From an uncultured Gammaproteobacteria bacterium (GTDB lineage Bacteria > Pseudomonadota > Gammaproteobacteria > Steroidobacterales > Steroidobacteraceae): a stretch of 64,000 nucleotides of DNA. The DNA lies in NCBI GenBank assembly GCA_963731105.1, contig CAVSUM010000020.1, forward strand, positions 2,943 through 66,942, in the 5' to 3' direction. A program made the translations under genes and the position numbers. Every line of letters begins with the position of its first letter. Position 1 is the stretch's first letter. Under the pieces are notes generated by a model. The model was not told where the DNA came from, made no database searches, and saw nothing but the letters and a program-made list of their open reading frames with translations. Below, in pieces: positions 1-64,000 of the stretch.

Positions 1-1105
1 TGTAGATCCAGTTGTCCGGCGGGTACGCGCCAGTGTCACCACGGCGTGCGTCGGACCCACGCATCTTCCGCACGACGATCCCGGCGGTCATGAAGTCACG
101 ATAGGGGAGTCCGTTGGCAACACATCGCACTGCATCGTCGTCCACCTTCAACTGGTCGACGAGTTCGCGAATGGGCATCGTCGAGAAGAACGCGTCACAG
201 GCCACCGTACTGGTCTCGCCTGACTTGTTGTCCATGACGGTCACGCGGACGATCCGGTCGCCGTCACGGTCCAGGCCCACGACCTTGTGGTTGAGCAGGA
301 TCCGTCCGCCCGCGTCAGTGACGCGCGCAGCGACTTCCTCCCACATCTGCCCTGGCCCGAGTCGTGGATAGAGGAAGCGCTCGATCAGGCTCGTCTCGAC
401 GGATTTCTGCGCAAGATCCTGCTTGCGCGGCAGCAAGGAGCTTACGGCGTGCTTGAGTGCACTCGTGATGGACAGTCCCTTGACCCGCTGTGCTCCCCAC
501 TCGGCGGAAATCTGGTCGCACGGCACGCCCCACACCTTCTCCGTGTAGTCCTTGAAGAACGTGCGATAGAGCCGATCACCGAAGCGGTTGATGAAGAAAT
601 CCTCGAGGGTCGTCTCCGGACTGCGCGGGTTCAGTCTCGACCGCGCGTAGCTCGCGCCGAGCAGACCCCCCTCGAGCAGGCCGAGATTGCCGATCACCCG
701 GCTGTTGAGCTTGAGCGGGTAGTCGAAGAACTTGCGACGGTAGTAGATGCGCGACAGCCGCGGACGGACGAGCATGACGCGGTCATCCGACTCCCGGGCC
801 GCCGCGGCAGCCGTGAAGTCGCGCGATTGGCCCTGGTAGGCGAGAGAGACTCCAGCCAGTTCCTCGGGAGTGCCCGACACGGGAAGGATGTCCTGCCACC
901 AGTTCATGACCCAGTCGGACTTCGAGAAGAAGCGGTGGCCACCGAGGTCCATCCGGTTGCCCCGGTAATTGACCGTCTTCGATATTCCACCGACCTGGGA
1001 GTCGAGATCGAAGACGATCGGCCGATACTCCGACCGACGCAGCAGTTCGAGTGCGGCCGTCAGGCCGGCGGGCCCCGCCCCCGCAATTACGGCAGTCTTG
1101 TGCAT
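1..1105 (-). CDS. FAD/NAD(P)-binding oxidoreductase, UDP-galactopyranose-mutase/amine-oxidase-like (C-terminus runs off the left edge)
   Basis: Open at the window edge, so absent from the ORF track. My minus-strand translation from ATG 1105-1103 reads [22 protein letters not shown] (GxGxxG fold), then [10 protein letters not shown] and [11 protein letters not shown], motifs I associate with Glf-like flavoenzymes. The listed + ORF 287..1108 is its antisense shadow. Confidence 0.75.
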
Positions 1106-1533
1106 TGATGGGTCTCTCCAGGTACGTTTGCTCCGCCTGCCGCGGCAGGCGCTGAAAACAGGAAGTAGCGGCGTAGTCCGAAATTGAGCGAGAAGGTGAA
1201 CATGATCGAGGCCAGCTTGCCGATCAGGTAGTGCAGACCCAGTCCATCGACGGCGGTCTTCAGCACTGCCAGGTTGACGCAGAGACCCAGCACGCCAATT
1301 GCGGCAAATGCGCCGAACTCGACGCGGCGATTCTTGATCTTCCGGTGTCGGAAGATCGCCGAGACGGAGATTACGTAGACGACCGACGTACCCGCGAGGA
1401 ACGCGATGGTGGCTGCCAGGAGGTAATGAGTGTCGAACCGCTCGACCAGCAGCCAGAGCAGACCGACGTCGGTGAGCAGAGCCAGGCCCGAGGCTGCGCT
1501 GTAGAGGAAGGCCTCGCGAATCAGGTGTCGCAT
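1087..1533 (-). CDS. GtrA family membrane protein
   Basis: Last 148 codons of ORF 1087..1974, starting [30 protein letters not shown]. Four hydrophobic helices; size and pattern typical of GtrA-like proteins. ATG at 1533 lies 6 nt after the upstream stop, and the 3' end overlaps the next gene by 19 nt. Confidence 0.75.
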
Positions 1534-1538
1534 GCGCT

Positions 1539-3446
1539 TCAGGCCGCCCGGAATCTGCGGCAGTCGTACAGGTAGATGGCATATCCCGGGCCGGGCCACT
1601 CGATCCTGCCGACTGCCCCCGGGATCTCTTGTTGGTGGATCACGAACCCAAGGGCCGGGTCCTTGCAGATCGCCTGCATGATCTCCGGCGTAAGAGCGCG
1701 CTCGTCTTCCTCGACGGCCTTCGGCTCGAGAATCCAGAATCCCGGCGACACCAGCGGGCTGAGCACTTCGGCCCGACGCAATAACTCCCTGGTCGTCTCG
1801 GCCGAGAAGACGGAACCGGCGCCCTGGGAAATAGACATGTAACTCCGTCGATCGAGCAGCAGCCATGCGCCATGTGGTGCGCCTGGCCAGAGGACCTCCG
1901 CATCCCGCGGAATGAGCCGGCGCCATTCCGCCATCTGCTGTCGACCGGCGTCGTCGAATGGCGAGTTGACCCACCTGCGCAGGTACTCCGGACCGGCCCC
2001 ATACAGCAATGCAACGGCTGCCACGGCCAACACGCTTGCGGCAATCCGGCTCCGTACGACGATCAGCAGGTACCAGGCAAGAACTGCCAGGCTTGCAGCC
2101 ATGCCGGGGGTTCCCAACACGTCTTGGATGCGCTGCACCCAGATCGGGTCGTAGCCAAACGAAAAATCGTTGTTTATCGCCATGTAGGCCAGTGATGCGA
2201 AGAAAAGGGCAGCCAGCAGCGGTGCGAGGACCACCAGGATCCTCAGGTGTCGCAGCGATTCAGGCGAGACCTTGTCCCTGGCCACCCAGAGGAGCAGCGA
2301 AAAAAAGCACAGCAGGCCGGCGACTCCGAACGGTGGGACCTCCCGCAGCGCGCCGACGCCTGCAAGGAGCCAGGCGATTGCGAGGAGTACTGCGGCGGCC
2401 TGCCCGGTTCTGGCGCTGCGCCACAGATGCACGACCAAGGACGGCAGAATCGCAATCGCCAGTACTTTGCCGATCCACGGCCACCTCCACGGCTGCCCCT
2501 GGAGCAGGATCCTGAGTTCCAGCCACTGGCTGCTCAGAACCGCCAGCGCAAGCCCCGCGACCGCGACAAGCAACGCGCTTGCCGTGAGTCGTCGGGCAGT
2601 GCTCCCGTCTGGCAGTGCCAATGCGCCGAGCCCGAGTGTGGCCAGGATCATGACCTGGGTCTCCCACTCAGGAACGCCCCAGAGGTCCGTGAAGAGGAAA
2701 ACGCTGCGCTGCCTTAAGGCTTCGAGCCAGTCCCCCTGGATGTAGGGATCAGGCTGCCCGATCAGGAAGCTCCCGAAGGTGGCGCCCGCCACGACCGCGA
2801 TGCCAAGAAGGACTCGTGACCGCGGTCGGTTGAGCGGTAGCAAATGGACCGCCATCAACAACGCGACCGGAAACGCCATGAGCGGGTGCACCAACAGGGC
2901 GAGCACCGTGGAAGTCATTGCGAGAACTGGTCTTGAGGCGAGCAAACACAGCAATGCGGCCAGGGACAGTGCTTCAGCGAGAAGTCGCGCCGTCAGGAAA
3001 GGCTCCGCATAGCGGAAAACCTCCATGGCCCCGTAGGTTCCGGGCAGGAGCAGGAGCAACGCAAGTGACAGGAGCGCAAGAGCAGGGCTCTGCAGGCGGC
3101 GGGCGATCGCCCATGCCGCGGCGTACCAGCTTAGCTGCAATGCGAACGTGAGCAGGGCGGCTGCGCGGCCCGCGCCGACGAACTCGATCAGGTAGGCATA
3201 GGCGAGCGGGAAGACCGTGAACCGGTCCTGCGACTGGTAGCGCAAGAACAGGTCGCCGGCCAGTGGATCCGGGTGCAGCCTCGCCACGGCCTGCAGCGCG
3301 TAGAGAACCCCGTCATGGGTGATTCCCTGGTAGCGCCCCAAGACGCTCCAGAGTGCGAGCAGGACAAGACCGTAGACGGCGGTCCAGGCCGCGTTGGTCC
3401 ATCGTGCGGAGCAACCAGCGATTTCCGGCGGCCAGGGCAATGCCAC
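1539..3446 (-). CDS. large polytopic membrane protein with soluble C-terminal domain (function unknown; possible glycan polymerase/transferase)
   Basis: ORF 1539..3767 has more than 12 hydrophobic segments followed by a ~130-aa hydrophilic C-terminus. Its 5' part overlaps the gene ending at 3583, so I placed the start at the in-frame GTG at 3446. The start is uncertain. Confidence 0.5.
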
Positions 3447-3582
3447 TGGCCGCGATCCGGCGGGTGCCGGGTCTCTCGATGACTGGAGCCGCAAGGTTCG
3501 TCCTTCGGTGAACTTGGGGCCAAAAAGTACACTGTCCGAGGATTGCAGCGTGAGAATTATGTCACATTCGCAGGCGGGAACC

Positions 3583-5340
3583 TCAGCGCACACCAACGAG
3601 ACGATCGACCTGCACAGGGTCGATGAACGGGTAGACGACGTTTCCAGAAGGGGCGTCGAGCGCGAGCAAAAGGATGCCACTCGTGCCGGCGGGCCGAGTC
3701 GACACGCGTTTAACTCCGGCCTCCAGAGGCGCTGTGTCTCCCGTCTGGATTGTCTGCCCATCAACAATCAGCGCGGCGCCATTCTTCCTAGGATAGGGAA
3801 TCCATCTGTACCGCCCGGGGACGATTACGTCGATGGTCTCGTCCGAAGCGGTCGCAATTATACTGAACCCAGCGACCCAGACTGAGCCGTGATACCACTG
3901 GTAGTGATCTAGCCAGAACTGCCGGACGTTAGCCGGAAAGTGATAAAGGCGAGGCGCGTCGATCACGTAGGCAACGGGCTTGCTGCGAAACTTCTGTATG
4001 AAATCGTCGAATGCCGACGGAGATCGCTCCGCTCGCTTGAGTATCTGGAACGGCAGGATGCCGCGGACGGGATCGGGATCGGTCTGGCAGATGAGCGCGC
4101 CGTCACCCTGGAACCCTGAGTAGGCATCCAGACCGCTGGCCCTTATCCAGCGAGTCGTATCGCGCTGGTCTTCCTGTGCACCACCGAGCATCTGCAGGGT
4201 TACAGGAGCGCTGCCCAACGCCATCGTGACGAATGCAGCACCGATGATCATCCTGCGGCCGGATCCGAGCAGGCCGGCTCCGTGGCCAGCAGCGAGCCCG
4301 AAAGCGACCGCCGGAAAGAGACCGGCGGTCATCAGGAAATACGGGTAGCCGGATCCGTGAAACACGATTACCACCAGACCAAGCACCATCACAGCCCAGC
4401 AAGTAGCCAGCAGGAACAGATCCTGGCCTGCGCGACGCACTGCTGCGCGGACCGTCATGGCAATCAGTGCGACGACCAGCAGTGCATGTAGCGGTGCCTG
4501 TCGCACTTCGTTCATGTATGCGCTGTAGCCGACGCGCTGGCGCACCCAGCGCATTTCTTCCAACGTGGAATTCACAGCGGCGGTCCCCGCCAACGCCGCC
4601 GCCTTCGGCACAAGGCACAGGTAGGCGGCGATCGTTGCCGATGCGACGAGGCCCAGAACGATCGCCTGGCGCGCACGGGCCAGAATTTCCACGCGCGACG
4701 AAATGCCATCGGTGCGTTGCAGCCTCGAGGCCACAGCCGTTGCCCATAACAGGCCGCAAAGCGCTGCCGGGTACAAGGCCTTCTGGGAGCAAAGGGCGGC
4801 GACTCCAAATAGCACTCCGGCGAGCGCCGCGTTTCGAATCCGTCCAGACAGAAGGCATACGCCGCCCCAGGTGGCAGCCGCGAGCGCGGCCTGGTCCGAG
4901 CGAACCTGCACGGACCAGGCGACGAATGAGGGAAGAAACGCCAGCAGCGTCACTGTTGCGGCGCCTTCGAAGCACCCGCGTTCATTCCGCAGGGAGAATC
5001 GAAACCAGTTGCGAACCAGGAAGAAGATGCCGCACAGGTATGCGAGCGTCAAGATGAACCAGAGCACCCTGGCGTTCGCCGCAGTTGCGACCGCGTCGAC
5101 GCAGTCGCGGACGAAGGGCGTAAGCATCAGCGTGACCAGACCCGGCCGGCCTCCGCCAACGACTTCTCCTGCGCGCAGCGTGCGCTCGGCGCGCTCCAGC
5201 ATCGCAAACTCGTCCCAGTTGATCGATTCCGAATAAATCGAAAGCCAGCGTGGAACGAGCAATAGCGCCATAATCCCTGCCGCGGCCAGCCATCGGCCGG
5301 CACGATACCCTTCGCTCGAAGGACCGTCGTTGGGGATCAT
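3583..5340 (-). CDS. GT-C-fold membrane glycosyltransferase, ArnT/PMT (family 39)-like
   Basis: ORF 3583..5340 (585 aa). Multi-pass N-terminal two thirds with an acidic INWDEF motif after helix 1 (GT-C style first-loop motif) and a soluble C-terminal domain. The operon context includes a UDP-sugar decarboxylase and GtrA. Confidence 0.55.
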   Translation of the reverse strand: MIPNDGPSSEGYRAGRWLAAAGIMALLLVPRWLSIYSESINWDEFAMLERAERTLRAGEVVGGGRPGLVTLMLTPFVRDCVDAVATAANARVLWFILTLAYLCGIFFLVRNWFRFSLRNERGCFEGAATVTLLAFLPSFVAWSVQVRSDQAALAAATWGGVCLLSGRIRNAALAGVLFGVAALCSQKALYPAALCGLLWATAVASRLQRTDGISSRVEILARARQAIVLGLVASATIAAYLCLVPKAAALAGTAAVNSTLEEMRWVRQRVGYSAYMNEVRQAPLHALLVVALIAMTVRAAVRRAGQDLFLLATCWAVMVLGLVVIVFHGSGYPYFLMTAGLFPAVAFGLAAGHGAGLLGSGRRMIIGAAFVTMALGSAPVTLQMLGGAQEDQRDTTRWIRASGLDAYSGFQGDGALICQTDPDPVRGILPFQILKRAERSPSAFDDFIQKFRSKPVAYVIDAPRLYHFPANVRQFWLDHYQWYHGSVWVAGFSIIATASDETIDVIVPGRYRWIPYPRKNGAALIVDGQTIQTGDTAPLEAGVKRVSTRPAGTSGILLLALDAPSGNVVYPFIDPVQVDRLVGVR

Positions 5341-5361
5341 GGCGGCGATGATCGCAAAGGA

Positions 5362-6328
5362 TCAGGGCGCGGGGGAGGGCATCTCGCGCGACAGTCGATG
5401 CGAAAAGTACTCGATGGTCTGGGTGAGTCCCTTGGTGAGATCCGTGATCGGCTCCCACCCCAGGCGTTCCTTCGCCATCGAAATGTCGGGCTTGCGCCGT
5501 ACCGGGTCATTTTCGGGCAGGGCCTTGAACACGATCTCGGAGCGCGACCCCGTCATGCGGACGATTGTCTCGGCAAGTTCACGGACACTTACCTCGACTG
5601 GGTTGCCGAGGTTCATCGGACCAGCGAAGCCATCATCCTTCTTCACGAACAGGTCGATGGCACGGACGAGGTCGTCGACGTAGCAGAACGAACGGGTCTG
5701 CGATCCATCGCCGTAGAGAGTGATCGGTTCGCTGCGCAATGCCTGGACGATGAAATTCGACACGACGCGGCCGTCGTTCGGATGCATGCGCGGTCCATAC
5801 GTGTTGAAGATGCGCGCAACGCGGATGTCGAGCCGGTGTTGCCGGTGATAGTCAAAGAAAAGAGTCTCGGCACAGCGCTTGCCCTCGTCGTAGCACGAGC
5901 GCGGCCCGATCGGATTGACGTTGCCCCAGTAGCCTTCAGGCTGCGGGTGGACACTCGGGTCGCCGTAGACCTCGCTAGTGGACGCCTGGAAGATCCTCGC
6001 CCTGACTCGCTTGGCCAAGCCCAGCATGTTGATGGCGCCGTGCACGCTGGTCTTGACGGTCTGGACTGGGTCATTCTGGTAGTGAATCGGGCTCGCCGGA
6101 CAGGCCAGGTTGAAGATCTGGTCGACCTCCACGTAGAGTGGGAAAGCACACGTCGTGCCGGAGCACCTCGAAGTTCGGGTGGTTGAGCAGAGGCACGATG
6201 TTCTGGCGGGTTCCGGTGTAGAAGTTGTCTACGCAGATCACTTCATGACCCTGCGCGAGCAGGCGCTCGCAAAGGTGACTGCCGATGAAACCGGCACCGC
6301 CGGTGACGAGGATGCGCTTCATTGCCAT
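5362..6328 (-). pseudogene. UDP-glucuronate decarboxylase / UDP-xylose synthase-type extended SDR, one frame break as assembled
   Basis: ORFs 6071..6379 ([24 protein letters not shown]...NFYTG) and 5362..6132 (STSEVYGDP...YDEGKRCAE) are the two halves of one protein. The minus-strand junction reads TTT CCC A CTC TAC, one extra base near 6139 relative to the expected FPLYVEVDQ. Start ATG 6328 is preceded by GGAG. Confidence 0.85.
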
Positions 6329-6490
6329 AGTGTCCAAAGGCTCCGGAAATGCGTTTGGGAATCTACCAGCGAATCTCAAGCAGCAAATGAGAATCGTGTA
6401 TCGGATTGGCGTGCATTAGACCAGGGTGGCTGCACCAAGCTCGGCGCGCCTTGGGGATCCCAGTCAGCCACAGCTAGTCTTTGTGTGGGA

Positions 6491-7891
6491 TCACGAGATA
6501 AAGGCATTCAGCATCCGTAGCAGACGTGGCCTGCGTTTCACGAACTCCACAACTTCGTCGCGTGCCCATCGATTTGCGCCGCGAATCCGACGCAGCCACG
6601 AAGCAGTGGCCGCTCGTGATTCGTGGAGGGCATCCAGGTCGCAGGTCAGTCCGGCCAGGGCCGGGAAGCTGCCCGTGTCGATGCTGCGGCTGCCATGGCG
6701 GGTTCGCGCAGACGTGACGGCCGCCGCAATGGATTCGGCGATTCTAGACGCCGACTGGCCGTCCTGCATCGGGAACAGCTGATCGCGCAGCGCGAATCGG
6801 GCATTTCGAGCGGCGTCGACACCGCAGCGGACGCGCTCGATGAACGAAATCGCTCCACATGCGTCACTGACAGTGTCGAGTCGACTGACAAGTTCCTGCG
6901 CTTCACCCGTCAGGCCCGGGCCATCCGGGTTGTGAAGATAGGCCATGGGTTTACCTGTCAGGACATACTCGATCAGAAAGGAGCCGGCATCCGTCAGCAG
7001 GGCCGAGGACGCAGCGAAAGCCGGGCGATGATCCGATCGCCGATCGAGGATGATCCCCGCGCGCGATAACTCGCGCTCCAGGTTCTCCAGCCTGGAGGCT
7101 GTCAGCAGGCGTTCCTTCAAGAGTACTGGGAAGAGATGCGGGTGAGGTCTCCAGATCAGCGCGACATCTGGATTCTCCGTCGCGAATCGAAGCAGCCCGC
7201 TGCCGATTCGATCGAAGGTCGAATAATCCAACGATCCCTGCAGCGTCCGGGTCATCGAGAAATGCGAATTCCAGAGCACGGCGAAACGGCCGCCGATGGC
7301 CGCCTGGAACTCCGGGTCTACCTGCGCGGGCGGCGACGACATCATTTCGTCGAGTCTCGGCAGGCCGGTGACGAGTACGTGGGTGTCACCCGTCGGGCAG
7401 TGATCGCGGTACATGGCCCGCTCGCGCCAGCTGCGCGCGAAGACGAGAGTCGCGCGCATCTGTGTCGGCTGCGCATACTGCAACCGTCGATTCTTGTGCC
7501 CGCCACCCACCACGAAGCCATAAGGCACGTAGGCGGTCACCGGTACGGCCCGCGCGACCAAGTCGAAGTGGAGGCATGTCGGCCGCTCGATGTCGTATGG
7601 ATTGGTGAACACGGCGGCGTCGAACCGGCCATCGGTCAGAGCATCGTCCGTCGACCAGATCCGGTGGGGAACCTGCTCCAAATCCAGATCCGCCGAATCC
7701 TGACGGGTTCTTGCCGCAGATTCTTCCGGCTTTCGCACGTCGTAGGGCAGAAGCCAGATTTCGGGTCGGTACCTCGGATCTGACGCCATCTGTCGCCAGA
7801 TGGATCTGATGTTGCTCCAGCTCTCGATGCGCTGCAGCAGGAACAGTACTCTCATCTGCGAGTTCGACGCTGGATGTGACGGCTCGATCAT
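6491..7891 (-). CDS. CDP-glycerol glycerophosphotransferase family protein (TagB/TagF-like)
   Basis: ORF 6491..8155 trimmed to ATG 7891, 26 nt after the upstream stop. LIWRPHPHLF and LLTDAGSFLIEYVLTGKPMAYL resemble the catalytic-His and TDYSS...KP motifs of TagF-type phosphotransferases. Confidence 0.6.
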   Translation of the reverse strand: MIEPSHPASNSQMRVLFLLQRIESWSNIRSIWRQMASDPRYRPEIWLLPYDVRKPEESAARTRQDSADLDLEQVPHRIWSTDDALTDGRFDAAVFTNPYDIERPTCLHFDLVARAVPVTAYVPYGFVVGGGHKNRRLQYAQPTQMRATLVFARSWRERAMYRDHCPTGDTHVLVTGLPRLDEMMSSPPAQVDPEFQAAIGGRFAVLWNSHFSMTRTLQGSLDYSTFDRIGSGLLRFATENPDVALIWRPHPHLFPVLLKERLLTASRLENLERELSRAGIILDRRSDHRPAFAASSALLTDAGSFLIEYVLTGKPMAYLHNPDGPGLTGEAQELVSRLDTVSDACGAISFIERVRCGVDAARNARFALRDQLFPMQDGQSASRIAESIAAAVTSARTRHGSRSIDTGSFPALAGLTCDLDALHESRAATASWLRRIRGANRWARDEVVEFVKRRPRLLRMLNAFIS

Positions 7892-7916
7892 TGGCGGCTC
7901 ATGCACAAGATGCTGG

Positions 7917-8591
7917 CTAGCTCGCCGACCCGAGGTCGCGGCCGAAGCGTCTCGCCTGTTCCAGGTCACCTGGGGTGTCGACCTCTGCCAGTTCGAGTAC
8001 ATGACCTGGCAACGGCAGCCAAGCGCCGAGTGCCTCGAACACGTAACCCCTGGCATCGTCAAGCACTCGCGCGGGGCCGGCAAAGACGTTTGCCCATTCG
8101 AGCGGCTGCCGTCGATCTCGAGTGAAACCGCAGATCGTCGGGTGCTCCGCTTCATCGGCGTTCACCGCGTCCACGAACACCCCGTGCTCACTCGTCTGTC
8201 GTGTGAGCCCGACGAGGAGATCCGTGGTGGCGGCACGGCGCGCGAATGAACCGAATGCGGCACGCGAGATGAGCAGATCCCCATCCAAGAAGATCACCTT
8301 GCCGTGAAAGCCGCGCGCGCCAAGCGCCATGCTGAACGCTGTGTTGGTGCTTCGATAGTCCGGATTGCGTACCAGAACAACATGGCGATGGTATCTGGAG
8401 CAGTGCTCGATGATGATGTCCTCACGGTAGCCAACCGCAACGTGTACCCGGGCCACGTACGGTTCCACTAGTTCAATGAGTCGCGAGAGAAGCGTGCGTC
8501 CCTCTATCTCCAGCATGCACTTCGGCAGCCCGAGGCCGAGCCGGGAACCGAGTCCGGCGGCCGCGATTACAGCACCTTCAATAGGTTGCAC
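7917..8591 (-). CDS. nucleotidyltransferase (LicC/MobA-like NTP-transferase fold)
   Basis: ORF 7917..8591. N-terminal AVIAAAGLGSRLGLGLPKCMLEI matches the GxGxR...PK nucleotide-binding signature of sugar/alcohol-phosphate cytidylyl/uridylyl-transferases. Confidence 0.7.
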   Translation of the reverse strand: MQPIEGAVIAAAGLGSRLGLGLPKCMLEIEGRTLLSRLIELVEPYVARVHVAVGYREDIIIEHCSRYHRHVVLVRNPDYRSTNTAFSMALGARGFHGKVIFLDGDLLISRAAFGSFARRAATTDLLVGLTRQTSEHGVFVDAVNADEAEHPTICGFTRDRRQPLEWANVFAGPARVLDDARGYVFEALGAWLPLPGHVLELAEVDTPGDLEQARRFGRDLGSAS

Positions 8592-9169
8592 AGAGTTTCT
8601 CCGCTGTGGACGATGTAACCGGCCGCAGCTACCGCTGCCGGCATGGGGCTGTGCACGCCGCCGAATGCCACGCTGACGTCGGCCTCCTCGAGCATCGGCA
8701 CGTCATTGGCGCCGTCGCCGACCGCAATGACACGCTCGAAGCGACCGGACGCCCGCAGCGATCGCACCGCATCACCCTTGTCGAGAACGTGCTCAAGCCG
8801 AATGCGCTCGCCGGAGACGCTTGCCCGGGAAGACATGCATGTGCAGCCGATGCGCGCTGCGAGCGGTTCGATCCAGACATCGAGATTGCCCGTGACGAGG
8901 AAGCAGTCGCCGGTTCGGTTGCGAATGAACTCGGTGACAAACGGATCCAGGCCGATCTCATCGATGACCTCATGCACACGGCGGACCGGCACCTGTCCCA
9001 GAATCAGCGTGCGCAGGCGCAGCGAGTGGGCGAACGAAATCAGCCCCTGCATCGTGAGTTTCGTTAGGGTCGCGATCTCTTCGGAGATCCCAAGCTCGGA
9101 GGCGATGCAGGGTAGTATCTCCCGCGTCGTGACTGTCCCATCGAGATCGAAGCAGAAAGCCGTTTTCAT
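8567..9169 (-). CDS. HAD-superfamily (subfamily IB, phosphoserine-phosphatase-like) hydrolase
   Basis: ORF 8567..9169. Motif I FCFDLDGTVT and motif IV GDGANDVPML. The start overlaps the upstream stop as ATGA. Confidence 0.75.
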   Translation of the reverse strand: MKTAFCFDLDGTVTTREILPCIASELGISEEIATLTKLTMQGLISFAHSLRLRTLILGQVPVRRVHEVIDEIGLDPFVTEFIRNRTGDCFLVTGNLDVWIEPLAARIGCTCMSSRASVSGERIRLEHVLDKGDAVRSLRASGRFERVIAVGDGANDVPMLEEADVSVAFGGVHSPMPAAVAAAGYIVHSGETLCNLLKVL

Positions 9170-9927
9170 TGCCTGCGCTCCAGCAGCATCCAGCGCTGTC
9201 GTGTCTCGGAGCGGTTGTTCAGTGTCGGGTCCGAGAACAGGTCCGAGGCTCCGACGAACCGGAACCCGTTCTGCAACAGTGGTCCGTCAGCAAACCGCAG
9301 CAACTCCTCCTGCGAACGGTAGATCGCGTTGTACGACTGGCGCAGATCTTCCGAAAAATGGTCCTGGATGGTCAGGCGTCCCGCCATTGCAACAGGCTCG
9401 CGCAGCAGAATCCGGCAGGCATCAGCGGCAACCGCGGCGATGCGGCACATGGCGAGGTCAACGTCGTCGTCGTTGAGGTAGATGAAGAGACCCGCACACA
9501 GCACGCGGTCGAATGGCTTCGCCTCGCCTAGAGTGGCCAGCGAAACATCGGTCGCCGAGCACACCGTGAACCTGCAGTGCGGCAGGTCGGCGTAACTCGA
9601 CCGCGCAAATTCCACGAGGCCGGGACTGAGGTCGATGCCGTGGTAGTGCGCGCAGCTGCCGGCCACCTGCGCGACCCAGCGACCGGTCCCACAGCCGATA
9701 TCGAGTATACGCGTCGATGAGTCGACGGCTAGGAGGGGGGTCAGGATCCGCTTCTCCTCTGCGTCGCGGCGTTCGGCCAGGTCAGGGTGGTTGTCCTGGT
9801 ACAGGACGGCGCGCACTGGCCCGATTCTGGCGATGCGCCTGGCGCGCTCCTCGAAAAACGACGCCACGTCGTCGCGTTCGATCCGCGGCTGTGTCGCATC
9901 TTCCTTATCTGTGACAATCCTGGCCAT
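9166..9927 (-). CDS. class I SAM-dependent methyltransferase
   Basis: ORF 9166..9927. SAM motif I ILDIGCGTGRW; Rossmann-like alternation. Confidence 0.75.
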   Translation of the reverse strand: MARIVTDKEDATQPRIERDDVASFFEERARRIARIGPVRAVLYQDNHPDLAERRDAEEKRILTPLLAVDSSTRILDIGCGTGRWVAQVAGSCAHYHGIDLSPGLVEFARSSYADLPHCRFTVCSATDVSLATLGEAKPFDRVLCAGLFIYLNDDDVDLAMCRIAAVAADACRILLREPVAMAGRLTIQDHFSEDLRQSYNAIYRSQEELLRFADGPLLQNGFRFVGASDLFSDPTLNNRSETRQRWMLLERRQ

Positions 9928-9938
9928 TCGTTACCTGC

Positions 9939-11258
9939 TCAGTTGCTGCCGCTACGATCCGCGGCCACTCGGCTGCGCGACCAGCCGACAGTCAACCACA
10001 GTCCGGCCGCCGTCGATGCCTGAGTGATCAGCACCGCGCCCGCTGAACCCCGGAGCCCGTACGCGGGAACGAGAATGGCCGACGCAGCGATGAGGATCGC
10101 GATCCCACCCAGCTGCACCGCCAGGCGCAGCCGCTGCCGCTCCGAGGTGAGGAGCACGGTGCAGCCAAGGGAGCAAAGCCCGATCAGCAGGGGCAGCGGA
10201 GCCAGCAGGACCGCGAGTTCAGCCGCCGCGGTGAACCTGGCTCCGAGGATCAGCGGCAGCACGCTGCCAAGCACGGCCATTCCGACCGCGGCTGCGATGC
10301 CCCAGGCTACTGCTGCGACGACCAGTTTGCCGGCGAGATGTCGCGCATCCGTCGAGTCCGGTTTTGCCGCAGCACGGGACAGCCGCGGAAGCGCGGCGCT
10401 CGACAATGTCACGATCGGCAGGGCCAGTGCCGCGGCCAGGCGGCTCGCCACGGCGTAGATGCCAGCCATTTCTCCGCCTCCCAGCCTGAGCATGAGAGTC
10501 TTGTCGAGGGTGTTAAGGGCGATGTCCGCCGAACGTACCACAGCCAGTTCGATGCCGCGGCGGACGTCGGCTGTGGGGCGCACGCCCGAGCCCGCGACCG
10601 GGCGCAGCAGCCTGCGCACTGCGAGCGTCATGATGGCAGCCGCTGCCACCGATGCTGCGGCATGAAACAGGACGTAGGTCTCCAGCTGTGCATTCGGAAC
10701 CAGGATGCGACAGGACAACGCCGCCACAAGGCTGGCCACAGGGAGCAATGCGTAGACGGCGTGGCCCCAGCCCATCCTCTCGTGTGATTGCAGGGCATAA
10801 CTGCAGAGCACCGCAACCGGGAAGCAGATGACCTCCGAGACCCCGACGGCCAGCAGGACCGTGAATGCAGTTCGCTGGCCCATGGCGTGTGGCGCGACCG
10901 TCGCGAACACAATCGTCAGTACCGCTCCGCTCAGCAGTGTCGCGCGCATCGCCCGGGTCCATGACGCGCTGAATATTCGCGGTTGGCGCGGCACGTCAAG
11001 GAGCATGACGAGCCCGAGTCCGAACCCGCTAAGGGTGCCGATGGCGGTCGCCAGTCCCATGGCTCCGGCGAGCTGCCCGTAGCCTTCCGGACCGAGCAAG
11101 CGCGCCACGACAGCCACCCACAACAGGTAGCTGCCGGCGCGGAGAACCTGCCAGGCTGTTCCGAGCGTGACGCCCCTCGACAGTGACGGCGTACGTGACG
11201 AAGTTTGATCTGCGTCCACCAGAGGTGACGACCTCGAATCGGGATCGGATGCACTCAT
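9939..11258 (-). CDS. polysaccharide flippase, MOP superfamily (Wzx-like)
   Basis: ORF 9939..11258 (439 aa). About 12 hydrophobic helices across the whole length, located directly downstream of the priming transferase. Confidence 0.7.
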   Translation of the reverse strand: MSASDPDSRSSPLVDADQTSSRTPSLSRGVTLGTAWQVLRAGSYLLWVAVVARLLGPEGYGQLAGAMGLATAIGTLSGFGLGLVMLLDVPRQPRIFSASWTRAMRATLLSGAVLTIVFATVAPHAMGQRTAFTVLLAVGVSEVICFPVAVLCSYALQSHERMGWGHAVYALLPVASLVAALSCRILVPNAQLETYVLFHAAASVAAAAIMTLAVRRLLRPVAGSGVRPTADVRRGIELAVVRSADIALNTLDKTLMLRLGGGEMAGIYAVASRLAAALALPIVTLSSAALPRLSRAAAKPDSTDARHLAGKLVVAAVAWGIAAAVGMAVLGSVLPLILGARFTAAAELAVLLAPLPLLIGLCSLGCTVLLTSERQRLRLAVQLGGIAILIAASAILVPAYGLRGSAGAVLITQASTAAGLWLTVGWSRSRVAADRSGSN

Positions 11259-11270
11259 GCAGACGATTGC

Positions 11271-12839
11271 CTACTTGGCGCCGCGCCCAAGCATGACCGC
11301 CGGTATTGTTCTCAGCAGCAGCTGGAGATCCAGCAGCAGCGACCAGTCGTCAACGTAGGCCAAGTCCAGTTGCATCCACTCCTCGAACGAGAGATCGCTG
11401 CGGCCACTGACCTGCCACAGTCCAGTGATTCCTGGCTTCATCGACAGCCGGCGACGCTGCGGGCCGACGATACGCTGCTGCTCCTCGATCGGCAGGGGCC
11501 GCGGACCCACGAGACTCATTCGGCCGATGAGTACGTTGAACAACTGGGGCAGTTCGTCGATGCTGGTGCGTCTCAGCAGTTTGCCAAACGGTGTAACTCT
11601 CGGATCTGACTGGATCTTGAAGGCCGGGCCGTCGACCTCGTTCATTGCCGCGAGACCGGCCTTGCGTTCCTCCGCGTCCCGCACCATGGTCCGGAACTTG
11701 TACATGGTGAACGCCCTGCCGTTGTACCCGGTTCGCAGCTGGCAGAACAGGATCGGTCGGCCCATTGTGGTCCAGACACCCAGGGTAACCAACAGCAGCA
11801 ATGGCGACAGCATGATGAGGCCGGCGCTCGCTGCCGCGATATCGAGCAGCCGCTTCGCGATCAGCGCATCGGCTGACCGACGTCGCTTGTCGAACTTGAG
11901 TGCCGGCAGGCCGATTTCGTCGACGATTCGCACTTCGCGCCGGGTGTCGTGATCCACCCGCAGGTGGCACTGAAGCGGAACGCCGACCTCATCGCAGGCC
12001 TCAAGCAGCGCATCGATGTCCAGCACGACGTCCCGACTGCAGGATACGAGCACCACGTCTACTGCACTTTCGTGCAGGACTTGCCTCAGGTCTCCGGTTG
12101 AGCCGAGTACTGCCAGCCCCCAGTCGCGCGGGTCATCGCGGGCGTCCGGATGGGCAACGCAACCGATCAGCATCGGCGGAAACGACTGATCGCCGATCTG
12201 CTGCGCCACTTTCGTTACGGCCGCGCGGGAATCAGCTACCAGCAGCACGCGCAACTGGCTGTGACCTTGGGCATATTGATGCCTGATCCACGTGTGAAGG
12301 ACCAGTCGGTTCGCGAACATAAAGACGAACGTCATGGCAACGAAGAGCCCGACGACGCTGCGGTTGAGGGGAATCTGCGTCAGGTAGATGAGGAGGGCGA
12401 GCCCGAGAAGGCCGAAGACGTGCAGCCGCAGCAGTGCATTCAGCAAAGACGACGCTCGTCGCGGTCTCTCAAGCTGCCGGTAAAGACCCAGTACGGCGGC
12501 GAGCGACAGCCAGAGCGGGAGTGCGACGTAGCCGATCAGGATGTAGGCCTCGAGCGCCGGTGGCGACCTGAACCCCGCGTAGTGAGTTCGCAGCAGCGAA
12601 TGGACACCCATCGCGGCCACCATGGCCACGAAGATCGATACTGCGTCGAGCAGTACTAGGAAGCGGCGCAGTGCGGAGCGATGTGAATTCACGTAGTCGA
12701 CGAGGCCTTCAATGAGGCACCCTGCGGCGGGCACCGTACAATTCTGCGAGCCGCAGCCGATTTGACAAGATCTGGCGGTCTCAGCGACCTTAAAACCGTT
12801 AACTGGTTCGGCTTCGGTCCAGGGGGACATGGGCAGCAT
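11271..12839 (-). CDS. polyprenyl-phosphate glycosyl-1-phosphate transferase (WbaP/bacterial sugar transferase family)
   Basis: The C-terminal domain of ORF 11271..12926 reads RPILFCQLRTGYNGRAFTMYKFRTM...DELPQLFNVLIGRMSLVGPRP, the hallmark of bacterial sugar transferases. N-terminal TM helices are present. Start set at ATG 12839 (GAGG 4 nt upstream); GTG 12692 is an alternative. Confidence 0.85.
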   Translation of the reverse strand: MLPMSPWTEAEPVNGFKVAETARSCQIGCGSQNCTVPAAGCLIEGLVDYVNSHRSALRRFLVLLDAVSIFVAMVAAMGVHSLLRTHYAGFRSPPALEAYILIGYVALPLWLSLAAVLGLYRQLERPRRASSLLNALLRLHVFGLLGLALLIYLTQIPLNRSVVGLFVAMTFVFMFANRLVLHTWIRHQYAQGHSQLRVLLVADSRAAVTKVAQQIGDQSFPPMLIGCVAHPDARDDPRDWGLAVLGSTGDLRQVLHESAVDVVLVSCSRDVVLDIDALLEACDEVGVPLQCHLRVDHDTRREVRIVDEIGLPALKFDKRRRSADALIAKRLLDIAAASAGLIMLSPLLLLVTLGVWTTMGRPILFCQLRTGYNGRAFTMYKFRTMVRDAEERKAGLAAMNEVDGPAFKIQSDPRVTPFGKLLRRTSIDELPQLFNVLIGRMSLVGPRPLPIEEQQRIVGPQRRRLSMKPGITGLWQVSGRSDLSFEEWMQLDLAYVDDWSLLLDLQLLLRTIPAVMLGRGAK

Positions 12840-12910
12840 GGCAGCCTCAGTTGGCAGATGCTTTCTATCGCTTCCGTTCGTCGACACGTACCCACAGGCA
12901 GGCAAGAGCA

Positions 12911-13372
12911 ATGAGACCACTCGCACGGTGCGACATCCTCGCGATCAGTTCGTCGGGTGGCCATTGGGTGGAACTCACCCGCCTGTTCGACGCATTCAAG
13001 GGGTTCGAAGTCCAGTACGCGTGCACCGATCCGGGACGGTCTTCGGACGTGCCTGACGGGCGTTTTCACGTCATTCCAGACGCGAACAAGCAGACTCCGG
13101 GTAAACTGCTCTTGTGCGCTTTTCAGGTGGCGCGCCTCGTGCTTCGGTTACGGCCGCGTGTAGTCGTGACAACTGGAGCGGCGCCTGGTCTGCTGGCGCT
13201 CGTCTTCGGGAGACTTGCTGGCGCGAGAGGGGTCTGGATCGACATCTTTGGACTGGTCAACAGGATGACCCTCTCGGGTCGCTTGGCGCGGCCTTTCGCA
13301 GATGTTCGCCTGGTCCAGTGGCCACACTTGGCGAGAGCCGATGGTCCGCACTACCGGGGGTCGCTCTTGTGA
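12911..13372 (+). CDS. Alg14-like glycosyltransferase subunit (membrane-anchoring half of a split GT28-type enzyme)
   Basis: ORF 12851..13372 trimmed to ATG 12911. ILAISSSGGHWVEL and VVTTGAAPG resemble Alg14/PssD/Cps14F-type proteins. Always paired with the next gene. Confidence 0.65.
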   Translation: MRPLARCDILAISSSGGHWVELTRLFDAFKGFEVQYACTDPGRSSDVPDGRFHVIPDANKQTPGKLLLCAFQVARLVLRLRPRVVVTTGAAPGLLALVFGRLAGARGVWIDIFGLVNRMTLSGRLARPFADVRLVQWPHLARADGPHYRGSLL

Positions 13373-13863
13373 TCTTCGTCACGGTCGGCACGCAACTGCC
13401 GTTCGACAGATTCGTAGCTGCGGTTGACCAGTGGGCCGGTAGCAGGTCTCCGAGACCCGATGTGCTCGCCCAGGTGGGCTCCGGAAATGCGGAATTTGCC
13501 AGCCTGCGGTGTGTGCGGTCGCTGGATGGCAGGGCTTACGAGCAGGCTATTGGTGCGGCACGGTTGGTCATAGCGCACGCCGGCACTGGGTCGATCCTGA
13601 CGGCACTGGACAAGGGAATCCCGGTCATCGTCGTACCTCGGGACGAGAAGCGCGGAGAACATCGGGATGACCACCAGAAGCAGACGGCACGGCAACTCGA
13701 GAAATTGGGGCTGGTGACCGTTGCATGGGATGTTGCAGATCTGCCCGCCCTCATCGAGGAGGCGCTGGTTGCGGCAGCAATACGCCGGCCCGCGCCTCGC
13801 CAACGGAGCACGGAGCTGGTGGATTACGTCCGTTCATACCTGCAGGACGTCATCCGGGGCTAG
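13369..13863 (+). CDS. Alg13-like glycosyltransferase family 28 C-terminal domain protein (catalytic half)
   Basis: In the frame of ORF 13114..13863. The GTG at 13369 overlaps the upstream TGA (GTGA). VIFVTVGTQLPFDRF...AHAGTGSIL is typical of Alg13/PssE/Cps14G proteins. Confidence 0.7.
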   Translation: MIFVTVGTQLPFDRFVAAVDQWAGSRSPRPDVLAQVGSGNAEFASLRCVRSLDGRAYEQAIGAARLVIAHAGTGSILTALDKGIPVIVVPRDEKRGEHRDDHQKQTARQLEKLGLVTVAWDVADLPALIEEALVAAAIRRPAPRQRSTELVDYVRSYLQDVIRG

Positions 13864-13880
13864 CTGCATATCGGGTGGCG

Positions 13881-14570
13881 TTAGCGCCGGGCAAGGTACA
13901 GCAGATTGACGGTACGCGGGCTCATGCGAGCGATGAGCCGCGTGGCCGCGATAGACATGCCACGGTCAAGAATCGCCTGTTCGTAGTCGTTCCTGTTGCG
14001 GTAGCGGGCCACGTAGCCGCTGCGGTACGCGCGAACGATCTCCCGACCGTCGGCAACAGTGTCCACTAGCAGCAGATGCCCGCCCGGGCGGGTCAGGTTC
14101 CGGCACTTCGCCACGGCTTCCAGGTAGGTCTCCTCATGCAACAGGCAGGAGAACACGCCCATGCAGGCAACCAGGTCGTACTGATCTGATTCTGGAACAT
14201 CGTCAAGGCCCGCGATCTCGAATCGAACCTTGCTGGCCAAGGCCTCTGGCAGGCTCCGGCGCGCGTTGGTGATGAGGGAGGGCGAGATGTCATAGCCGAC
14301 CGTCGATCGAGCGTGCCGGGCCAGCATGCGTGTGAATTGACCGTCACCGCACCCGATATCTGCCGCCGAGCCGATTTCGCCCAGCGAGTCGAGTACGGAG
14401 CCAAGCACCTCCGTTCGCCGCTCGTAGTACTCCGGGGACGCCAGAAACGTGTAGCTGGAGTTGCGCCAAAAGCCCTCCGAGACTGCCTGCAGATCGTCGA
14501 AGCGCCGCGTGCCTGCGAGGAACAGGTTACGCAGTACGGTCGAAATCGATCGTCGCGCCGGTCTGCTCAC
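13881..14570 (-). CDS. class I SAM-dependent methyltransferase
   Basis: ORF 13881..14570. Motif I DIGCGDGQFT. The GTG start overlaps the pilR stop codon (GTGA). Confidence 0.7.
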   Translation of the reverse strand: MSRPARRSISTVLRNLFLAGTRRFDDLQAVSEGFWRNSSYTFLASPEYYERRTEVLGSVLDSLGEIGSAADIGCGDGQFTRMLARHARSTVGYDISPSLITNARRSLPEALASKVRFEIAGLDDVPESDQYDLVACMGVFSCLLHEETYLEAVAKCRNLTRPGGHLLLVDTVADGREIVRAYRSGYVARYRNRNDYEQAILDRGMSIAATRLIARMSPRTVNLLYLARR

Positions 14571-15911
14571 TCAATCCCCAGCTTCTTCACCCTGTACCTC
14601 AACTGCCTGAACGTCATCCCCAGCAGCTGCCGCCGCCTTGGTCTTGTTGTATCTGCGTCTGCTCCAGCGCCCGGACGATGGCCTCCCGCTCGATCGACTC
14701 GAGCTGCCCCTCCAGCCCGGCGGCCTCGGCCGTCTCCTCCACCGGCGGCAACTCCACCGCCGCCGTCCCCAGCTTGAGCTGGATATCCCCCGGCTCCACC
14801 CGCCCGTCCGAGCACAGCGTCACCGCCCGCTCCAGGATGTTCTCCAGCTCGCGGACGTTGCCCGGGTAGGCGTACGTCAGCAGCTTCTCCATCGCCTCGT
14901 CGCTGACCTCCGGCCGTCGGCACGCCGATCTGGCGCGACACCCGATCGAGCAGCATGTCCACCATCTGCGGCACGTCGTCCAGCCGCTCGCGCAACGCCG
15001 GCACGTGCAGCTCGATCACGTTGATGCGGTAATAGAGGTCTTCGCGAAAGCGGCCGGTCTTCACCAGCTCCTCGAGCTTGCGGTGCGTGGCCGACAGGAT
15101 GCGCACGTCCACCGGCACCTCGCGCGTCTCGCCGACGGGCCGCACGGCCTTCTCCTGGATCACGCGCAGCAGCTTCACCTGCATGTGCAGCGGCAGGTCG
15201 GCCACCTCGTCGAGGAACAGCGTGCCGCCTTCGGCGCTGCGGATCAGGCCTTCCTTGTCGGCCACGGCGCCGGTGAAGCTGCCCTTCTTGTGGCCGAACA
15301 GCTCGCTCTCCATCAGCTCGGTCGGGATCGCGCCGCAATTGACCGGCACGAACGGCCCGTCGGCACGGGGCCCGGACTCGTGGATCAGCCGCGCCACCAG
15401 TTCCTTGCCGGTACCCGAGTCGCCCGAGACATGCACCGGCGCCTGCGAGCGGGCCACCCGGGCAATCAGCTGCCGCAGCTGCTGCATCGGCTATCGAGTC
15501 GCCGAGCAGCCGCAGGGTTGCACGGCGGCCGGTCGCCTCGATGGATTCGCCGAGCTTGAGCGTGGCGGTGATCAGCTTGCGCAGCGCCGCCAGGTCGAGC
15601 GGCTTCGAGATGAAGTCGAACGCGCCGAGCTTGAGCGCCCGCACCGCCGCTTCGACGTTGCCGTGGGCCGTGATCACCGCCACCGGCACGCCGGGGCGGT
15701 GGTCCTGGATCCACGCGACGAGGTCGAGCCCGTCGCCGTCGGGCAATCGCATGTCGGTGAGCACGAGGTCGTAGCGCCGCCCGCCGAGCTGTCGCACCCC
15801 GCTCGCGTAGTCCGCGGCAGTGTCCACCTCGAGCTGCATGCGCCCGAGCGTGATCGCCAGCAGTTCGCGGATGTCGGGCTCGTCGTCGATGACCAGGGCG
15901 CGGGGGGGCAT
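14567..15911 (-). pseudogene. pilR: sigma-54-dependent response regulator PilR (NtrC family), about four frame breaks as assembled
   Basis: The pieces collinear with Pseudomonas PilR are:
- Receiver: MPPRALVIDDEPDIRELL...DMRLPDGDGLDL, ORF 14877..15911.
- AAA+ domain: SGDSGTGKELVARLIH...GAFTGA-type motif...GGTLFLDEV, ORF 14567..15487.
- YPGNVRELENILERA, ORF 14614..14892.
- HTH tail LLGMTFRQLRYRVKKLGIE.
The frame changes near 15492, 14912, 14655 and 14628. Total length of 1345 nt is consistent with net +1. Confidence 0.85.
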
Positions 15912-15935
15912 GGTGGGCTCAGGCGGGCACGAAGT

Positions 15936-16127
15936 TCACGAACGCCCTTCCTCGATCAGCGCCTCGACGTCGATCGCGCCGGCCGGAATCGGGTGCTCGC
16001 GCATGAACGCTTGGAACCGGTCGATGGCGGCTCCTGCATCCGAGGTACGCTTGGCGTCGCTCGGCGCCGGGTCGGGCATGATGTAGTCAGCGCCGACCTC
16101 CCTATCCTTGATCTGTTCTGCATTCAT
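15936..16127 (-). CDS. hypothetical small protein (63 aa)
   Basis: ORF 15936..16127, between a degraded toxin remnant and pilR. I recognise no family, and it may be a leftover of a rearranged TA module. Confidence 0.25.
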   Translation of the reverse strand: MNAEQIKDREVGADYIMPDPAPSDAKRTSDAGAAIDRFQAFMREHPIPAGAIDVEALIEEGRS

Positions 16128-16229
16128 CGAGTCAGCCTATAGCCTAGTCGCCACCGCGACAAGGCGGGGCGGCGCACACCCATTGGCGCTGCCTCAATCG
16201 TGCAGGCGGCATATCTTGCCGGACTTCAT
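16128..16229 (-). pseudogene. possible PemK/MazF-like toxin remnant (tentative)
   Basis: An ATG overlapping the antitoxin stop (ATGA) opens MKSGKICRLHD* and stops after 11 codons. The +1 frame continues ...IEAAPMGVRRPALS..., weakly recalling the MazF N-terminal GxRPALV segment. Only ~100 nt remain before the next ORF. Confidence 0.3.
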
Positions 16230-16471
16230 CGGTTGGCGTGACGCTTCAAAGTGCGGGACTGCATCACGGCCAGGCCCGAGTCGAGGCCGGAATTGTTTTC
16301 CGGAACCCCATACACCGCATTGAGCTGTTCGGTGACGGCTGACTGACCGTGGCGTGCCAGTAGATCCCTTAGCGCTCGGCAGTACAGTTCGCTGCGTGTG
16401 AGCCCCAGGCGGTTGGCAAGTCGTTCTGCCGATCGGAACAGCGGGACCGGCAACGAGATGGCGGTTTTCAT
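16226..16471 (-). CDS. ribbon-helix-helix (CopG/MazE-ChpI-type) antitoxin
   Basis: ORF 16226..16471. MKTAISLPVPLFRSAERLANRLGLTRSELYCRALRDLL is the classic RHH antitoxin N-terminus. No intact toxin follows. Confidence 0.75.
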   Translation of the reverse strand: MKTAISLPVPLFRSAERLANRLGLTRSELYCRALRDLLARHGQSAVTEQLNAVYGVPENNSGLDSGLAVMQSRTLKRHANR

Positions 16472-16475
16472 AGTG

Positions 16476-16874
16476 CTATTTCCCGTTCCGGGCGCTGGCC
16501 TTCAGCTCTTCGCGCACCACGCGTCGCAGCGTCTCCTCGAGAGGCTCCTTGGCGCGCACGATGTGCTGCCGCAGCGCGTCATTGATCCTCGTCTGGTAGT
16601 TACCACCGCCGGCAGCTTCCACCTCGGATTTGAACCACTCGAGCACTTCATCGTCGAGGCGGATCGTAATTCGCGTCTTGCCGGGTGGTATCGGCTTGAT
16701 TGGACCCCGGATTCCCTTCGAGAAATCGTAGTACTTGCGCATCAACGCTCCTGATACCGACGCCGTTCGAACGGGGTCGCCGAGCGCGGTCGCGGCATCG
16801 GAGAAGCGGACGCCATGCTTACGAAAATTCGCGGCAGCCTTGGCGGGGTCCCATTCGTAGCCATCCGCGGCCAT
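16476..16874 (-). CDS. BrnT (DUF497) N-terminal remnant fused in frame to a BrnA-like antitoxin
   Basis: ORF 16476..16874. Residues 1-35 (MAADGYEWDPAKAAANFRKHGVRFSDAATALGDP) match the BrnT toxin N-terminus; the rest of the toxin is missing. From Met45 (ATG 16742) the sequence MRKYYDFSKGIRGP...KTRITIRLDDEVLEWFKSE...GGGNYQTRINDALRQH is BrnA-like. Confidence 0.7.
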   Translation of the reverse strand: MAADGYEWDPAKAAANFRKHGVRFSDAATALGDPVRTASVSGALMRKYYDFSKGIRGPIKPIPPGKTRITIRLDDEVLEWFKSEVEAAGGGNYQTRINDALRQHIVRAKEPLEETLRRVVREELKASARNGK

Positions 16875-19800
16875 GATATGTACAGCTGTGCACTGAGGTC
16901 AACCGGACGCACAGCTTGTTGCCGATGCTCCCAGAGGCCACGTCGAGAAATTGCCACGAATGAGCGGGAATGCGTTTGGCTGCCTGGCGCCTCACCCCGC
17001 CTGCCACCGCTGCGGATCCGCAAAGATGATCCTGAACGTGCTCCCGCCCTCCGGCCGCGCCTCGTACGCGAGCAGCGCGCCGTTCGTCTGGCACAGCTCG
17101 CGGGCGATGAACAAGCCGAGCCCGGTTCCACCGGCGCCGTTGGTGAAGAACGGCTCGAAGATGCGCTCGGCATTGGCAGGATCGATGCCGGCGCCGCGGT
17201 CGGTCACCTCGAGGAACGGCCGGTCGGTCGCGGCGATGCGGCCGACTCGCAACCGCACGGGCACGGGCCCGCCGCCGGCACCATGCTTCAGCGCGTTGTC
17301 GCACAGGTTCCACAGCACCTGGTGCAGGTGCGAGGGATCGAACTGCACCTCCAGTCCCGGCACCGCCGCCTCGAGCCCGATGCGGTCGTCCTCCAACTGC
17401 AGCGTCGCGCGGAACTCGACGAGGAACGCCTCGAGCCACAACGACAGCTCAACGCGCTCCTGGCGCGTGGTGTCCTTGCGCGACAGCTGCAGCACGTTGT
17501 CGATGATCTGGCTCACCCGCACCGCGTTCTTCTCGATGATGTCGGTGAGGTGGCGGTCGTCGTCACCGAGGACCGGCGACTCCCGCAGCAGCTGCCCCGC
17601 GTGGCTCATGGCGCCGACGGGATTGCGGATCTCGTGCGCAATGCTGGCGCTCAACCGGCCGAGCGAGGCGAGCTTCGACTGCTGCACTTGTTGCGCCACG
17701 ACGCTGGTGTCCTCGAGGAACACCAGCACCGAGCCGGGACCACGCTCCGTCAGCGACACGAAGTACGGCCTGATCACGGTGCCGCCGTCCGCCGACACGA
17801 CCTCTCCCGTGGTGTCGCGCCGGTCATGGTCCCGTCGCCGCCAGGCGTCGAGCAGGTAGAGCATTCGCGGCGACACCTCGCCCAGCAGGGATCCGCTCGG
17901 CACCTCCCGGCCCGCGAGCATGCGTGCCGCCTTGTCGTTGATCAGCCGGATGCGGTCGTCCTCCTCGACCACGAGGATGCTCTCGCGCAGGTGCTGCACG
18001 ATGAAGCGGTTCAGCTCGTTGAGGTTGGCGAGGTCGAGGTCGCGCTGCTGCACCAGCGCCTCGCTCTCGCGCAGCCGGTTGGCGAGCGGGATGGCGAGCA
18101 GCGTGATCGCGAAGAGACTCGCGCCGGTCAGGCCGGCGGCCAGGAAATCGGAGCCCGATGCGACGCCGGTCAGGATCGAGACCAGGGTCTCGAGCAGCAG
18201 CCCGATCGAAATCACCGCCGTCGCCAGCAGCGCCAGCCGCGGTCGGACGATGGCGGCGATCGCGCCCACGGGCAGGAACAGCAGCGTGGCGAGGCCGCTG
18301 CTGACGCCGCCGCTCGCGTGCACCAGCAGCGTGATAGCGACGCCGTCCACGGCAAGCGGGAACAGCTTGACCAGATTTCGCGGCAGCCTTGGCGGGGTCC
18401 CATTCGTAGCCATCCGCGGCCATGATATGTACAGCTGTGCACTGAAGTCAACCGGACGCACAGCTTGTTGCCGATGCTCCCAGAGGCCACGTCGAGAAAT
18501 TGCCACGAATGAGCGGGAATGCGTTTGGCTGCCTGGCGCGTCACCCCGCCTGCCACCGCTGCGGATCCGCAAAGATGATCCTGAACGTGCTCCCGCCCTC
18601 CGGCCGCGCCTCGTACGCGAGCAGCGCGCCGTTCGTCTGGCACAGCTCGCGGGCGATGAACAAGCCGAGCCCGGTTCCACCGGCGCCGTTGGTGAAGAAC
18701 GGCTCGAAGATGCGCTCGGCATTGGCAGGATCGATGCCGGCGCCGCGGTCGGTCACCTCGAGGAACGGCCGGTCGGTCGCGGCGATGCGGCCGACTCGCA
18801 ACCGCACGGGCACGGGCCCGCCGCCGGCACCATGCTTCAGCGCGTTGTCGCACAGGTTCCACAGCACCTGGTGCAGGTGCGAGGGATCGAACTGCACCTC
18901 CAGTCCCGGCACCGCCGCCTCGAGCCCGATGCGGTCGTCCTCCAACTGCAGCGTCGCGCGGAACTCGACGAGGAACGCCTCGAGCCACAACGACAGCTCA
19001 ACGCGCTCCTGGCGCGTGGTGTCCTTGCGCGACAGCTGCAGCACGTTGTCGATGATCTGGCTCACCCGCACCGCGTTCTTCTCGATGATGTCGGTGAGGT
19101 GGCGGTCGTCGTCACCGAGGACCGGCGATTCCTCGCAGCAGCTGCCCCGCGTGGCTCATGGCGCCGACGGGATTGCGGATCTCGTGCGCAATGCTGGCGC
19201 TCAACCGGCCGAGCGAGGCGAGCTTCGACTGCTGCACTTGTTGCGCCACGACGCTGGTGTCCTCGAGGAACACCAGCACCGAGCCGGGACCGCGCTCCGT
19301 CAGCGACACGAAGTACGGCCTGATCACGGTGCCGCCGTCCGCCGACACGACTTCTCCCGTGGTGTCGCGCCGGTCATGGTCCCGTCGCCGCCAGGCGTCG
19401 AGCAGGTAGAGCAATCGCGGCGACACCTCGCCCAGCAGGGATCCGCTCGGCACCTCGCGGCCCGCCAGCAGGCGTGCCGCCTTGTCGTTGATCAGCCGGA
19501 TGCGGTCGTCCTCCTCGACCACCAGGATGCTCTCGCGCAGGTGCTGCACGATGAAGCGGTTCAGTTCGTTGAGGTTGGCGAGGTCGAGGTCGCGCTGCTG
19601 CACCAGCGCCTCGCTTTCGCGCAGCCGGTTGGCGAGCGGGATGGCGAGCAGCGTGATCGCGAAGAGACTCGCGCCGGTCAGGCCGGCGGCCAGGAAATCG
19701 GAGCCCGATGACGACGCCGGTCAGGATCGAGACCAGGGTCTCGAGCAGCAGCCCGATCGAAATCACCGCCGTCGCCAGCAGCGCCAGCCGCGGCCGGACG

Positions 19801-19917
19801 ATGGCGGCGATCGCGCCCACGGGCAGGAACAGCAGCGTGGCGAGGCCGCTGCTGACGCCGCCGCTCGCGTGCACAAGCAGCGTGATGGCGACGCCGTCCA
19901 CGGCGAGCGGGAACAGC
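16828..19917. repeat. tandem direct duplication, about 1.54 kb per unit (16828-18366 and 18377-19917) with a 10-nt junction filler
   Basis: Direct comparison of the two stretches gives an offset of 1549 nt, growing to 1551 after two 1-nt insertions in the right copy. There are a few SNPs, e.g. 16897 g versus 18446 a. The filler ttgaccagat sits at 18367-18376. Each unit holds the 3' 1.37 kb of pilS, the spacer and the first 47 nt of the brnT-like gene. Confidence 0.95.
16992..18413 (-). CDS. pilS: PilS-type sensor histidine kinase, N-terminally truncated duplicate copy (uninterrupted frame)
   Basis: Part of ORF 16992..18722. ATG 18413 gives MATNGTPPRLPRNLVK, then LFPLAVDGVAITLLVHASGG (last TM helices), HisKA SASIAHEIRNP and the HATPase motifs DNALKHG and GTGLGLFIARE. 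There are no frame breaks. Confidence 0.7.
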   Translation of the reverse strand: MATNGTPPRLPRNLVKLFPLAVDGVAITLLVHASGGVSSGLATLLFLPVGAIAAIVRPRLALLATAVISIGLLLETLVSILTGVASGSDFLAAGLTGASLFAITLLAIPLANRLRESEALVQQRDLDLANLNELNRFIVQHLRESILVVEEDDRIRLINDKAARMLAGREVPSGSLLGEVSPRMLYLLDAWRRRDHDRRDTTGEVVSADGGTVIRPYFVSLTERGPGSVLVFLEDTSVVAQQVQQSKLASLGRLSASIAHEIRNPVGAMSHAGQLLRESPVLGDDDRHLTDIIEKNAVRVSQIIDNVLQLSRKDTTRQERVELSLWLEAFLVEFRATLQLEDDRIGLEAAVPGLEVQFDPSHLHQVLWNLCDNALKHGAGGGPVPVRLRVGRIAATDRPFLEVTDRGAGIDPANAERIFEPFFTNGAGGTGLGLFIARELCQTNGALLAYEARPEGGSTFRIIFADPQRWQAG

Positions 19918-20210
19918 GCCATCCACTCGGCCCCGGGCCAGCGTCGCTGGATCGGCTGCACGCACACCAGGCCGAAGGTGAAGTAGGCGACGCAGATGCC
20001 GAGGAACAGGCCCGGCTTCACGGCGCCGACGCTGTTGTTCGGCGCGTTAAAGAACAGCAGCAGGATCAACACCATCGGCACCAGCAGCCGGAAAACGTTG
20101 AGCAGGCCGATGACGCGCCAGGCGAGGTCGTCGGAGCGGGCCGCAACGGCGGTCGGGCTGGCATTACTGGTCATTGCCGCCAGTTTCGCCCGTCGCGGGA
20201 GCGGCTTCAA
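18541..20210 (-). pseudogene. pilS: PilS-type sensor histidine kinase, full-length copy with native N-terminal TM region, two frame breaks as assembled
   Basis: ORFs 19374..20210 (TM-rich N-terminus), 19112..19603 and 18541..19071 are consecutive pieces. Relative to the sister copy there is an extra base near 19711 (gatgacgacgcc versus gatgcgacgcc) and another near 19133 (tcctcgcag versus tcccgcag). Confidence 0.85.
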
Positions 20211-20293
20211 CCGACAGCGGGAGAGGGTGCCCGGACGGCGGGCGAGGGCTTAGACTACGGCCCCTCGAATTCCAACCAGAACGCGACCAGGCC

Positions 20294-21461
20294 ATGAACC
20301 TCCACGAATACCAGTCCAAGCAGCTCTTTCGCCCGCTACGGCATCCCCGTGCCGGCGGGGCACGTCGCCTCGACGCCCGAGGAAGCAGCCGACGCGGCGC
20401 GCCGCCTCGGCGGCGGCCTCTGGGTCGTCAAGGCGCAGGTCCACGCGGGCGGCCGCGGCAAGGCCGGCGGCGTGAAGGTCGTGAAGACCGTGCAGGACGT
20501 AACGGCCGCCGCGGCCGGCATGCTCGGCAAGCGGCTCACCACCAAGCAGACGGGCGCCGAGGGCCTGCCGATCAACCAGGTGTACGTGGAGGTCGGCTCG
20601 AAGATCGAGCGGGAGCTGTACCTGAGCCTGCTGCTGAATCGCGACACCGGCCACATCGCTTTCGTGGCTTCCGCCGCCGGCGGCATGAACATCGAGGAAG
20701 TCGCTGCGAAGACGCCGGAGAAGATCATCCGCGCCGAGATCCACCCGGCGACCGGGCTGCAGGGCTCGCACTGCCGCGCGCTCGCGTTCGGCCTCGGCCT
20801 CAAGGGCGACGCAGGTCAGCGCAGTTCGAGACGATCGCGCGCGGCCTCTACAAGCTCTACCTCGAGTGCGACGCGAGCCTCGTCGAGGTGAACCCGCTGA
20901 TCGTCACCGGCGACGGCAACGTGATCGCGCTCGACGCCAAGATCAACATCGAGGAGAACGCGCTGTTCCGCCAGAAGGACCTCGTCGCCTGGCGCGACAC
21001 GTCGCAGGAAGACGAGATGGAGCGCATCGCCGGCGAGGCGGACCTCAACTACGTCTCGCTCGACGGCGACATCGCCTGCATGGTGAACGGCGCCGGCCTC
21101 GCCATGGCGACCATGGACCTGATCAAGCTGCACGGCGGCTCGCCGGCGAACTTCCTCGACGTCGGCGGCGGCGCCACGCGCGAGCGCGTCACCACGGCGT
21201 TCAAGCTGATCCTGCAGAACCCGAAGGTGAAGGCGATCCTGGTCAACATCTTCGGCGGCATCGTCCGCTGCGACATGATCGCGGAGGGCGTCGTCGGCGC
21301 GGCGCGCGACCTCGGCCTGCACCTGCCGGTCGTGGTGCGCATCGAGGGCACCAACGCCGCGCAAGGGTCGCAAGATCCTCGCCGAGAGCGGGCTCGAGCT
21401 GATCGCGGCCACCGATCTCACCGACGCGGCGCGCAAGGTCGTCGCGGCTGCGAGGAAGTAA
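20294..21461 (+). pseudogene. sucC: succinyl-CoA synthetase beta subunit, three frame breaks as assembled (probably sequencing errors)
   Basis: [12 protein letters not shown] at ATG 20294, then [16 protein letters not shown]...[17 protein letters not shown] (ORF 20349..20891), then [10 protein letters not shown]...[13 protein letters not shown]...[10 protein letters not shown] (frame of ORF 20174..22498), ending [30 protein letters not shown]. The breaks are near 20330 (+1), 20822 (-1) and 21368 (+1). Confidence 0.9.
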
Positions 21462-21463
21462 CC

Positions 21464-22498
21464 ATGTCGATCCTGATCAACAAGAACACGCGCGTCCTCT
21501 GCCAGGGTTTCACGGGCAAGCAGGGCACGTTCCACTCCGAGCAGTGCATCGCCTACGGCACGAAGCTGGTCGGCGGCGTCACGCCCGGCCGCGGCGGCGA
21601 GAAGCACCTCGGGCTGCCGGTGTTCGACACGGTGCGCGACGCGGTCGCGAAGACCGGTGCCGACGCGACCATGATCTACGTGCCGGCGGCGTTCGCGGCC
21701 GATGCGATCATCGAGGCGGCGGACGCGGGCATCGCCACCATCGTCTGCATCACCGAGGGCATCCCGGTGAACGACATGGTGAAGGTGAAGGCCGCGCTGC
21801 GCGATTCGACGTCGCGGCTGGTCGGGCCGAACTGCCCGGGCGTGATCACGCCGGGCGAATGCAAGATCGGCATCATGCCGGGCTTCATCCACAAGAAGGG
21901 CACGATCGGCATCGTGTCGCGCTCGGGCACGCTGACCTACGAGGCCGTGTTCCAGACCACCAACAACGGCCTCGGCCAGAGCACCTGCGTCGGCATCGGC
22001 GGCGACCCGGTGCGCGGCATGAACTTCATCGACGTGATCGAGCTGTTCGAGCGCGATCCGCAGACCGAAGGCATCATCATGGTCGGCGAGATCGGCGGCA
22101 GCGACGAGGAGGCCGCCGCGGAGTACATCCGCCGCAACGTGTCGAAGCCGGTGGTCGCGTACATCGCGGGCGTCACGGCGCCCCCGGGCAAGCGCATGGG
22201 CCATGCCGGCGCGGTGATCTCGGGCGGCAAGGGCACGGCCGCGGACAAGTTTGCGGCGCTCGAGGCGGCGCGGGTGACGACGGTGCGCTCGCCGGCGGAG
22301 CTGGGCTCGGCGATTGCGAAGCGGATGGGCCGGATCAAGAGCGCCGCCGGCAAAGCCAGAGTGACCAAGCCGGGCAAGAAGAAGGTCGCGGCGAAGAAAA
22401 AGACTGCAGCGACGAAGTCGGCGGCCAAGAAGGCTGCTGCACGGCGACCGGCTGCGATGAAGCGCAAGGTGCGCAAGGCCGTCCGCAAGGCCAAGTAA
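21464..22498 (+). CDS. sucD: succinyl-CoA synthetase alpha subunit with a ~55-aa Lys/Ala-rich C-terminal extension
   Basis: ATG 21464, 3 nt after the sucC stop. [27 protein letters not shown]...SRSGTLTYE...[14 protein letters not shown] is canonical SucD. The frame continues without a stop into ...[40 protein letters not shown]. Confidence 0.9.
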
Positions 22499-22501
22499 GC
22501 C

Positions 22502-22549
22502 CCCTCACCCTCTCCCGCAAGCGGGAGAGGGAGAGGGAGAGTGAGAAGG
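22502..22549. repeat. REP-like palindromic element, family A (CCCTCTCCCGC-N2-4-GCGGGAGAGGG core with CCCTCACCC/GGGTGAGGG-like flanks), copy 1
   Basis: The sequence ccctcaccctctcccgcaagcgggagagggagagggagagtgagaagg lies immediately after the sucD stop. The same core recurs at 23372, 28247, 28448 and 41902. Confidence 0.85.
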
Positions 22550-22637
22550 TGCGGGGGTTTGTGAGCGAACACGCAAGATTTTCGCAGTGACCGGGAGTCG
22601 GTCCCGACTCAGGATGGCGAGGCTGCCGTAGGGCGGC

Positions 22638-22673
22638 TATGACGCCTTGCGTCATATAACGCAAGGCGTTATA
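22638..22673. promoter_or_regulatory. putative HigA operator: two abutting perfect 8-3-8 palindromes
   Basis: TATGACGCcttGCGTCATA (22638-22656) overlaps TATAACGCaagGCGTTATA (22655-22673), about 17 nt upstream of the higB ATG. The arrangement is conserved before the second higBA copy. Confidence 0.6.
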
Positions 22674-22689
22674 AGGCGAGGGACCGCCG

Positions 22690-22973
22690 ATGATCCTGAG
22701 TTTTCGCGACCGGGAGACCGAGAAGCTCTGGTGGGGCGAGAGCTCTCGCCGATTGCCGCCGTGGATACTGGCACGGCGATCAGGAAGCTGCGACTTTTGA
22801 ATGAAGCAACATCGCTAGCTGAACTGGTTTCGCCACCGGGCAATCGTCTGGAGGCGTTCTCCGGCAATCGACTCGGTCAACACAGCATTCGAATCAACGA
22901 CCAGTGGCGGATCTGCTTTCGTTGGAGTGATCGAGGGCCCGAAGATGTCCAGATCGTCGACTACCACTCGTAG
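22690..22973 (+). pseudogene. higB: HigB-type (RelE/ParE superfamily) toxin, copy 1, one frame break
   Basis: ATG 22690 gives MILSFRDRETEKLWWGESSRRLPPWI. The frame is then lost near 22776 (284 nt versus 285 nt in copy 2). The rest, IRKLRLLNEATSLAELVSPPGNRLE...SIRINDQWRICFRWSDRGPEDVQIVDYH, is in the frame of ORF 22647..22973. Confidence 0.8.
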
Positions 22974-23274
22974 CAAGCCGAAGCCGGTTGTGGTTCCAAA
23001 CCCACATCCCGGTGAGATTCTGCTTGAGGAATTCCTGAAGCCCCTGGGCATGAGCCAGAATGCCCTGGCCCGGGCTCTGAAGGTTTCACCTCGCAGAATC
23101 AACGAACTCGTGCTCGGCAAGCGCGCAGTGTCGGCAGACACAGACTTGCGACTCGGTCGCTACTTCAAGCTCCACGATGGTTTCTTCCTCGGCTTGCAGG
23201 CCGAATACGACCTCATGGAGCAGAGGCGCAAGCTGGGCGATCGACTCAAGGAAATCACCCCCAGGGCAGCGTAG
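22945..23274 (+). CDS. higA: HigA-family HTH (XRE-type) antitoxin, copy 1
   Basis: ORF 22927..23274 trimmed to ATG 22945 by analogy with copy 2. NPHPGEILLEEFLKPLGMSQNALARALKVSPRRINELVLGKRAVSADTDLRLGRYF is the HigA signature. Confidence 0.85.
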   Translation: MSRSSTTTRSKPKPVVVPNPHPGEILLEEFLKPLGMSQNALARALKVSPRRINELVLGKRAVSADTDLRLGRYFKLHDGFFLGLQAEYDLMEQRRKLGDRLKEITPRAA

Positions 23275-23371
23275 CCGTTTCCTCGTCGAGCACAGCGACC
23301 GCCTGCCGAAGGCGCCGACGTCGTTAGCAAGGTGAAGCGCAGTGCGCAAGGCCAAGTAGGCCTACACAGAA

Positions 23372-23415
23372 CCCTCACCCCCACCCTCTCCCGCAAGCTG
23401 GAGAGGGAGCGGGAG
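23372..23415. repeat. REP-like palindromic element, family A, copy 2
   Basis: The sequence is ccctcacccccaccctctcccgcaagctggagagggagcgggag. It is preceded by gtgcgcaaggccaagtag, which echoes the last codons of sucD. Confidence 0.8.
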
Positions 23416-23495
23416 TTTGCGAGCGATCACGCAAGATTCTCGCGGTGGCTGGGAATCCGTCCCGGCCAATGATGGCGGGGCTGCCGGAGGGCGGC

Positions 23496-23531
23496 TATGA
23501 CGCCTTGCGTCATATAACGCGACGCGTTATA
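23496..23531. promoter_or_regulatory. putative HigA operator (second copy of the double palindrome)
   Basis: TATGACGCcttGCGTCATA (23496-23514) overlaps TATAACGCgacGCGTTATA (23513-23531), about 17 nt upstream of higB copy 2. Confidence 0.6.
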
Positions 23532-23547
23532 AGGCGAGGGACCGCCG

Positions 23548-23832
23548 ATGATCGTCAGCTTCCGGGACCGGGAGACGGAGCGCTTCTGGTCAGGCGAGCG
23601 GAGTCGAAGATTGCCGCCGTGGATCCAGTCGGCAGCAATGCGGAAGTTGTCATGGTTGGACCAGGCCGCATCGCTTCGCGAGTTGGCTGTGCCGCGCGGC
23701 AACCGCCTCGAATCGCTGGCCGGGCAGCGACTAGGCCAGTACAGCATTCGCATCAACGACCAATGGCGTATCTGCTTTAGATGGAGCGATCGAGGGCCGG
23801 AAGATGTCCAAATCGTCGACTACCATTCGTAG
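23548..23832 (+). CDS. higB: HigB-type (RelE/ParE superfamily) toxin, copy 2, intact
   Basis: ORF 23548..23832. MIVSFRDRETERFWSGERSRRLP...GNRLESLAGQRLGQYSIRINDQWRICFRWSDRGPEDVQIVDYHS. Confidence 0.85.
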   Translation: MIVSFRDRETERFWSGERSRRLPPWIQSAAMRKLSWLDQAASLRELAVPRGNRLESLAGQRLGQYSIRINDQWRICFRWSDRGPEDVQIVDYHS

Positions 23833-24133
23833 CAAGGGCGGCGAGTTGCGCGCGCCAAATCCGCATCCGGGTGAGATCCTGCTGGAAGAGCTGCTGAAGC
23901 CTCTCGGCATGAGCCAGAATGCTCTGGCGCGCGCGCTCAAGGTCTCGCCGCGACGGATCAACGAACTCGTACTAGGCAAGCGCGCAGTCACGGCGGACAC
24001 GGACCTGCGTCTTGGTCGCTACTTCAATCTCCACGAAGGCTTCTTCCTGGGACTTCAGGCCCGCTACGACCTGATGGAGCAGAGGCGAAAGCTGGGCGAC
24101 CGGCTCAAGGAAATCACCCCCCGGGCGGCTTAG
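23804..24133 (+). CDS. higA: HigA-family HTH antitoxin, copy 2
   Basis: ORF 23804..24133. It overlaps the higB 3' end by 29 nt and is about 85-90 percent identical in protein sequence to copy 1. Confidence 0.85.
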   Translation: MSKSSTTIRSKGGELRAPNPHPGEILLEELLKPLGMSQNALARALKVSPRRINELVLGKRAVTADTDLRLGRYFNLHEGFFLGLQARYDLMEQRRKLGDRLKEITPRAA

Positions 24134-24244
24134 ACGCCTCCTCGTCCAGCACGGCCACCGCCTCGCGGAAATTCCGCATTTCCGCGCTGCGGCAACGGCC
24201 TACAGTGGCAGGGAGCGCAGCCGGCCTGCGCGAGGGGGAACGCC

Positions 24245-26005
<1,761 letters not shown>

Positions 26006-26009
<4 letters not shown>

Positions 26010-26995
26010 GCAGCCTGCCCGAACACCTCACCCGCGAGCGCGGCCTGCAACTGCTGCGCGAAATGCTGCGCATCCGCCAGTTCGAGGATCGCTGCGCCGA
26101 GCTGTACGGCGCGGGCCACATCCGCGGCTTCCTGCACCTGTGTGATGGCGAGGAAGCGATCGCGGTGGGCGCGATGCAGGCGCTCGGCCCTGGCGATGCG
26201 ATCGTCTCCACCTATCGTGAGCACGGCCACGCGCTGGCGCGGGGCGTGGCGATGGGCCCGCTGATGGCCGAGCTGTACGGCAAGCAGGCGGGCTGCAGCG
26301 GCGGGCGCGGCGGCTCGATGCACATCTTCGACGCCGCGACGCGCTTCTACGGCGGCAACGGCATCGTCGGCGGCGGCCTGCCGCTCGCGGTCGGGCTGGC
26401 GCTGGCAGAAAAGCTGCAAGGCCGCAATGCGGTCGCGGCGTGCTTCTTCGGCGAGGGTGCGGCAGCGGAGGGCGAGTTCCACGAATCGCTGAATCTCGCG
26501 GCGCTGTGGCGGCTGCCGGTGCTGTTCCTGTGCGAGAACAACCTGTACGCGATGGGCACCGCGCTCGCACGCTCGGAGTCGCAGACCGACATTCACGCCA
26601 AGGCCGCGGCGTACGCGGTGCGGGCCGCGGCGGTGGATGGCATGGACGTCTTCGCCGTGGAGGCCGCGGTGCGCAGTGCGGCGGAGCATGCGCGGGCCGG
26701 CCAGGGTCCCTCGCTGCTCGAGTTCCGCACCTACCGCCTGCGCGCGCACTCGATGTTCGACGCGCAGCTCTACCGCGACAAGGCGGAGGTGGAGGAGTGG
26801 CGCCAGCGCGGCCCGCTCACCACGCTCACGACGCGACTCAAGGCCGCGGGACTGATGACCGAGGACGATTTCCAGCGCCTGCAGCACGAGGCCGACGCCG
26901 AGGTGCAGGCCGCCGTGCAGTTCGCGGCCGACGCGCCCTGGGAGCCGGTCGAGGACCTGACGCGACACGTGTACGCGGAGGAGGTGCGGTCATGA
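26006..26995 (+). CDS. 2-oxoacid (pyruvate/acetoin) dehydrogenase E1 alpha subunit, ThDP-binding
   Basis: ATG 26006 overlaps the upstream TGA (ATGA). [30 protein letters not shown]...[11 protein letters not shown]...[10 protein letters not shown]...[15 protein letters not shown]...[17 protein letters not shown]. Confidence 0.85.
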
Positions 26996-27982
26996 GCGGC
27001 ACGCGCATCACCTATCGCGAGGCGGTGAAGCAGGCGCTCCGCGAGGCGCTGCTCGCCGATCCACGCGTGTTCCTGATGGGCGAGGACGTCGGCAAGTACG
27101 GCGGCTGCTTCGCGGTCAGCAAGGGGTTGCTCGACGAGTTCGGCGAGGAGCGGATCCGCGACACGCCGCTCTCCGAGTCGGCGTTCGTCGGCGCCGGCAT
27201 CGGCGCGGCGCTCGGCGGCCTGCGCCCGATCGTCGAAATCATGACCGTGAACTTCAGCCTGCTGGCGCTCGACCAGATCGTGAACACCGCGGCGACGCTG
27301 TGCCACATGTCGGGCGGGCAGTTCCACGTGCCGGTCGTGATCCGCATGGCCACCGGCGCGGGTCGGCAGCTGGCCGCGCAGCATTCGCACAGCCTCGAGG
27401 CCTGGTACGCGCACGTGCCGGGGCTGCGCGTGGTCGAGCCGGCGACGATCGACGACGCACGCGGCATGTTGCGCGCGGCACTTGCGAGTCCCGACCCGGT
27501 GATCATCTTCGAGCCGATCTCGCTCTACAACATGGAAGGCGAGCTGACGGACGCGGCGGCGACGGTCCGGCTCGAGGGTGCACGCGTGCATCGCGCAGGA
27601 CGCGACGTCACGCTGGTGACCTATGGTGCGAGCCTGTGGCGCTGCGTTGACGGCTGCAGAGACGCTGGCGGCCGACGGCATCGAGGCCGAGATCATCGAC
27701 CTGCGCAGCCTGCGGCCGCTCGACGACGCGACGGTGCTGGCCTCGGTGCATCGCACGCGCCGCGTCGTGATCGTCGACGAGGGCTGGCGCACCGGCAGCC
27801 TCGCGGCCGAGGTGGGCCTGCGCATCGTCGAGCAGGGGTTCTACGATCTCGACGCGCCGGTGGGACGGGTCTGTACCGAGGAGGTGCCGATCCCGTACCC
27901 GAAGCACCTGGAGGACGCGGCACTGCCAGGCCCCGAGCGCATCGTGGCCGCCGTGCGGAGGTTGTTCAGCGATGTCCAGTGA
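26992..27982 (+). pseudogene. 2-oxoacid dehydrogenase E1 beta subunit, one frame break
   Basis: ATG 26992 overlaps the E1alpha stop (ATGA). [33 protein letters not shown]...[18 protein letters not shown] is followed, after a break near 27642, by ORF 27623..27982 ([22 protein letters not shown]...[16 protein letters not shown]). Length is 991 nt. Confidence 0.85.
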
Positions 27983-28220
27983 GTTCAGGCTGCCCGCGCT
28001 CGGCGCGGACATGGACGACGGCACGATCGTCGAGTGGCACGTGGCGCCCGGGTGCGCGCGTGAAGCGGGGCGACGTGGTGGCGGTGGTCGAGACCGACAA
28101 GGGCGCCATCGACGTCGAGATCTTCATGGACGGCGTGGTGCGCGAGATCGTCGTCGCGCCGGGCACACGCATCCCGGTCGGGACGGTCATCGCAACGATT
28201 GACGCCGAAGGCGCCGCTCC

Positions 28221-28285
28221 TGCTCCCTCTTACTCTCTCTCCAACTCCCTCTCCCGCCCCAGCGGGAGAGGGTGGGGGTGAGGGC
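28221..28285. repeat. REP-like element family A, copy 3 (inverted orientation), inside the E2 lipoyl/E3-binding linker
   Basis: The sequence is ctccctcttactctctctccaactccctctcccgccccagcgggagagggtgggggtgaggg. It resembles the reverse complement of copy 1. Confidence 0.8.
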
Positions 28286-28436
28286 TCCTCTTCTGCCCCG
28301 TCCTCCACCGAACGCCTGAAAGTCTCGCCTGCCGCGCGGCGGCGGGCACGGGAACTGCAGGTCGACGTCGAGGCGCTCACCGGGACGGGGCCGGGCGGTG
28401 CGATCACGGTCGAGGATGTCGAGAGGAGCGACCAAG

Positions 28437-28491
28437 CCCTCACCCCCGCCCTCTCCCGCCAGGGCGGGAGAGGGAGCAGAACAAGAGAAGG
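28437..28491. repeat. REP-like element family A, copy 4, inside the E2 E3-binding/catalytic linker
   Basis: The sequence is ccctcacccccgccctctcccgccagggcgggagagggagcagaacaagagaagg. Confidence 0.8.
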
Positions 28492-29160
28492 CGGGCATGC
28501 GCGAGGCCATCGCGGCGGCGATGTCGCGCTCGAAGCGCGAGATCCCGCACTACTACCTCTCGACCACCGTCGACGTCACGCCGGCCACCGAGTGGCTGGC
28601 CGCGCACAACGCCGCGGCACCGGTCGCGGAGCGGCTGCTGTTCGCCGCGTTGATCGTGAAGTCCGTGGCGCTCGCCTGCCGCGAGCTCGAGGGCTTCAGC
28701 GGCTTTCATCGCGACGGCCGCTATGAGCCAGAGCCCTGCGGTCCACGTCGGCGTGGCGGTCGCGCTGCGGGGCGGCGGACTGGTGGCGCCCGCGATCATG
28801 GACACCGCGGACAAGCCGCTCGCCGCACTGATGGACGACTTCCGCGCGCTGGTGACGCGGGCGCGTGCCGGGCGGCTGCGCGCCAGCGAACTCGCGGCCC
28901 CCACGATCATCCTCACCAGCCTCGGCGAGGCGTCGGTGGATGCCGTGTTCCCGATCATCCAGCCGCCGCAGGTCGCCATCGTCGGCGCCGGGGCCGTGGT
29001 GGAGCGGCCGTGGGTGGTGGACGGCAAGGTCGTGCCGCGGCAGGTGCTGACGTTGTCCCTCGGTGCCGATCACCGCGTCACGGACGGGCGCCTCGGCGCG
29101 CAGTTCCTCGCGCGCATCGCCGCCAGGCTGCAGTCACCGGCATCACTGTGAGGAGCCGTC

Positions 29161-29412
29161 ATGGATCGTGCTGAACTCGCGCGCCGCGTGCTGTCGCTGG
29201 TGACCGGGATCGCGCCGGACGTGGAGGCCGCCACCGTCATCCCCGGCATCGACTTCCGCGACCAGTTCGATTTCGACTCGATGGACACGCTCAACTTCGC
29301 CATCGCGCTGCATCGCGAGCTGGGCGTGGACGTGCCGGAGACGGATTACGCGCAACTGGCGAGCCTCGACAAGTGCGTGGCCTACCTCATGAAGGAGGGG
29401 ACGGTCTCTTGA
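29161..29412 (+). CDS. acyl carrier protein-like (phosphopantetheine-attachment) protein
   Basis: ORF 29161..29412 (83 aa). It starts 9 nt after the E2 stop, with GGAG upstream. DFDSMDTLNFAIAL fits the D-S-(L/M)-D Ser attachment motif in a ~80-aa acidic helical protein. Confidence 0.7.
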   Translation: MDRAELARRVLSLVTGIAPDVEAATVIPGIDFRDQFDFDSMDTLNFAIALHRELGVDVPETDYAQLASLDKCVAYLMKEGTVS

Positions 29413-29447
29413 CTGTCCCTCGCGGGGACAGTCAAGAGACCGTCCCC
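29397..29447. repeat. long perfect hairpin, repeat family B (GGGGACGGTCTCTTGAnTGTCCCC), copy 1; possible terminator
   Basis: ggggacggtctcttgactgtccc tcgc ggggacagtcaagagaccgtcccc. The left arm encodes the last ACP codons and its TGA. No T-tract follows. Confidence 0.85.
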
Positions 29448-29501
29448 TCAGTTGCCCGCAGTTGAATCCATCCCGCCGCCGGGCCTGCGATATAGGTGTC
29501 C

Positions 29502-30184
29502 ATGCTCGACGTTCGCAACCTGACCAAGTCCTACGGCGGACCGAGCGGCCGGCGGGTGCTCGAGGGCGTGCAGCTGCGGGTCCAGCCGGGCGAGTACGTC
29601 GCGATCGTCGGCGATTCGGGCGTCGGCAAGTCGACGCTGCTCAACCTGGTGGCCGGACTCGACGTGCCTGACGCGGGCAGGTCCTGCTCGAGGAGCGCGA
29701 CCTCGCGCAGCTCGACGAGGACGCCCGCACGCGCCTGCGCCGCTCGCGCATGGGCTTCGTCTTCCAGGCGTTTCACCTGTTGCCGCACCTCACCGTCGCC
29801 CGCAACGTCGGGTTGCCGCTCGCACTCAACGGGCAGGCCGGGCCCGCAGCGGCGGCGCGCGTGCAGGAACTGCTCGAGGCGGTCGGCCTCGGCGGACGTG
29901 CCGACAGCCTGCCGCGCGAACTGTCGGGCGGTGAGATGCAGCGTGTTGCAGTCGCGCGGGCTCTCGCGCACCGGCCCGCGCTGGTGCTGGCAGACGAGCC
30001 CACCGGCAACCTCGATCCCGACAATGCGATCGTGATCCTCGAGATCCTGCGCGCGCAGATCAAGCGCGACAACGCGGCCGGCGTGCTGGTCACGCATTCG
30101 GCAGCGGCGGCGGCCACGACCGACCGTGTGTATGAACTCACGCGGACGGGGCTGCACGAGCGCCGTTCGCCGGTGACGCCTTGA
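29502..30184 (+). pseudogene. ABC transporter ATP-binding protein (AttE/LolD/MacB-ATPase-like), one frame break
   Basis: [13 protein letters not shown]...[13 protein letters not shown] (Walker A) in ORF 29496..30035. After a -1 break near 29678 the protein continues in ORF 29750..30184 with [15 protein letters not shown]...[12 protein letters not shown]. Length is 683 nt. Confidence 0.85.
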
Positions 30185-32727
30185 GCGTCGACGTGGGGCG
30201 CATGACGTTCGGCGCCCGGCGCGCACTGCTCGAGGCTGCGGCGTTCGGGCCGTTGCGGCAGGCGCCGGGGCGCACGGCGCTCGCCATCATCGCGATCGCG
30301 CTCGGCGTGGCACTCGGCTTCTCGGTCTACCTGATCAACCGCGTGGCGGCCGACGAGGTGCAACTCGCGTCGCGCAGCCTGTTCGGCATGGCGGACCTGT
30401 CGGTGCAGGCGCCGGGTCTCGGCTTCGACGAGGCGCTCTACCCGAAGCTCGCGGCGATCCCTGGGGTTGCCGTGGCGAGCCCGGTGGTCGAGGTGCAGGC
30501 ACGCCTGCCGGGCCGCGACCGCACGCTCAAGCTGGTCGGCATCGATCCGTTCCGGGTGGCGAAGCTGCAGCCGGCGCTCGCCGCTGCGGGCGCAACCGCC
30601 GCGCAGGGCAACGGACTGCTCGGCGACGACCTGGTCTGGCTGAGTGCAGCCGCAGCGCAGATGCTGGAACTCGACGTCGGCGACTCGCTCGACGTGCAGG
30701 TGGGGCTCGACGCGGTCCCGCTGCGAGTGGCCGGGCTGCTGCCGGCGGGGGAGTACCGACAACCCATCGGCATGCTCGACATCGGCACCGCGCAGTGGCG
30801 ACTCGACCGACTCGGCCGCCTCGACCGTGTCGACCTGCGCCTCGTCGCCGGCGGCGATCCGCTCGCGGTACAGGATGCGATTCGCGCGGTGCTGCCGCCC
30901 GGCGTGCGGCTCACCACGCCGGGTGAGGCGAGCGACGACGCAGTGCGCCTGTCGCGCGCGTACCGTTCCAACCTCACCGCACTCGCCCTGGTCGCGCTGT
31001 TCACCGGTGGCTTCCTCGTCTATGCCACGCAGTCGCTGGCCGTTGCGCGTCGCCGCCGCGAGATCGCGCTGCTGCACGCGATGGGCATGACGGTGCGCGA
31101 GCAACTCGCCGCGGCCTTGCTGTCCGGCGGACTCGTCGGCGTGCTGGGTGCCGCACTCGGCGTCGTGCTCGGAGTCTTCGTCGCCCGCGCCGGCCTCGCC
31201 GCGTTCGGCGCGGACCTCGGCGCCGGCTATTTCCGCGGCGTCGCGCCCCAGCTCGCGGTCGGCCCGGTGGAGGTGCTGGTGTTCTTCGCGCTCGGCGTGG
31301 CCGCGGCGCTGGTGGCGACACTTGGTCCCGCGCGCGAGGCCGCGTCGGTGCCGGCGGCCGCAGCACTCAAGGCCGGCGACGAAGCGCCGCTTGCAGCCAG
31401 GCGGCATGGCTGGATTGCAGTATTGCTGGCGCTCGCGGCGGGCGTCGCGCTGCTGCTGCCGCCGCTCGAGGGCATCGCGCTGCCGGGCTACGCGGCCATT
31501 GCCTGCCTGCTGCTGGCCGCGGTCTTCCTCGCGCCGACGCTCTCGCACCTGGCCTTCGATCGCCTGCCCGTGAAGGGGCCGGCCTGGCTGCAGATCGCGA
31601 CGGCGCAACTGCGCGGCACGGCACGGCGCTCCACGGTCAGCATCGCCGCGGTGCTGGTGAGCTTCAGCCTGATGGTCGCGATGGCGATCATGGTGTACTC
31701 GTTCCGCAACTCGCTGGACGCCTGGATGCAGCGCATCCTGCCGGCCGACCTGTACGTGCGCTCCGGCTCGGCGGGCCTCAGCAGCTTCCTCGACGAGAAC
31801 GCGCAGGCCGTGATCCGCACCGTCGACGGCGTGGCGCGCGTGGACTTCGTGCGCTTCCAGGACGTGGCGATGCCGGGGTCCGGCCTGCCACTCACGGTGA
31901 TCGCCCGACCGGTCACCGAGGACGACGCAGATAGCGTGCTGCCGATCCGACGGCGCGACACGCGGCCGGCGCCCGCGGGCACGGTGCCGGTGTGGGCGTC
32001 CGAGGCGGCGCTCGACCTGCGCGGCTTCGACGTCGGCACGGTGTTCGACCTGCCGCTCGGCGGCCGCACCGTGCGGGCGAGCGTGCGCGGCCTGTGGCGC
32101 GACTACGAGCGGCCCGGCGGCTCGGTCGTGATGCCGCGCGACGTGTTCGTGCAGTACACCGGCGACACGCGCGCCACCACGGCGGCGCTCTGGCTCGCCG
32201 CGGATGCCGACCCGGACGCCGTGGCCTCGCGCATCCAGGCTGCATTGCAGCGCGGCGGCGATTACGAGATTGCAGTACCGCGGGAAATCCGTCGCCTGTC
32301 GCTGCGCGTCTTCGATCGCACCTTCGCGGTCACCTACCTGCTCGAGGCGGTGGCCGTGCTGATCGGCCTGTTCGGCATCAGCGCCAGCACCAGTTCGCAG
32401 GTGCTCGCGCGACGCGGCGAGTTCGGCATGCTGCGCCACCTCGGCGTCACGCGCGGCGAGATCGGCCGGATGCTCGCGGTCGAGGGCGCGGCGCTCGGTG
32501 CCGTCGGCGTCGCGACGGGCCTCGCGATGGGCGGCATCGTCAGCCTGATCCTGGTCTACGTGGTCAACCGGCAGTCGTTCCACTGGACCATGGACGTGCA
32601 CGTGCCGTGGCTGCTGCTCGCGGTGCTGAGTGGCGTGCTGGTCGCGGCGGCGGCACTGACGTCCGTGGCGAGCGGGCGACAGGCGATGGGCGACGACGTG
32701 GTGCGCGCCGTCAAGGAGGACTGGTGA
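30181..32727 (+). CDS. ABC transporter permease with two FtsX-like domains (AttF/AttG-like fused permease)
   Basis: ORF 30181..32727 (848 aa). The TTG start overlaps the ATPase stop. There are two blocks of four TM helices separated by large extracytoplasmic regions, typical of the FtsX/MacB family. Confidence 0.8.
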   Translation: MSVDVGRMTFGARRALLEAAAFGPLRQAPGRTALAIIAIALGVALGFSVYLINRVAADEVQLASRSLFGMADLSVQAPGLGFDEALYPKLAAIPGVAVASPVVEVQARLPGRDRTLKLVGIDPFRVAKLQPALAAAGATAAQGNGLLGDDLVWLSAAAAQMLELDVGDSLDVQVGLDAVPLRVAGLLPAGEYRQPIGMLDIGTAQWRLDRLGRLDRVDLRLVAGGDPLAVQDAIRAVLPPGVRLTTPGEASDDAVRLSRAYRSNLTALALVALFTGGFLVYATQSLAVARRRREIALLHAMGMTVREQLAAALLSGGLVGVLGAALGVVLGVFVARAGLAAFGADLGAGYFRGVAPQLAVGPVEVLVFFALGVAAALVATLGPAREAASVPAAAALKAGDEAPLAARRHGWIAVLLALAAGVALLLPPLEGIALPGYAAIACLLLAAVFLAPTLSHLAFDRLPVKGPAWLQIATAQLRGTARRSTVSIAAVLVSFSLMVAMAIMVYSFRNSLDAWMQRILPADLYVRSGSAGLSSFLDENAQAVIRTVDGVARVDFVRFQDVAMPGSGLPLTVIARPVTEDDADSVLPIRRRDTRPAPAGTVPVWASEAALDLRGFDVGTVFDLPLGGRTVRASVRGLWRDYERPGGSVVMPRDVFVQYTGDTRATTAALWLAADADPDAVASRIQAALQRGGDYEIAVPREIRRLSLRVFDRTFAVTYLLEAVAVLIGLFGISASTSSQVLARRGEFGMLRHLGVTRGEIGRMLAVEGAALGAVGVATGLAMGGIVSLILVYVVNRQSFHWTMDVHVPWLLLAVLSGVLVAAAALTSVASGRQAMGDDVVRAVKEDW

Positions 32728-32740
32728 GGAAATTGGGGAC

Positions 32741-33809
32741 ATGCCTGATTTCCGCTGCTCGCACTGCTGCTGCATCGCCGCCGTGCCCGTCGGCGCGCAG
32801 GTGACGTATCCGGCCGTCGTGCCCGGCGTCGAACTGCAGTTTCCGCGCGACGAGGGCGCGCATCCGCAGTTCCGGATCGAGTGGTGGTACGTGACGGGCT
32901 GGGTACAGGACGACACGGGTGCGCCGCTCGGCTTGCAGGTGACGTTCTTCCGCGTGCGGCCGGGGCTCGGCGAATCGAACCCGAGCCGGTTCGCCGCGCG
33001 ACAGGTGCTGTTCGGGCACGCGGCCGTCGCTGACCCGCGCCACGGCAAACTGCGGCATGCCGAGCGGTCGGCGCGCGAGGGCTTCGATATCGCGTTCGCG
33101 CGTGACGGGCGCGTCGACGTCAGGCTCGACGACTGGTCGCTGCGTGCGGAGGGCGGCGGCTACCGCGCGATCGTCGCGGGCGACGACTTCTCGATGCAGC
33201 TCGAGCTCGAGCCGACGCAGCCGCCGCTGTTGCAGGGCGACCGCGGCTACAGCCGCAAGGGCCCGGAGGCGGCGCAGGCGAGCCACTACTACAGCCTGCC
33301 GCACCTGCGCGTGAGCGGCGAGATCGTGATCGATGGCAAGCGGCGCAATGTCACCGGTGCGGCGTGGTTCGACCACGAGTGGTCAAGCGACGTGATGGAC
33401 GACCAGGCACGCGGCTGGGACTGGCTCGGGCGTCAACCTCGACGATGGCGGCGCGCTGATGGCGTTCCGCATGCGCGGCCCGGACGGCGGCGCGCGCTGG
33501 GCGGCGGCGACGCTGCGGGCAGCGGATGGCAGCGTACAGACGTTCGCACCGACGGAAGTCGCCTGGATGCCGTTGCGGCGCTGGCGCTCACCGCGCACCG
33601 GCGCCGAGTATCCCGTGGCGTGGCGGGTGCGCGTGGGTGATCGCGAGTTCGAGGTCGAGCCGCTGATGGACGACGCGGAGCTGGACTCGCGCTCCAGCAC
33701 CGGCACGATCTACTGGGAAGGTCCCGTGCGATTGCGCGCTGCGGGCGGCGGGCCGGCCGGCAGCGGCTACCTCGAGCTCACCGGTTACGCCGGCCGCCTG
33801 GCTCTGTAG
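32741..33809 (+). pseudogene. AttH-like / CrtC (hydroxyneurosporene-synthase-like) lipocalin-fold protein, one frame break
   Basis: FPRDEGAHPQFRIEWWYVTGW...HYYSLPHLRVSG...AWFDHEWSS (ORF 32741..33640), then ALMAFRMRG...IYWEGPV...GYLELTGY (ORF 33459..33809). An extra base lies near 33429. Confidence 0.8.
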
Positions 33810-33812
33810 CCG

Positions 33813-33875
33813 CCGGAGGGGACGGTCTCTTGAGTGTCCCCAGACCGGGGACACTCAAGAGACCGTCCCCTCCGG
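33813..33875. repeat. long perfect hairpin, repeat family B, copy 2; between convergent genes, likely bidirectional terminator
   Basis: ccggaggggacggtctcttgagtgtcccc agacc ggggacactcaagagaccgtcccctccgg, located between the attH-like stop (33809) and the ypfJ-like stop (33878). Confidence 0.85.
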
Positions 33876-33877
33876 CG

Positions 33878-34738
33878 TCACAGTTGCTTTGCGGCGAACG
33901 TGTCGCAGTCCGCGGGGTTGCCGCTCTCGAGCCCGCGGCGGAACCAGCGCACGCGCTGCTCCGAGCTGCCGTGCGTGAACGCGTCGGGCACGACCCGGCC
34001 CTGGGTCTCCCGCTGGATCCGGTCGTCGCCGATCGCGCTCGCGGCGCCAAGGCCTTCCTCGACGTCACCCGACTCGAGCAACTGGCGCGAGCGGGCGGCG
34101 TGGTTGGCCCACACGCCGGCGTAGCAGTCCGCCTGCAGTTCCATCCGCACCGACAGCTCGTTCGCCTGCACCTTGGGCATGCGCTGCTGCGCGGCCTGCA
34201 CCTTCTCCGCGGTGCCGACCAGGTTCTGCACGTGGTGCCCGACCTCGTGCGCGATCACGTACGCCTGCGCGAAGTCGCCCGGCGCGCCGAAGCGCTGCGA
34301 CAGGTCGTCGTAGAAAGACATGTCGATGTAGACCTTCTGGTCGAGCGGGCAGTAGAACGGCCCCATTGCCGCCTCGGCCGTGCCGCACGCCGACTGCACG
34401 GCGCCACTGAACAGCACCAGCGTCGGCTCCTGGTACTGCACGCCATACTGCGGCAGCAGCGCCTTCCAGGTTTCTTCGGTATCTGCGAGAACCACTGCCG
34501 TCATCTCGCGCAGGTGCGCCTCCTGCGGCGATTCCTGGTACGGCTGCGCGCTCTCCTGCATCTGCACCTCGGGCGCCTTGGTGGCGACGCCGAGGAAGGG
34601 CAGGGGATTGATGCCGAGCAGGCTCAGCACGACGAGGAACAGCACGCCGCCGATACTGAGCCCCACGCCGGTTCGCACCGGACGCATGCCGCGGCGGTCC
34701 TCGATGTTGCTGCTCTGGCGACGGCCTCGGATATCCAT
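33878..34738 (-). CDS. YpfJ-family neutral zinc metallopeptidase
   Basis: ORF 33878..34738. N-terminal RRQSSNIEDRRG plus a TM helix, HEVGHHVQ zinc motif and LQADCYAGVW, as in YpfJ-like proteins. Confidence 0.85.
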   Translation of the reverse strand: MDIRGRRQSSNIEDRRGMRPVRTGVGLSIGGVLFLVVLSLLGINPLPFLGVATKAPEVQMQESAQPYQESPQEAHLREMTAVVLADTEETWKALLPQYGVQYQEPTLVLFSGAVQSACGTAEAAMGPFYCPLDQKVYIDMSFYDDLSQRFGAPGDFAQAYVIAHEVGHHVQNLVGTAEKVQAAQQRMPKVQANELSVRMELQADCYAGVWANHAARSRQLLESGDVEEGLGAASAIGDDRIQRETQGRVVPDAFTHGSSEQRVRWFRRGLESGNPADCDTFAAKQL

Positions 34739-34834
34739 GATCTGCGCTCCCTGGCGGCGTGCCCCGGTTCAGGAGCGCAGATTACGTCAAGTCGGGCGTC
34801 GCCGGAACCTGCGGCGCCGCGAATGGCGCGACCG

Positions 34835-35080
34835 CTACAGGTTGCGCGGATCCTCGGCGGCGGACTCGACCCACACGCCGCGACTGCACTGCAGCAACTG
34901 CGAGCCGCTCACGACGTAGGTGCCGTCCCTGTACTCGGTGCCATTGAAGTAACAGACCGGCTCGCCGGGGACCTGCTGGCGGATGACGTCGGTGTCCTCG
35001 TCTTCTTCATCGGCGATTGGCGAGTTCTTCAACTCGGGATCCTGTGCGCCCACATGGAGGATCGAAGCGTGGTGTTTCAT
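34835..35080 (-). CDS. small hypothetical protein (81 aa, Cys-containing; possibly DUF1496-like)
   Basis: Last 81 codons of ORF 34835..36736, from ATG 35080: MKHHASILHVG...VCYFNGTEYRDGTYVVSGSQLLQCSRGVWV. The family assignment is from memory only. Confidence 0.4.
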   Translation of the reverse strand: MKHHASILHVGAQDPELKNSPIADEEDEDTDVIRQQVPGEPVCYFNGTEYRDGTYVVSGSQLLQCSRGVWVESAAEDPRNL

Positions 35081-35161
35081 TGCAGTGCTCCCGTGTGGTG
35101 TGGCCACGCGGCCTGACAACCCGATCTTAGTCCGTGGGCGGGCGGAAAGGCCCGCTGAAAA

Positions 35162-35244
35162 CAGGTGACATTCACCTATTTTCTGAAAGCAGGGGACATT
35201 CACCTGATTTTCGGGAAATTCGGAGAATGTCCCCACTATTTCTC

Positions 35245-35245
<1 letters not shown>
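35162..35245. repeat. repeat family C downstream of groEL: two 28-nt direct repeats plus one inverted degenerate copy
   Basis: The direct repeats are caggtgacattcacctattttctgaaag (35162-35189) and caggggacattcacctgattttcgggaaa (35190-35218). They are followed by ggaaattcggagaatgtccccactatttctcc (35214-35245). GGGGACATTC and GAATGTCCCC form an inverted pair. Confidence 0.8.
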
Positions 35246-36864
<1,619 letters not shown>

Positions 36865-36930
36865 GACGCGCTCCCCGTTCTGCCGCCGATGGCTCGATTC
36901 TTGGCCCGTACGGCGGCCGCGGGAATACGT

Positions 36931-36988
36931 GGAAATAGGGGACATTCTCCTATTTCCGAACGGAAATAGGAGAATGTCCCCTATTTCC
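36931..36988. repeat. perfect 27-bp-arm palindrome (repeat family C) in the divergent groEL/aminotransferase intergenic region
   Basis: ggaaataggggacattctcctatttcc gaac ggaaataggagaatgtcccctatttcc. Each arm is itself a GGAAATAGG-N9-CCTATTTCC hairpin. CATAAT follows at 36990-36995, 6 nt before ATG 37002. Confidence 0.9.
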
Positions 36989-37001
36989 TCATAATCGCGC
37001 C

Positions 37002-38714
37002 ATGCAGGACTGGAGCTTCGAATTCCTCCGCAGCCAGGTGGTCGGCATCGACTCCGCCTTCGATACGCCGTTCGGCCGCCGGCTGATGGTCTACTGCGAC
37101 TTCACCGCCTCGGGCCGCTGCCTGCTGTTCGTCGAGCGCTACCTGCAGACCCTGCAGCGCAGCTACGCCAACACCCACACCGAAGACGACGTCACGGGCC
37201 GCAGCATGAGCCTGCTGCTGCACGAGGCCGAGGCGATGATCAAGCGGGCGGTGAACGCCGGGCCGCAGGGCCGCATCGTCGCGTGCGGCACCGGCGCGAC
37301 CGGCGCGATCGACAAGCTGCAGCAGATCCTCGGCGTCGCGTTGCCGCCCGCGACGCGGCGCGTTCTCGGCGAGGAACTGCGGCAGTTCCTCGGCCACCAG
37401 CGCTGCGAGGATTTCCGCGCCTTCCAGCAGTCGCACCAGCCGGTGGTGTTCGTCGGTCCCTATGAGCATCACAGCAACGAGGTGACCTGGCGGCAGGGCC
37501 TCGCGACCGTGGTCGAGGTCAACCTCGCACCCGACGGCGGCGTCGACCTCGCGCACCTCGAGATGCTGCTGCAGGAGCCGGAGTACCTCGGCCGGCTGCG
37601 CATCGGCTCGTTCTCCGCGGCGTCGAACGTCACCGGCATGCGCTCGCCGGTGCGCGACATCGCGCGCCTGCTGCACGCGCACGACGCCTACGCCTGCTTC
37701 GACTACGCGGCGAGCGGCCCGTACGTCGACATCGACATGAGCGCGCCGCGCGATCCCGACGGCGGCGATCCGTCGCTCGACGCGGTGTTCCTCTCGCCGC
37801 ACAAGTTCCTCGGCGGCCCCGGCTCGAGCGGCGTGCTGGTGTTCAACGAGCGACTGTACTCGCGCGACCTGCCACCGAGCGTGGCGGGCGGCGGCACCGT
37901 CGACTACGTCAGCCCGATGGACCAGGACTTCATCGTCGACATCGAGGAGCGTGAGAAGGCCGGCACGCCCGGTGTGCTGCAGATCCTGAAAGCTGCATTG
38001 GCGCTGGAGCTGAAATGCAGTATTGGCGCAGAGCGCATCGAGGCGCGCGAGCAGGAGCTCGTGTCGCGCGCACTGGCGCGCTGGGGCGCACACCCGCGCA
38101 TCGAGATCCTCGGCAATCCCGATCCCGCGCGGCGCATCGGCATCGTGTCGTTCAACCTCGGCGACCCGCGCGGCCGCTACCTGCATCCGAAGTTCGTCAC
38201 CGTGCTGCTGAACGACCTGTTCGGCATCCAGTCGCGCGCCGGCTGCTCCTGCGCCGGACCGTACGGCCACCGCCTGCTCGGCATCGACCAGCCGACCTCC
38301 GAGCTGTACCGCGACTGGGTCCGCAAGGGTTTCCAGGGCATCAAGCCCGGCTGGTGCCGCGTCGGCTTCCACTACGCGATGGACGACGTGGACGCGACGT
38401 TCGTGATGGACGCCGTGGAGTTCGTCGCCGAGCACGGCCACCGCTTCCTGCGCCTGTACGCGTTCGATGCCGAGACCGGCGCGTGGAGCCATCGCTCCTA
38501 CCAGGAGCGGCACGCACCGTTTTCGCTCGAGGCTGCACTGGGGGCGACCGGCTGCGACGAGACGGCGCTGCCGGCCGAGTCGCGGGCGCGCCTGTTCGCG
38601 GACTGCCTGCAGCAGGCCCGGGCCAGCGCCGAGCGGCTGGGCGAGCCGGACCCCGGGACTGTGCGCAAGGACACGGAACGGTTCGGCGAACTGCAGTTCT
38701 TCAACGTTGTCTGA
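37002..38714 (+). CDS. class-V aminotransferase-fold PLP enzyme (cysteine desulfurase/selenocysteine lyase-like)
   Basis: ORF 37002..38714 (570 aa). [23 protein letters not shown] and [15 protein letters not shown] (PLP-Lys) are typical of this fold. Confidence 0.7.
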
Positions 38715-38798
38715 CACGCTCCGGTCAACGGGTCGCCGGCGAAAGCGTTGGTGCCCGGAAATGACCTCGGTGGCACGGCTACCGAAGGGGGAGGAGTG

Positions 38799-40528
38799 AT
38801 GCGATTCGACCGACTGCGGCCCTGGGCGGGACTGTGTTGCGCGATCGTGCTCGCCACGCTCGCGGCGTGTGGTGGCGGCGGGTCGGGTGACGGCTCCAGC
38901 GGCGGCTCGTCCGGTGGTGGCTCCACGGGCGGGGGCAGCCCGCCGGCAGCCCCGATCAGCAAGACCGACGCGTTCCGCTTCCTGAACCAGTCCACCTACG
39001 GCGCCACCGAGGCCGAGGTGCAGCGCCTGGTCGCGCTCGGCACGTCGGCGACCGGCTACGGCCGCTGGATCGACGAGCAGCTGCAGCAGCCACCCTCGGT
39101 GCAGCTGCCGACGGTGCAGGCCGCGCTGCTCAATCTCGCCAACCCGGCGCAGATGATCGGCCAGCTGAACGTCGACCGGCAGGAGATCTGGTTCCGCAAC
39201 TCGCTCACCGGTCCGGACCAGCTGCGCCAGCGCGTGGCGTTCGCGCTGTCCGAGATCATGGTGGTGTCGCAGCAGAGCACGCTGCAGAACATGCCGTATG
39301 CGCTCGCCGACTACTACGACCTGCTGGCGCGCGATGCGTTCGGCGACTTCCGCAAGCTGCTCGAGGACGTGACGCTGCACCCGGCGATGGGCGTCTACCT
39401 CAACATGCTCGGCAACCAGAAGCCCGACGCGACGCGCAACATCCGCCCCGACGAGAACTACGCACGCGAGACGCTGCAGCTGTTCACCGTCGGTCTCGTC
39501 GAGCTCAACCCCGACGGCATCGGTGCGCAAGGACGCCCAGGGCCAGCCGATCCCGACCTACGACCAGTCGGTGATCGAAGGCTTCGCCAACGTGTTCACC
39601 GGCTGGAACTACTGCGGGTGCCGCGAGCTTCGCGCAGGCCCGCCGCACGCTCGCCAACCAGGTGCTGCCGATGCAGGCCTACCCGGAGCAGCACTCGCCG
39701 CTCGCCAAGCAGTTGCTGCAGTACCCCGGCGCGGCGAAGCCCAGCCTGCCCGCGGGGCAAACCGCGCAGCAGGACCTCGCCGACGCACTCGACAACATCT
39801 TCAACCACCCGAACGTCGGGCCGTTCATCTCGAAGCAGCTGATCCAGAAGCTCGTCACCAGCAACCCGTCGCCGCAGTACGTGGCGCGCGTCACCGCCGT
39901 GTTCAACAACGACGGCACGGGCAAGCGCGGCAACCTCGGCGCGGTGGTGAAGGCGATCCTGCTCGATGCCGAAGCGCGCCCGACGACGCCCGCCGCGACC
40001 GACGGCAAGGTGAAGGAGCCGCTGCTGCGCCTGACCCAGCTGTGGCGCGCCTACGACGCCAAGGCGGCGAACGGCCAGTACCGCGTCGGCAACATCAACG
40101 CCGCGTTCGGCCAGGGGCCGCTGCAGTCGCCGTCGGTGTTCAACTTCTTCAGCCCGTTCTACGCGCCGCCCGGCGAGATCGCCGACCAGGGACTGGTCGC
40201 ACCCGAGCTGCAGATCGCCACCGAGTACCTCAACACCACGGTGACCAACACCTTCTACAACACGATTTTCTTCCGCAACTCGACCTCGGCCAACGTGCCG
40301 CCGGAAGGCGTGGTGATCGACATCACGCAGGAAGTGGCACTGGCTGCAGATTCCGAAGCGCTGGTAAACCGTATTGCAGAGAAGCTGCTTGGCGGCCAGA
40401 TCTCGCCGACGCTCAAGGCCGAGGCGAAGGCGGCGGTCGAGCGCACCGCAGCCACCAGCACCGGCCAGCGCGTGGCGGAGGCGATGTACCTCGTCGCCAC
40501 CTCGCCCGAATACGTCGTGCAGCGTTGA
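38799..40528 (+). pseudogene. DUF1800 family lipoprotein, two frame breaks
   Basis: ATG 38799 follows GGGGGAGGAG. The signal/lipobox is MRFDRLRPWAGLCCAIVLATLAAC, followed by a Gly/Ser linker. The pieces lie in ORFs 38748..39842, 39523.. and 39662..40528, the last ending MYLVATSPEYVVQR. Breaks are near 39520 and 39612. Length is 1730 nt. Confidence 0.75.
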
Positions 40529-40538
40529 GGAGCCCGCC

Positions 40539-41898
<1,360 letters not shown>

Positions 41899-41899
41899 A

Positions 41900-41939
41900 C
41901 TCCCTCTCCCGCTTTGCGGGAGAGGGTGGGGGAGAGGGC
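41900..41939. repeat. REP-like element family A, copy 5
   Basis: ctccctctcccgctttgcgggagagggtgggggagaggg, immediately after the DUF1501 stop. Confidence 0.8.
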
Positions 41940-41950
41940 AGGAGCGAGCA

Positions 41951-42220
41951 ATGGCCACCGGTTGGGCCGGCGACGGCGCCGTGCAGAAGCAGATCGACGA
42001 CAGCATCGACGACGCGATCAAGCGCGCCCAGGCGCAATTGCCCGCGGGGCCGAGCCTCGAGCACTGCGAGGAGTGCGGCGAGTCGATTCCCGAGGCGCGG
42101 CGGCAGGCGCTCCCGGGCGTGCGGCTGTGCGTGGCGTGCCAGGCCGAGCGAGACCGCGAGCAGGCCGCGGCCGCAGGCCCTTACAACCGCCGCGGCAGCA
42201 AGGACAGCCAGCTGCGCTGA
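41951..42220 (+). CDS. DksA/TraR-family C4 zinc-finger protein
   Basis: ORF 41951..42220. HCEECGESIPEARRQALPGVRLCVACQ is the CxxC-N17-CxxC TraR/DksA finger. Confidence 0.8.
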   Translation: MATGWAGDGAVQKQIDDSIDDAIKRAQAQLPAGPSLEHCEECGESIPEARRQALPGVRLCVACQAERDREQAAAAGPYNRRGSKDSQLR

Positions 42221-42622
42221 TCAGGCTTTCAGCAGCTCGAAGCCCGTCAGCTTCGCCGCTTTGCGGTCGAAGGTGACGGTGTACTCGCAGCCGGCGGCGA
42301 CGTTCGTCCGCGCGACCAGGCAGTCGACCAGGCCCGCTGCCGACGTCGCGAAGTCGGCGACCGCGGAGCGAACGTCCGCGGCGGACTCGATCTCGAGTTC
42401 GGCCACGTTGAGAAGAGACCGGAGAGCGGTCGCAATCTGCGAACGGTCGTAGAGATAGAGCCGCCTAAGAGCCCAAGCGGTCTCGACGACGACGACCAGC
42501 GAAACGAATCCTGGATTATCGGGTGAGCAATGCGTCGCGATGAATCGCTCGGCCGCACGCACCTGCGCGTCGTCGTCGCGGACGAGCAGGCGAAGGAGGA
42601 CGTTGGTATCAACCCCAATCAT
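42221..42622 (-). CDS. vapC: VapC (PIN-domain) toxin
   Basis: ORF 42221..42640 trimmed to MIGVDTNVLLRLL (ATG 42622). The acidic PIN residues are D(TN), E (VETAW) and D (DCL). Confidence 0.8.
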   Translation of the reverse strand: MIGVDTNVLLRLLVRDDDAQVRAAERFIATHCSPDNPGFVSLVVVVETAWALRRLYLYDRSQIATALRSLLNVAELEIESAADVRSAVADFATSAAGLVDCLVARTNVAAGCEYTVTFDRKAAKLTGFELLKA

Positions 42623-42869
42623 GGCCGAGTGCGTCCGCAACCGCGCCCCGCGCGATGGCCTCTTCGATCTCCTCGAGCGTTGCCTTGCGTTTCGGTGGCG
42701 GAAGAACTCCCTTCAGAGATGAGATGCTCTTGTTGATGGCGCGGAGTCTTGCGGTGCCGTCGTCCTCGACGATGAAAAGCACCCGGTCACCGGCTTTGAG
42801 GTTGAGCCTGACTCGCACGGCCTTGGGCACGGTAATCTGTCCCTTGCTGGTCATCCTGGCTTCGCTCAT
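42609..42869 (-). CDS. vapB: AbrB/MazE/SpoVT-fold antitoxin (VapB)
   Basis: ORF 42609..42869. MTSKGQITVPKAVRVRLNLKAGDRVLF is the swapped-hairpin signature. It overlaps vapC by 14 nt. Confidence 0.8.
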   Translation of the reverse strand: MSEARMTSKGQITVPKAVRVRLNLKAGDRVLFIVEDDGTARLRAINKSISSLKGVLPPPKRKATLEEIEEAIARGAVADALGHDWG

Positions 42870-42873
42870 GGCG

Positions 42874-42910
42874 CCTTACCTAGTGGGCTGTTCCTTACTT
42901 TAGTGTAAGG
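42874..42910. promoter_or_regulatory. possible VapB operator repeats
   Basis: ccttacctagtg (42874-42885) and ccttactttagtg (42893-42905) are direct repeats. The second forms the inverted repeat CCTTAC-N6-GTAAGG (42893-42910), just upstream of vapB. Confidence 0.35.
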
Positions 42911-43101
42911 CAGCCAAGATCCGGGCGCTGTCCTGCCTGGATCCTGCATCGCGGAGCACGGGGCGGCACGCTGCTAATTGCGCGGATTCATTGAGAAATG
43001 GGCCATGTCGACCGCCGCGGCATCCTTGACGGAGGTCGGCCCCTCGGGTCTAATTCCCGCCCTTCCAATGGCCCCGCCGTCCGGCCGGGCACGCCTACCG
43101 T

Positions 43102-43177
43102 GGCCAGGTAGCTCAGTTGGTAGAGCAGCGGATTGAAAATCCGCGTGTCGATGGTTCGATTCCGTCCCTGGCCACCA
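43102..43177 (+). tRNA. tRNA-Phe (anticodon GAA)
   Basis: GGCCAGGTAGCTCAGTTGGTAGAGCAGCGGATTGAAAATCCGCGTGTCGATGGTTCGATTCCGTCCCTGGCCACCA folds as a cloverleaf: 7-bp acceptor stem, GCGGA/TCCGC anticodon stem, loop TTGAAAA, and encoded CCA. Confidence 0.95.
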
Positions 43178-43511
43178 CTTCCAACTCGATGATTCGCATG
43201 CGGTTTCGGGTATCACCCGCGGACTAATTGGGGCCATTGATGGCCGACCTGCGGACTATCGGGAAGTGGGTGGGTGGTTCGACTCCTGGGCGGGGCGGGG
43301 GCCCGGGAAACTGGCGATCTGGGAACCTGGGGAGCTGGCGACGCAATGAAACCGGCTCGACCCCCGGGCGGCCCCGGTGTCCAGTTCGGCATGGGCTCGG
43401 TCGGGCAGCACGGTTCGGCCGGCCCGCCGAAAACTCGTACCTGGCCTTCGACTTGCTCTCGCCGAACCGTAGCAAATTTGACTGTATACGGCAGAGCCGT
43501 ATAATTGCCCG

Positions 43512-43832
43512 ATGTTCAGTTTCATCGAGACGCGGCTGTTTACCAAGCTCGTGCTCGAGTACCTGAGCGATCAGGAGTACGGCTCACTGCAGCAGGCTCT
43601 GATTAAGGATCCCGACGCGGGCCCAGTGATACCGGGCTCAGGCGGGGTACGAAAGCTCAGATGGGCTGCGCCGGGCCGAGGTAAGCGCGGTGGCTATCGG
43701 ATCATTTACTACGTCAAGAGGGCCAAAGGCGTGATCTGGCTGCTGACGATGTACCCAAAGAACGTTGCGGAGAACATTCCCGCGGTGGTGCTCAGGCGAA
43801 TTCGCCAGGAAGTGGATGATGGCCAAGGCTAA
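43512..43832 (+). CDS. HigB-2-type (Gp49-like, RelE/ParE superfamily) toxin
   Basis: ORF 43512..43832. FIETRLFTKLVLEYLSDQEYGSLQQAL...GSGGVRKLRWAAPGRGKRGGYRIIYYV...WLLTMYPKN closely parallels Vibrio HigB-2 as I remember it. Confidence 0.8.
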   Translation: MFSFIETRLFTKLVLEYLSDQEYGSLQQALIKDPDAGPVIPGSGGVRKLRWAAPGRGKRGGYRIIYYVKRAKGVIWLLTMYPKNVAENIPAVVLRRIRQEVDDGQG

Positions 43833-44091
43833 GCGAAATATCGGGCAAGAGATTCTGGACGGCTTGCGCGAACTCAAGGGCGGCGAGTACGGCCGCGTAA
43901 TCAACGTTCCGGACGTCGTCGGTATTCGAGAGAAGACTGGCTTGTCGCAGGCGCGCTTTGCGGCGCTCCTCGGTGTCTCGGTGCGCACTCTGCAGGACTG
44001 GGAGCAGGGTCGCCGCGCTCCGTCGGGTGCAGCCCGTACACTGCTCATGGTTGCAGATCGCAATCCCCGCGCGCTGCTTGACGTCGCCTGA
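43819..44091 (+). CDS. HigA-2-type HTH (XRE) antitoxin
   Basis: ORF 43765..44091 trimmed to MAKAKRNIGQEILDGLRELK...GLSQARFAALLGVSVRTLQDWEQGRRAPSGAARTLL. It overlaps the toxin stop. Confidence 0.8.
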   Translation: MAKAKRNIGQEILDGLRELKGGEYGRVINVPDVVGIREKTGLSQARFAALLGVSVRTLQDWEQGRRAPSGAARTLLMVADRNPRALLDVA

Positions 44092-44199
44092 GCAACCAAG
44101 GATCGAAGTCGACGGCTCGGTGGCACCAAGCGCCGCCAGCAGGCGGACATCGAGCGGGCCAAGGCATTGCACGCCGAGTACAAGAAGCGAAAGAGGTAA
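44092..44199 (+). pseudogene. 3' remnant of an HI1419-type addiction-module killer gene
   Basis: The frame directly after the higA-2 stop reads SNQDRSRRLGGTKRRQQADIERAKALHAEYKKRKR*, matching the conserved C-terminal GGxKxxQxxDIxRAK tail of these toxins. The first ~70 codons are absent. Confidence 0.55.
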
Positions 44200-44204
44200 G
44201 GAGC

Positions 44205-44537
44205 ATGGCACTCACTCGCGATTTCAAGAAAACCGTCGTCGCTCGAGTCGAGCGCGACCCCGCGTTTGCCAAGGCGCTCCTGGATGAGGCGGCAACACTA
44301 TTCCTGAGTGGCGAGCCTGAGACGGCGCGTCTCATTCTGCGCGATCTTGTGAACGCGACCTTGGGGTTCGAACAGCTGGCCAAGCTCACGGATACTCCGA
44401 GCAAGAGCCTTCACCGAATGCTGTCGCCCAAGGGCAATCCGATCATGGATAACCTGGCCGCGATCTTCGGCGCCCTAAGGAAGCGTCTCAAGGTGGGCAT
44501 CAAGGCTCATACGGTCGATTTGCGGAAAATGGCGTAG
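44205..44537 (+). CDS. HI1420-type addiction-module antidote protein (HTH)
   Basis: ORF 44205..44537. MALTRDFKKTVVARVERDPAFAKALLDEA...LAKLTDTPSKSLHRMLSPKGNP...LAAIFGAL is typical of the antidote partner of HI1419-type toxins. Confidence 0.75.
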   Translation: MALTRDFKKTVVARVERDPAFAKALLDEAATLFLSGEPETARLILRDLVNATLGFEQLAKLTDTPSKSLHRMLSPKGNPIMDNLAAIFGALRKRLKVGIKAHTVDLRKMA

Positions 44538-44544
44538 CACGACC

Positions 44545-44895
44545 GTGGCGCTATCGGAGTTTGAGCTGGCGCGGGTACAGCGGGCCATGGATGCCTTGAT
44601 GCAGCTGCGCCGGCCTCCGCCGGATGTTCGTCAGAAGCTGGACCTCGGCTTCCGCGTCACGGGGCAAAGCGTTGAGATTTTCGAGATCCGCCCCGCCTGG
44701 CGCGGACCGGCCGACGAGAAACACGAAGAGGCCGTGGCGAAGGCAACCTACGTGAGGACCCGCGGCGTCTGGCGAGTGTTCTGGCAACGTCGCGATCTGA
44801 AGTGGCACGGCTATGAGCCCAGACCTGAGGTGAACTCGATCGATGAGTTCGCTTCACTGGTGGCGGCGGATACGCATGCCTGCTTCTTCGGGTGA
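44545..44895 (+). CDS. DUF3024 domain protein
   Basis: ORF 44545..44895 (GTG start). VEIFEIRPAWRG...WRVFWQRRDLKWHGYEP...FASLVAADTHACFFG matches my memory of the DUF3024 pattern. Confidence 0.6.
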   Translation: MALSEFELARVQRAMDALMQLRRPPPDVRQKLDLGFRVTGQSVEIFEIRPAWRGPADEKHEEAVAKATYVRTRGVWRVFWQRRDLKWHGYEPRPEVNSIDEFASLVAADTHACFFG

Positions 44896-45041
44896 GCGGA
44901 AGAAGCCTGTGGTCGATCACCGCCGCTGGGGTTCGGAGTAGGCTCGGTTGGACAGGGCGGTTTGGTCGCTCCCGCGGAAACTCGTTCCCAATCTTCGGCC
45001 TACTCGGCATCAGAGTGTTGCATTTCAGGCCATCGCCCCTA

Positions 45042-45065
45042 AAATGACCAAGTAAGTGGTCATTT
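45042..45065. promoter_or_regulatory. perfect 9-6-9 inverted repeat, putative Phd/VapC operator
   Basis: AAATGACCA agtaag TGGTCATTT, ending 15 nt upstream of the antitoxin ATG at 45080. Confidence 0.5.
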
Positions 45066-45079
45066 GTGTGAATGCAGTC

Positions 45080-45322
45080 ATGTCGCAAATCAATCTTGCT
45101 GAAGCCAAGGCGCGCTTGAGCGAATTGGTCGATCGCGCTGCGGCCGGGGAGCGCATTGTCATCACCAAGCGTGGTAAGCCCGTCCTCGAGATGGTGAAGC
45201 CGCGATCGCCGCCACAGCGTATCGACCCTAAGGCCCTGCGCAGATTAACCGCCGGGCTGCCGCGGCAGAAGCAGGGTGCGGCCGAGGCACTGCGCGAGTT
45301 GCGCGACCAGGCACGCTACTGA
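45080..45322 (+). CDS. Phd/YefM-family antitoxin
   Basis: ORF 45056..45322 trimmed to MSQINLAEAKARLSELVDRAAAGERIVITKRGKPV, the canonical Phd/YefM N-terminus. Confidence 0.8.
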   Translation: MSQINLAEAKARLSELVDRAAAGERIVITKRGKPVLEMVKPRSPPQRIDPKALRRLTAGLPRQKQGAAEALRELRDQARY

Positions 45323-45750
45323 TGCAGTACGTCGATACCAGCCTGCTGGTTGCCGCGCTGCTCAACGAGAAGGGCACGGCGGTGGCACAGCGCTGGCTCG
45401 GCGACCAGCCCGCCGGCGAACTCGCTGTCAGCGACTGGGTGATCACCGAGTTTTCCGCGGCGCTGTCGATGAAGTTGCGCACTGGAGATTTGGAGCCGCC
45501 GCAACGCAACGAGGTTCTGGCGTTCTTCACCCGGCTGACGGAGGCCTCCTTTCATGTGCTGCCCGTGTCGCGCCAGGACTTCCAGACCGCGGCACGCTTC
45601 GCTGACCAGTACTCGACCGGTCTTCGTGCCGGCGATGCTCTGCACCTCGCCATTGCCTCACATCATGGCGCCAGTCTGTACACGCTGGACAAACGTCTCG
45701 TCGAGATAGGCCAGGCGCTTGGAGTCGATGCGGCGTTGGTTGGAGGCTGA
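45322..45750 (+). CDS. vapC: VapC (PIN-domain) toxin
   Basis: ORF 45322..45750. MQYVDTSLLVAALL...ITEFSAAL...AGDALHLAIA. The ATG shares its A with the antitoxin TGA. Confidence 0.8.
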   Translation: MQYVDTSLLVAALLNEKGTAVAQRWLGDQPAGELAVSDWVITEFSAALSMKLRTGDLEPPQRNEVLAFFTRLTEASFHVLPVSRQDFQTAARFADQYSTGLRAGDALHLAIASHHGASLYTLDKRLVEIGQALGVDAALVGG

Positions 45751-45816
45751 GCGTCCGACGTCCCCCCACTCTCGAGTAGTCGAGCTGTATAGAGCCTGAC
45801 GCCCCGCCTGACGCCT

Positions 45817-46107
45817 TCAGGCCGCCCTATTCGATGCGGACATTCGCTGGACCCGCGGTGGGCGTTTGCGCGCATGCCAGAGGTCGTGGTTCGTCTGCAT
45901 GTTTAGCCACATCTCGGCGCTGGTTCCAAGTGCCCCCTCGAGGCGCAGCGCCATCGATGCGCTGACGCCGGCACGGCCGTTCAGCAGCGCGGACAGAGCC
46001 TGCCGGGTAACGCCGAGGCGCTTGGCGACCTCACCGATCGAAACTCCCTCGGGGAGATACTCGCGGAGGACCTCGCCGGGGTGCGCAGGGTTGTGCATGT
46101 TGCTCAT
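45817..46107 (-). CDS. higA: HigA-family HTH antitoxin without an intact partner toxin
   Basis: ORF 45817..46107. MHNPAHPGEVLREYLPEGVSIGEVAKRLGVTRQALSALLNGRAGVSASMALRL. Only 83 nt separate it from the next gene. Confidence 0.8.
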   Translation of the reverse strand: MSNMHNPAHPGEVLREYLPEGVSIGEVAKRLGVTRQALSALLNGRAGVSASMALRLEGALGTSAEMWLNMQTNHDLWHARKRPPRVQRMSASNRAA

Positions 46108-46190
46108 GGAAGTTGCTTGTCAGTGGTAGTCGAGCTGCGCGATGAACCGGGACCTGCACGGCGCGTGCATCGAAAATTACCAGAGCATCC

Positions 46191-48119
46191 TCAGCGTGCT
46201 TGCGTGAGATTCCTCGTGCTGACCACCGGCAGTTCGACGTAACTCGCCTGCCCGGGCGCAAGCCAGATGCGGTGAGTCGCGCTGCGGTAAGTCGCGGGAT
46301 CGGCCTTGGCGATGCTCTCGACGAAGGTCTGCGGGTTGCGGTCGTAAAGTGGGAACCAGCTCGACTGCACCTGGACCATGATTCGATGCCCCGGCAGGAA
46401 AGTATGGTTGGCCTCGGGCATGCGCACCCGGTACCGCGCGACCACTCCTGGCTCGCTGGGCTGCGGGTGCTCCGGGCTCTCGCGATAGCGACCGCGCAGG
46501 ATGTCGGCCGACACCATGAGCTGATAGCCGCCCAGTTCAGGCTGGGCACGCACTTCCGGCGGAAACACGTCGATCAGCTTGACCACCCAGTCCGCGTCGG
46601 TGCCGGTGGTGGAGGCGAACAGCGTGGCCGCCACTGCACCGCTGATGCTGAGGGCTTCGGTCAACGGCTCGGTGACGAACACCAGCACGTCCGTCCGATC
46701 GGCGAACGGCCGCTGGTCGTCGACCAGCCAGCGGCCCCAGCTCGAATCGGCGTGATACATCGGTAGCACCGGTCGCACGCGGTAAGGCACCGGCTTCGCG
46801 GGATCGGACACATACTCTGCATAGGGCTGGGCGGCCGCAGCCGCGTCTGGCTCCGCAAAGCGCAGGCCGCCGCCCGGCTGCAGGTGCAATCGCGTGGCCG
46901 ACACTGCGCCGTCTGCTGGCCAGCTCTGCCAGGCGCGCCACTTCCTCTGCCCCGTGTCGAAGGCGAGGACCGGCGGGATCGGGCTCGCGGGCGCCTCACC
47001 CTTCAGGTGCAGGTTCCAGAAGGGCAGCAGGACATTCTCCCGAAACCACAGGCTGGTGTCGGCGTTCCACTTGAGCGCGCCCAGCTCCGAGCCCTCGCCC
47101 TGTGACTGCCCGTGGCTCCAGGGACCAACCACCAGGTGCACCTGCGTGTTGTCGACATCCTTGGCCTCCAGCGATCGGTAGGCCGCGATCCCGCCGAAGT
47201 TGTCTTCCTGGTCGAAGAGTCCGTGCACGACCAGCGTCGGCACCCGCAACGGTCGTGCGGCGAGGATGTCCTGCACCGCCTGGCCACGCCAGAACGCGTT
47301 GTAGGTCGGGTTGTCGACGACCTTGCGCCAGGTCGGCAGCGGGTCGGCCTTGTAGCGACGGGCGACCGCCTCGGCAGATCCGGCCGACAGGTAGGCCTCG
47401 TACAGGTCGCGGTAGCCGTACGGCACCTGATGGTCGCTGCTCTTGTTCGACCCCATCTCGTAGATCCACTCGAGCATGGTCTGGCGGAACGCGCCGTTGT
47501 GATAGAAGTCGTCGCCGATCCAGCCGTCGACCATCGGGTACATCGGCACTGCCGCCTTGAGCGCCGGGTGCGGATCGACGAGGCCCATCAGCGTGAGCCA
47601 GCCGCCGTATGAGACGCCGGTGAGCCCGACGCGGCCGTTGTTCCCCTCGACGTTCTGCAGCAGCCACTCGATGGTGTCGTACGTGTCGGTCGTGTGATCC
47701 ACCTTGCGGCGATTGAGTTCGCCGCGCAACGGCAGCGTCATCACGTAGTCGCCTTTGCTGTCGAACCGGCCGCGCACGTCCTGGTAGACGCGGATGTAAC
47801 CGGCCTCGAGCAGCGGCTCGTCGGCCGGCGGCAGCACCATCGCGGCGTGCGGACTGCTCGACTTGGTCGTGGCCTTCTTCGCCCCGTAGGGCGTGCGCGT
47901 GAGGATGATCGGCGCCGCCGTCGCGCCCTTCGGGATGACGACCACGGCGCGCAGCTTCACGCCGTCGCGCATCGGGATCATCACTTCGCGCCGCTCGTGG
48001 TCGAACTCCGCCGTGACCGGCGAGAAGTCCTTCGGGATTTCGGTCTGCGCCAAAGCGCTGCTCGCGACCAGCGTGGCCGCGACGACAACCAGCATCAGCA
48101 GCGGTGGTCCGGACTTCAT
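46191..48119 (-). CDS. CocE/NonD-family serine hydrolase (X-Pro dipeptidyl-peptidase S15-like), secreted
   Basis: ORF 46191..48119. It has a signal peptide, followed by RTPYG, VYQDVRGRFDSKG and GLTGVSYGG (nucleophile elbow GxSYxG), plus a C-terminal beta-sandwich region. Confidence 0.8.
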   Translation of the reverse strand: MKSGPPLLMLVVVAATLVASSALAQTEIPKDFSPVTAEFDHERREVMIPMRDGVKLRAVVVIPKGATAAPIILTRTPYGAKKATTKSSSPHAAMVLPPADEPLLEAGYIRVYQDVRGRFDSKGDYVMTLPLRGELNRRKVDHTTDTYDTIEWLLQNVEGNNGRVGLTGVSYGGWLTLMGLVDPHPALKAAVPMYPMVDGWIGDDFYHNGAFRQTMLEWIYEMGSNKSSDHQVPYGYRDLYEAYLSAGSAEAVARRYKADPLPTWRKVVDNPTYNAFWRGQAVQDILAARPLRVPTLVVHGLFDQEDNFGGIAAYRSLEAKDVDNTQVHLVVGPWSHGQSQGEGSELGALKWNADTSLWFRENVLLPFWNLHLKGEAPASPIPPVLAFDTGQRKWRAWQSWPADGAVSATRLHLQPGGGLRFAEPDAAAAAQPYAEYVSDPAKPVPYRVRPVLPMYHADSSWGRWLVDDQRPFADRTDVLVFVTEPLTEALSISGAVAATLFASTTGTDADWVVKLIDVFPPEVRAQPELGGYQLMVSADILRGRYRESPEHPQPSEPGVVARYRVRMPEANHTFLPGHRIMVQVQSSWFPLYDRNPQTFVESIAKADPATYRSATHRIWLAPGQASYVELPVVSTRNLTQAR

Positions 48120-48372
48120 CTTCAGCGCCTCATGTGCGCCAGAACCGCTGGCGCGCGTCGCGAGACGATACAGGCTATCCCGGGGTCCGTGCTGATTTCA
48201 GCAGGGGGCGAATCGAGCCGTCGCATCGCGTGAACCCGCGCGAACTTCGTTGCCGACATCCACGATACGAACGTCCGCTGCACTGGCGGACACTGATCGT
48301 ACGATCAGGTCCTGGCCGATTGGAATGCCTGGGCCTGCTCGTCGGATTGGAGCGCACCGAGGAGGGATTCTC

Positions 48373-50143
48373 ATGTGGTCGCGGTTCCCTCGCATCCTTG
48401 TCATTGGCGTAGCGTCCCTCGTGCTGTCCGCCTGTGGCGGTGGCGGAGGTGGTGACCACGAGGCGCCTCCTGCGCCGACCTCCATCTCAATCGTGTCTGG
48501 AAACAACCAGACTGGCATTGCCGGATCGACATTGCCGGCAGCACTCGTCGTTTCCGTGAAGGACGCCGCAGGCCGTGCGGTCGCCGGCGCGACGGTCAGT
48601 TGGGCCGTCGTTGCGGGCGGGGGGTCGGTAACGCCCACCGCCAGTACGACGGACAGCGCGGGTCTCGCCACGACGAACTGGACACTTGGCACGGCGGCCG
48701 GCGCGAATCGTGTGACTGCAACCTCGGGCACGCTGCCCGCGGTCGCATTTGATGCGACGGCGACGGCGGCCGTGACGGCCAGCGTCACCGTGTCGAGTCC
48801 GGTCGAGAAAATCTACGAAGGCGACACCGTGCAGCTCACCGCGATTGCGAAGGACGCGGCGGGCAACGTGCTCTCGGGGAAGACCGTCGCCTGGTCGAGT
48901 GGTGACCAAGACACGCTTCCCGGTGTCGGCCGCAGGCTTGCTGAATACGTGGGGCTACGGTGTTGCGAACGTGACCGCGACTATCGACGGAATCGCGGGC
49001 AACGCCCTTCTTTCGGTCGATCCGATCAACCTCACTGTAGCCGTCGGGAAAAAGGAGGTCGTGTTCGATTACACGACCGATCGCTGCGAGGAACTCGACC
49101 TGCCGGACCTCCCGACTCGCATGGTGCGCGCCGAAGACGGCAGCCTGGTTTACTTCGCGGGCAACGCACCGCGCGTGTACGCGAGCCGCGGCGCTGATTT
49201 CAATTCCCTGAAGCGCGACTGCAGCCAGCCGGTGCTGGTGTCGGCCGACCGACGAACGCCCGAGTCCTACGAGAACTGGGAGTGGATCTGGAGCGTGTAC
49301 CGCGTCGGCAGCACCTGGCACGCATTGGTGCACAACGAGTATCACGACACCTTCGCGAGCACCTGCGACCCGGGCAACCCGTCACCCAGCAACCCGTGCT
49401 GGTACAACTCGGTGACTCATGCCGTATCTACCGACGGGGGCCACACGTTCACCAAGCCGCTGGCGCCGGCGCACGTCATCGCGCCGGCCGTCGAGGTCTG
49501 GACGCCGCCGACACAGATGCCGACGCAGAGCTTCCCAATCGGTTTCGTGGGTGGTCCGATTATCCGGCACACCGACGGCTACTACTACGCGATCGTCAAC
49601 CTGCACACGAGTACGACCGCGCCGACGTACAACTACGTCTGCCTGATTCGAACCGACGACCTTGACGATCCGTCCAGCTGGCGTGCCTGGGACGGCAGCG
49701 GCTTCAGTCTGCGGATGGCGAGCCCGTACGTGACCGGCGTGCCCGGATCCGTGTGTCCGTCCCTGAGCCAGATGTGGAATTACGCGTCGCTCTCGCATAG
49801 CACGTATCTCGATCGGTACGTCGGGCTCGGCAACGGCTTCACCTACATCGGCGGTCGGGGAGTCTGTGGCATCTACCTTCAGCTGTCCTCCGACCTGATC
49901 CACTGGAGCCGGGCGACGCTCGTTGTCGAAGCCAGCCTCCGGGATTGCCCGGCTGACCCGGGCGCGCCGGGGGTGCTGGAGCCGGTGGAGGTGATCTTCC
50001 CCACGTTCATCGACCACGCGGACACGTCCGTGAACTTCGAGAACATCGGGCAGACGCCGTACCTGTATTACGTGCGCTTCACCGACGGGATCCTGGACCG
50101 TGATGTCGTGCGCGTGCCTGTGACCTTCACGCGCACGAACTGA
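48373..50143 (+). pseudogene. lipoprotein with two Ig-like (Big-type) repeats and a C-terminal Asp-box-containing domain, one frame break
   Basis: ATG 48373 follows GGAGGG. The lipobox is LVLSAC followed by GGGGGG. There are two ~90-aa repeats (SGNNQTG...VSWAVVAGGG; VQLTAIAKDAAGNVL). After a break near 48905 the protein continues in ORF 48845..50143, which contains VSTDGGHTF (SxDxGxTF Asp-box). Confidence 0.6.
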
Positions 50144-50152
50144 GCAAGACCG

Positions 50153-50473
50153 CTACGCTGCTTGATGATTCGCTGGCTTTATGCGCGCCAAAGCCTTGGT
50201 CTTTTTCAGGACTGCTCGTGCCTGCCAAAGATCATAAGCCGTCTGCTGGGCAAGCCACATCTCTGCTGCACCACCGCGATCACGTCCGAGCCAACGCTCG
50301 ATGCGCAGCGCCATCGCGGGGCTGATCGCAGCCCGGCCGTTGAGTAACTTCGAGAGGGTGGTGCGATCCACGCCCAGCTGAGACGCCGCCTCGCCCACCT
50401 GCAGGCCAAGGGCCGGCAGCACATCGTCCCGCAGAGTCAGGCCGGGATGGGGGGGGTTGTGCATCTCGCTCAT
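50153..50473 (-). CDS. higA: HigA-family HTH antitoxin
   Basis: ORF 50153..50524 trimmed to MSEMHNPPHPGLTLRDDVLPALGLQVGEAASQLGVDRTTLSKLLNGRAAISPAMALRIE. Confidence 0.8.
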   Translation of the reverse strand: MSEMHNPPHPGLTLRDDVLPALGLQVGEAASQLGVDRTTLSKLLNGRAAISPAMALRIERWLGRDRGGAAEMWLAQQTAYDLWQARAVLKKTKALARIKPANHQAA

Positions 50474-50480
50474 GGGAACC

Positions 50481-50759
50481 TCAGTGGTAATCCTGGTAAT
50501 CGACGAATTCCGCGTCGCCGTCAATAAATGTGAAGGTCAGCCGCCAGTTTCCGCTGACACTGATGCTCCAGTGGCTGGACAATCTTCCCTTGAGGGGATG
50601 CAATCCCCAGCCGGGGACGTTCATGTCAGACGGTTGTCTTGCCACGTTGAGCGCCGCGAGTTGTCGCGCCAATCGGGGCGCATGCGCTGCCTGGATACCA
50701 GCCTTACTGCCGGTCCTGAAGAATCTCTCGACGCCCTTGTGCCGAAAAGACCGTATCAT
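50481..50759 (-). CDS. higB: HigB-type (RelE/ParE superfamily) toxin
   Basis: ORF 50481..50759. MIRSFRHKGVERFFRTGSKAGIQAAHAPRL...LKGRLSSHWSISVSGNWRLTFTFIDGDAEFVDYQDYH. Confidence 0.8.
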   Translation of the reverse strand: MIRSFRHKGVERFFRTGSKAGIQAAHAPRLARQLAALNVARQPSDMNVPGWGLHPLKGRLSSHWSISVSGNWRLTFTFIDGDAEFVDYQDYH

Positions 50760-50799
50760 GGACCAAGTGTAGCGTGTGGCGCCACACTCTACAAGCGTG

Positions 50800-51012
50800 A
50801 TATTGGTACTGCATTACGTACGACGTCCCCCAGTTGTTGAGGAGTGGGACGGTTCAGAGTCTAACGTCCTGGACTTTTCGAGCTATGCCGGAAATGGCAT
50901 GCTCAATAGCCCCGGCAACGTGCTCCTGAATCTCAAGATCGGACTGATGTTCATCGACTTCGGACAGCCACGACAACTGCGGGTCAACGGACTCGCGGCC
51001 ATCGATCGGTCG
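50800..51012 (+). pseudogene. internal fragment of a pyridoxamine-5'-phosphate-oxidase-like (split-barrel flavoprotein) gene
   Basis: The 5' part of ORF 50776..51672 reads VLDFSSYAGNGMLNSPGNVLLNLKIGLMFIDFGQPRQLRVNGLA. This matches the conserved YxGNxxxNSLGN...GLLFIDF...RLRVNG core of that family. The N- and C-terminal parts are missing. Confidence 0.4.
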
Positions 51013-51672
51013 ATGCGCACCAGTTATCTGGCGTCCGCGCTGGGCATTTTTCTGGCGGCTGGGCAACCGCGCATCGCGATGTCCGCGGTGCTGGAGCAGG
51101 ACGGGCTGACGCTGCGGGTTCCTGCAAGTCCGCCCCTGGTCCTGCGGATCAATGCCGCGTTCAAACCCTTGTTGCCGCTGCGGATCCCGATCGCTGGAAA
51201 GACCTCGGCCGACCGGCGAATCTTCGTCGATGCCGACGCCGAGTCGGGCATACGTCGACTCGTCATCGTCCAGTACGAGACGGTCAATCCCGGCGTGAAA
51301 TTCTCGTTCGTCTATCCGGCCAGGCCGCCCGCCGAGTTTGGTGCCCAGACGTACCAGTTCTACGCTTACGTGCACGACGACGAACGGGCAGCGGCCAAAT
51401 CGCCCGACGCCGAGGCCGGACTCACGCGCGCGTTTCTGGTCGAACAGGGATTCCGGGTCCCGCGGCTTTTTCGACTGGCGCGCCTGGCGCGTGTTGCGGA
51501 CAGAGACGGGCAGAGTGAAGTGATCGTCTTCTACATCGAAAATGCCGACGCGGACTTTGCGCCCGGGCCGCTGGCGGGCGCCGACGAGGATGGCGATCTC
51601 GCGTTGGATGCAGCGTCGAAGCAGGCGATTCTCGAGCGTTTGAAGTCCGCGGTGCATGCGGATTCGCAATGA
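51013..51672 (+). CDS. hypothetical protein, probable signal peptide
   Basis: In ORF 50776..51672, starting from the internal Met: MRTSYLASALGIFLAAGQPRIAMSAV. I recognise no family. Confidence 0.4.
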   Translation: MRTSYLASALGIFLAAGQPRIAMSAVLEQDGLTLRVPASPPLVLRINAAFKPLLPLRIPIAGKTSADRRIFVDADAESGIRRLVIVQYETVNPGVKFSFVYPARPPAEFGAQTYQFYAYVHDDERAAAKSPDAEAGLTRAFLVEQGFRVPRLFRLARLARVADRDGQSEVIVFYIENADADFAPGPLAGADEDGDLALDAASKQAILERLKSAVHADSQ

Positions 51673-51865
51673 TGATTCTGGGTCGCAGTGCGGCAGCGCC
51701 ACCGGCGGCGGCGAACCCAGCCGAGGCGGGCAGGTAAGGCGCTTACGGCCACCGCCAACGACGCCTGCGAACTGGATGTCTTTTCGTATAAGCAGTCTTT
51801 CAGGGTGTATAAAACGATCAATCCTGACCGAGAGCAGGACGAGGGTGGCGAAGACAAGGGGAGCG

Positions 51866-52570
51866 ATGATGAAGTTCCATATCGCTAAGGCGCGGAGGCT
51901 TTGGGCGACCCTGTCGCTTGCCCTCGCGATCATGCTCGCGTGCTCGACGGGAACGGCCGTTGCTCAGGTGACCGTACTCTTGCCGACGGATGGCGATATC
52001 AAGGCCACGTTGGCGTTGCCTGGCGACATACAGCGTGGCAAGAACGCGTATGCCGAGTGTCAGACTTGCCACCGCCAGGATGGCTCGGGGCGCGCGACGT
52101 TCGATATACCGCGGCTGTCCGGGCAACATGCCTCAGTGTTGATCAAGCAGCTGATGGACATCCGCAGCGGCCTCCGCGTGAACCCGGACATGAAGGACTA
52201 CATGTTCGATTCCGATCTGACGCTGCAGGATTTTGCCGACATGGCGGCCTATCTTCAGTCTCTGCCGGTCGTGGGCAAGATCGGGCAGGGTCCACCCGAG
52301 CTGGTGCCGCGCGGCAAGGCCCTGTACGCCAGTGATTGTGCGGGGTGCCATGGCGAGCACGGCGAAGGCCGCGCGGAGCTTTTTTATCCCATGCTCGCGT
52401 CGCAGCACTACAGCTACCTGTTGCGCGAGATCGACCTCATCCTCACCGGCGGGCGTGGCAACTCCAACCCAGCGATGCCTGCGATCCTCAGCAACCTGTC
52501 GGCAGACGACAAGCGAGCCGTCGCCGCGTATCTGGCGCAACTGCCAGCGCCTGGCAAGACCGTGAATTAG
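51866..52570 (+). CDS. diheme c-type cytochrome (c4-like)
   Basis: ORF 51656..52570 trimmed to MMKFHIAKARRLWATLSLALAIMLAC (signal peptide). Two CxxCH motifs are present (CQTCH, CAGCH), each followed by a distal Met-containing segment. Confidence 0.8.
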   Translation: MMKFHIAKARRLWATLSLALAIMLACSTGTAVAQVTVLLPTDGDIKATLALPGDIQRGKNAYAECQTCHRQDGSGRATFDIPRLSGQHASVLIKQLMDIRSGLRVNPDMKDYMFDSDLTLQDFADMAAYLQSLPVVGKIGQGPPELVPRGKALYASDCAGCHGEHGEGRAELFYPMLASQHYSYLLREIDLILTGGRGNSNPAMPAILSNLSADDKRAVAAYLAQLPAPGKTVN

Positions 52571-52603
52571 ACCCGCGGACTATCGGAAGTTGGGGCGGGC
52601 GGA

Positions 52604-53359
52604 CTACCTGGCGTAGGTGTCGAGCAGGTAGGTGCGGATCGCCTCTGACTCGAACAGCGCGGTACCGGTATTCGCGTCCACCAGGTAGGGCACCTGGACT
52701 TTGCCGGCACGCTCGAGCAGTTCCTGGCGGGTGCGCCCCGTGACCGGCAGGTCGGGAAACAGGGTTGTGCGGAGCACCGGCGGCCCGAGGTCCTGCCAGC
52801 GGGCCTTGCCGGTGCTGCGCAGCAGGTAGGGCAGCTCGAGTTCAGAGAGCAGCTCGCGCACGCGCCGCGAGTAGGGGCTCGACTCGAAACTGAAGAGCTC
52901 GAGCGGGCGCTTCGCTGCCCGCGAGGGGCGGGCACGGCTGCCGGCGCGGAAGCGCGGAATGCTGGCAAGCACGGAGGAGGACACGTCGAGCGGGCGCAGC
53001 AGTCGCGAGGGTGCGGGACGGCCGCCGTAGCGCTGGTACAGGTAAGCAATGATGTCGGCCGACTCGTACATCGACTCGCCGGTGTTGGGATCGACCAGGA
53101 ACGGGAACTGTTGCCGGCCGCCGAGCTTTTCGACCTTCGGTCGGAAGCGCCGGCCGCCGTGCGGCGTCGGATAGATCAGGGCGTCAAGGTCGAGCTCGGT
53201 GAGGGCCTCGCGCACCAGGCGACAGAACGGGCAGGCCTCGAATTCATAGAGTTGCAGGTGCTTGGCGGGCTGCTGCGCGGCGCCGCGGGCGTTGGTGCCG
53301 CGCCAGAAGCGCAGCGTCGAGGTCAGGGTGGAGTTCAGGACGTCCAGGGTGGTGAGCAT
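52604..53359 (-). CDS. tandem glutaredoxin/GST-N-terminal-domain protein
   Basis: ORF 52604..53446. It has two thioredoxin-like repeats (LQLYEFEACPFCRLVRE...FPFLVDPNTG...ESADIIAYL and LELFSFESSPYSRRVRE...VPYLVDANTG...ESEAIRTYL). Start set at ATG 53359; 53446 is also possible. Confidence 0.65.
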   Translation of the reverse strand: MLTTLDVLNSTLTSTLRFWRGTNARGAAQQPAKHLQLYEFEACPFCRLVREALTELDLDALIYPTPHGGRRFRPKVEKLGGRQQFPFLVDPNTGESMYESADIIAYLYQRYGGRPAPSRLLRPLDVSSSVLASIPRFRAGSRARPSRAAKRPLELFSFESSPYSRRVRELLSELELPYLLRSTGKARWQDLGPPVLRTTLFPDLPVTGRTRQELLERAGKVQVPYLVDANTGTALFESEAIRTYLLDTYAR

Positions 53360-53499
53360 CCACGCATTAGACCATGCATCGCGCGGTCGTCGCTCACGCG
53401 CGAGCAGGCGCTCGCGTGTGTGCAGCCGCGACCTCGTACCGGCCACGGGTTTCGGCTATAAGTAAGGTTCCGTAACTCGCGCCGATCGGAGAATGCCAA

Positions 53500-53934
53500 A
53501 TGCCGTGGTGGGGCTGGATGGGCGTCGGCATGCTGCTGCTCGCCGCCGAGCTGTTGATCATCGAGGCCGACTTTTATCTCGTGTTCCTGGGTGTGGCCGC
53601 CGTGCTCACGGGCCTGCTCGGGCTGGCGGTGCCGGCCCTGCCGCCGTGGGGGCAGTGGCTGGTGTTTGCGGTGCTCGCGCTGATCTCGATGGTCTTCTTC
53701 CGCAAGCGTGTCTATCGCCTGCTGCGTCGGGACGTCGCCGATCTCGCAAATGACTTGCTGCGGGAGCCGGTCGAGCTGCCGGCGGGCCTGGCGGTGGACG
53801 GCAGCTGCCGTGTGGAGTTGCGCGGCTCGACGTGGACCGCACGCAACGTCGGTCCGGTGCCGATTGCACCGGGCGGGACGGCTCGGGTGGTCGGTGTCGA
53901 CGGCATCACGCTGCGAGTCGAGGCCGGGAACTGA
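53500..53934 (+). CDS. NfeD-family membrane protein
   Basis: ORF 53500..53934. N-terminal TM helices plus a C-terminal OB-like GSTWTARN...VVGVDGITLRV, directly upstream of an SPFH gene. Confidence 0.8.
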   Translation: MPWWGWMGVGMLLLAAELLIIEADFYLVFLGVAAVLTGLLGLAVPALPPWGQWLVFAVLALISMVFFRKRVYRLLRRDVADLANDLLREPVELPAGLAVDGSCRVELRGSTWTARNVGPVPIAPGGTARVVGVDGITLRVEAGN

Positions 53935-53953
53935 TGTCAAGGGAGACGTTGTC

Positions 53954-54898
53954 GTGAGTGGACTCATCGTTGCGCTGACGATTGCGGTCGTCGTCATCAT
54001 CATCCTGGCGAAGACGGCCGTCGTCGTGCCACAGCAAAGTGCGTATGTCGTGGAGTACCTCGGCAAGTACCACCGGACGCTGCAGGCCGGGTTCCACATC
54101 CTGGTGCCGTTCGTCGAGCGCATCGCGTATCGGCACAGTCTCAAGGAGCAGGCGCTCGACATCCCGGAGCAGACCTGCATCACCAAGGACAACGTGCAGG
54201 TCGGCGTGGACGGTGTGCTGTACCTGCGGATCCTCGACCCGCAGCGCGCGAGCTACGGCATCACCGACTACACGTTCGCCATCATGCAGATTGCGCAGAC
54301 CACGCTGCGCAGCGAGATCGGCAAGATCGACCTCGACCGGACGTTCGAGGAACGCGGGGCGATCAACTCGAATGTGGTGGTCGAGCTCGACAAGGCCTCG
54401 GAACCCTGGGGCGTCAAGGTACTGCGCTACGAGATCAAGAACATCAACCCGCCGCGGGACGTGTTGAGTGCGATGGAGAAGCAGATGCGCGCCGAGCGCG
54501 AGAAGCGCGCGGTGGTGCTGACCTCCGAGGGTGAGCGGGACGCCAAGATCAATGAGGCGGAAGGTGACAAGCAACGCGTCATCAAGGCCTCGGAAGCAAG
54601 CCAGCAACAGCAGATCAACGAAGCGCAAGGCCAGGCGGAAGCGATCCTGGCGGTGGCAACCGCGACGGCGGAAGGCCTGCGCCGCGTGGCGATTGCGCTC
54701 CGCGAGCCGGGCGGCCACGAGGCGATGCAACTGCGGGTGGCCGAGGCCTACGTGGCGCAGTTCGGCAACCTGGCCAAGGAAGGCAATACGCTCGTGGTGC
54801 CGGCCAACCTCTCGGACCTGGCGTCGATGATCTCGCTCGCGACCACCGTCATGCGTCCACCGGCACAGTCGCCGCCAGCACGGCCGCCGGCTGCCTAG
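53954..54898 (+). CDS. SPFH/band-7 (stomatin/paraslipin-like) protein
   Basis: The frame of ORF 53708..54898, starting at GTG 53954 (GGGAG 8 nt upstream). TM anchor, then VVPQQSAYVVEYLGKYHRTLQAGFHILVPFVE...TKDNVQVGVDGVLYLRI...AMEKQMRAEREKRA. Confidence 0.85.
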   Translation: MSGLIVALTIAVVVIIILAKTAVVVPQQSAYVVEYLGKYHRTLQAGFHILVPFVERIAYRHSLKEQALDIPEQTCITKDNVQVGVDGVLYLRILDPQRASYGITDYTFAIMQIAQTTLRSEIGKIDLDRTFEERGAINSNVVVELDKASEPWGVKVLRYEIKNINPPRDVLSAMEKQMRAEREKRAVVLTSEGERDAKINEAEGDKQRVIKASEASQQQQINEAQGQAEAILAVATATAEGLRRVAIALREPGGHEAMQLRVAEAYVAQFGNLAKEGNTLVVPANLSDLASMISLATTVMRPPAQSPPARPPAA

Positions 54899-54966
54899 TT
54901 GACCGTTCGCCGCGACGCCTGGTCGGGCGGAGCGGCTGAACGATCAGGGGACGCGCAAGAGACCCT

Positions 54967-56426
54967 ATGGATGCGCTGGTCACACGCAGAGCAGTACAGG
55001 CTCTCCTGGTCATTGCTGCTTTGATTTGCACTGCGGCCTGTGAGACGACGGGAAGCGTCGCCGATGAAGGAGAGCCCGTCTTCGTCGAGGAAGCAATCTG
55101 CTCCTCCGGGAGGCGCCCGAGGCCCCGATCGCGAAAGTTGCGGAAGAAGGCGAGGTTCCGCTGGTCGTTGCCCGGTCGGAGCATCCCGAAGATGTCTCTC
55201 CCGACAAAGAGCTCGAGGAGGTGGTCGTCGAGGCTCACCGCGAACGTCACGAGGTGATCCTTGATCTCGTGTCCGAAGCGAAGTCCATTCTCCGTGATGT
55301 CGAACTCGAGTACGTCTTCACGGGACAAGGCAGGAAAGAAGTGCTGCGCGGACGTCCTGTCGTCTTTGCCCTGTGGAGCGAGACCAGGAAGGAATGGTCG
55401 ATCGCGCATATCGAGATCGGCCGCCCTCCGGTCAAATGGAAGCCCGGCAGGAAGCCCTTTCCTTTCATCGTGCGCACACCAGGAGTCGAGGCACGGCACG
55501 TGAAAGGCACGGGTGCCGAACGGCTGATGTTCGCCTTCGCCAAGGACGGAGAGCAACTGAAGGTCTACGGGAGGAAATTCCCCGTCTTCGACAGCGCGCT
55601 GATTGCGAAGAAGAAATGGCGAGCCGTCGTCGAGACCGCGAAGCCGATCGTCTATCTGCCGTCCAACGAAGACACCCTCGATCCGCTTTTTGTCAGTGGC
55701 GGGAAGGAATTCCTTCTCGACACGGCGCGCAGGGCGATCGACGAGTTGCGTCTCGCGAGGGCGCCTTCGGTGGCATTTCCGGGAGGGCTGCTCGCAGATG
55801 TCGTGCCCGCCGAAGTCCTCGCGACACTGGCGGTGATCGAACAGCTGGATGACGCCGACTTCGTGAAAAAGAATGCGGGTGCGATCGATGAGGTGCTGAG
55901 CCAGTACGGCCTCAAACGGCAGGAGGCGTATCGGTACAGTGTCTCAAGCGCATCTGCGCTCGGCCCCATGCAGTTCACGAACAGGAGGGGAAACGGTACC
56001 TATGCGATGGTGGTCAGGCGATGCCCTGAGGCAAGGCTCGACCCGGATTTCGAGCGCGGCGCGACGGATCTTTTGAACGCCATGAAGGCGGCGATCTGTC
56101 TCTTTGACATTGAGCTGTTTCAAATGCGTGCGGATATCCGCCTGGCGTATCGTGACAACAAGGAGGTGCTCGGCATCTTCCCGGTTGCCGCCTACAACGG
56201 TGGACCCAGGAATGTCGCGAAGCTCTACGGCGTCATGAAAAGGATGGGGGTGAAACTCGAAGACCTGCGTCCTCCAGGGGAGCCGCCCGAGGGCATGCCA
56301 GTGAAATGCCCGTGTCTATGGAAGCAGGAAGCGACTGGCGTCCGTCCCGTGGCGATCCCCAAGTACAACAATGAGAACCGTTGGTACATCGAAAAGTACC
56401 AGAGCATCCTCGGGGTGTTCGAGTGA
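54967..56426 (+). pseudogene. lipoprotein with C-terminal lytic-transglycosylase (SLT)-like domain, one frame break
   Basis: ORF 54967..55257 supplies the signal/lipobox (ALLVIAALICTAAC). After a -1 break near 55090 the protein continues in the frame of ORF 55221..56426. SSASALGPMQFT and AAYNGGPRNV resemble SLT motifs. Confidence 0.55.
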
Positions 56427-56611
56427 TCTGACGGACCGGAGACTTTCTCGCTCTCCGGTCAAGGCGACGAGCGCAAGCGTCGCTCACCAAGGTGAGCGGC
56501 CGGCGTCGATCTCATTCAGGCGGTGCGCCGTGACCGTATCTGGACGTATTGACGAAATGCGGGTGTCAGTCCGAACATCCAACGGCACTCTTACCGATTC
56601 AGGAGCAAGTC

Positions 56612-56860
56612 GTGACCGTGTACAAAGACCAGATTCAAGGCCGCATGAAAGAAGTGCAGGGCAAGATCAAGGAAGCCGCCGGCAAGCTCGTGGGCAACAA
56701 GGAGCTGCAGGCAAAGGGCAAGGCTCAGCAGACTCGCGGGAAGGCGCAGGCAAAGTTTGGTGACGTCAAGCAGAAGCTGAAAGTCACGAAGAAGAAGGCC
56801 GCGAGGAAGACGGCCGCGGCCAAGAAGGCCATCAAGAAGAAGGTCGCGAAGAAGAAGTAG
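56612..56860 (+). CDS. CsbD-family stress protein with Lys/Ala-rich C-terminal tail
   Basis: ORF 56549..56860 trimmed to GTG 56612 (AGGAG 6 nt upstream). YKDQIQGRMKEVQGKIKEAAGKLVGNKELQAKGKAQQTRGKAQ is CsbD-like. The tail is KKKAARKTAAAKKAIKKKVAKKK. Confidence 0.75.
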   Translation: MTVYKDQIQGRMKEVQGKIKEAAGKLVGNKELQAKGKAQQTRGKAQAKFGDVKQKLKVTKKKAARKTAAAKKAIKKKVAKKK

Positions 56861-56908
56861 CCGTACCTGAAGTCGGCTCATCGTTCTCCGCGGAGAGCGC
56901 AGGGCCGG

Positions 56909-57451
56909 CTACACCTCAAAGCTGTCGCGAGACGGCCGGTTCGGATCGTAATCCTCGTCCTCGAGTTCGACCTCGGCCGACTTCGGCAGCTTCGCGATGA
57001 TTTTCACGAGCATGTTGACGTGCTCGGCCTCTTCCTCGCGCAGTTCCTCGAACAGCGCCTTGACGTCCGGCTGTTCGATGGACTCGAGCGCTTCGTCGTA
57101 GAAAGCGAAGGCCTTCTGCTCGGAATACAAAGCCAGCTGGTACGCCTTGAACACCGACATGTTCCAGCGTACCTCACCGACTTCGGGAGCCTCCACGTCG
57201 TAGATGTCATCGAGCGTGACCTTCGCCGGCCGGTCGCCGAACAGGGCCAGCCGGCGTTCGGCGATTTCCTCGCAGTGCTTGGTCTCGTTGATCGCCATCG
57301 ACCGGAACACTGCGCCGGCGTCGTCGACGCCCCGGCTGCCGAGTGACTCGGCGAAATCCGTGTATCGCTTCTTCGCTTCCAGCTCGATCAGGGAGGCGAG
57401 ATCGAGGGCGTCCATCAGCGTGATTCTGGAGAGATCGAGTCTCGTGGCCAT
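56909..57451 (-). CDS. ferritin-like/rubrerythrin-family diiron protein
   Basis: ORF 56909..57664 trimmed to ATG 57451. The ExxH-type pairs (LEAKKRYTDF...NETKHCEE; EQKAFAFY...EEAEHVNML) indicate a four-helix-bundle diiron fold. Confidence 0.6.
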   Translation of the reverse strand: MATRLDLSRITLMDALDLASLIELEAKKRYTDFAESLGSRGVDDAGAVFRSMAINETKHCEEIAERRLALFGDRPAKVTLDDIYDVEAPEVGEVRWNMSVFKAYQLALYSEQKAFAFYDEALESIEQPDVKALFEELREEEAEHVNMLVKIIAKLPKSAEVELEDEDYDPNRPSRDSFEV

Positions 57452-57538
57452 GGCTTTCCCCTGGTTGGTGGAATGAACACTATCACCGCGCCGCTCGACA
57501 AGGTACCCTTCGCGCCGGCCAGGGTCGCCGTCCCCTGG

Positions 57539-58382
57539 GTGGATAAGTCCTTGAGAATCAAAGCACTCGCGTTGAGCCTGCTGGTGGCGCTGGCGCCGCT
57601 GTCCGCCGGGGCCGTGGCCAAGCGTCGAGTCGAAGTCGCAGTCCATCCCGGACCTGCGCTCCAACGCCTTCTACATCCTCGATTCCTCCGGCTCGAAGGT
57701 GCTCGCGGCACGCAACGAGCAGACCGCCGTGCCGATCGCCTCCATCACCAAGCTGATGACGGCGCTGGTCGTGCTCGAGGCCCGCCAGCGGATGGACCAG
57801 ACGATCACCATCACGCGCGACGACGTCCGCGAGACCCCGGGCAGCCGCTCACGCCTGGCGCCGGGCGCCCGGCTGAGCCGGTCCGATCTCCTGCACCTTG
57901 CGTTGATGTCCTCGGAGAATCGTGCGGCGCATGCGCTGTGTCGCGCCTACCCGGGTGGCATGCAGGCTTGCGTGCGCGCCATGAACCGCAAGGCCAAGGC
58001 ACTCGGCATGAAGTCGGCGCGGTTCGTCGAGCCGACCGGATTGTCGAGCAGCAACGTGTCGAGCCCCGTCGACCTCGCCAAGCTGGTGCGGGCGGCAGCG
58101 GCGAATCCAACGGTCCGCAGGTTCTCGACGGACCCGGACCACACCGTGAACATCAATGGGCGCGCGCTCGAATTCCGCAGCACGAACTCGCTGGTCAAGA
58201 AGCCCGACTGGCAGGTCACGGTGCAGAAGACCGGCTACAACGCCGAGGCGGGCCGCTGCCTGGTGATGCAGGCCGTCATCGACGGCCGCGACGTGGTCAT
58301 CATCCTGCTCAATTCCTGGGGCACGCTCACGCGCATCGGCGATGCGAACCGCGTCCGCCAGTGGCTGGAGTCGGGCGCCTAG
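57539..58382 (+). pseudogene. D-alanyl-D-alanine endopeptidase (PBP7/PbpG-like, S11 serine peptidase), one frame break
   Basis: GTG 57539 gives the signal peptide DKSLRIKALALSLLVALAPLSAGAVA. After a break near 57620 the protein continues in ORF 57699..58382 with PIASITKLMTALV (SxxK), SSENRAA (SxN) and KTGYN (KTG). Confidence 0.8.
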
Positions 58383-59154
58383 CGCGGAGGCGTCGGGGAC
58401 GTCGTGCATTCTGCAATCTGTTCCTCGAGCGGCGTCGTGTCCTTGGTCCCACGGCCGCAGCGTCTCGAGGTCACGCAGGTAGTTCTGCTTGAGACGTTCG
58501 AGTGCGTACCACTGGGCGGTGGCCACGGCCGCCTCGTTGCGCGCCAGGTCCAACAGCTGGCTGCGCCGCGCGCGAATGCGCTCGATGGCCCGGCCCAGAT
58601 CCGCATCGTCCTCGAAGGCCGGTGCCTCGCTACCCGGGGCGTAGCCGCGTAACAGGCTGAACCCGGGCTGCAGCTGGGCAGGCATCAGTTCGTTGATCAC
58701 GATCGGGTAGGCGCCCTGGATCCGCGCCACCTGGGCAAACAACACCCGCGGCCCTTCATACGTGCCCGCCAGGCTCAGGCCCGGGAATGAGTTCGTCGAC
58801 GAGCCGCGCATTGCCCGAGTTCTGCAGCGCCTGGTACTGGTTGTCTGCCAGCCACGGCATCGCCGCCGACGTGCTGCGGGCGAACGATTGCAGCAAGGCG
58901 GCCGGGTCTGCCACTTCCGGCGCCGGATCCTGCAGGAATCGCAGCACGACCTGCAGGCCGTCGAACTTCCGTTGCAGGTTGCGAGATCGGATGCGTTCCA
59001 CGCTGCAGAGATTGCTGCGCAGCTCGGTGGCGACGTTGGACAGGTGCTCGCCCACGACCCTGAGCTCCTCGCGATCCTGGCGCCACTGGTCCACGCCGAG
59101 CGCCAGCAGGATGCCGATCACGATGATGAGCAGTTCCGCTGCCATTCGCTTCAT
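58379..59154 (-). pseudogene. N-terminally anchored helical protein, paralog of 61188..61961 (DUF6090-like), one or two frame breaks; 3' end uncertain
   Basis: ORF 58756..59154 (MKRMAAELLIIVIGILLALGVDQWRQDRE...) continues in ORF 57849..58811 (LSLAGTYEGPRVLFAQV...LERLKQNYLRDLETL). It possibly ends in the frame of ORF 58379..58606. It starts 39 nt after the TIR gene stop. Confidence 0.5.
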
Positions 59155-59193
59155 GCGTGGCCCTCGCCGGTTCGCTCTGCGGGGGGCGCGGTG

Positions 59194-61011
59194 CTACTCG
59201 GCTGGTGCCGCAGCCGGGCGGCTTTTCATCACGCGCAGCAGGTCGACGTACGCAGGTTCGTCGCGCAGCGGTATGAGGTCCGGATCATTCTGCATCCAGC
59301 CGACGTTGGTGTATCCCGCCTCGACGGCCTGGCGCAGCGTGTCGATGGCGCGGCTCGATTCGCCGAGGCTCGCATACATGCATGCGGCGTTGTAGAGCAT
59401 GTGCGGATCGCCAGGAGTCAGCGTCAGCGCCTTGGTCCCCTCGCGAATGGCCTCCTCCCGGCGCCCGGCCCGGCCGAGCTGATTGGCGTAGATCAGCCGT
59501 GCGCGTGAATCGTCCGGGTTCTGCAGCAGGTAGTTCGGCATGATCTCGAGCAGCCGGCGATAGGCGACGTCCGCTTCCCCGGCCAGCCCAAGCCCGAGGC
59601 ACGTCTGTGCAACGTCGAGGTGTCCCGCATAGAAGCTCGGCTTGATCTCGGCGACCCGGCGGAACAGTTCCAGCGCCTGCTCGAGCTTGCCCTCGGTGAA
59701 GTAGATCCGCCCGAGCGTCCAGTGCGCGATGAAGTCGTCGGGATCGATTTCGATCGCCTTGGTGCAGGAGGCGGTGGCCTGGTTCAGCTTGCCCCAGAGG
59801 AAATACGACAGTCCCATGGCCCGGTACGCTTCGGACAGGTTGTTGTCGTACATCAGGGCCTTGAAGCTGAGCTCCTGCGCGAGCTCCCGATAGCGGTCCT
59901 CGCGCGCGATCAGCTGGTACATCTGGCCGTAGGCGCTGGAGCATCCCGCGTAGGCGGCCGCGTAACGCGAGTCGAGCTCGATGGCCTTCTCGAACAGCTG
60001 GATCGCGTATTCGACGCTGCTCTTGGTCAGGCGGTAGAGCTGGTCCTGGCCGCGGAGATAGAGGTCGTACGCCTCCGCATTGAGCGTCGGCCGCTTGGTC
60101 AGCGACAGCTTTTCCGAGAAGCTGAGCTTGAGCTTCAGCGCTTCGACGATCTGCTGGGCGACCTGCTCCTGGATGTCGAACACGTCGTCGAGCTTGCCCT
60201 TGTAGGTGTTGCCCCACAGCTGCAGGTTGGTCGCGATGTCGACCAGCTGGACCGTGACCCGCACCGAGTCCTGGAACCGGCGCACGCTGCCGCCGACGAT
60301 GTACCGCGCGCCGAGGGTCTTGCCGATCGCGTGGATGTCCTGCCCGCGCCCCTTGTGCTGCATCGAGGCCCAGCGCGAGATCAGGTTGATTTCGCTGACC
60401 AGCGACAGCCTCGCGATCAGCTCCTCGGTGAGCCCGTCGCTGAAATAGTCCGTTTCCGGATCCGGACTGATGTTGTCGAACGGCAGCACAGCCACCGGCC
60501 CACCGTCGGGAATGGCTTCGGCGCCAGGTGCCGGATGCGCAGCGCTGGCCGTGCCGGGCCGCAGGTCGATCCCAACTGCAGCAACGGGCTGCGGCGGGGC
60601 GATCTTGACGCCCAGCGCTTCCAGCGAGCGAAGGATCGCAACCAGGTTCTCGTCGGGATCGCCGTTGTAGAACTCGATGTGCTGGATGCCGGCGAGCGGG
60701 TACTTGAGTCCAAGCGGGATCGTGGTCGGTTCGAGATGAACCGGCAGGATGTGCCCCTTGCGCTCGCTCGTCAGCATCACTTCCTTCGCCACGTTGTGCG
60801 AGCTGACGGCCGACGGCGTCACCATCAGCAGCAGCACCTTGGCGCCTTCGAGGGCGCGGACGATGGACTCGCCCCACAGCGCGGCGCCGTCGATGCTGCC
60901 CTGGTCGATCCAGAGGTTGACGCCGGCGGCCCGCAGCCTGCCCGCGAGGTCGAGCACGCGGGCCTTGTCCTCGCGCGAGTAGCTCAGGAAGACGTCTGCG
61001 GATTGCGCCAC
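59194..61011 (-). CDS. TIR-domain protein with central TolB_N-like (COG5616-type) module and C-terminal TPR array
   Basis: ORF 59194..61011 (GTG start). The domains are:
- TIR: DVFLSYSREDKARVLDLAGRLRAAGVNLWIDQ...VLLLMVTPSAVSSHNVAKEVMLT.
- Middle module: VAVLPFDNISPDPETDYFSDGLTEELIARLS...GARYIVGGSVRR...VTVQLVD...LWG.
- At least seven TPR-like helical pairs.
No TM segment is present. Confidence 0.8.
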   Translation of the reverse strand: MAQSADVFLSYSREDKARVLDLAGRLRAAGVNLWIDQGSIDGAALWGESIVRALEGAKVLLLMVTPSAVSSHNVAKEVMLTSERKGHILPVHLEPTTIPLGLKYPLAGIQHIEFYNGDPDENLVAILRSLEALGVKIAPPQPVAAVGIDLRPGTASAAHPAPGAEAIPDGGPVAVLPFDNISPDPETDYFSDGLTEELIARLSLVSEINLISRWASMQHKGRGQDIHAIGKTLGARYIVGGSVRRFQDSVRVTVQLVDIATNLQLWGNTYKGKLDDVFDIQEQVAQQIVEALKLKLSFSEKLSLTKRPTLNAEAYDLYLRGQDQLYRLTKSSVEYAIQLFEKAIELDSRYAAAYAGCSSAYGQMYQLIAREDRYRELAQELSFKALMYDNNLSEAYRAMGLSYFLWGKLNQATASCTKAIEIDPDDFIAHWTLGRIYFTEGKLEQALELFRRVAEIKPSFYAGHLDVAQTCLGLGLAGEADVAYRRLLEIMPNYLLQNPDDSRARLIYANQLGRAGRREEAIREGTKALTLTPGDPHMLYNAACMYASLGESSRAIDTLRQAVEAGYTNVGWMQNDPDLIPLRDEPAYVDLLRVMKSRPAAAPAE

Positions 61012-61187
61012 TGTCGAGGCCTATTGCGTCCAGTGTCCTGTGGAGCGGGCAGGGCAGGCCGTGCAGCCATGCTGGGCGGCCAAGGCTAGCGGATCCGTGG
61101 CGAGGTAGAAGGATTCTCGGCGCACAGCCAACCTGTTGATCCAGCGGAGTTTCGATGTCCGCCTCGCTATCCGCGATGCCGCCCCGG

Positions 61188-61957
61188 TCAAGGGGCGGCT
61201 TCTGCCAGATAGGCGTCCAGCGACTGCGCCCGGTCGATCAGGTCCTGGAACATCGTCAGCTTGGAGTCGACGTCGGCAAGGCTGCGATTGAGGTCCAGCT
61301 CGATCTCAGGGATCGTAACCGCCGCAACGGCGGCGGACAGTTCGTCGGGCGACAGCTCCAGCGAGCATTGCTGCGGCAGCGTCACCACCGGGGCTCCCTG
61401 CTCGTCGGTGCCCAGTCGTTCGGTGCATTTCTTCGTCATCTGCACCTGCACCGCGTACGGCATGTGACGGCGCAGGCTTTCCCTGTAGGGCGGGATGTAC
61501 CGCAGGATGACTTCCCGGGTTTGCGCGGTGAGGTAGAAGTTCGCCAGGCGCCGCCGCATGTCGACATCGGAGATCGAGTTGATGCCCCCCACCGCTAGCA
61601 CCTCGTCGTAGGTGTTGCGCCCGAACGTGCGCGGCACAATCTGGCTGGCCTGGTACGCATCGATGAGGAACTGGGTGCCGATCTCCTCCGGGGGTCGCTC
61701 GAACGCGGCCAGCGCGTCCAGGGCGTGTGCCTTGACCCATTGGTAGTAGGCGATGCGGGCCTGCATGTCCGTGACGTTCGCCGCCAGGTCCTCGCGGATG
61801 CGAGTGATATAGGTCTGGGCCGTGTTCCGCTCCAGGCGCGCGGCATTCCAGTTGGCGACCTGGATGCCGATGAACACGCCGAAGACGACGATGACGAGCT
61901 CGATCGCGATGGCGAGCCAGTTCTGCGTCCTGAGGTTGTCACTGAGTCGGCGCAGGA

Positions 61958-61961
<4 letters not shown>
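61188..61961 (-). CDS. N-terminally anchored helical protein (DUF6090-like), paralog of 58379..59154
   Basis: ORF 61188..62315 trimmed to ATG 61961, which overlaps the maeB stop (ATGA). MILRRLSDNLRTQNWLAIAIELVIVVFGVFIGIQVANWN fits the single N-terminal TM pattern I associate with DUF6090 proteins. Confidence 0.6.

Positions 61962-64000
<2,039 letters not shown>

Follow-up and report, generated by a model that had tools for sequence, protein, structure and literature searches.

Gene organization of the pilS locus

The locus under study lies in a 64-kb stretch of DNA (the window) and carries, on the minus strand, pilR (14567..15911), a brnT remnant fused in frame to brnA (16476..16874) and two copies of the kinase gene pilS, a truncated one designated pilS' (16992..18413) and a full-length one (18541..20174), followed by sucC on the plus strand (20294..21446). 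The best 80 matches in a search of 185,579 species genomes were all uncultured MAGs, the nearest of them sharing 80% amino-acid identity, which suggests that the window most likely originates from a metagenome as well. The closest protein found anywhere shares 93% identity.

The full-length pilS runs through three frames as written. Once its two 1-nt insertions are removed, the product is a complete protein of 543 aa with the Pfam domains 6TM_PilS, HisKA and HATPase_c, scoring 87 bits against PF25323 (cut-off 27) over profile positions 5-188 of 189 and containing six hydrophobic segments. HisKA and HATPase_c score ~53 and ~96 bits, respectively, in both copies, and the H-box ASIAHEIRNP in the HisKA domain can be read directly from the sequence. 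pilR encodes REC, sigma-54 AAA+, lid and HTH regions, with its frames split by single-base insertions at 14629, 14654, 14917 and 15493; the Response_reg, Sigma54_activat and AAA_lid_14 pieces lie in three frames and align in order with intact PilR proteins from relatives. The presence of this sigma-54-dependent regulator next to pilS is in keeping with a kinase of the PilS type. The locus resembles PilS-PilR of P. aeruginosa in its six-helix membrane domain (6TM_PilS), HisKA, HATPase_c, the H-box with its ExxN motif (AHEIRN) and the neighbouring sigma-54 activator gene, but differs in that pilS and pilR are ~1 kb apart with toxin-antitoxin remnants between them, and in that the host is an uncultured Steroidobacteraceae-like bacterium.

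The gene described as brnT-like in an earlier reading made from the sequence only (the sequence-only reading) turned out to be a dead remnant, as evident from Pfam profile scores and the reading of frames. Its N-terminal part matches positions 1-29 only of the 77 in the BrnT profile and scores 29.8-32.6 bits, below the cut-off of 34.5, the C-terminal ~14 residues of BrnT lie in the +1 frame, and the remnant continues in frame into BrnA (from 16742), which is above its cut-off (PF14384, 54.5 bits against 26.1). With this below-cut-off score and a C-terminus in another frame, no intact BrnT toxin was found at the locus; therefore, the module is an orphan antitoxin and not an active toxin-antitoxin pair. 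It shares with BrnT/BrnA type II modules the above-cut-off BrnA, a recognisable BrnT N-terminus, and a palindromic sequence and promoter-like site upstream, but differs from them in having only a remnant of brnT.

Structure of the tandem repeat and its junction

The two pilS copies belong to a pair of direct repeats, the sole near-identical repeat within the window. On the minus strand, the left unit (16828..18366, 1539 nt) combines 47 nt from the start of the brnT remnant, a spacer of 117 nt and 1375 nt from the 3' part of pilS, in keeping with the 1.37 kb, spacer and 47 nt proposed earlier; the right unit (18377..19917, 1541 nt) is 98.8% identical to it. The sequence-only reading had described these repeats with an offset of 1549-1551 nt and had called for a nucleotide-level alignment with a count of SNPs. 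The alignment bears the description out, with 98.83% identity over 1541 columns, 16 substitutions (including 16897 G versus 18446 A, correctly cited before) and two gaps, both of which are 1-nt insertions in the right copy. The offset steps from 1549 to 1550 and then to 1551 nt because of these extra bases, a T at 19133 and an A at 19711, close to which insertions in the full-length copy had already been placed.

The units are joined by the filler TTGACCAGAT (18367..18376, 10 nt), which had also been noticed. It matches neither native flank and has no second occurrence in the 64-kb window. The breakpoints, read directly, are without microhomology, and a nearby 6-nt match, CGCCAT, is unused. 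An origin of the filler as a garbled native brnT copy was rejected, as 6/10 matching positions with one gap are indistinguishable from chance, and so was a nearby template, for which no source was found. We know of no common sequencing adapter that it resembles.

A non-homologous, local, same-orientation join with a 10-nt filler and no microhomology looks more like the trace of an actual molecule than an overlap error, and thus favours a real tandem duplication by illegitimate joining. Such a duplication would be inconsequential, recent or transient, and would be present in a single strain, in all of its cells or in a part of them; its frame breaks would be consensus errors. We consider this reading unlikely. 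Its 1% divergence would be explained if the upstream copy had been imported from a related strain, with one homology-anchored and one illegitimate end, or if reads of a duplication-free strain had been polished onto one copy. Homology-facilitated illegitimate recombination after DNA uptake, reportedly described by de Vries & Wackernagel in 2002, would yield one homologous and one illegitimate join together with foreign-allele divergence, a likeness that is hypothetical here. To our knowledge, few cases are on record in which integration leaves an added tandem copy, and neither such a copy nor a filler at the join is an established feature of that process. It also counts against an inconsequential duplication that kilobase-scale tandem repeats are, as is well established, soon lost by homologous recombination, and 1.5-kb direct repeats at 99% identity are unstable under RecA.

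The truncated left copy

pilS' is an open frame of 473 codons, in whose product 16 residues derived from the junction precede residues 87-543 of PilS (TM3-6, HisKA, HATPase_c); both its freedom from frame breaks and its in-frame ATG at 18413, within the duplicated brnT fragment, had been recognised from the sequence and hold. The product opens with MATNGTPPRLPRNLVK fused to LFPLAVDG. It had been portrayed as a kinase lacking the first ~100 residues and most N-terminal TM helices. The N-terminal loss is real, but not its extent, as residues 1-86 are missing, corresponding to hydrophobic segments 1 and 2 of six, and four segments are retained. Consistently, the match to the 6TM_PilS profile covers positions 84-188 only, with four hydrophobic segments. 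The missing TM1-2 includes the TM1 arginine that may correspond to Arg24 of P. aeruginosa.

The duplicated 5' fragment of the brnT remnant (18377..18423, minus strand, 47 nt) contains two start codons. ATG 18423, brnT's own, is out of the pilS' frame and starts an ORF of 199 codons without a Pfam match, and ATG 18413 is in frame. A sigma-70-like promoter match (TTGACT-18 nt-TATCAT, 10/12 positions) lies in the duplicated spacer at 18422..18451 on the minus strand, and a similar site (TTGACC-18 nt-TATCAT) occupies the native place upstream of the brnT remnant and brnA (16873..16902, minus strand); two such sites were found as against 0.2 expected in shuffles. The -10 element of the duplicated site ends at 18422, which would place the transcription start at ~18415, 2 nt upstream of ATG 18413.

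These features are compatible with a real and selected duplication, in which the second copy of the promoter ahead of the brnT remnant and brnA would drive pilS' as a nearly leaderless transcript with its 5' end at ATG 18413 or just before it, and the four-helix product would act as kinase/phosphatase on PilR without the normal pilin input, beside an intact full-length PilS. The open frame behind ATG 18413, the position of the promoter-like site just before it and the intact HisKA and HATPase_c domains favour such a role, as does the removal of an even number of helices, by which the kinase domains would still be cytoplasmic. In P. aeruginosa, the transmembrane segments of PilS detect PilA, and Arg24 has been implicated in this (Kilmury & Burrows 2016, a study cited in both PMC6058289 and PMC6528607); control of pilin transcription and membrane pilin sensing by PilS are known only from P. 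aeruginosa and a small number of other species. However, ATG 18423, 10 nt upstream in another frame, would compete for initiation, and the role of the promoter-like element as an operon promoter is doubtful because it overlaps the brnT start codon and a similar sequence precedes that codon in relatives with intact brnT. The in-frame ATG, the duplicated promoter-like site and the loss of N-terminal helices are correct details, yet they would not amount to proof of expression.

The relatives also speak against a functional pilS'. The best 120 protein relatives are mostly ~540 aa long, the exceptions of 448-480 aa being incomplete or frameshifted gene calls, and the chimeric N-terminus was not found among them. 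No natural four-helix PilS was found either. Public 'PilS' entries of 454-456 aa were considered as natural four-helix forms and discarded, as those checked are frameshifted gene calls starting at the conserved Met85; in one (L082) the 5' end of the gene lies upstream in another frame, and another (L083) leaves 343 nt upstream uncalled. A selected role for pilS' is regarded as improbable. That a maintained duplication has partly freed pilus regulation from membrane pilin levels and tied it to antitoxin autoregulation, with a leaderless four-helix PilS from the operon promoter of the orphan BrnA acting on PilR beside the full-length kinase, is more doubtful still. Should the duplication prove real, it would amount to a natural experiment on what the PilS membrane domain does, yet to a single-genome variant of a well-known system.

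Differences between the copies

The copies differ at 14 coding positions, 12 of them synonymous third positions and two Met/Leu exchanges, giving a pN/pS of 0.06. A random spread of the differences over codon positions has P = 8e-5, which rules out sequencing errors as their source, and neutrality of one copy since duplication has P = 8e-4, which rules out the left copy as a drifting pseudogene. Because 12/14 differences are synonymous and pN/pS is 0.06, both copies are real alleles under purifying selection; the codon pattern shows that neither has drifted as a pseudogene. The differences are distributed as a mosaic, with none in the 3' 588 nt of pilS against 14 in the 787 nt that follow (P = 4e-4), a pattern typical of recombining strains.

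Such allelic differences would fit an inconsequential real duplication if one allele had been imported from a related strain or sequence of such a strain had been mixed in, and the low pN/pS is also compatible with selection on both copies, as a functional pilS' would have it. A dS of 0.03, had it arisen in place, would imply that both copies were kept under selection for a long time.

Frame breaks in the window

Thirteen well-supported single-base insertions were found in 12.6 kb of conserved sequence comparable with relatives (~1.0-1.2 per kb), and no clean deletion was found in the same 12.6 kb. The count was limited to homology-supported sites, as a codon-usage HMM confuses frameshifts with ordinary gene boundaries. 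Four of the insertions lie in pilR and four in sucC (20330, 20809, 20818 and 21368), which serves as a housekeeping control for this class of error, each judged against 9-35 relatives. The inserted bases in this window are A/T and lie outside homopolymers. The motif CGCAG recurs at 4-5/9 insertion sites; it is present in the error-free left pilS copy too.

The insertions look like consensus errors because all of them are single-base and they also occur in the conserved genes sucC and pilR. Pseudogenisation was rejected as their cause, since all are +1 insertions, sucC and pilR are affected and the proteins are otherwise well conserved; the AAA+ part of PilR, for instance, retains 93% identity to relatives. 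The two frame breaks of the right copy likewise look like ordinary consensus insertion errors. The functional asymmetry suggested in the sequence-only reading, between an intact truncated copy and a broken full-length one, on which its kinase uncoupled from pilin and driven by a toxin-antitoxin promoter rests, is thus not sustained, as the same insertions occur in sucC and pilR, and two breaks in the right copy with zero in the left agree with chance at the insertion rate of the window, P(0) being 0.19. This tracing of the 'broken' copy to an error class also weakens the case for a selected pilS'.

The repeat region has two insertions in 3.1 kb, against eight in 2.5 kb of pilR and sucC. A repeat without an excess of errors is in line with an inconsequential real duplication and counts against a false one, for which halved depth would predict more insertions in the repeat than in its flanks.

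Comparison with related loci

The sequence-only reading had proposed a comparison of the pilS locus in related genomes. A scan of 81 related loci revealed a near-identical second pilS in one of them only, L010 (CAWIDH010000026.1, MFD00962.bin.2.116), a long-read MAG. Here the tandem repeat has a unit of 5.28 kb with sucDC-pilS, and its copies, at 98.77% identity, are joined by a 37-nt unmatched filler for which no match was found in the 81 loci or in the window, and 32/48 coding differences between the copies fall at third positions. The two cases are alike in locus and clade, in the tandem direct repeat with a short unmatched filler, in the predominance of third-position differences and in scattered 1-nt indels between copies. 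They differ in that the L010 unit spans sucD, sucC and nearly all of pilS, and in that its indels are mostly homopolymeric, unlike the non-homopolymer A/T insertions of the window. As an independent long-read MAG with a like pattern, L010 is counted in favour of a false duplication in such assemblies; as a second case with the same features, it may also be counted in favour of an inconsequential real duplication.

The pilS' junction itself was found in no relative, neither among the 185,579 species genomes nor among the protein relatives, which is unfavourable to a real duplication with or without a function. A 24-mer across the junction had no match in JGI metagenome contigs either; this is weak evidence, as a 36-mer that covers three SNPs and admits either allele at each found no same-species sequence there.

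Origin of the tandem repeat

The pilS tandem repeat is best explained as a haplotype ('heterotype') false duplication, to which we assign a probability of roughly 0.6. A real duplication, all its forms taken together, is possible but less probable. An assembly chimera of two strain variants had been the fallback of the sequence-only reading, and is now favoured by the allelic differences, the window-wide insertions and the single pilS of all relatives except L010. The source of the window would be an uncultured Steroidobacteraceae-like gammaproteobacterium, assembled with many errors and most likely from long reads, whose true locus would hold one pilS between sucCD and a toxin-antitoxin cargo region preceding pilR. 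Two co-occurring strain variants, ~1% apart, would have been left unmerged over an overlap of 1.54 kb and placed end to end through 10 nt of unsupported sequence. Each copy would then be a faithful allele of a functional pilS, and the open truncated left copy with its in-frame ATG would be a by-product of the position of the join. That the assembler, rather than the cell, produced this join is our inference.

False duplications in genome assemblies are said to have been described by Kelley & Salzberg in 2010. They may show allelic differences, adjacent copies, and joins by gaps or unsupported filling, arise where haplotypes diverge more or are structurally different, and give rise to spurious additional or partial genes (Ko et al. 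2022, Genome Biol 23:205, PMC9516828). The present case resembles their heterotype class in the adjacent copies of one locus with genuine allelic variants, in the untemplated filler between them and in the extra partial gene. It differs in that the class was described in diploid eukaryotes, the 'haplotypes' here being co-occurring bacterial strains, and in that the class is defined by read depth and k-mers, the evidence here being the assembled sequence.

Against a false duplication stands the join between non-homologous positions 1.55 kb apart in the same orientation; random read chimeras rarely give such a local same-orientation join, and if a graph bubble were simply unrolled, the join would be homologous and free of filler. 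The junction also keeps the pilS frame open behind an ATG with a strong promoter-like site just upstream, an outcome that has a chance of about one third and is expected if the arrangement was selected. L010, too, may just as well be biological in origin.

The false duplication, if correctly identified, carries a caution: where long-read metagenome assemblies are rich in errors, mixed strains and a faulty consensus can mimic partial duplicates diverged by ~1% and 'frame-broken' paralogues, which are open to misreading as regulatory innovation. Two cheap internal checks tell such cases apart from biology, namely whether nearby housekeeping genes carry the same indels and whether the differences between copies are synonymous.

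Co-assembled strains at the pilS locus are documented in this clade, which is indirect evidence that the sample of the window may also have held more than one strain. Three of the related loci (L014, L015 and L039) are contigs of one MAG and are 97.5-98.1% identical at this locus; the match between L014 and L015 stops ~1.4 kb downstream of pilS, where the L039 contig terminates. The pilS-pilR interval is structurally variable among relatives, with inserts of 0.1-2.6 kb.

Structure of the repeat and gene order

A search for repeats, a self-BLAST of the region and global alignment agree on two direct repeats, 16828-18366 (left copy) and 18377-19917 (right copy), with 98.83% identity, separated by the 10-nt filler TTGACCAGAT. 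This confirms the near-identical repeats and filler described in the sequence-only reading of this DNA. Sixteen positions are substituted between the copies, and the right one has an additional T at 19133 and an additional A at 19711. The filler has no second occurrence within the window and no match in either native flank. The pilS repeat (98.8% identical) is present in the sequence and is the sole near-identical repeat detected in the 64 kb. The one other large repeat, a pair of tandem higB/higA-like modules (22464-23304 and 23327-24163), is only 77% identical and, unlike the pilS repeat, is an old, genuine duplication.

The locus lies throughout on the minus strand, with sucC and sucD divergent on its other side. 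Full-length pilS (20174 to 18541) is first in transcription order, followed by a 117-nt spacer, a 47-nt fragment of a brnT remnant, the filler, a truncated pilS (pilS', codon 87 to stop, 18366 to 16992) and a second copy of the 117-nt spacer. The brnT remnant, to which brnA is fused (16874 to 16476), comes next, ahead of an ORF resembling ribbon-helix-helix antitoxins and of pilR (15911 to 14567). Read without its two extra bases, the right copy gives an entire PilS of 543 aa with matches to 6TM_PilS, HisKA and HATPase_c. The left copy is a 473-codon open frame starting at ATG 18413. Both this open frame and the two insertions had been read correctly from the sequence; the truncation also holds, but its extent had been overstated (about 100 residues and most TM helices), as pilS' lacks residues 1-86, that is, hydrophobic segments 1-2 of six, and four remain.

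What had been called a brnT-like gene is a remnant. Its first 34 codons are left, with a score below the Pfam cut-off, and its last ~14 codons (RSATPFERRRYQER and the stop) lie in the +1 frame as compared to the intact 72-aa BrnT of the related locus L005. The +1 frame of the remnant (16742-16874) starts at ATG 16864 and ends with TGATG overlapping the brnA start, so this 40-codon ORF may be translationally coupled to brnA. In relatives, the pilS-pilR gap varies from 0.1 to 2.6 kb with variable toxin-antitoxin cargo (BrnA, PIN, MazE, HTH, RHH), as seen in the cargo regions of the window (15912-16991) and of the related loci L081 (3662-4224), L082 (5391-7092) and L005 (11389-14050). Comparison of these loci indicates a structurally variable spot, a hot spot for such cargo in the clade. 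The brnT deletions differ among relatives, and an orphan brnA is left behind a conserved palindrome and a promoter-like site.

Divergence between the copies

Fourteen differences fall within pilS, 12 of them synonymous at third positions and two Met/Leu exchanges at first positions, where both states are present among relatives (pS = 0.032, pN = 0.002, pN/pS = 0.06). Random errors are rejected as their source by the codon-position bias (P = 8e-5), and neutral drift of one copy since duplication by the scarcity of replacements (P = 8e-4). The differences are mosaic: all 14 lie in the 5' 787 nt of the duplicated pilS part, and its 3'-terminal 588 nt are free of them (P = 4e-4). The two copies are thus real alleles, which implies either long purifying selection on both in one genome or divergence in two genomes; in the latter case, the copies would have diverged separately and later been joined by the cell or by the assembler.

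Single-base insertions

Set against as many as 35 related genomes, retrieved via PilS, the window shows 13 single-base insertions with good support in the 12.6 kb that has counterparts in relatives, about 1 per kb: four in pilR (14629, 14654, 14917, 15493), four in sucC (20330, 20809, 20818, 21368), two in the right pilS copy (19133, 19711) and three further ones (~25480, 27650, ~28055). All 13 indels are insertions, mostly of A or T; no clean single-base deletion was found in this stretch, and none of the nine sites inspected for context lies in a homopolymer. CGCAG adjoins 4-5 of these nine, and the insertion-only profile contrasts with that of L010, a related long-read locus with homopolymer indels. 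The affected proteins are otherwise strongly conserved, the AAA+ part of PilR being 93% identical to relatives. Real decay breaking sucC and pilR four times each, with no other decay, is not credible, so the frame breaks are best explained as consensus errors.

The rate outside pilS (1.16 per kb) predicts about 1.9 insertions in the right copy, where 2 are observed, and about 1.65 in the left, where none is observed (P(0) = 0.19). The contrast of an intact truncated copy with a broken full-length one, on which the sequence-only reading was built, is therefore uninformative.

Origin of the duplication

The best 80 matches among 185,579 species genomes are all MAGs of Steroidobacteraceae-like Gammaproteobacteria (top, 80% amino-acid identity), and the closest protein among 5.8 billion clusters (93% identical) comes from a 4.2-kb metagenome contig. 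The source organism is thus uncultured, with a metagenome as the almost certain origin of the window. Neither the junction nor same-species sequence was found in JGI metagenome contigs. Among the related loci scanned, only L010, a long-read contig of MAG MFD00962.bin.2.116 from another species of the clade, carries a near-identical second pilS. Its 5.28-kb tandem repeat (753-6035 and 6073-11353; 98.77% identical) covers sucD, sucC and pilS; the unit begins at an AT-rich boundary and stops 21 nt short of the pilS stop codon. The copies are separated by eight single-base gap positions, and 32 of 48 coding differences are at third positions. The 37-nt filler matches none of the sequences compared; L010 thus resembles the window in a tandem repeat of ~98.8% identity with a short unmatched filler in the same locus region. 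Three contigs of one MAG, MFD00032.bin.2.79 (L014, L015 and L039), are 97.5-98.1% identical across 12.8 kb around pilS; the match of L014 and L015 ends about 1.4 kb downstream of pilS, where the L039 contig also ends. They are strain haplotigs placed in one bin, documenting in the clade co-assembled strains ~1-2% apart that differ structurally here.

A 1.5-kb tandem repeat of 99% identity is unstable in the cell, and reaching dS = 0.03 in place would require lasting selection on both copies. The copies show allelic differences and lie side by side; the join is short and probably unsupported, and the assembly is error-rich and probably from a mixed population. These are properties that Ko et al. 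(2022, PMC9516828) report for heterotype false duplications. An assembly artefact of this kind is a likelier reading than a genome feature (probability about 0.6), in line with the fallback of the sequence-only reading, a chimera of two strain variants. Against an artefact, the two joined positions are non-homologous, lie only 1.55 kb apart and have the same orientation, which random chimeric reads rarely give and simple graph errors do not account for; the repeat also shows no error excess, and at the junction pilS stays in an uninterrupted frame behind an ATG. A real yet inconsequential duplication, in which one copy may have come from a related strain or been polished with its reads, appears unlikely. 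The finding matters little unless reads show the duplication to be real.

Expression of a truncated PilS from a real duplication is more doubtful still. The duplicated spacer contains a sigma-70-like match, TTGACT-18 nt-TATCAT (10/12 positions), one of two such sites in 4.1 kb as compared to 0.2 expected. Its -10 ends at 18422, placing the inferred start at about 18415, 2 nt before the in-frame ATG 18413; pilS' could conceivably be transcribed almost without a leader. Removal of two helices would also keep the topology. TM1, absent from pilS', carries Arg20. This residue may be equivalent to P. aeruginosa PilS Arg24, which has been linked to PilA sensing (Kilmury & Burrows 2016, as cited in PMC6528607). 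However, the -10 match overlaps the brnT start codon and similar sequence lies upstream in relatives with intact brnT, making a promoter role doubtful, and the brnT ATG 10 nt upstream opens an out-of-frame 199-codon ORF without Pfam match. The best protein relatives have about 540 aa, shorter entries being incomplete or frameshifted calls. Public entries of 454-456 aa (P0037, P0046, P0047, P0054) all begin at the conserved Met85 (MALFPLAVDG); those examined are frameshifted gene calls rather than natural short forms, the pilS 5' end lying upstream in a different frame in L082 (3750-5371) and 343 nt upstream of the short PilS being left uncalled in L083 (274-1980). The frame breaks are attributable to errors, and the pilin-blind, TM-truncated kinase driven from a toxin-antitoxin promoter, like the other biology built on the repeat, lacks support.

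Other features of the window

SucD (21464-22498) bears a ~55-residue lysine/alanine-rich, histone H1-like C-terminal tail (22330-22498); tails of similar composition in >20 relatives mark it as a trait of the clade rather than the product of a read-through error. Palindromes or inverted repeats, 42-82 nt long, occur between genes at 29395-29449, 33811-33877, 36919-37000 and 28245-28286/28435-28476. The first two are related (about 88-90% identical), and this kinship suggests that the repeats may be REP-like elements or terminators.
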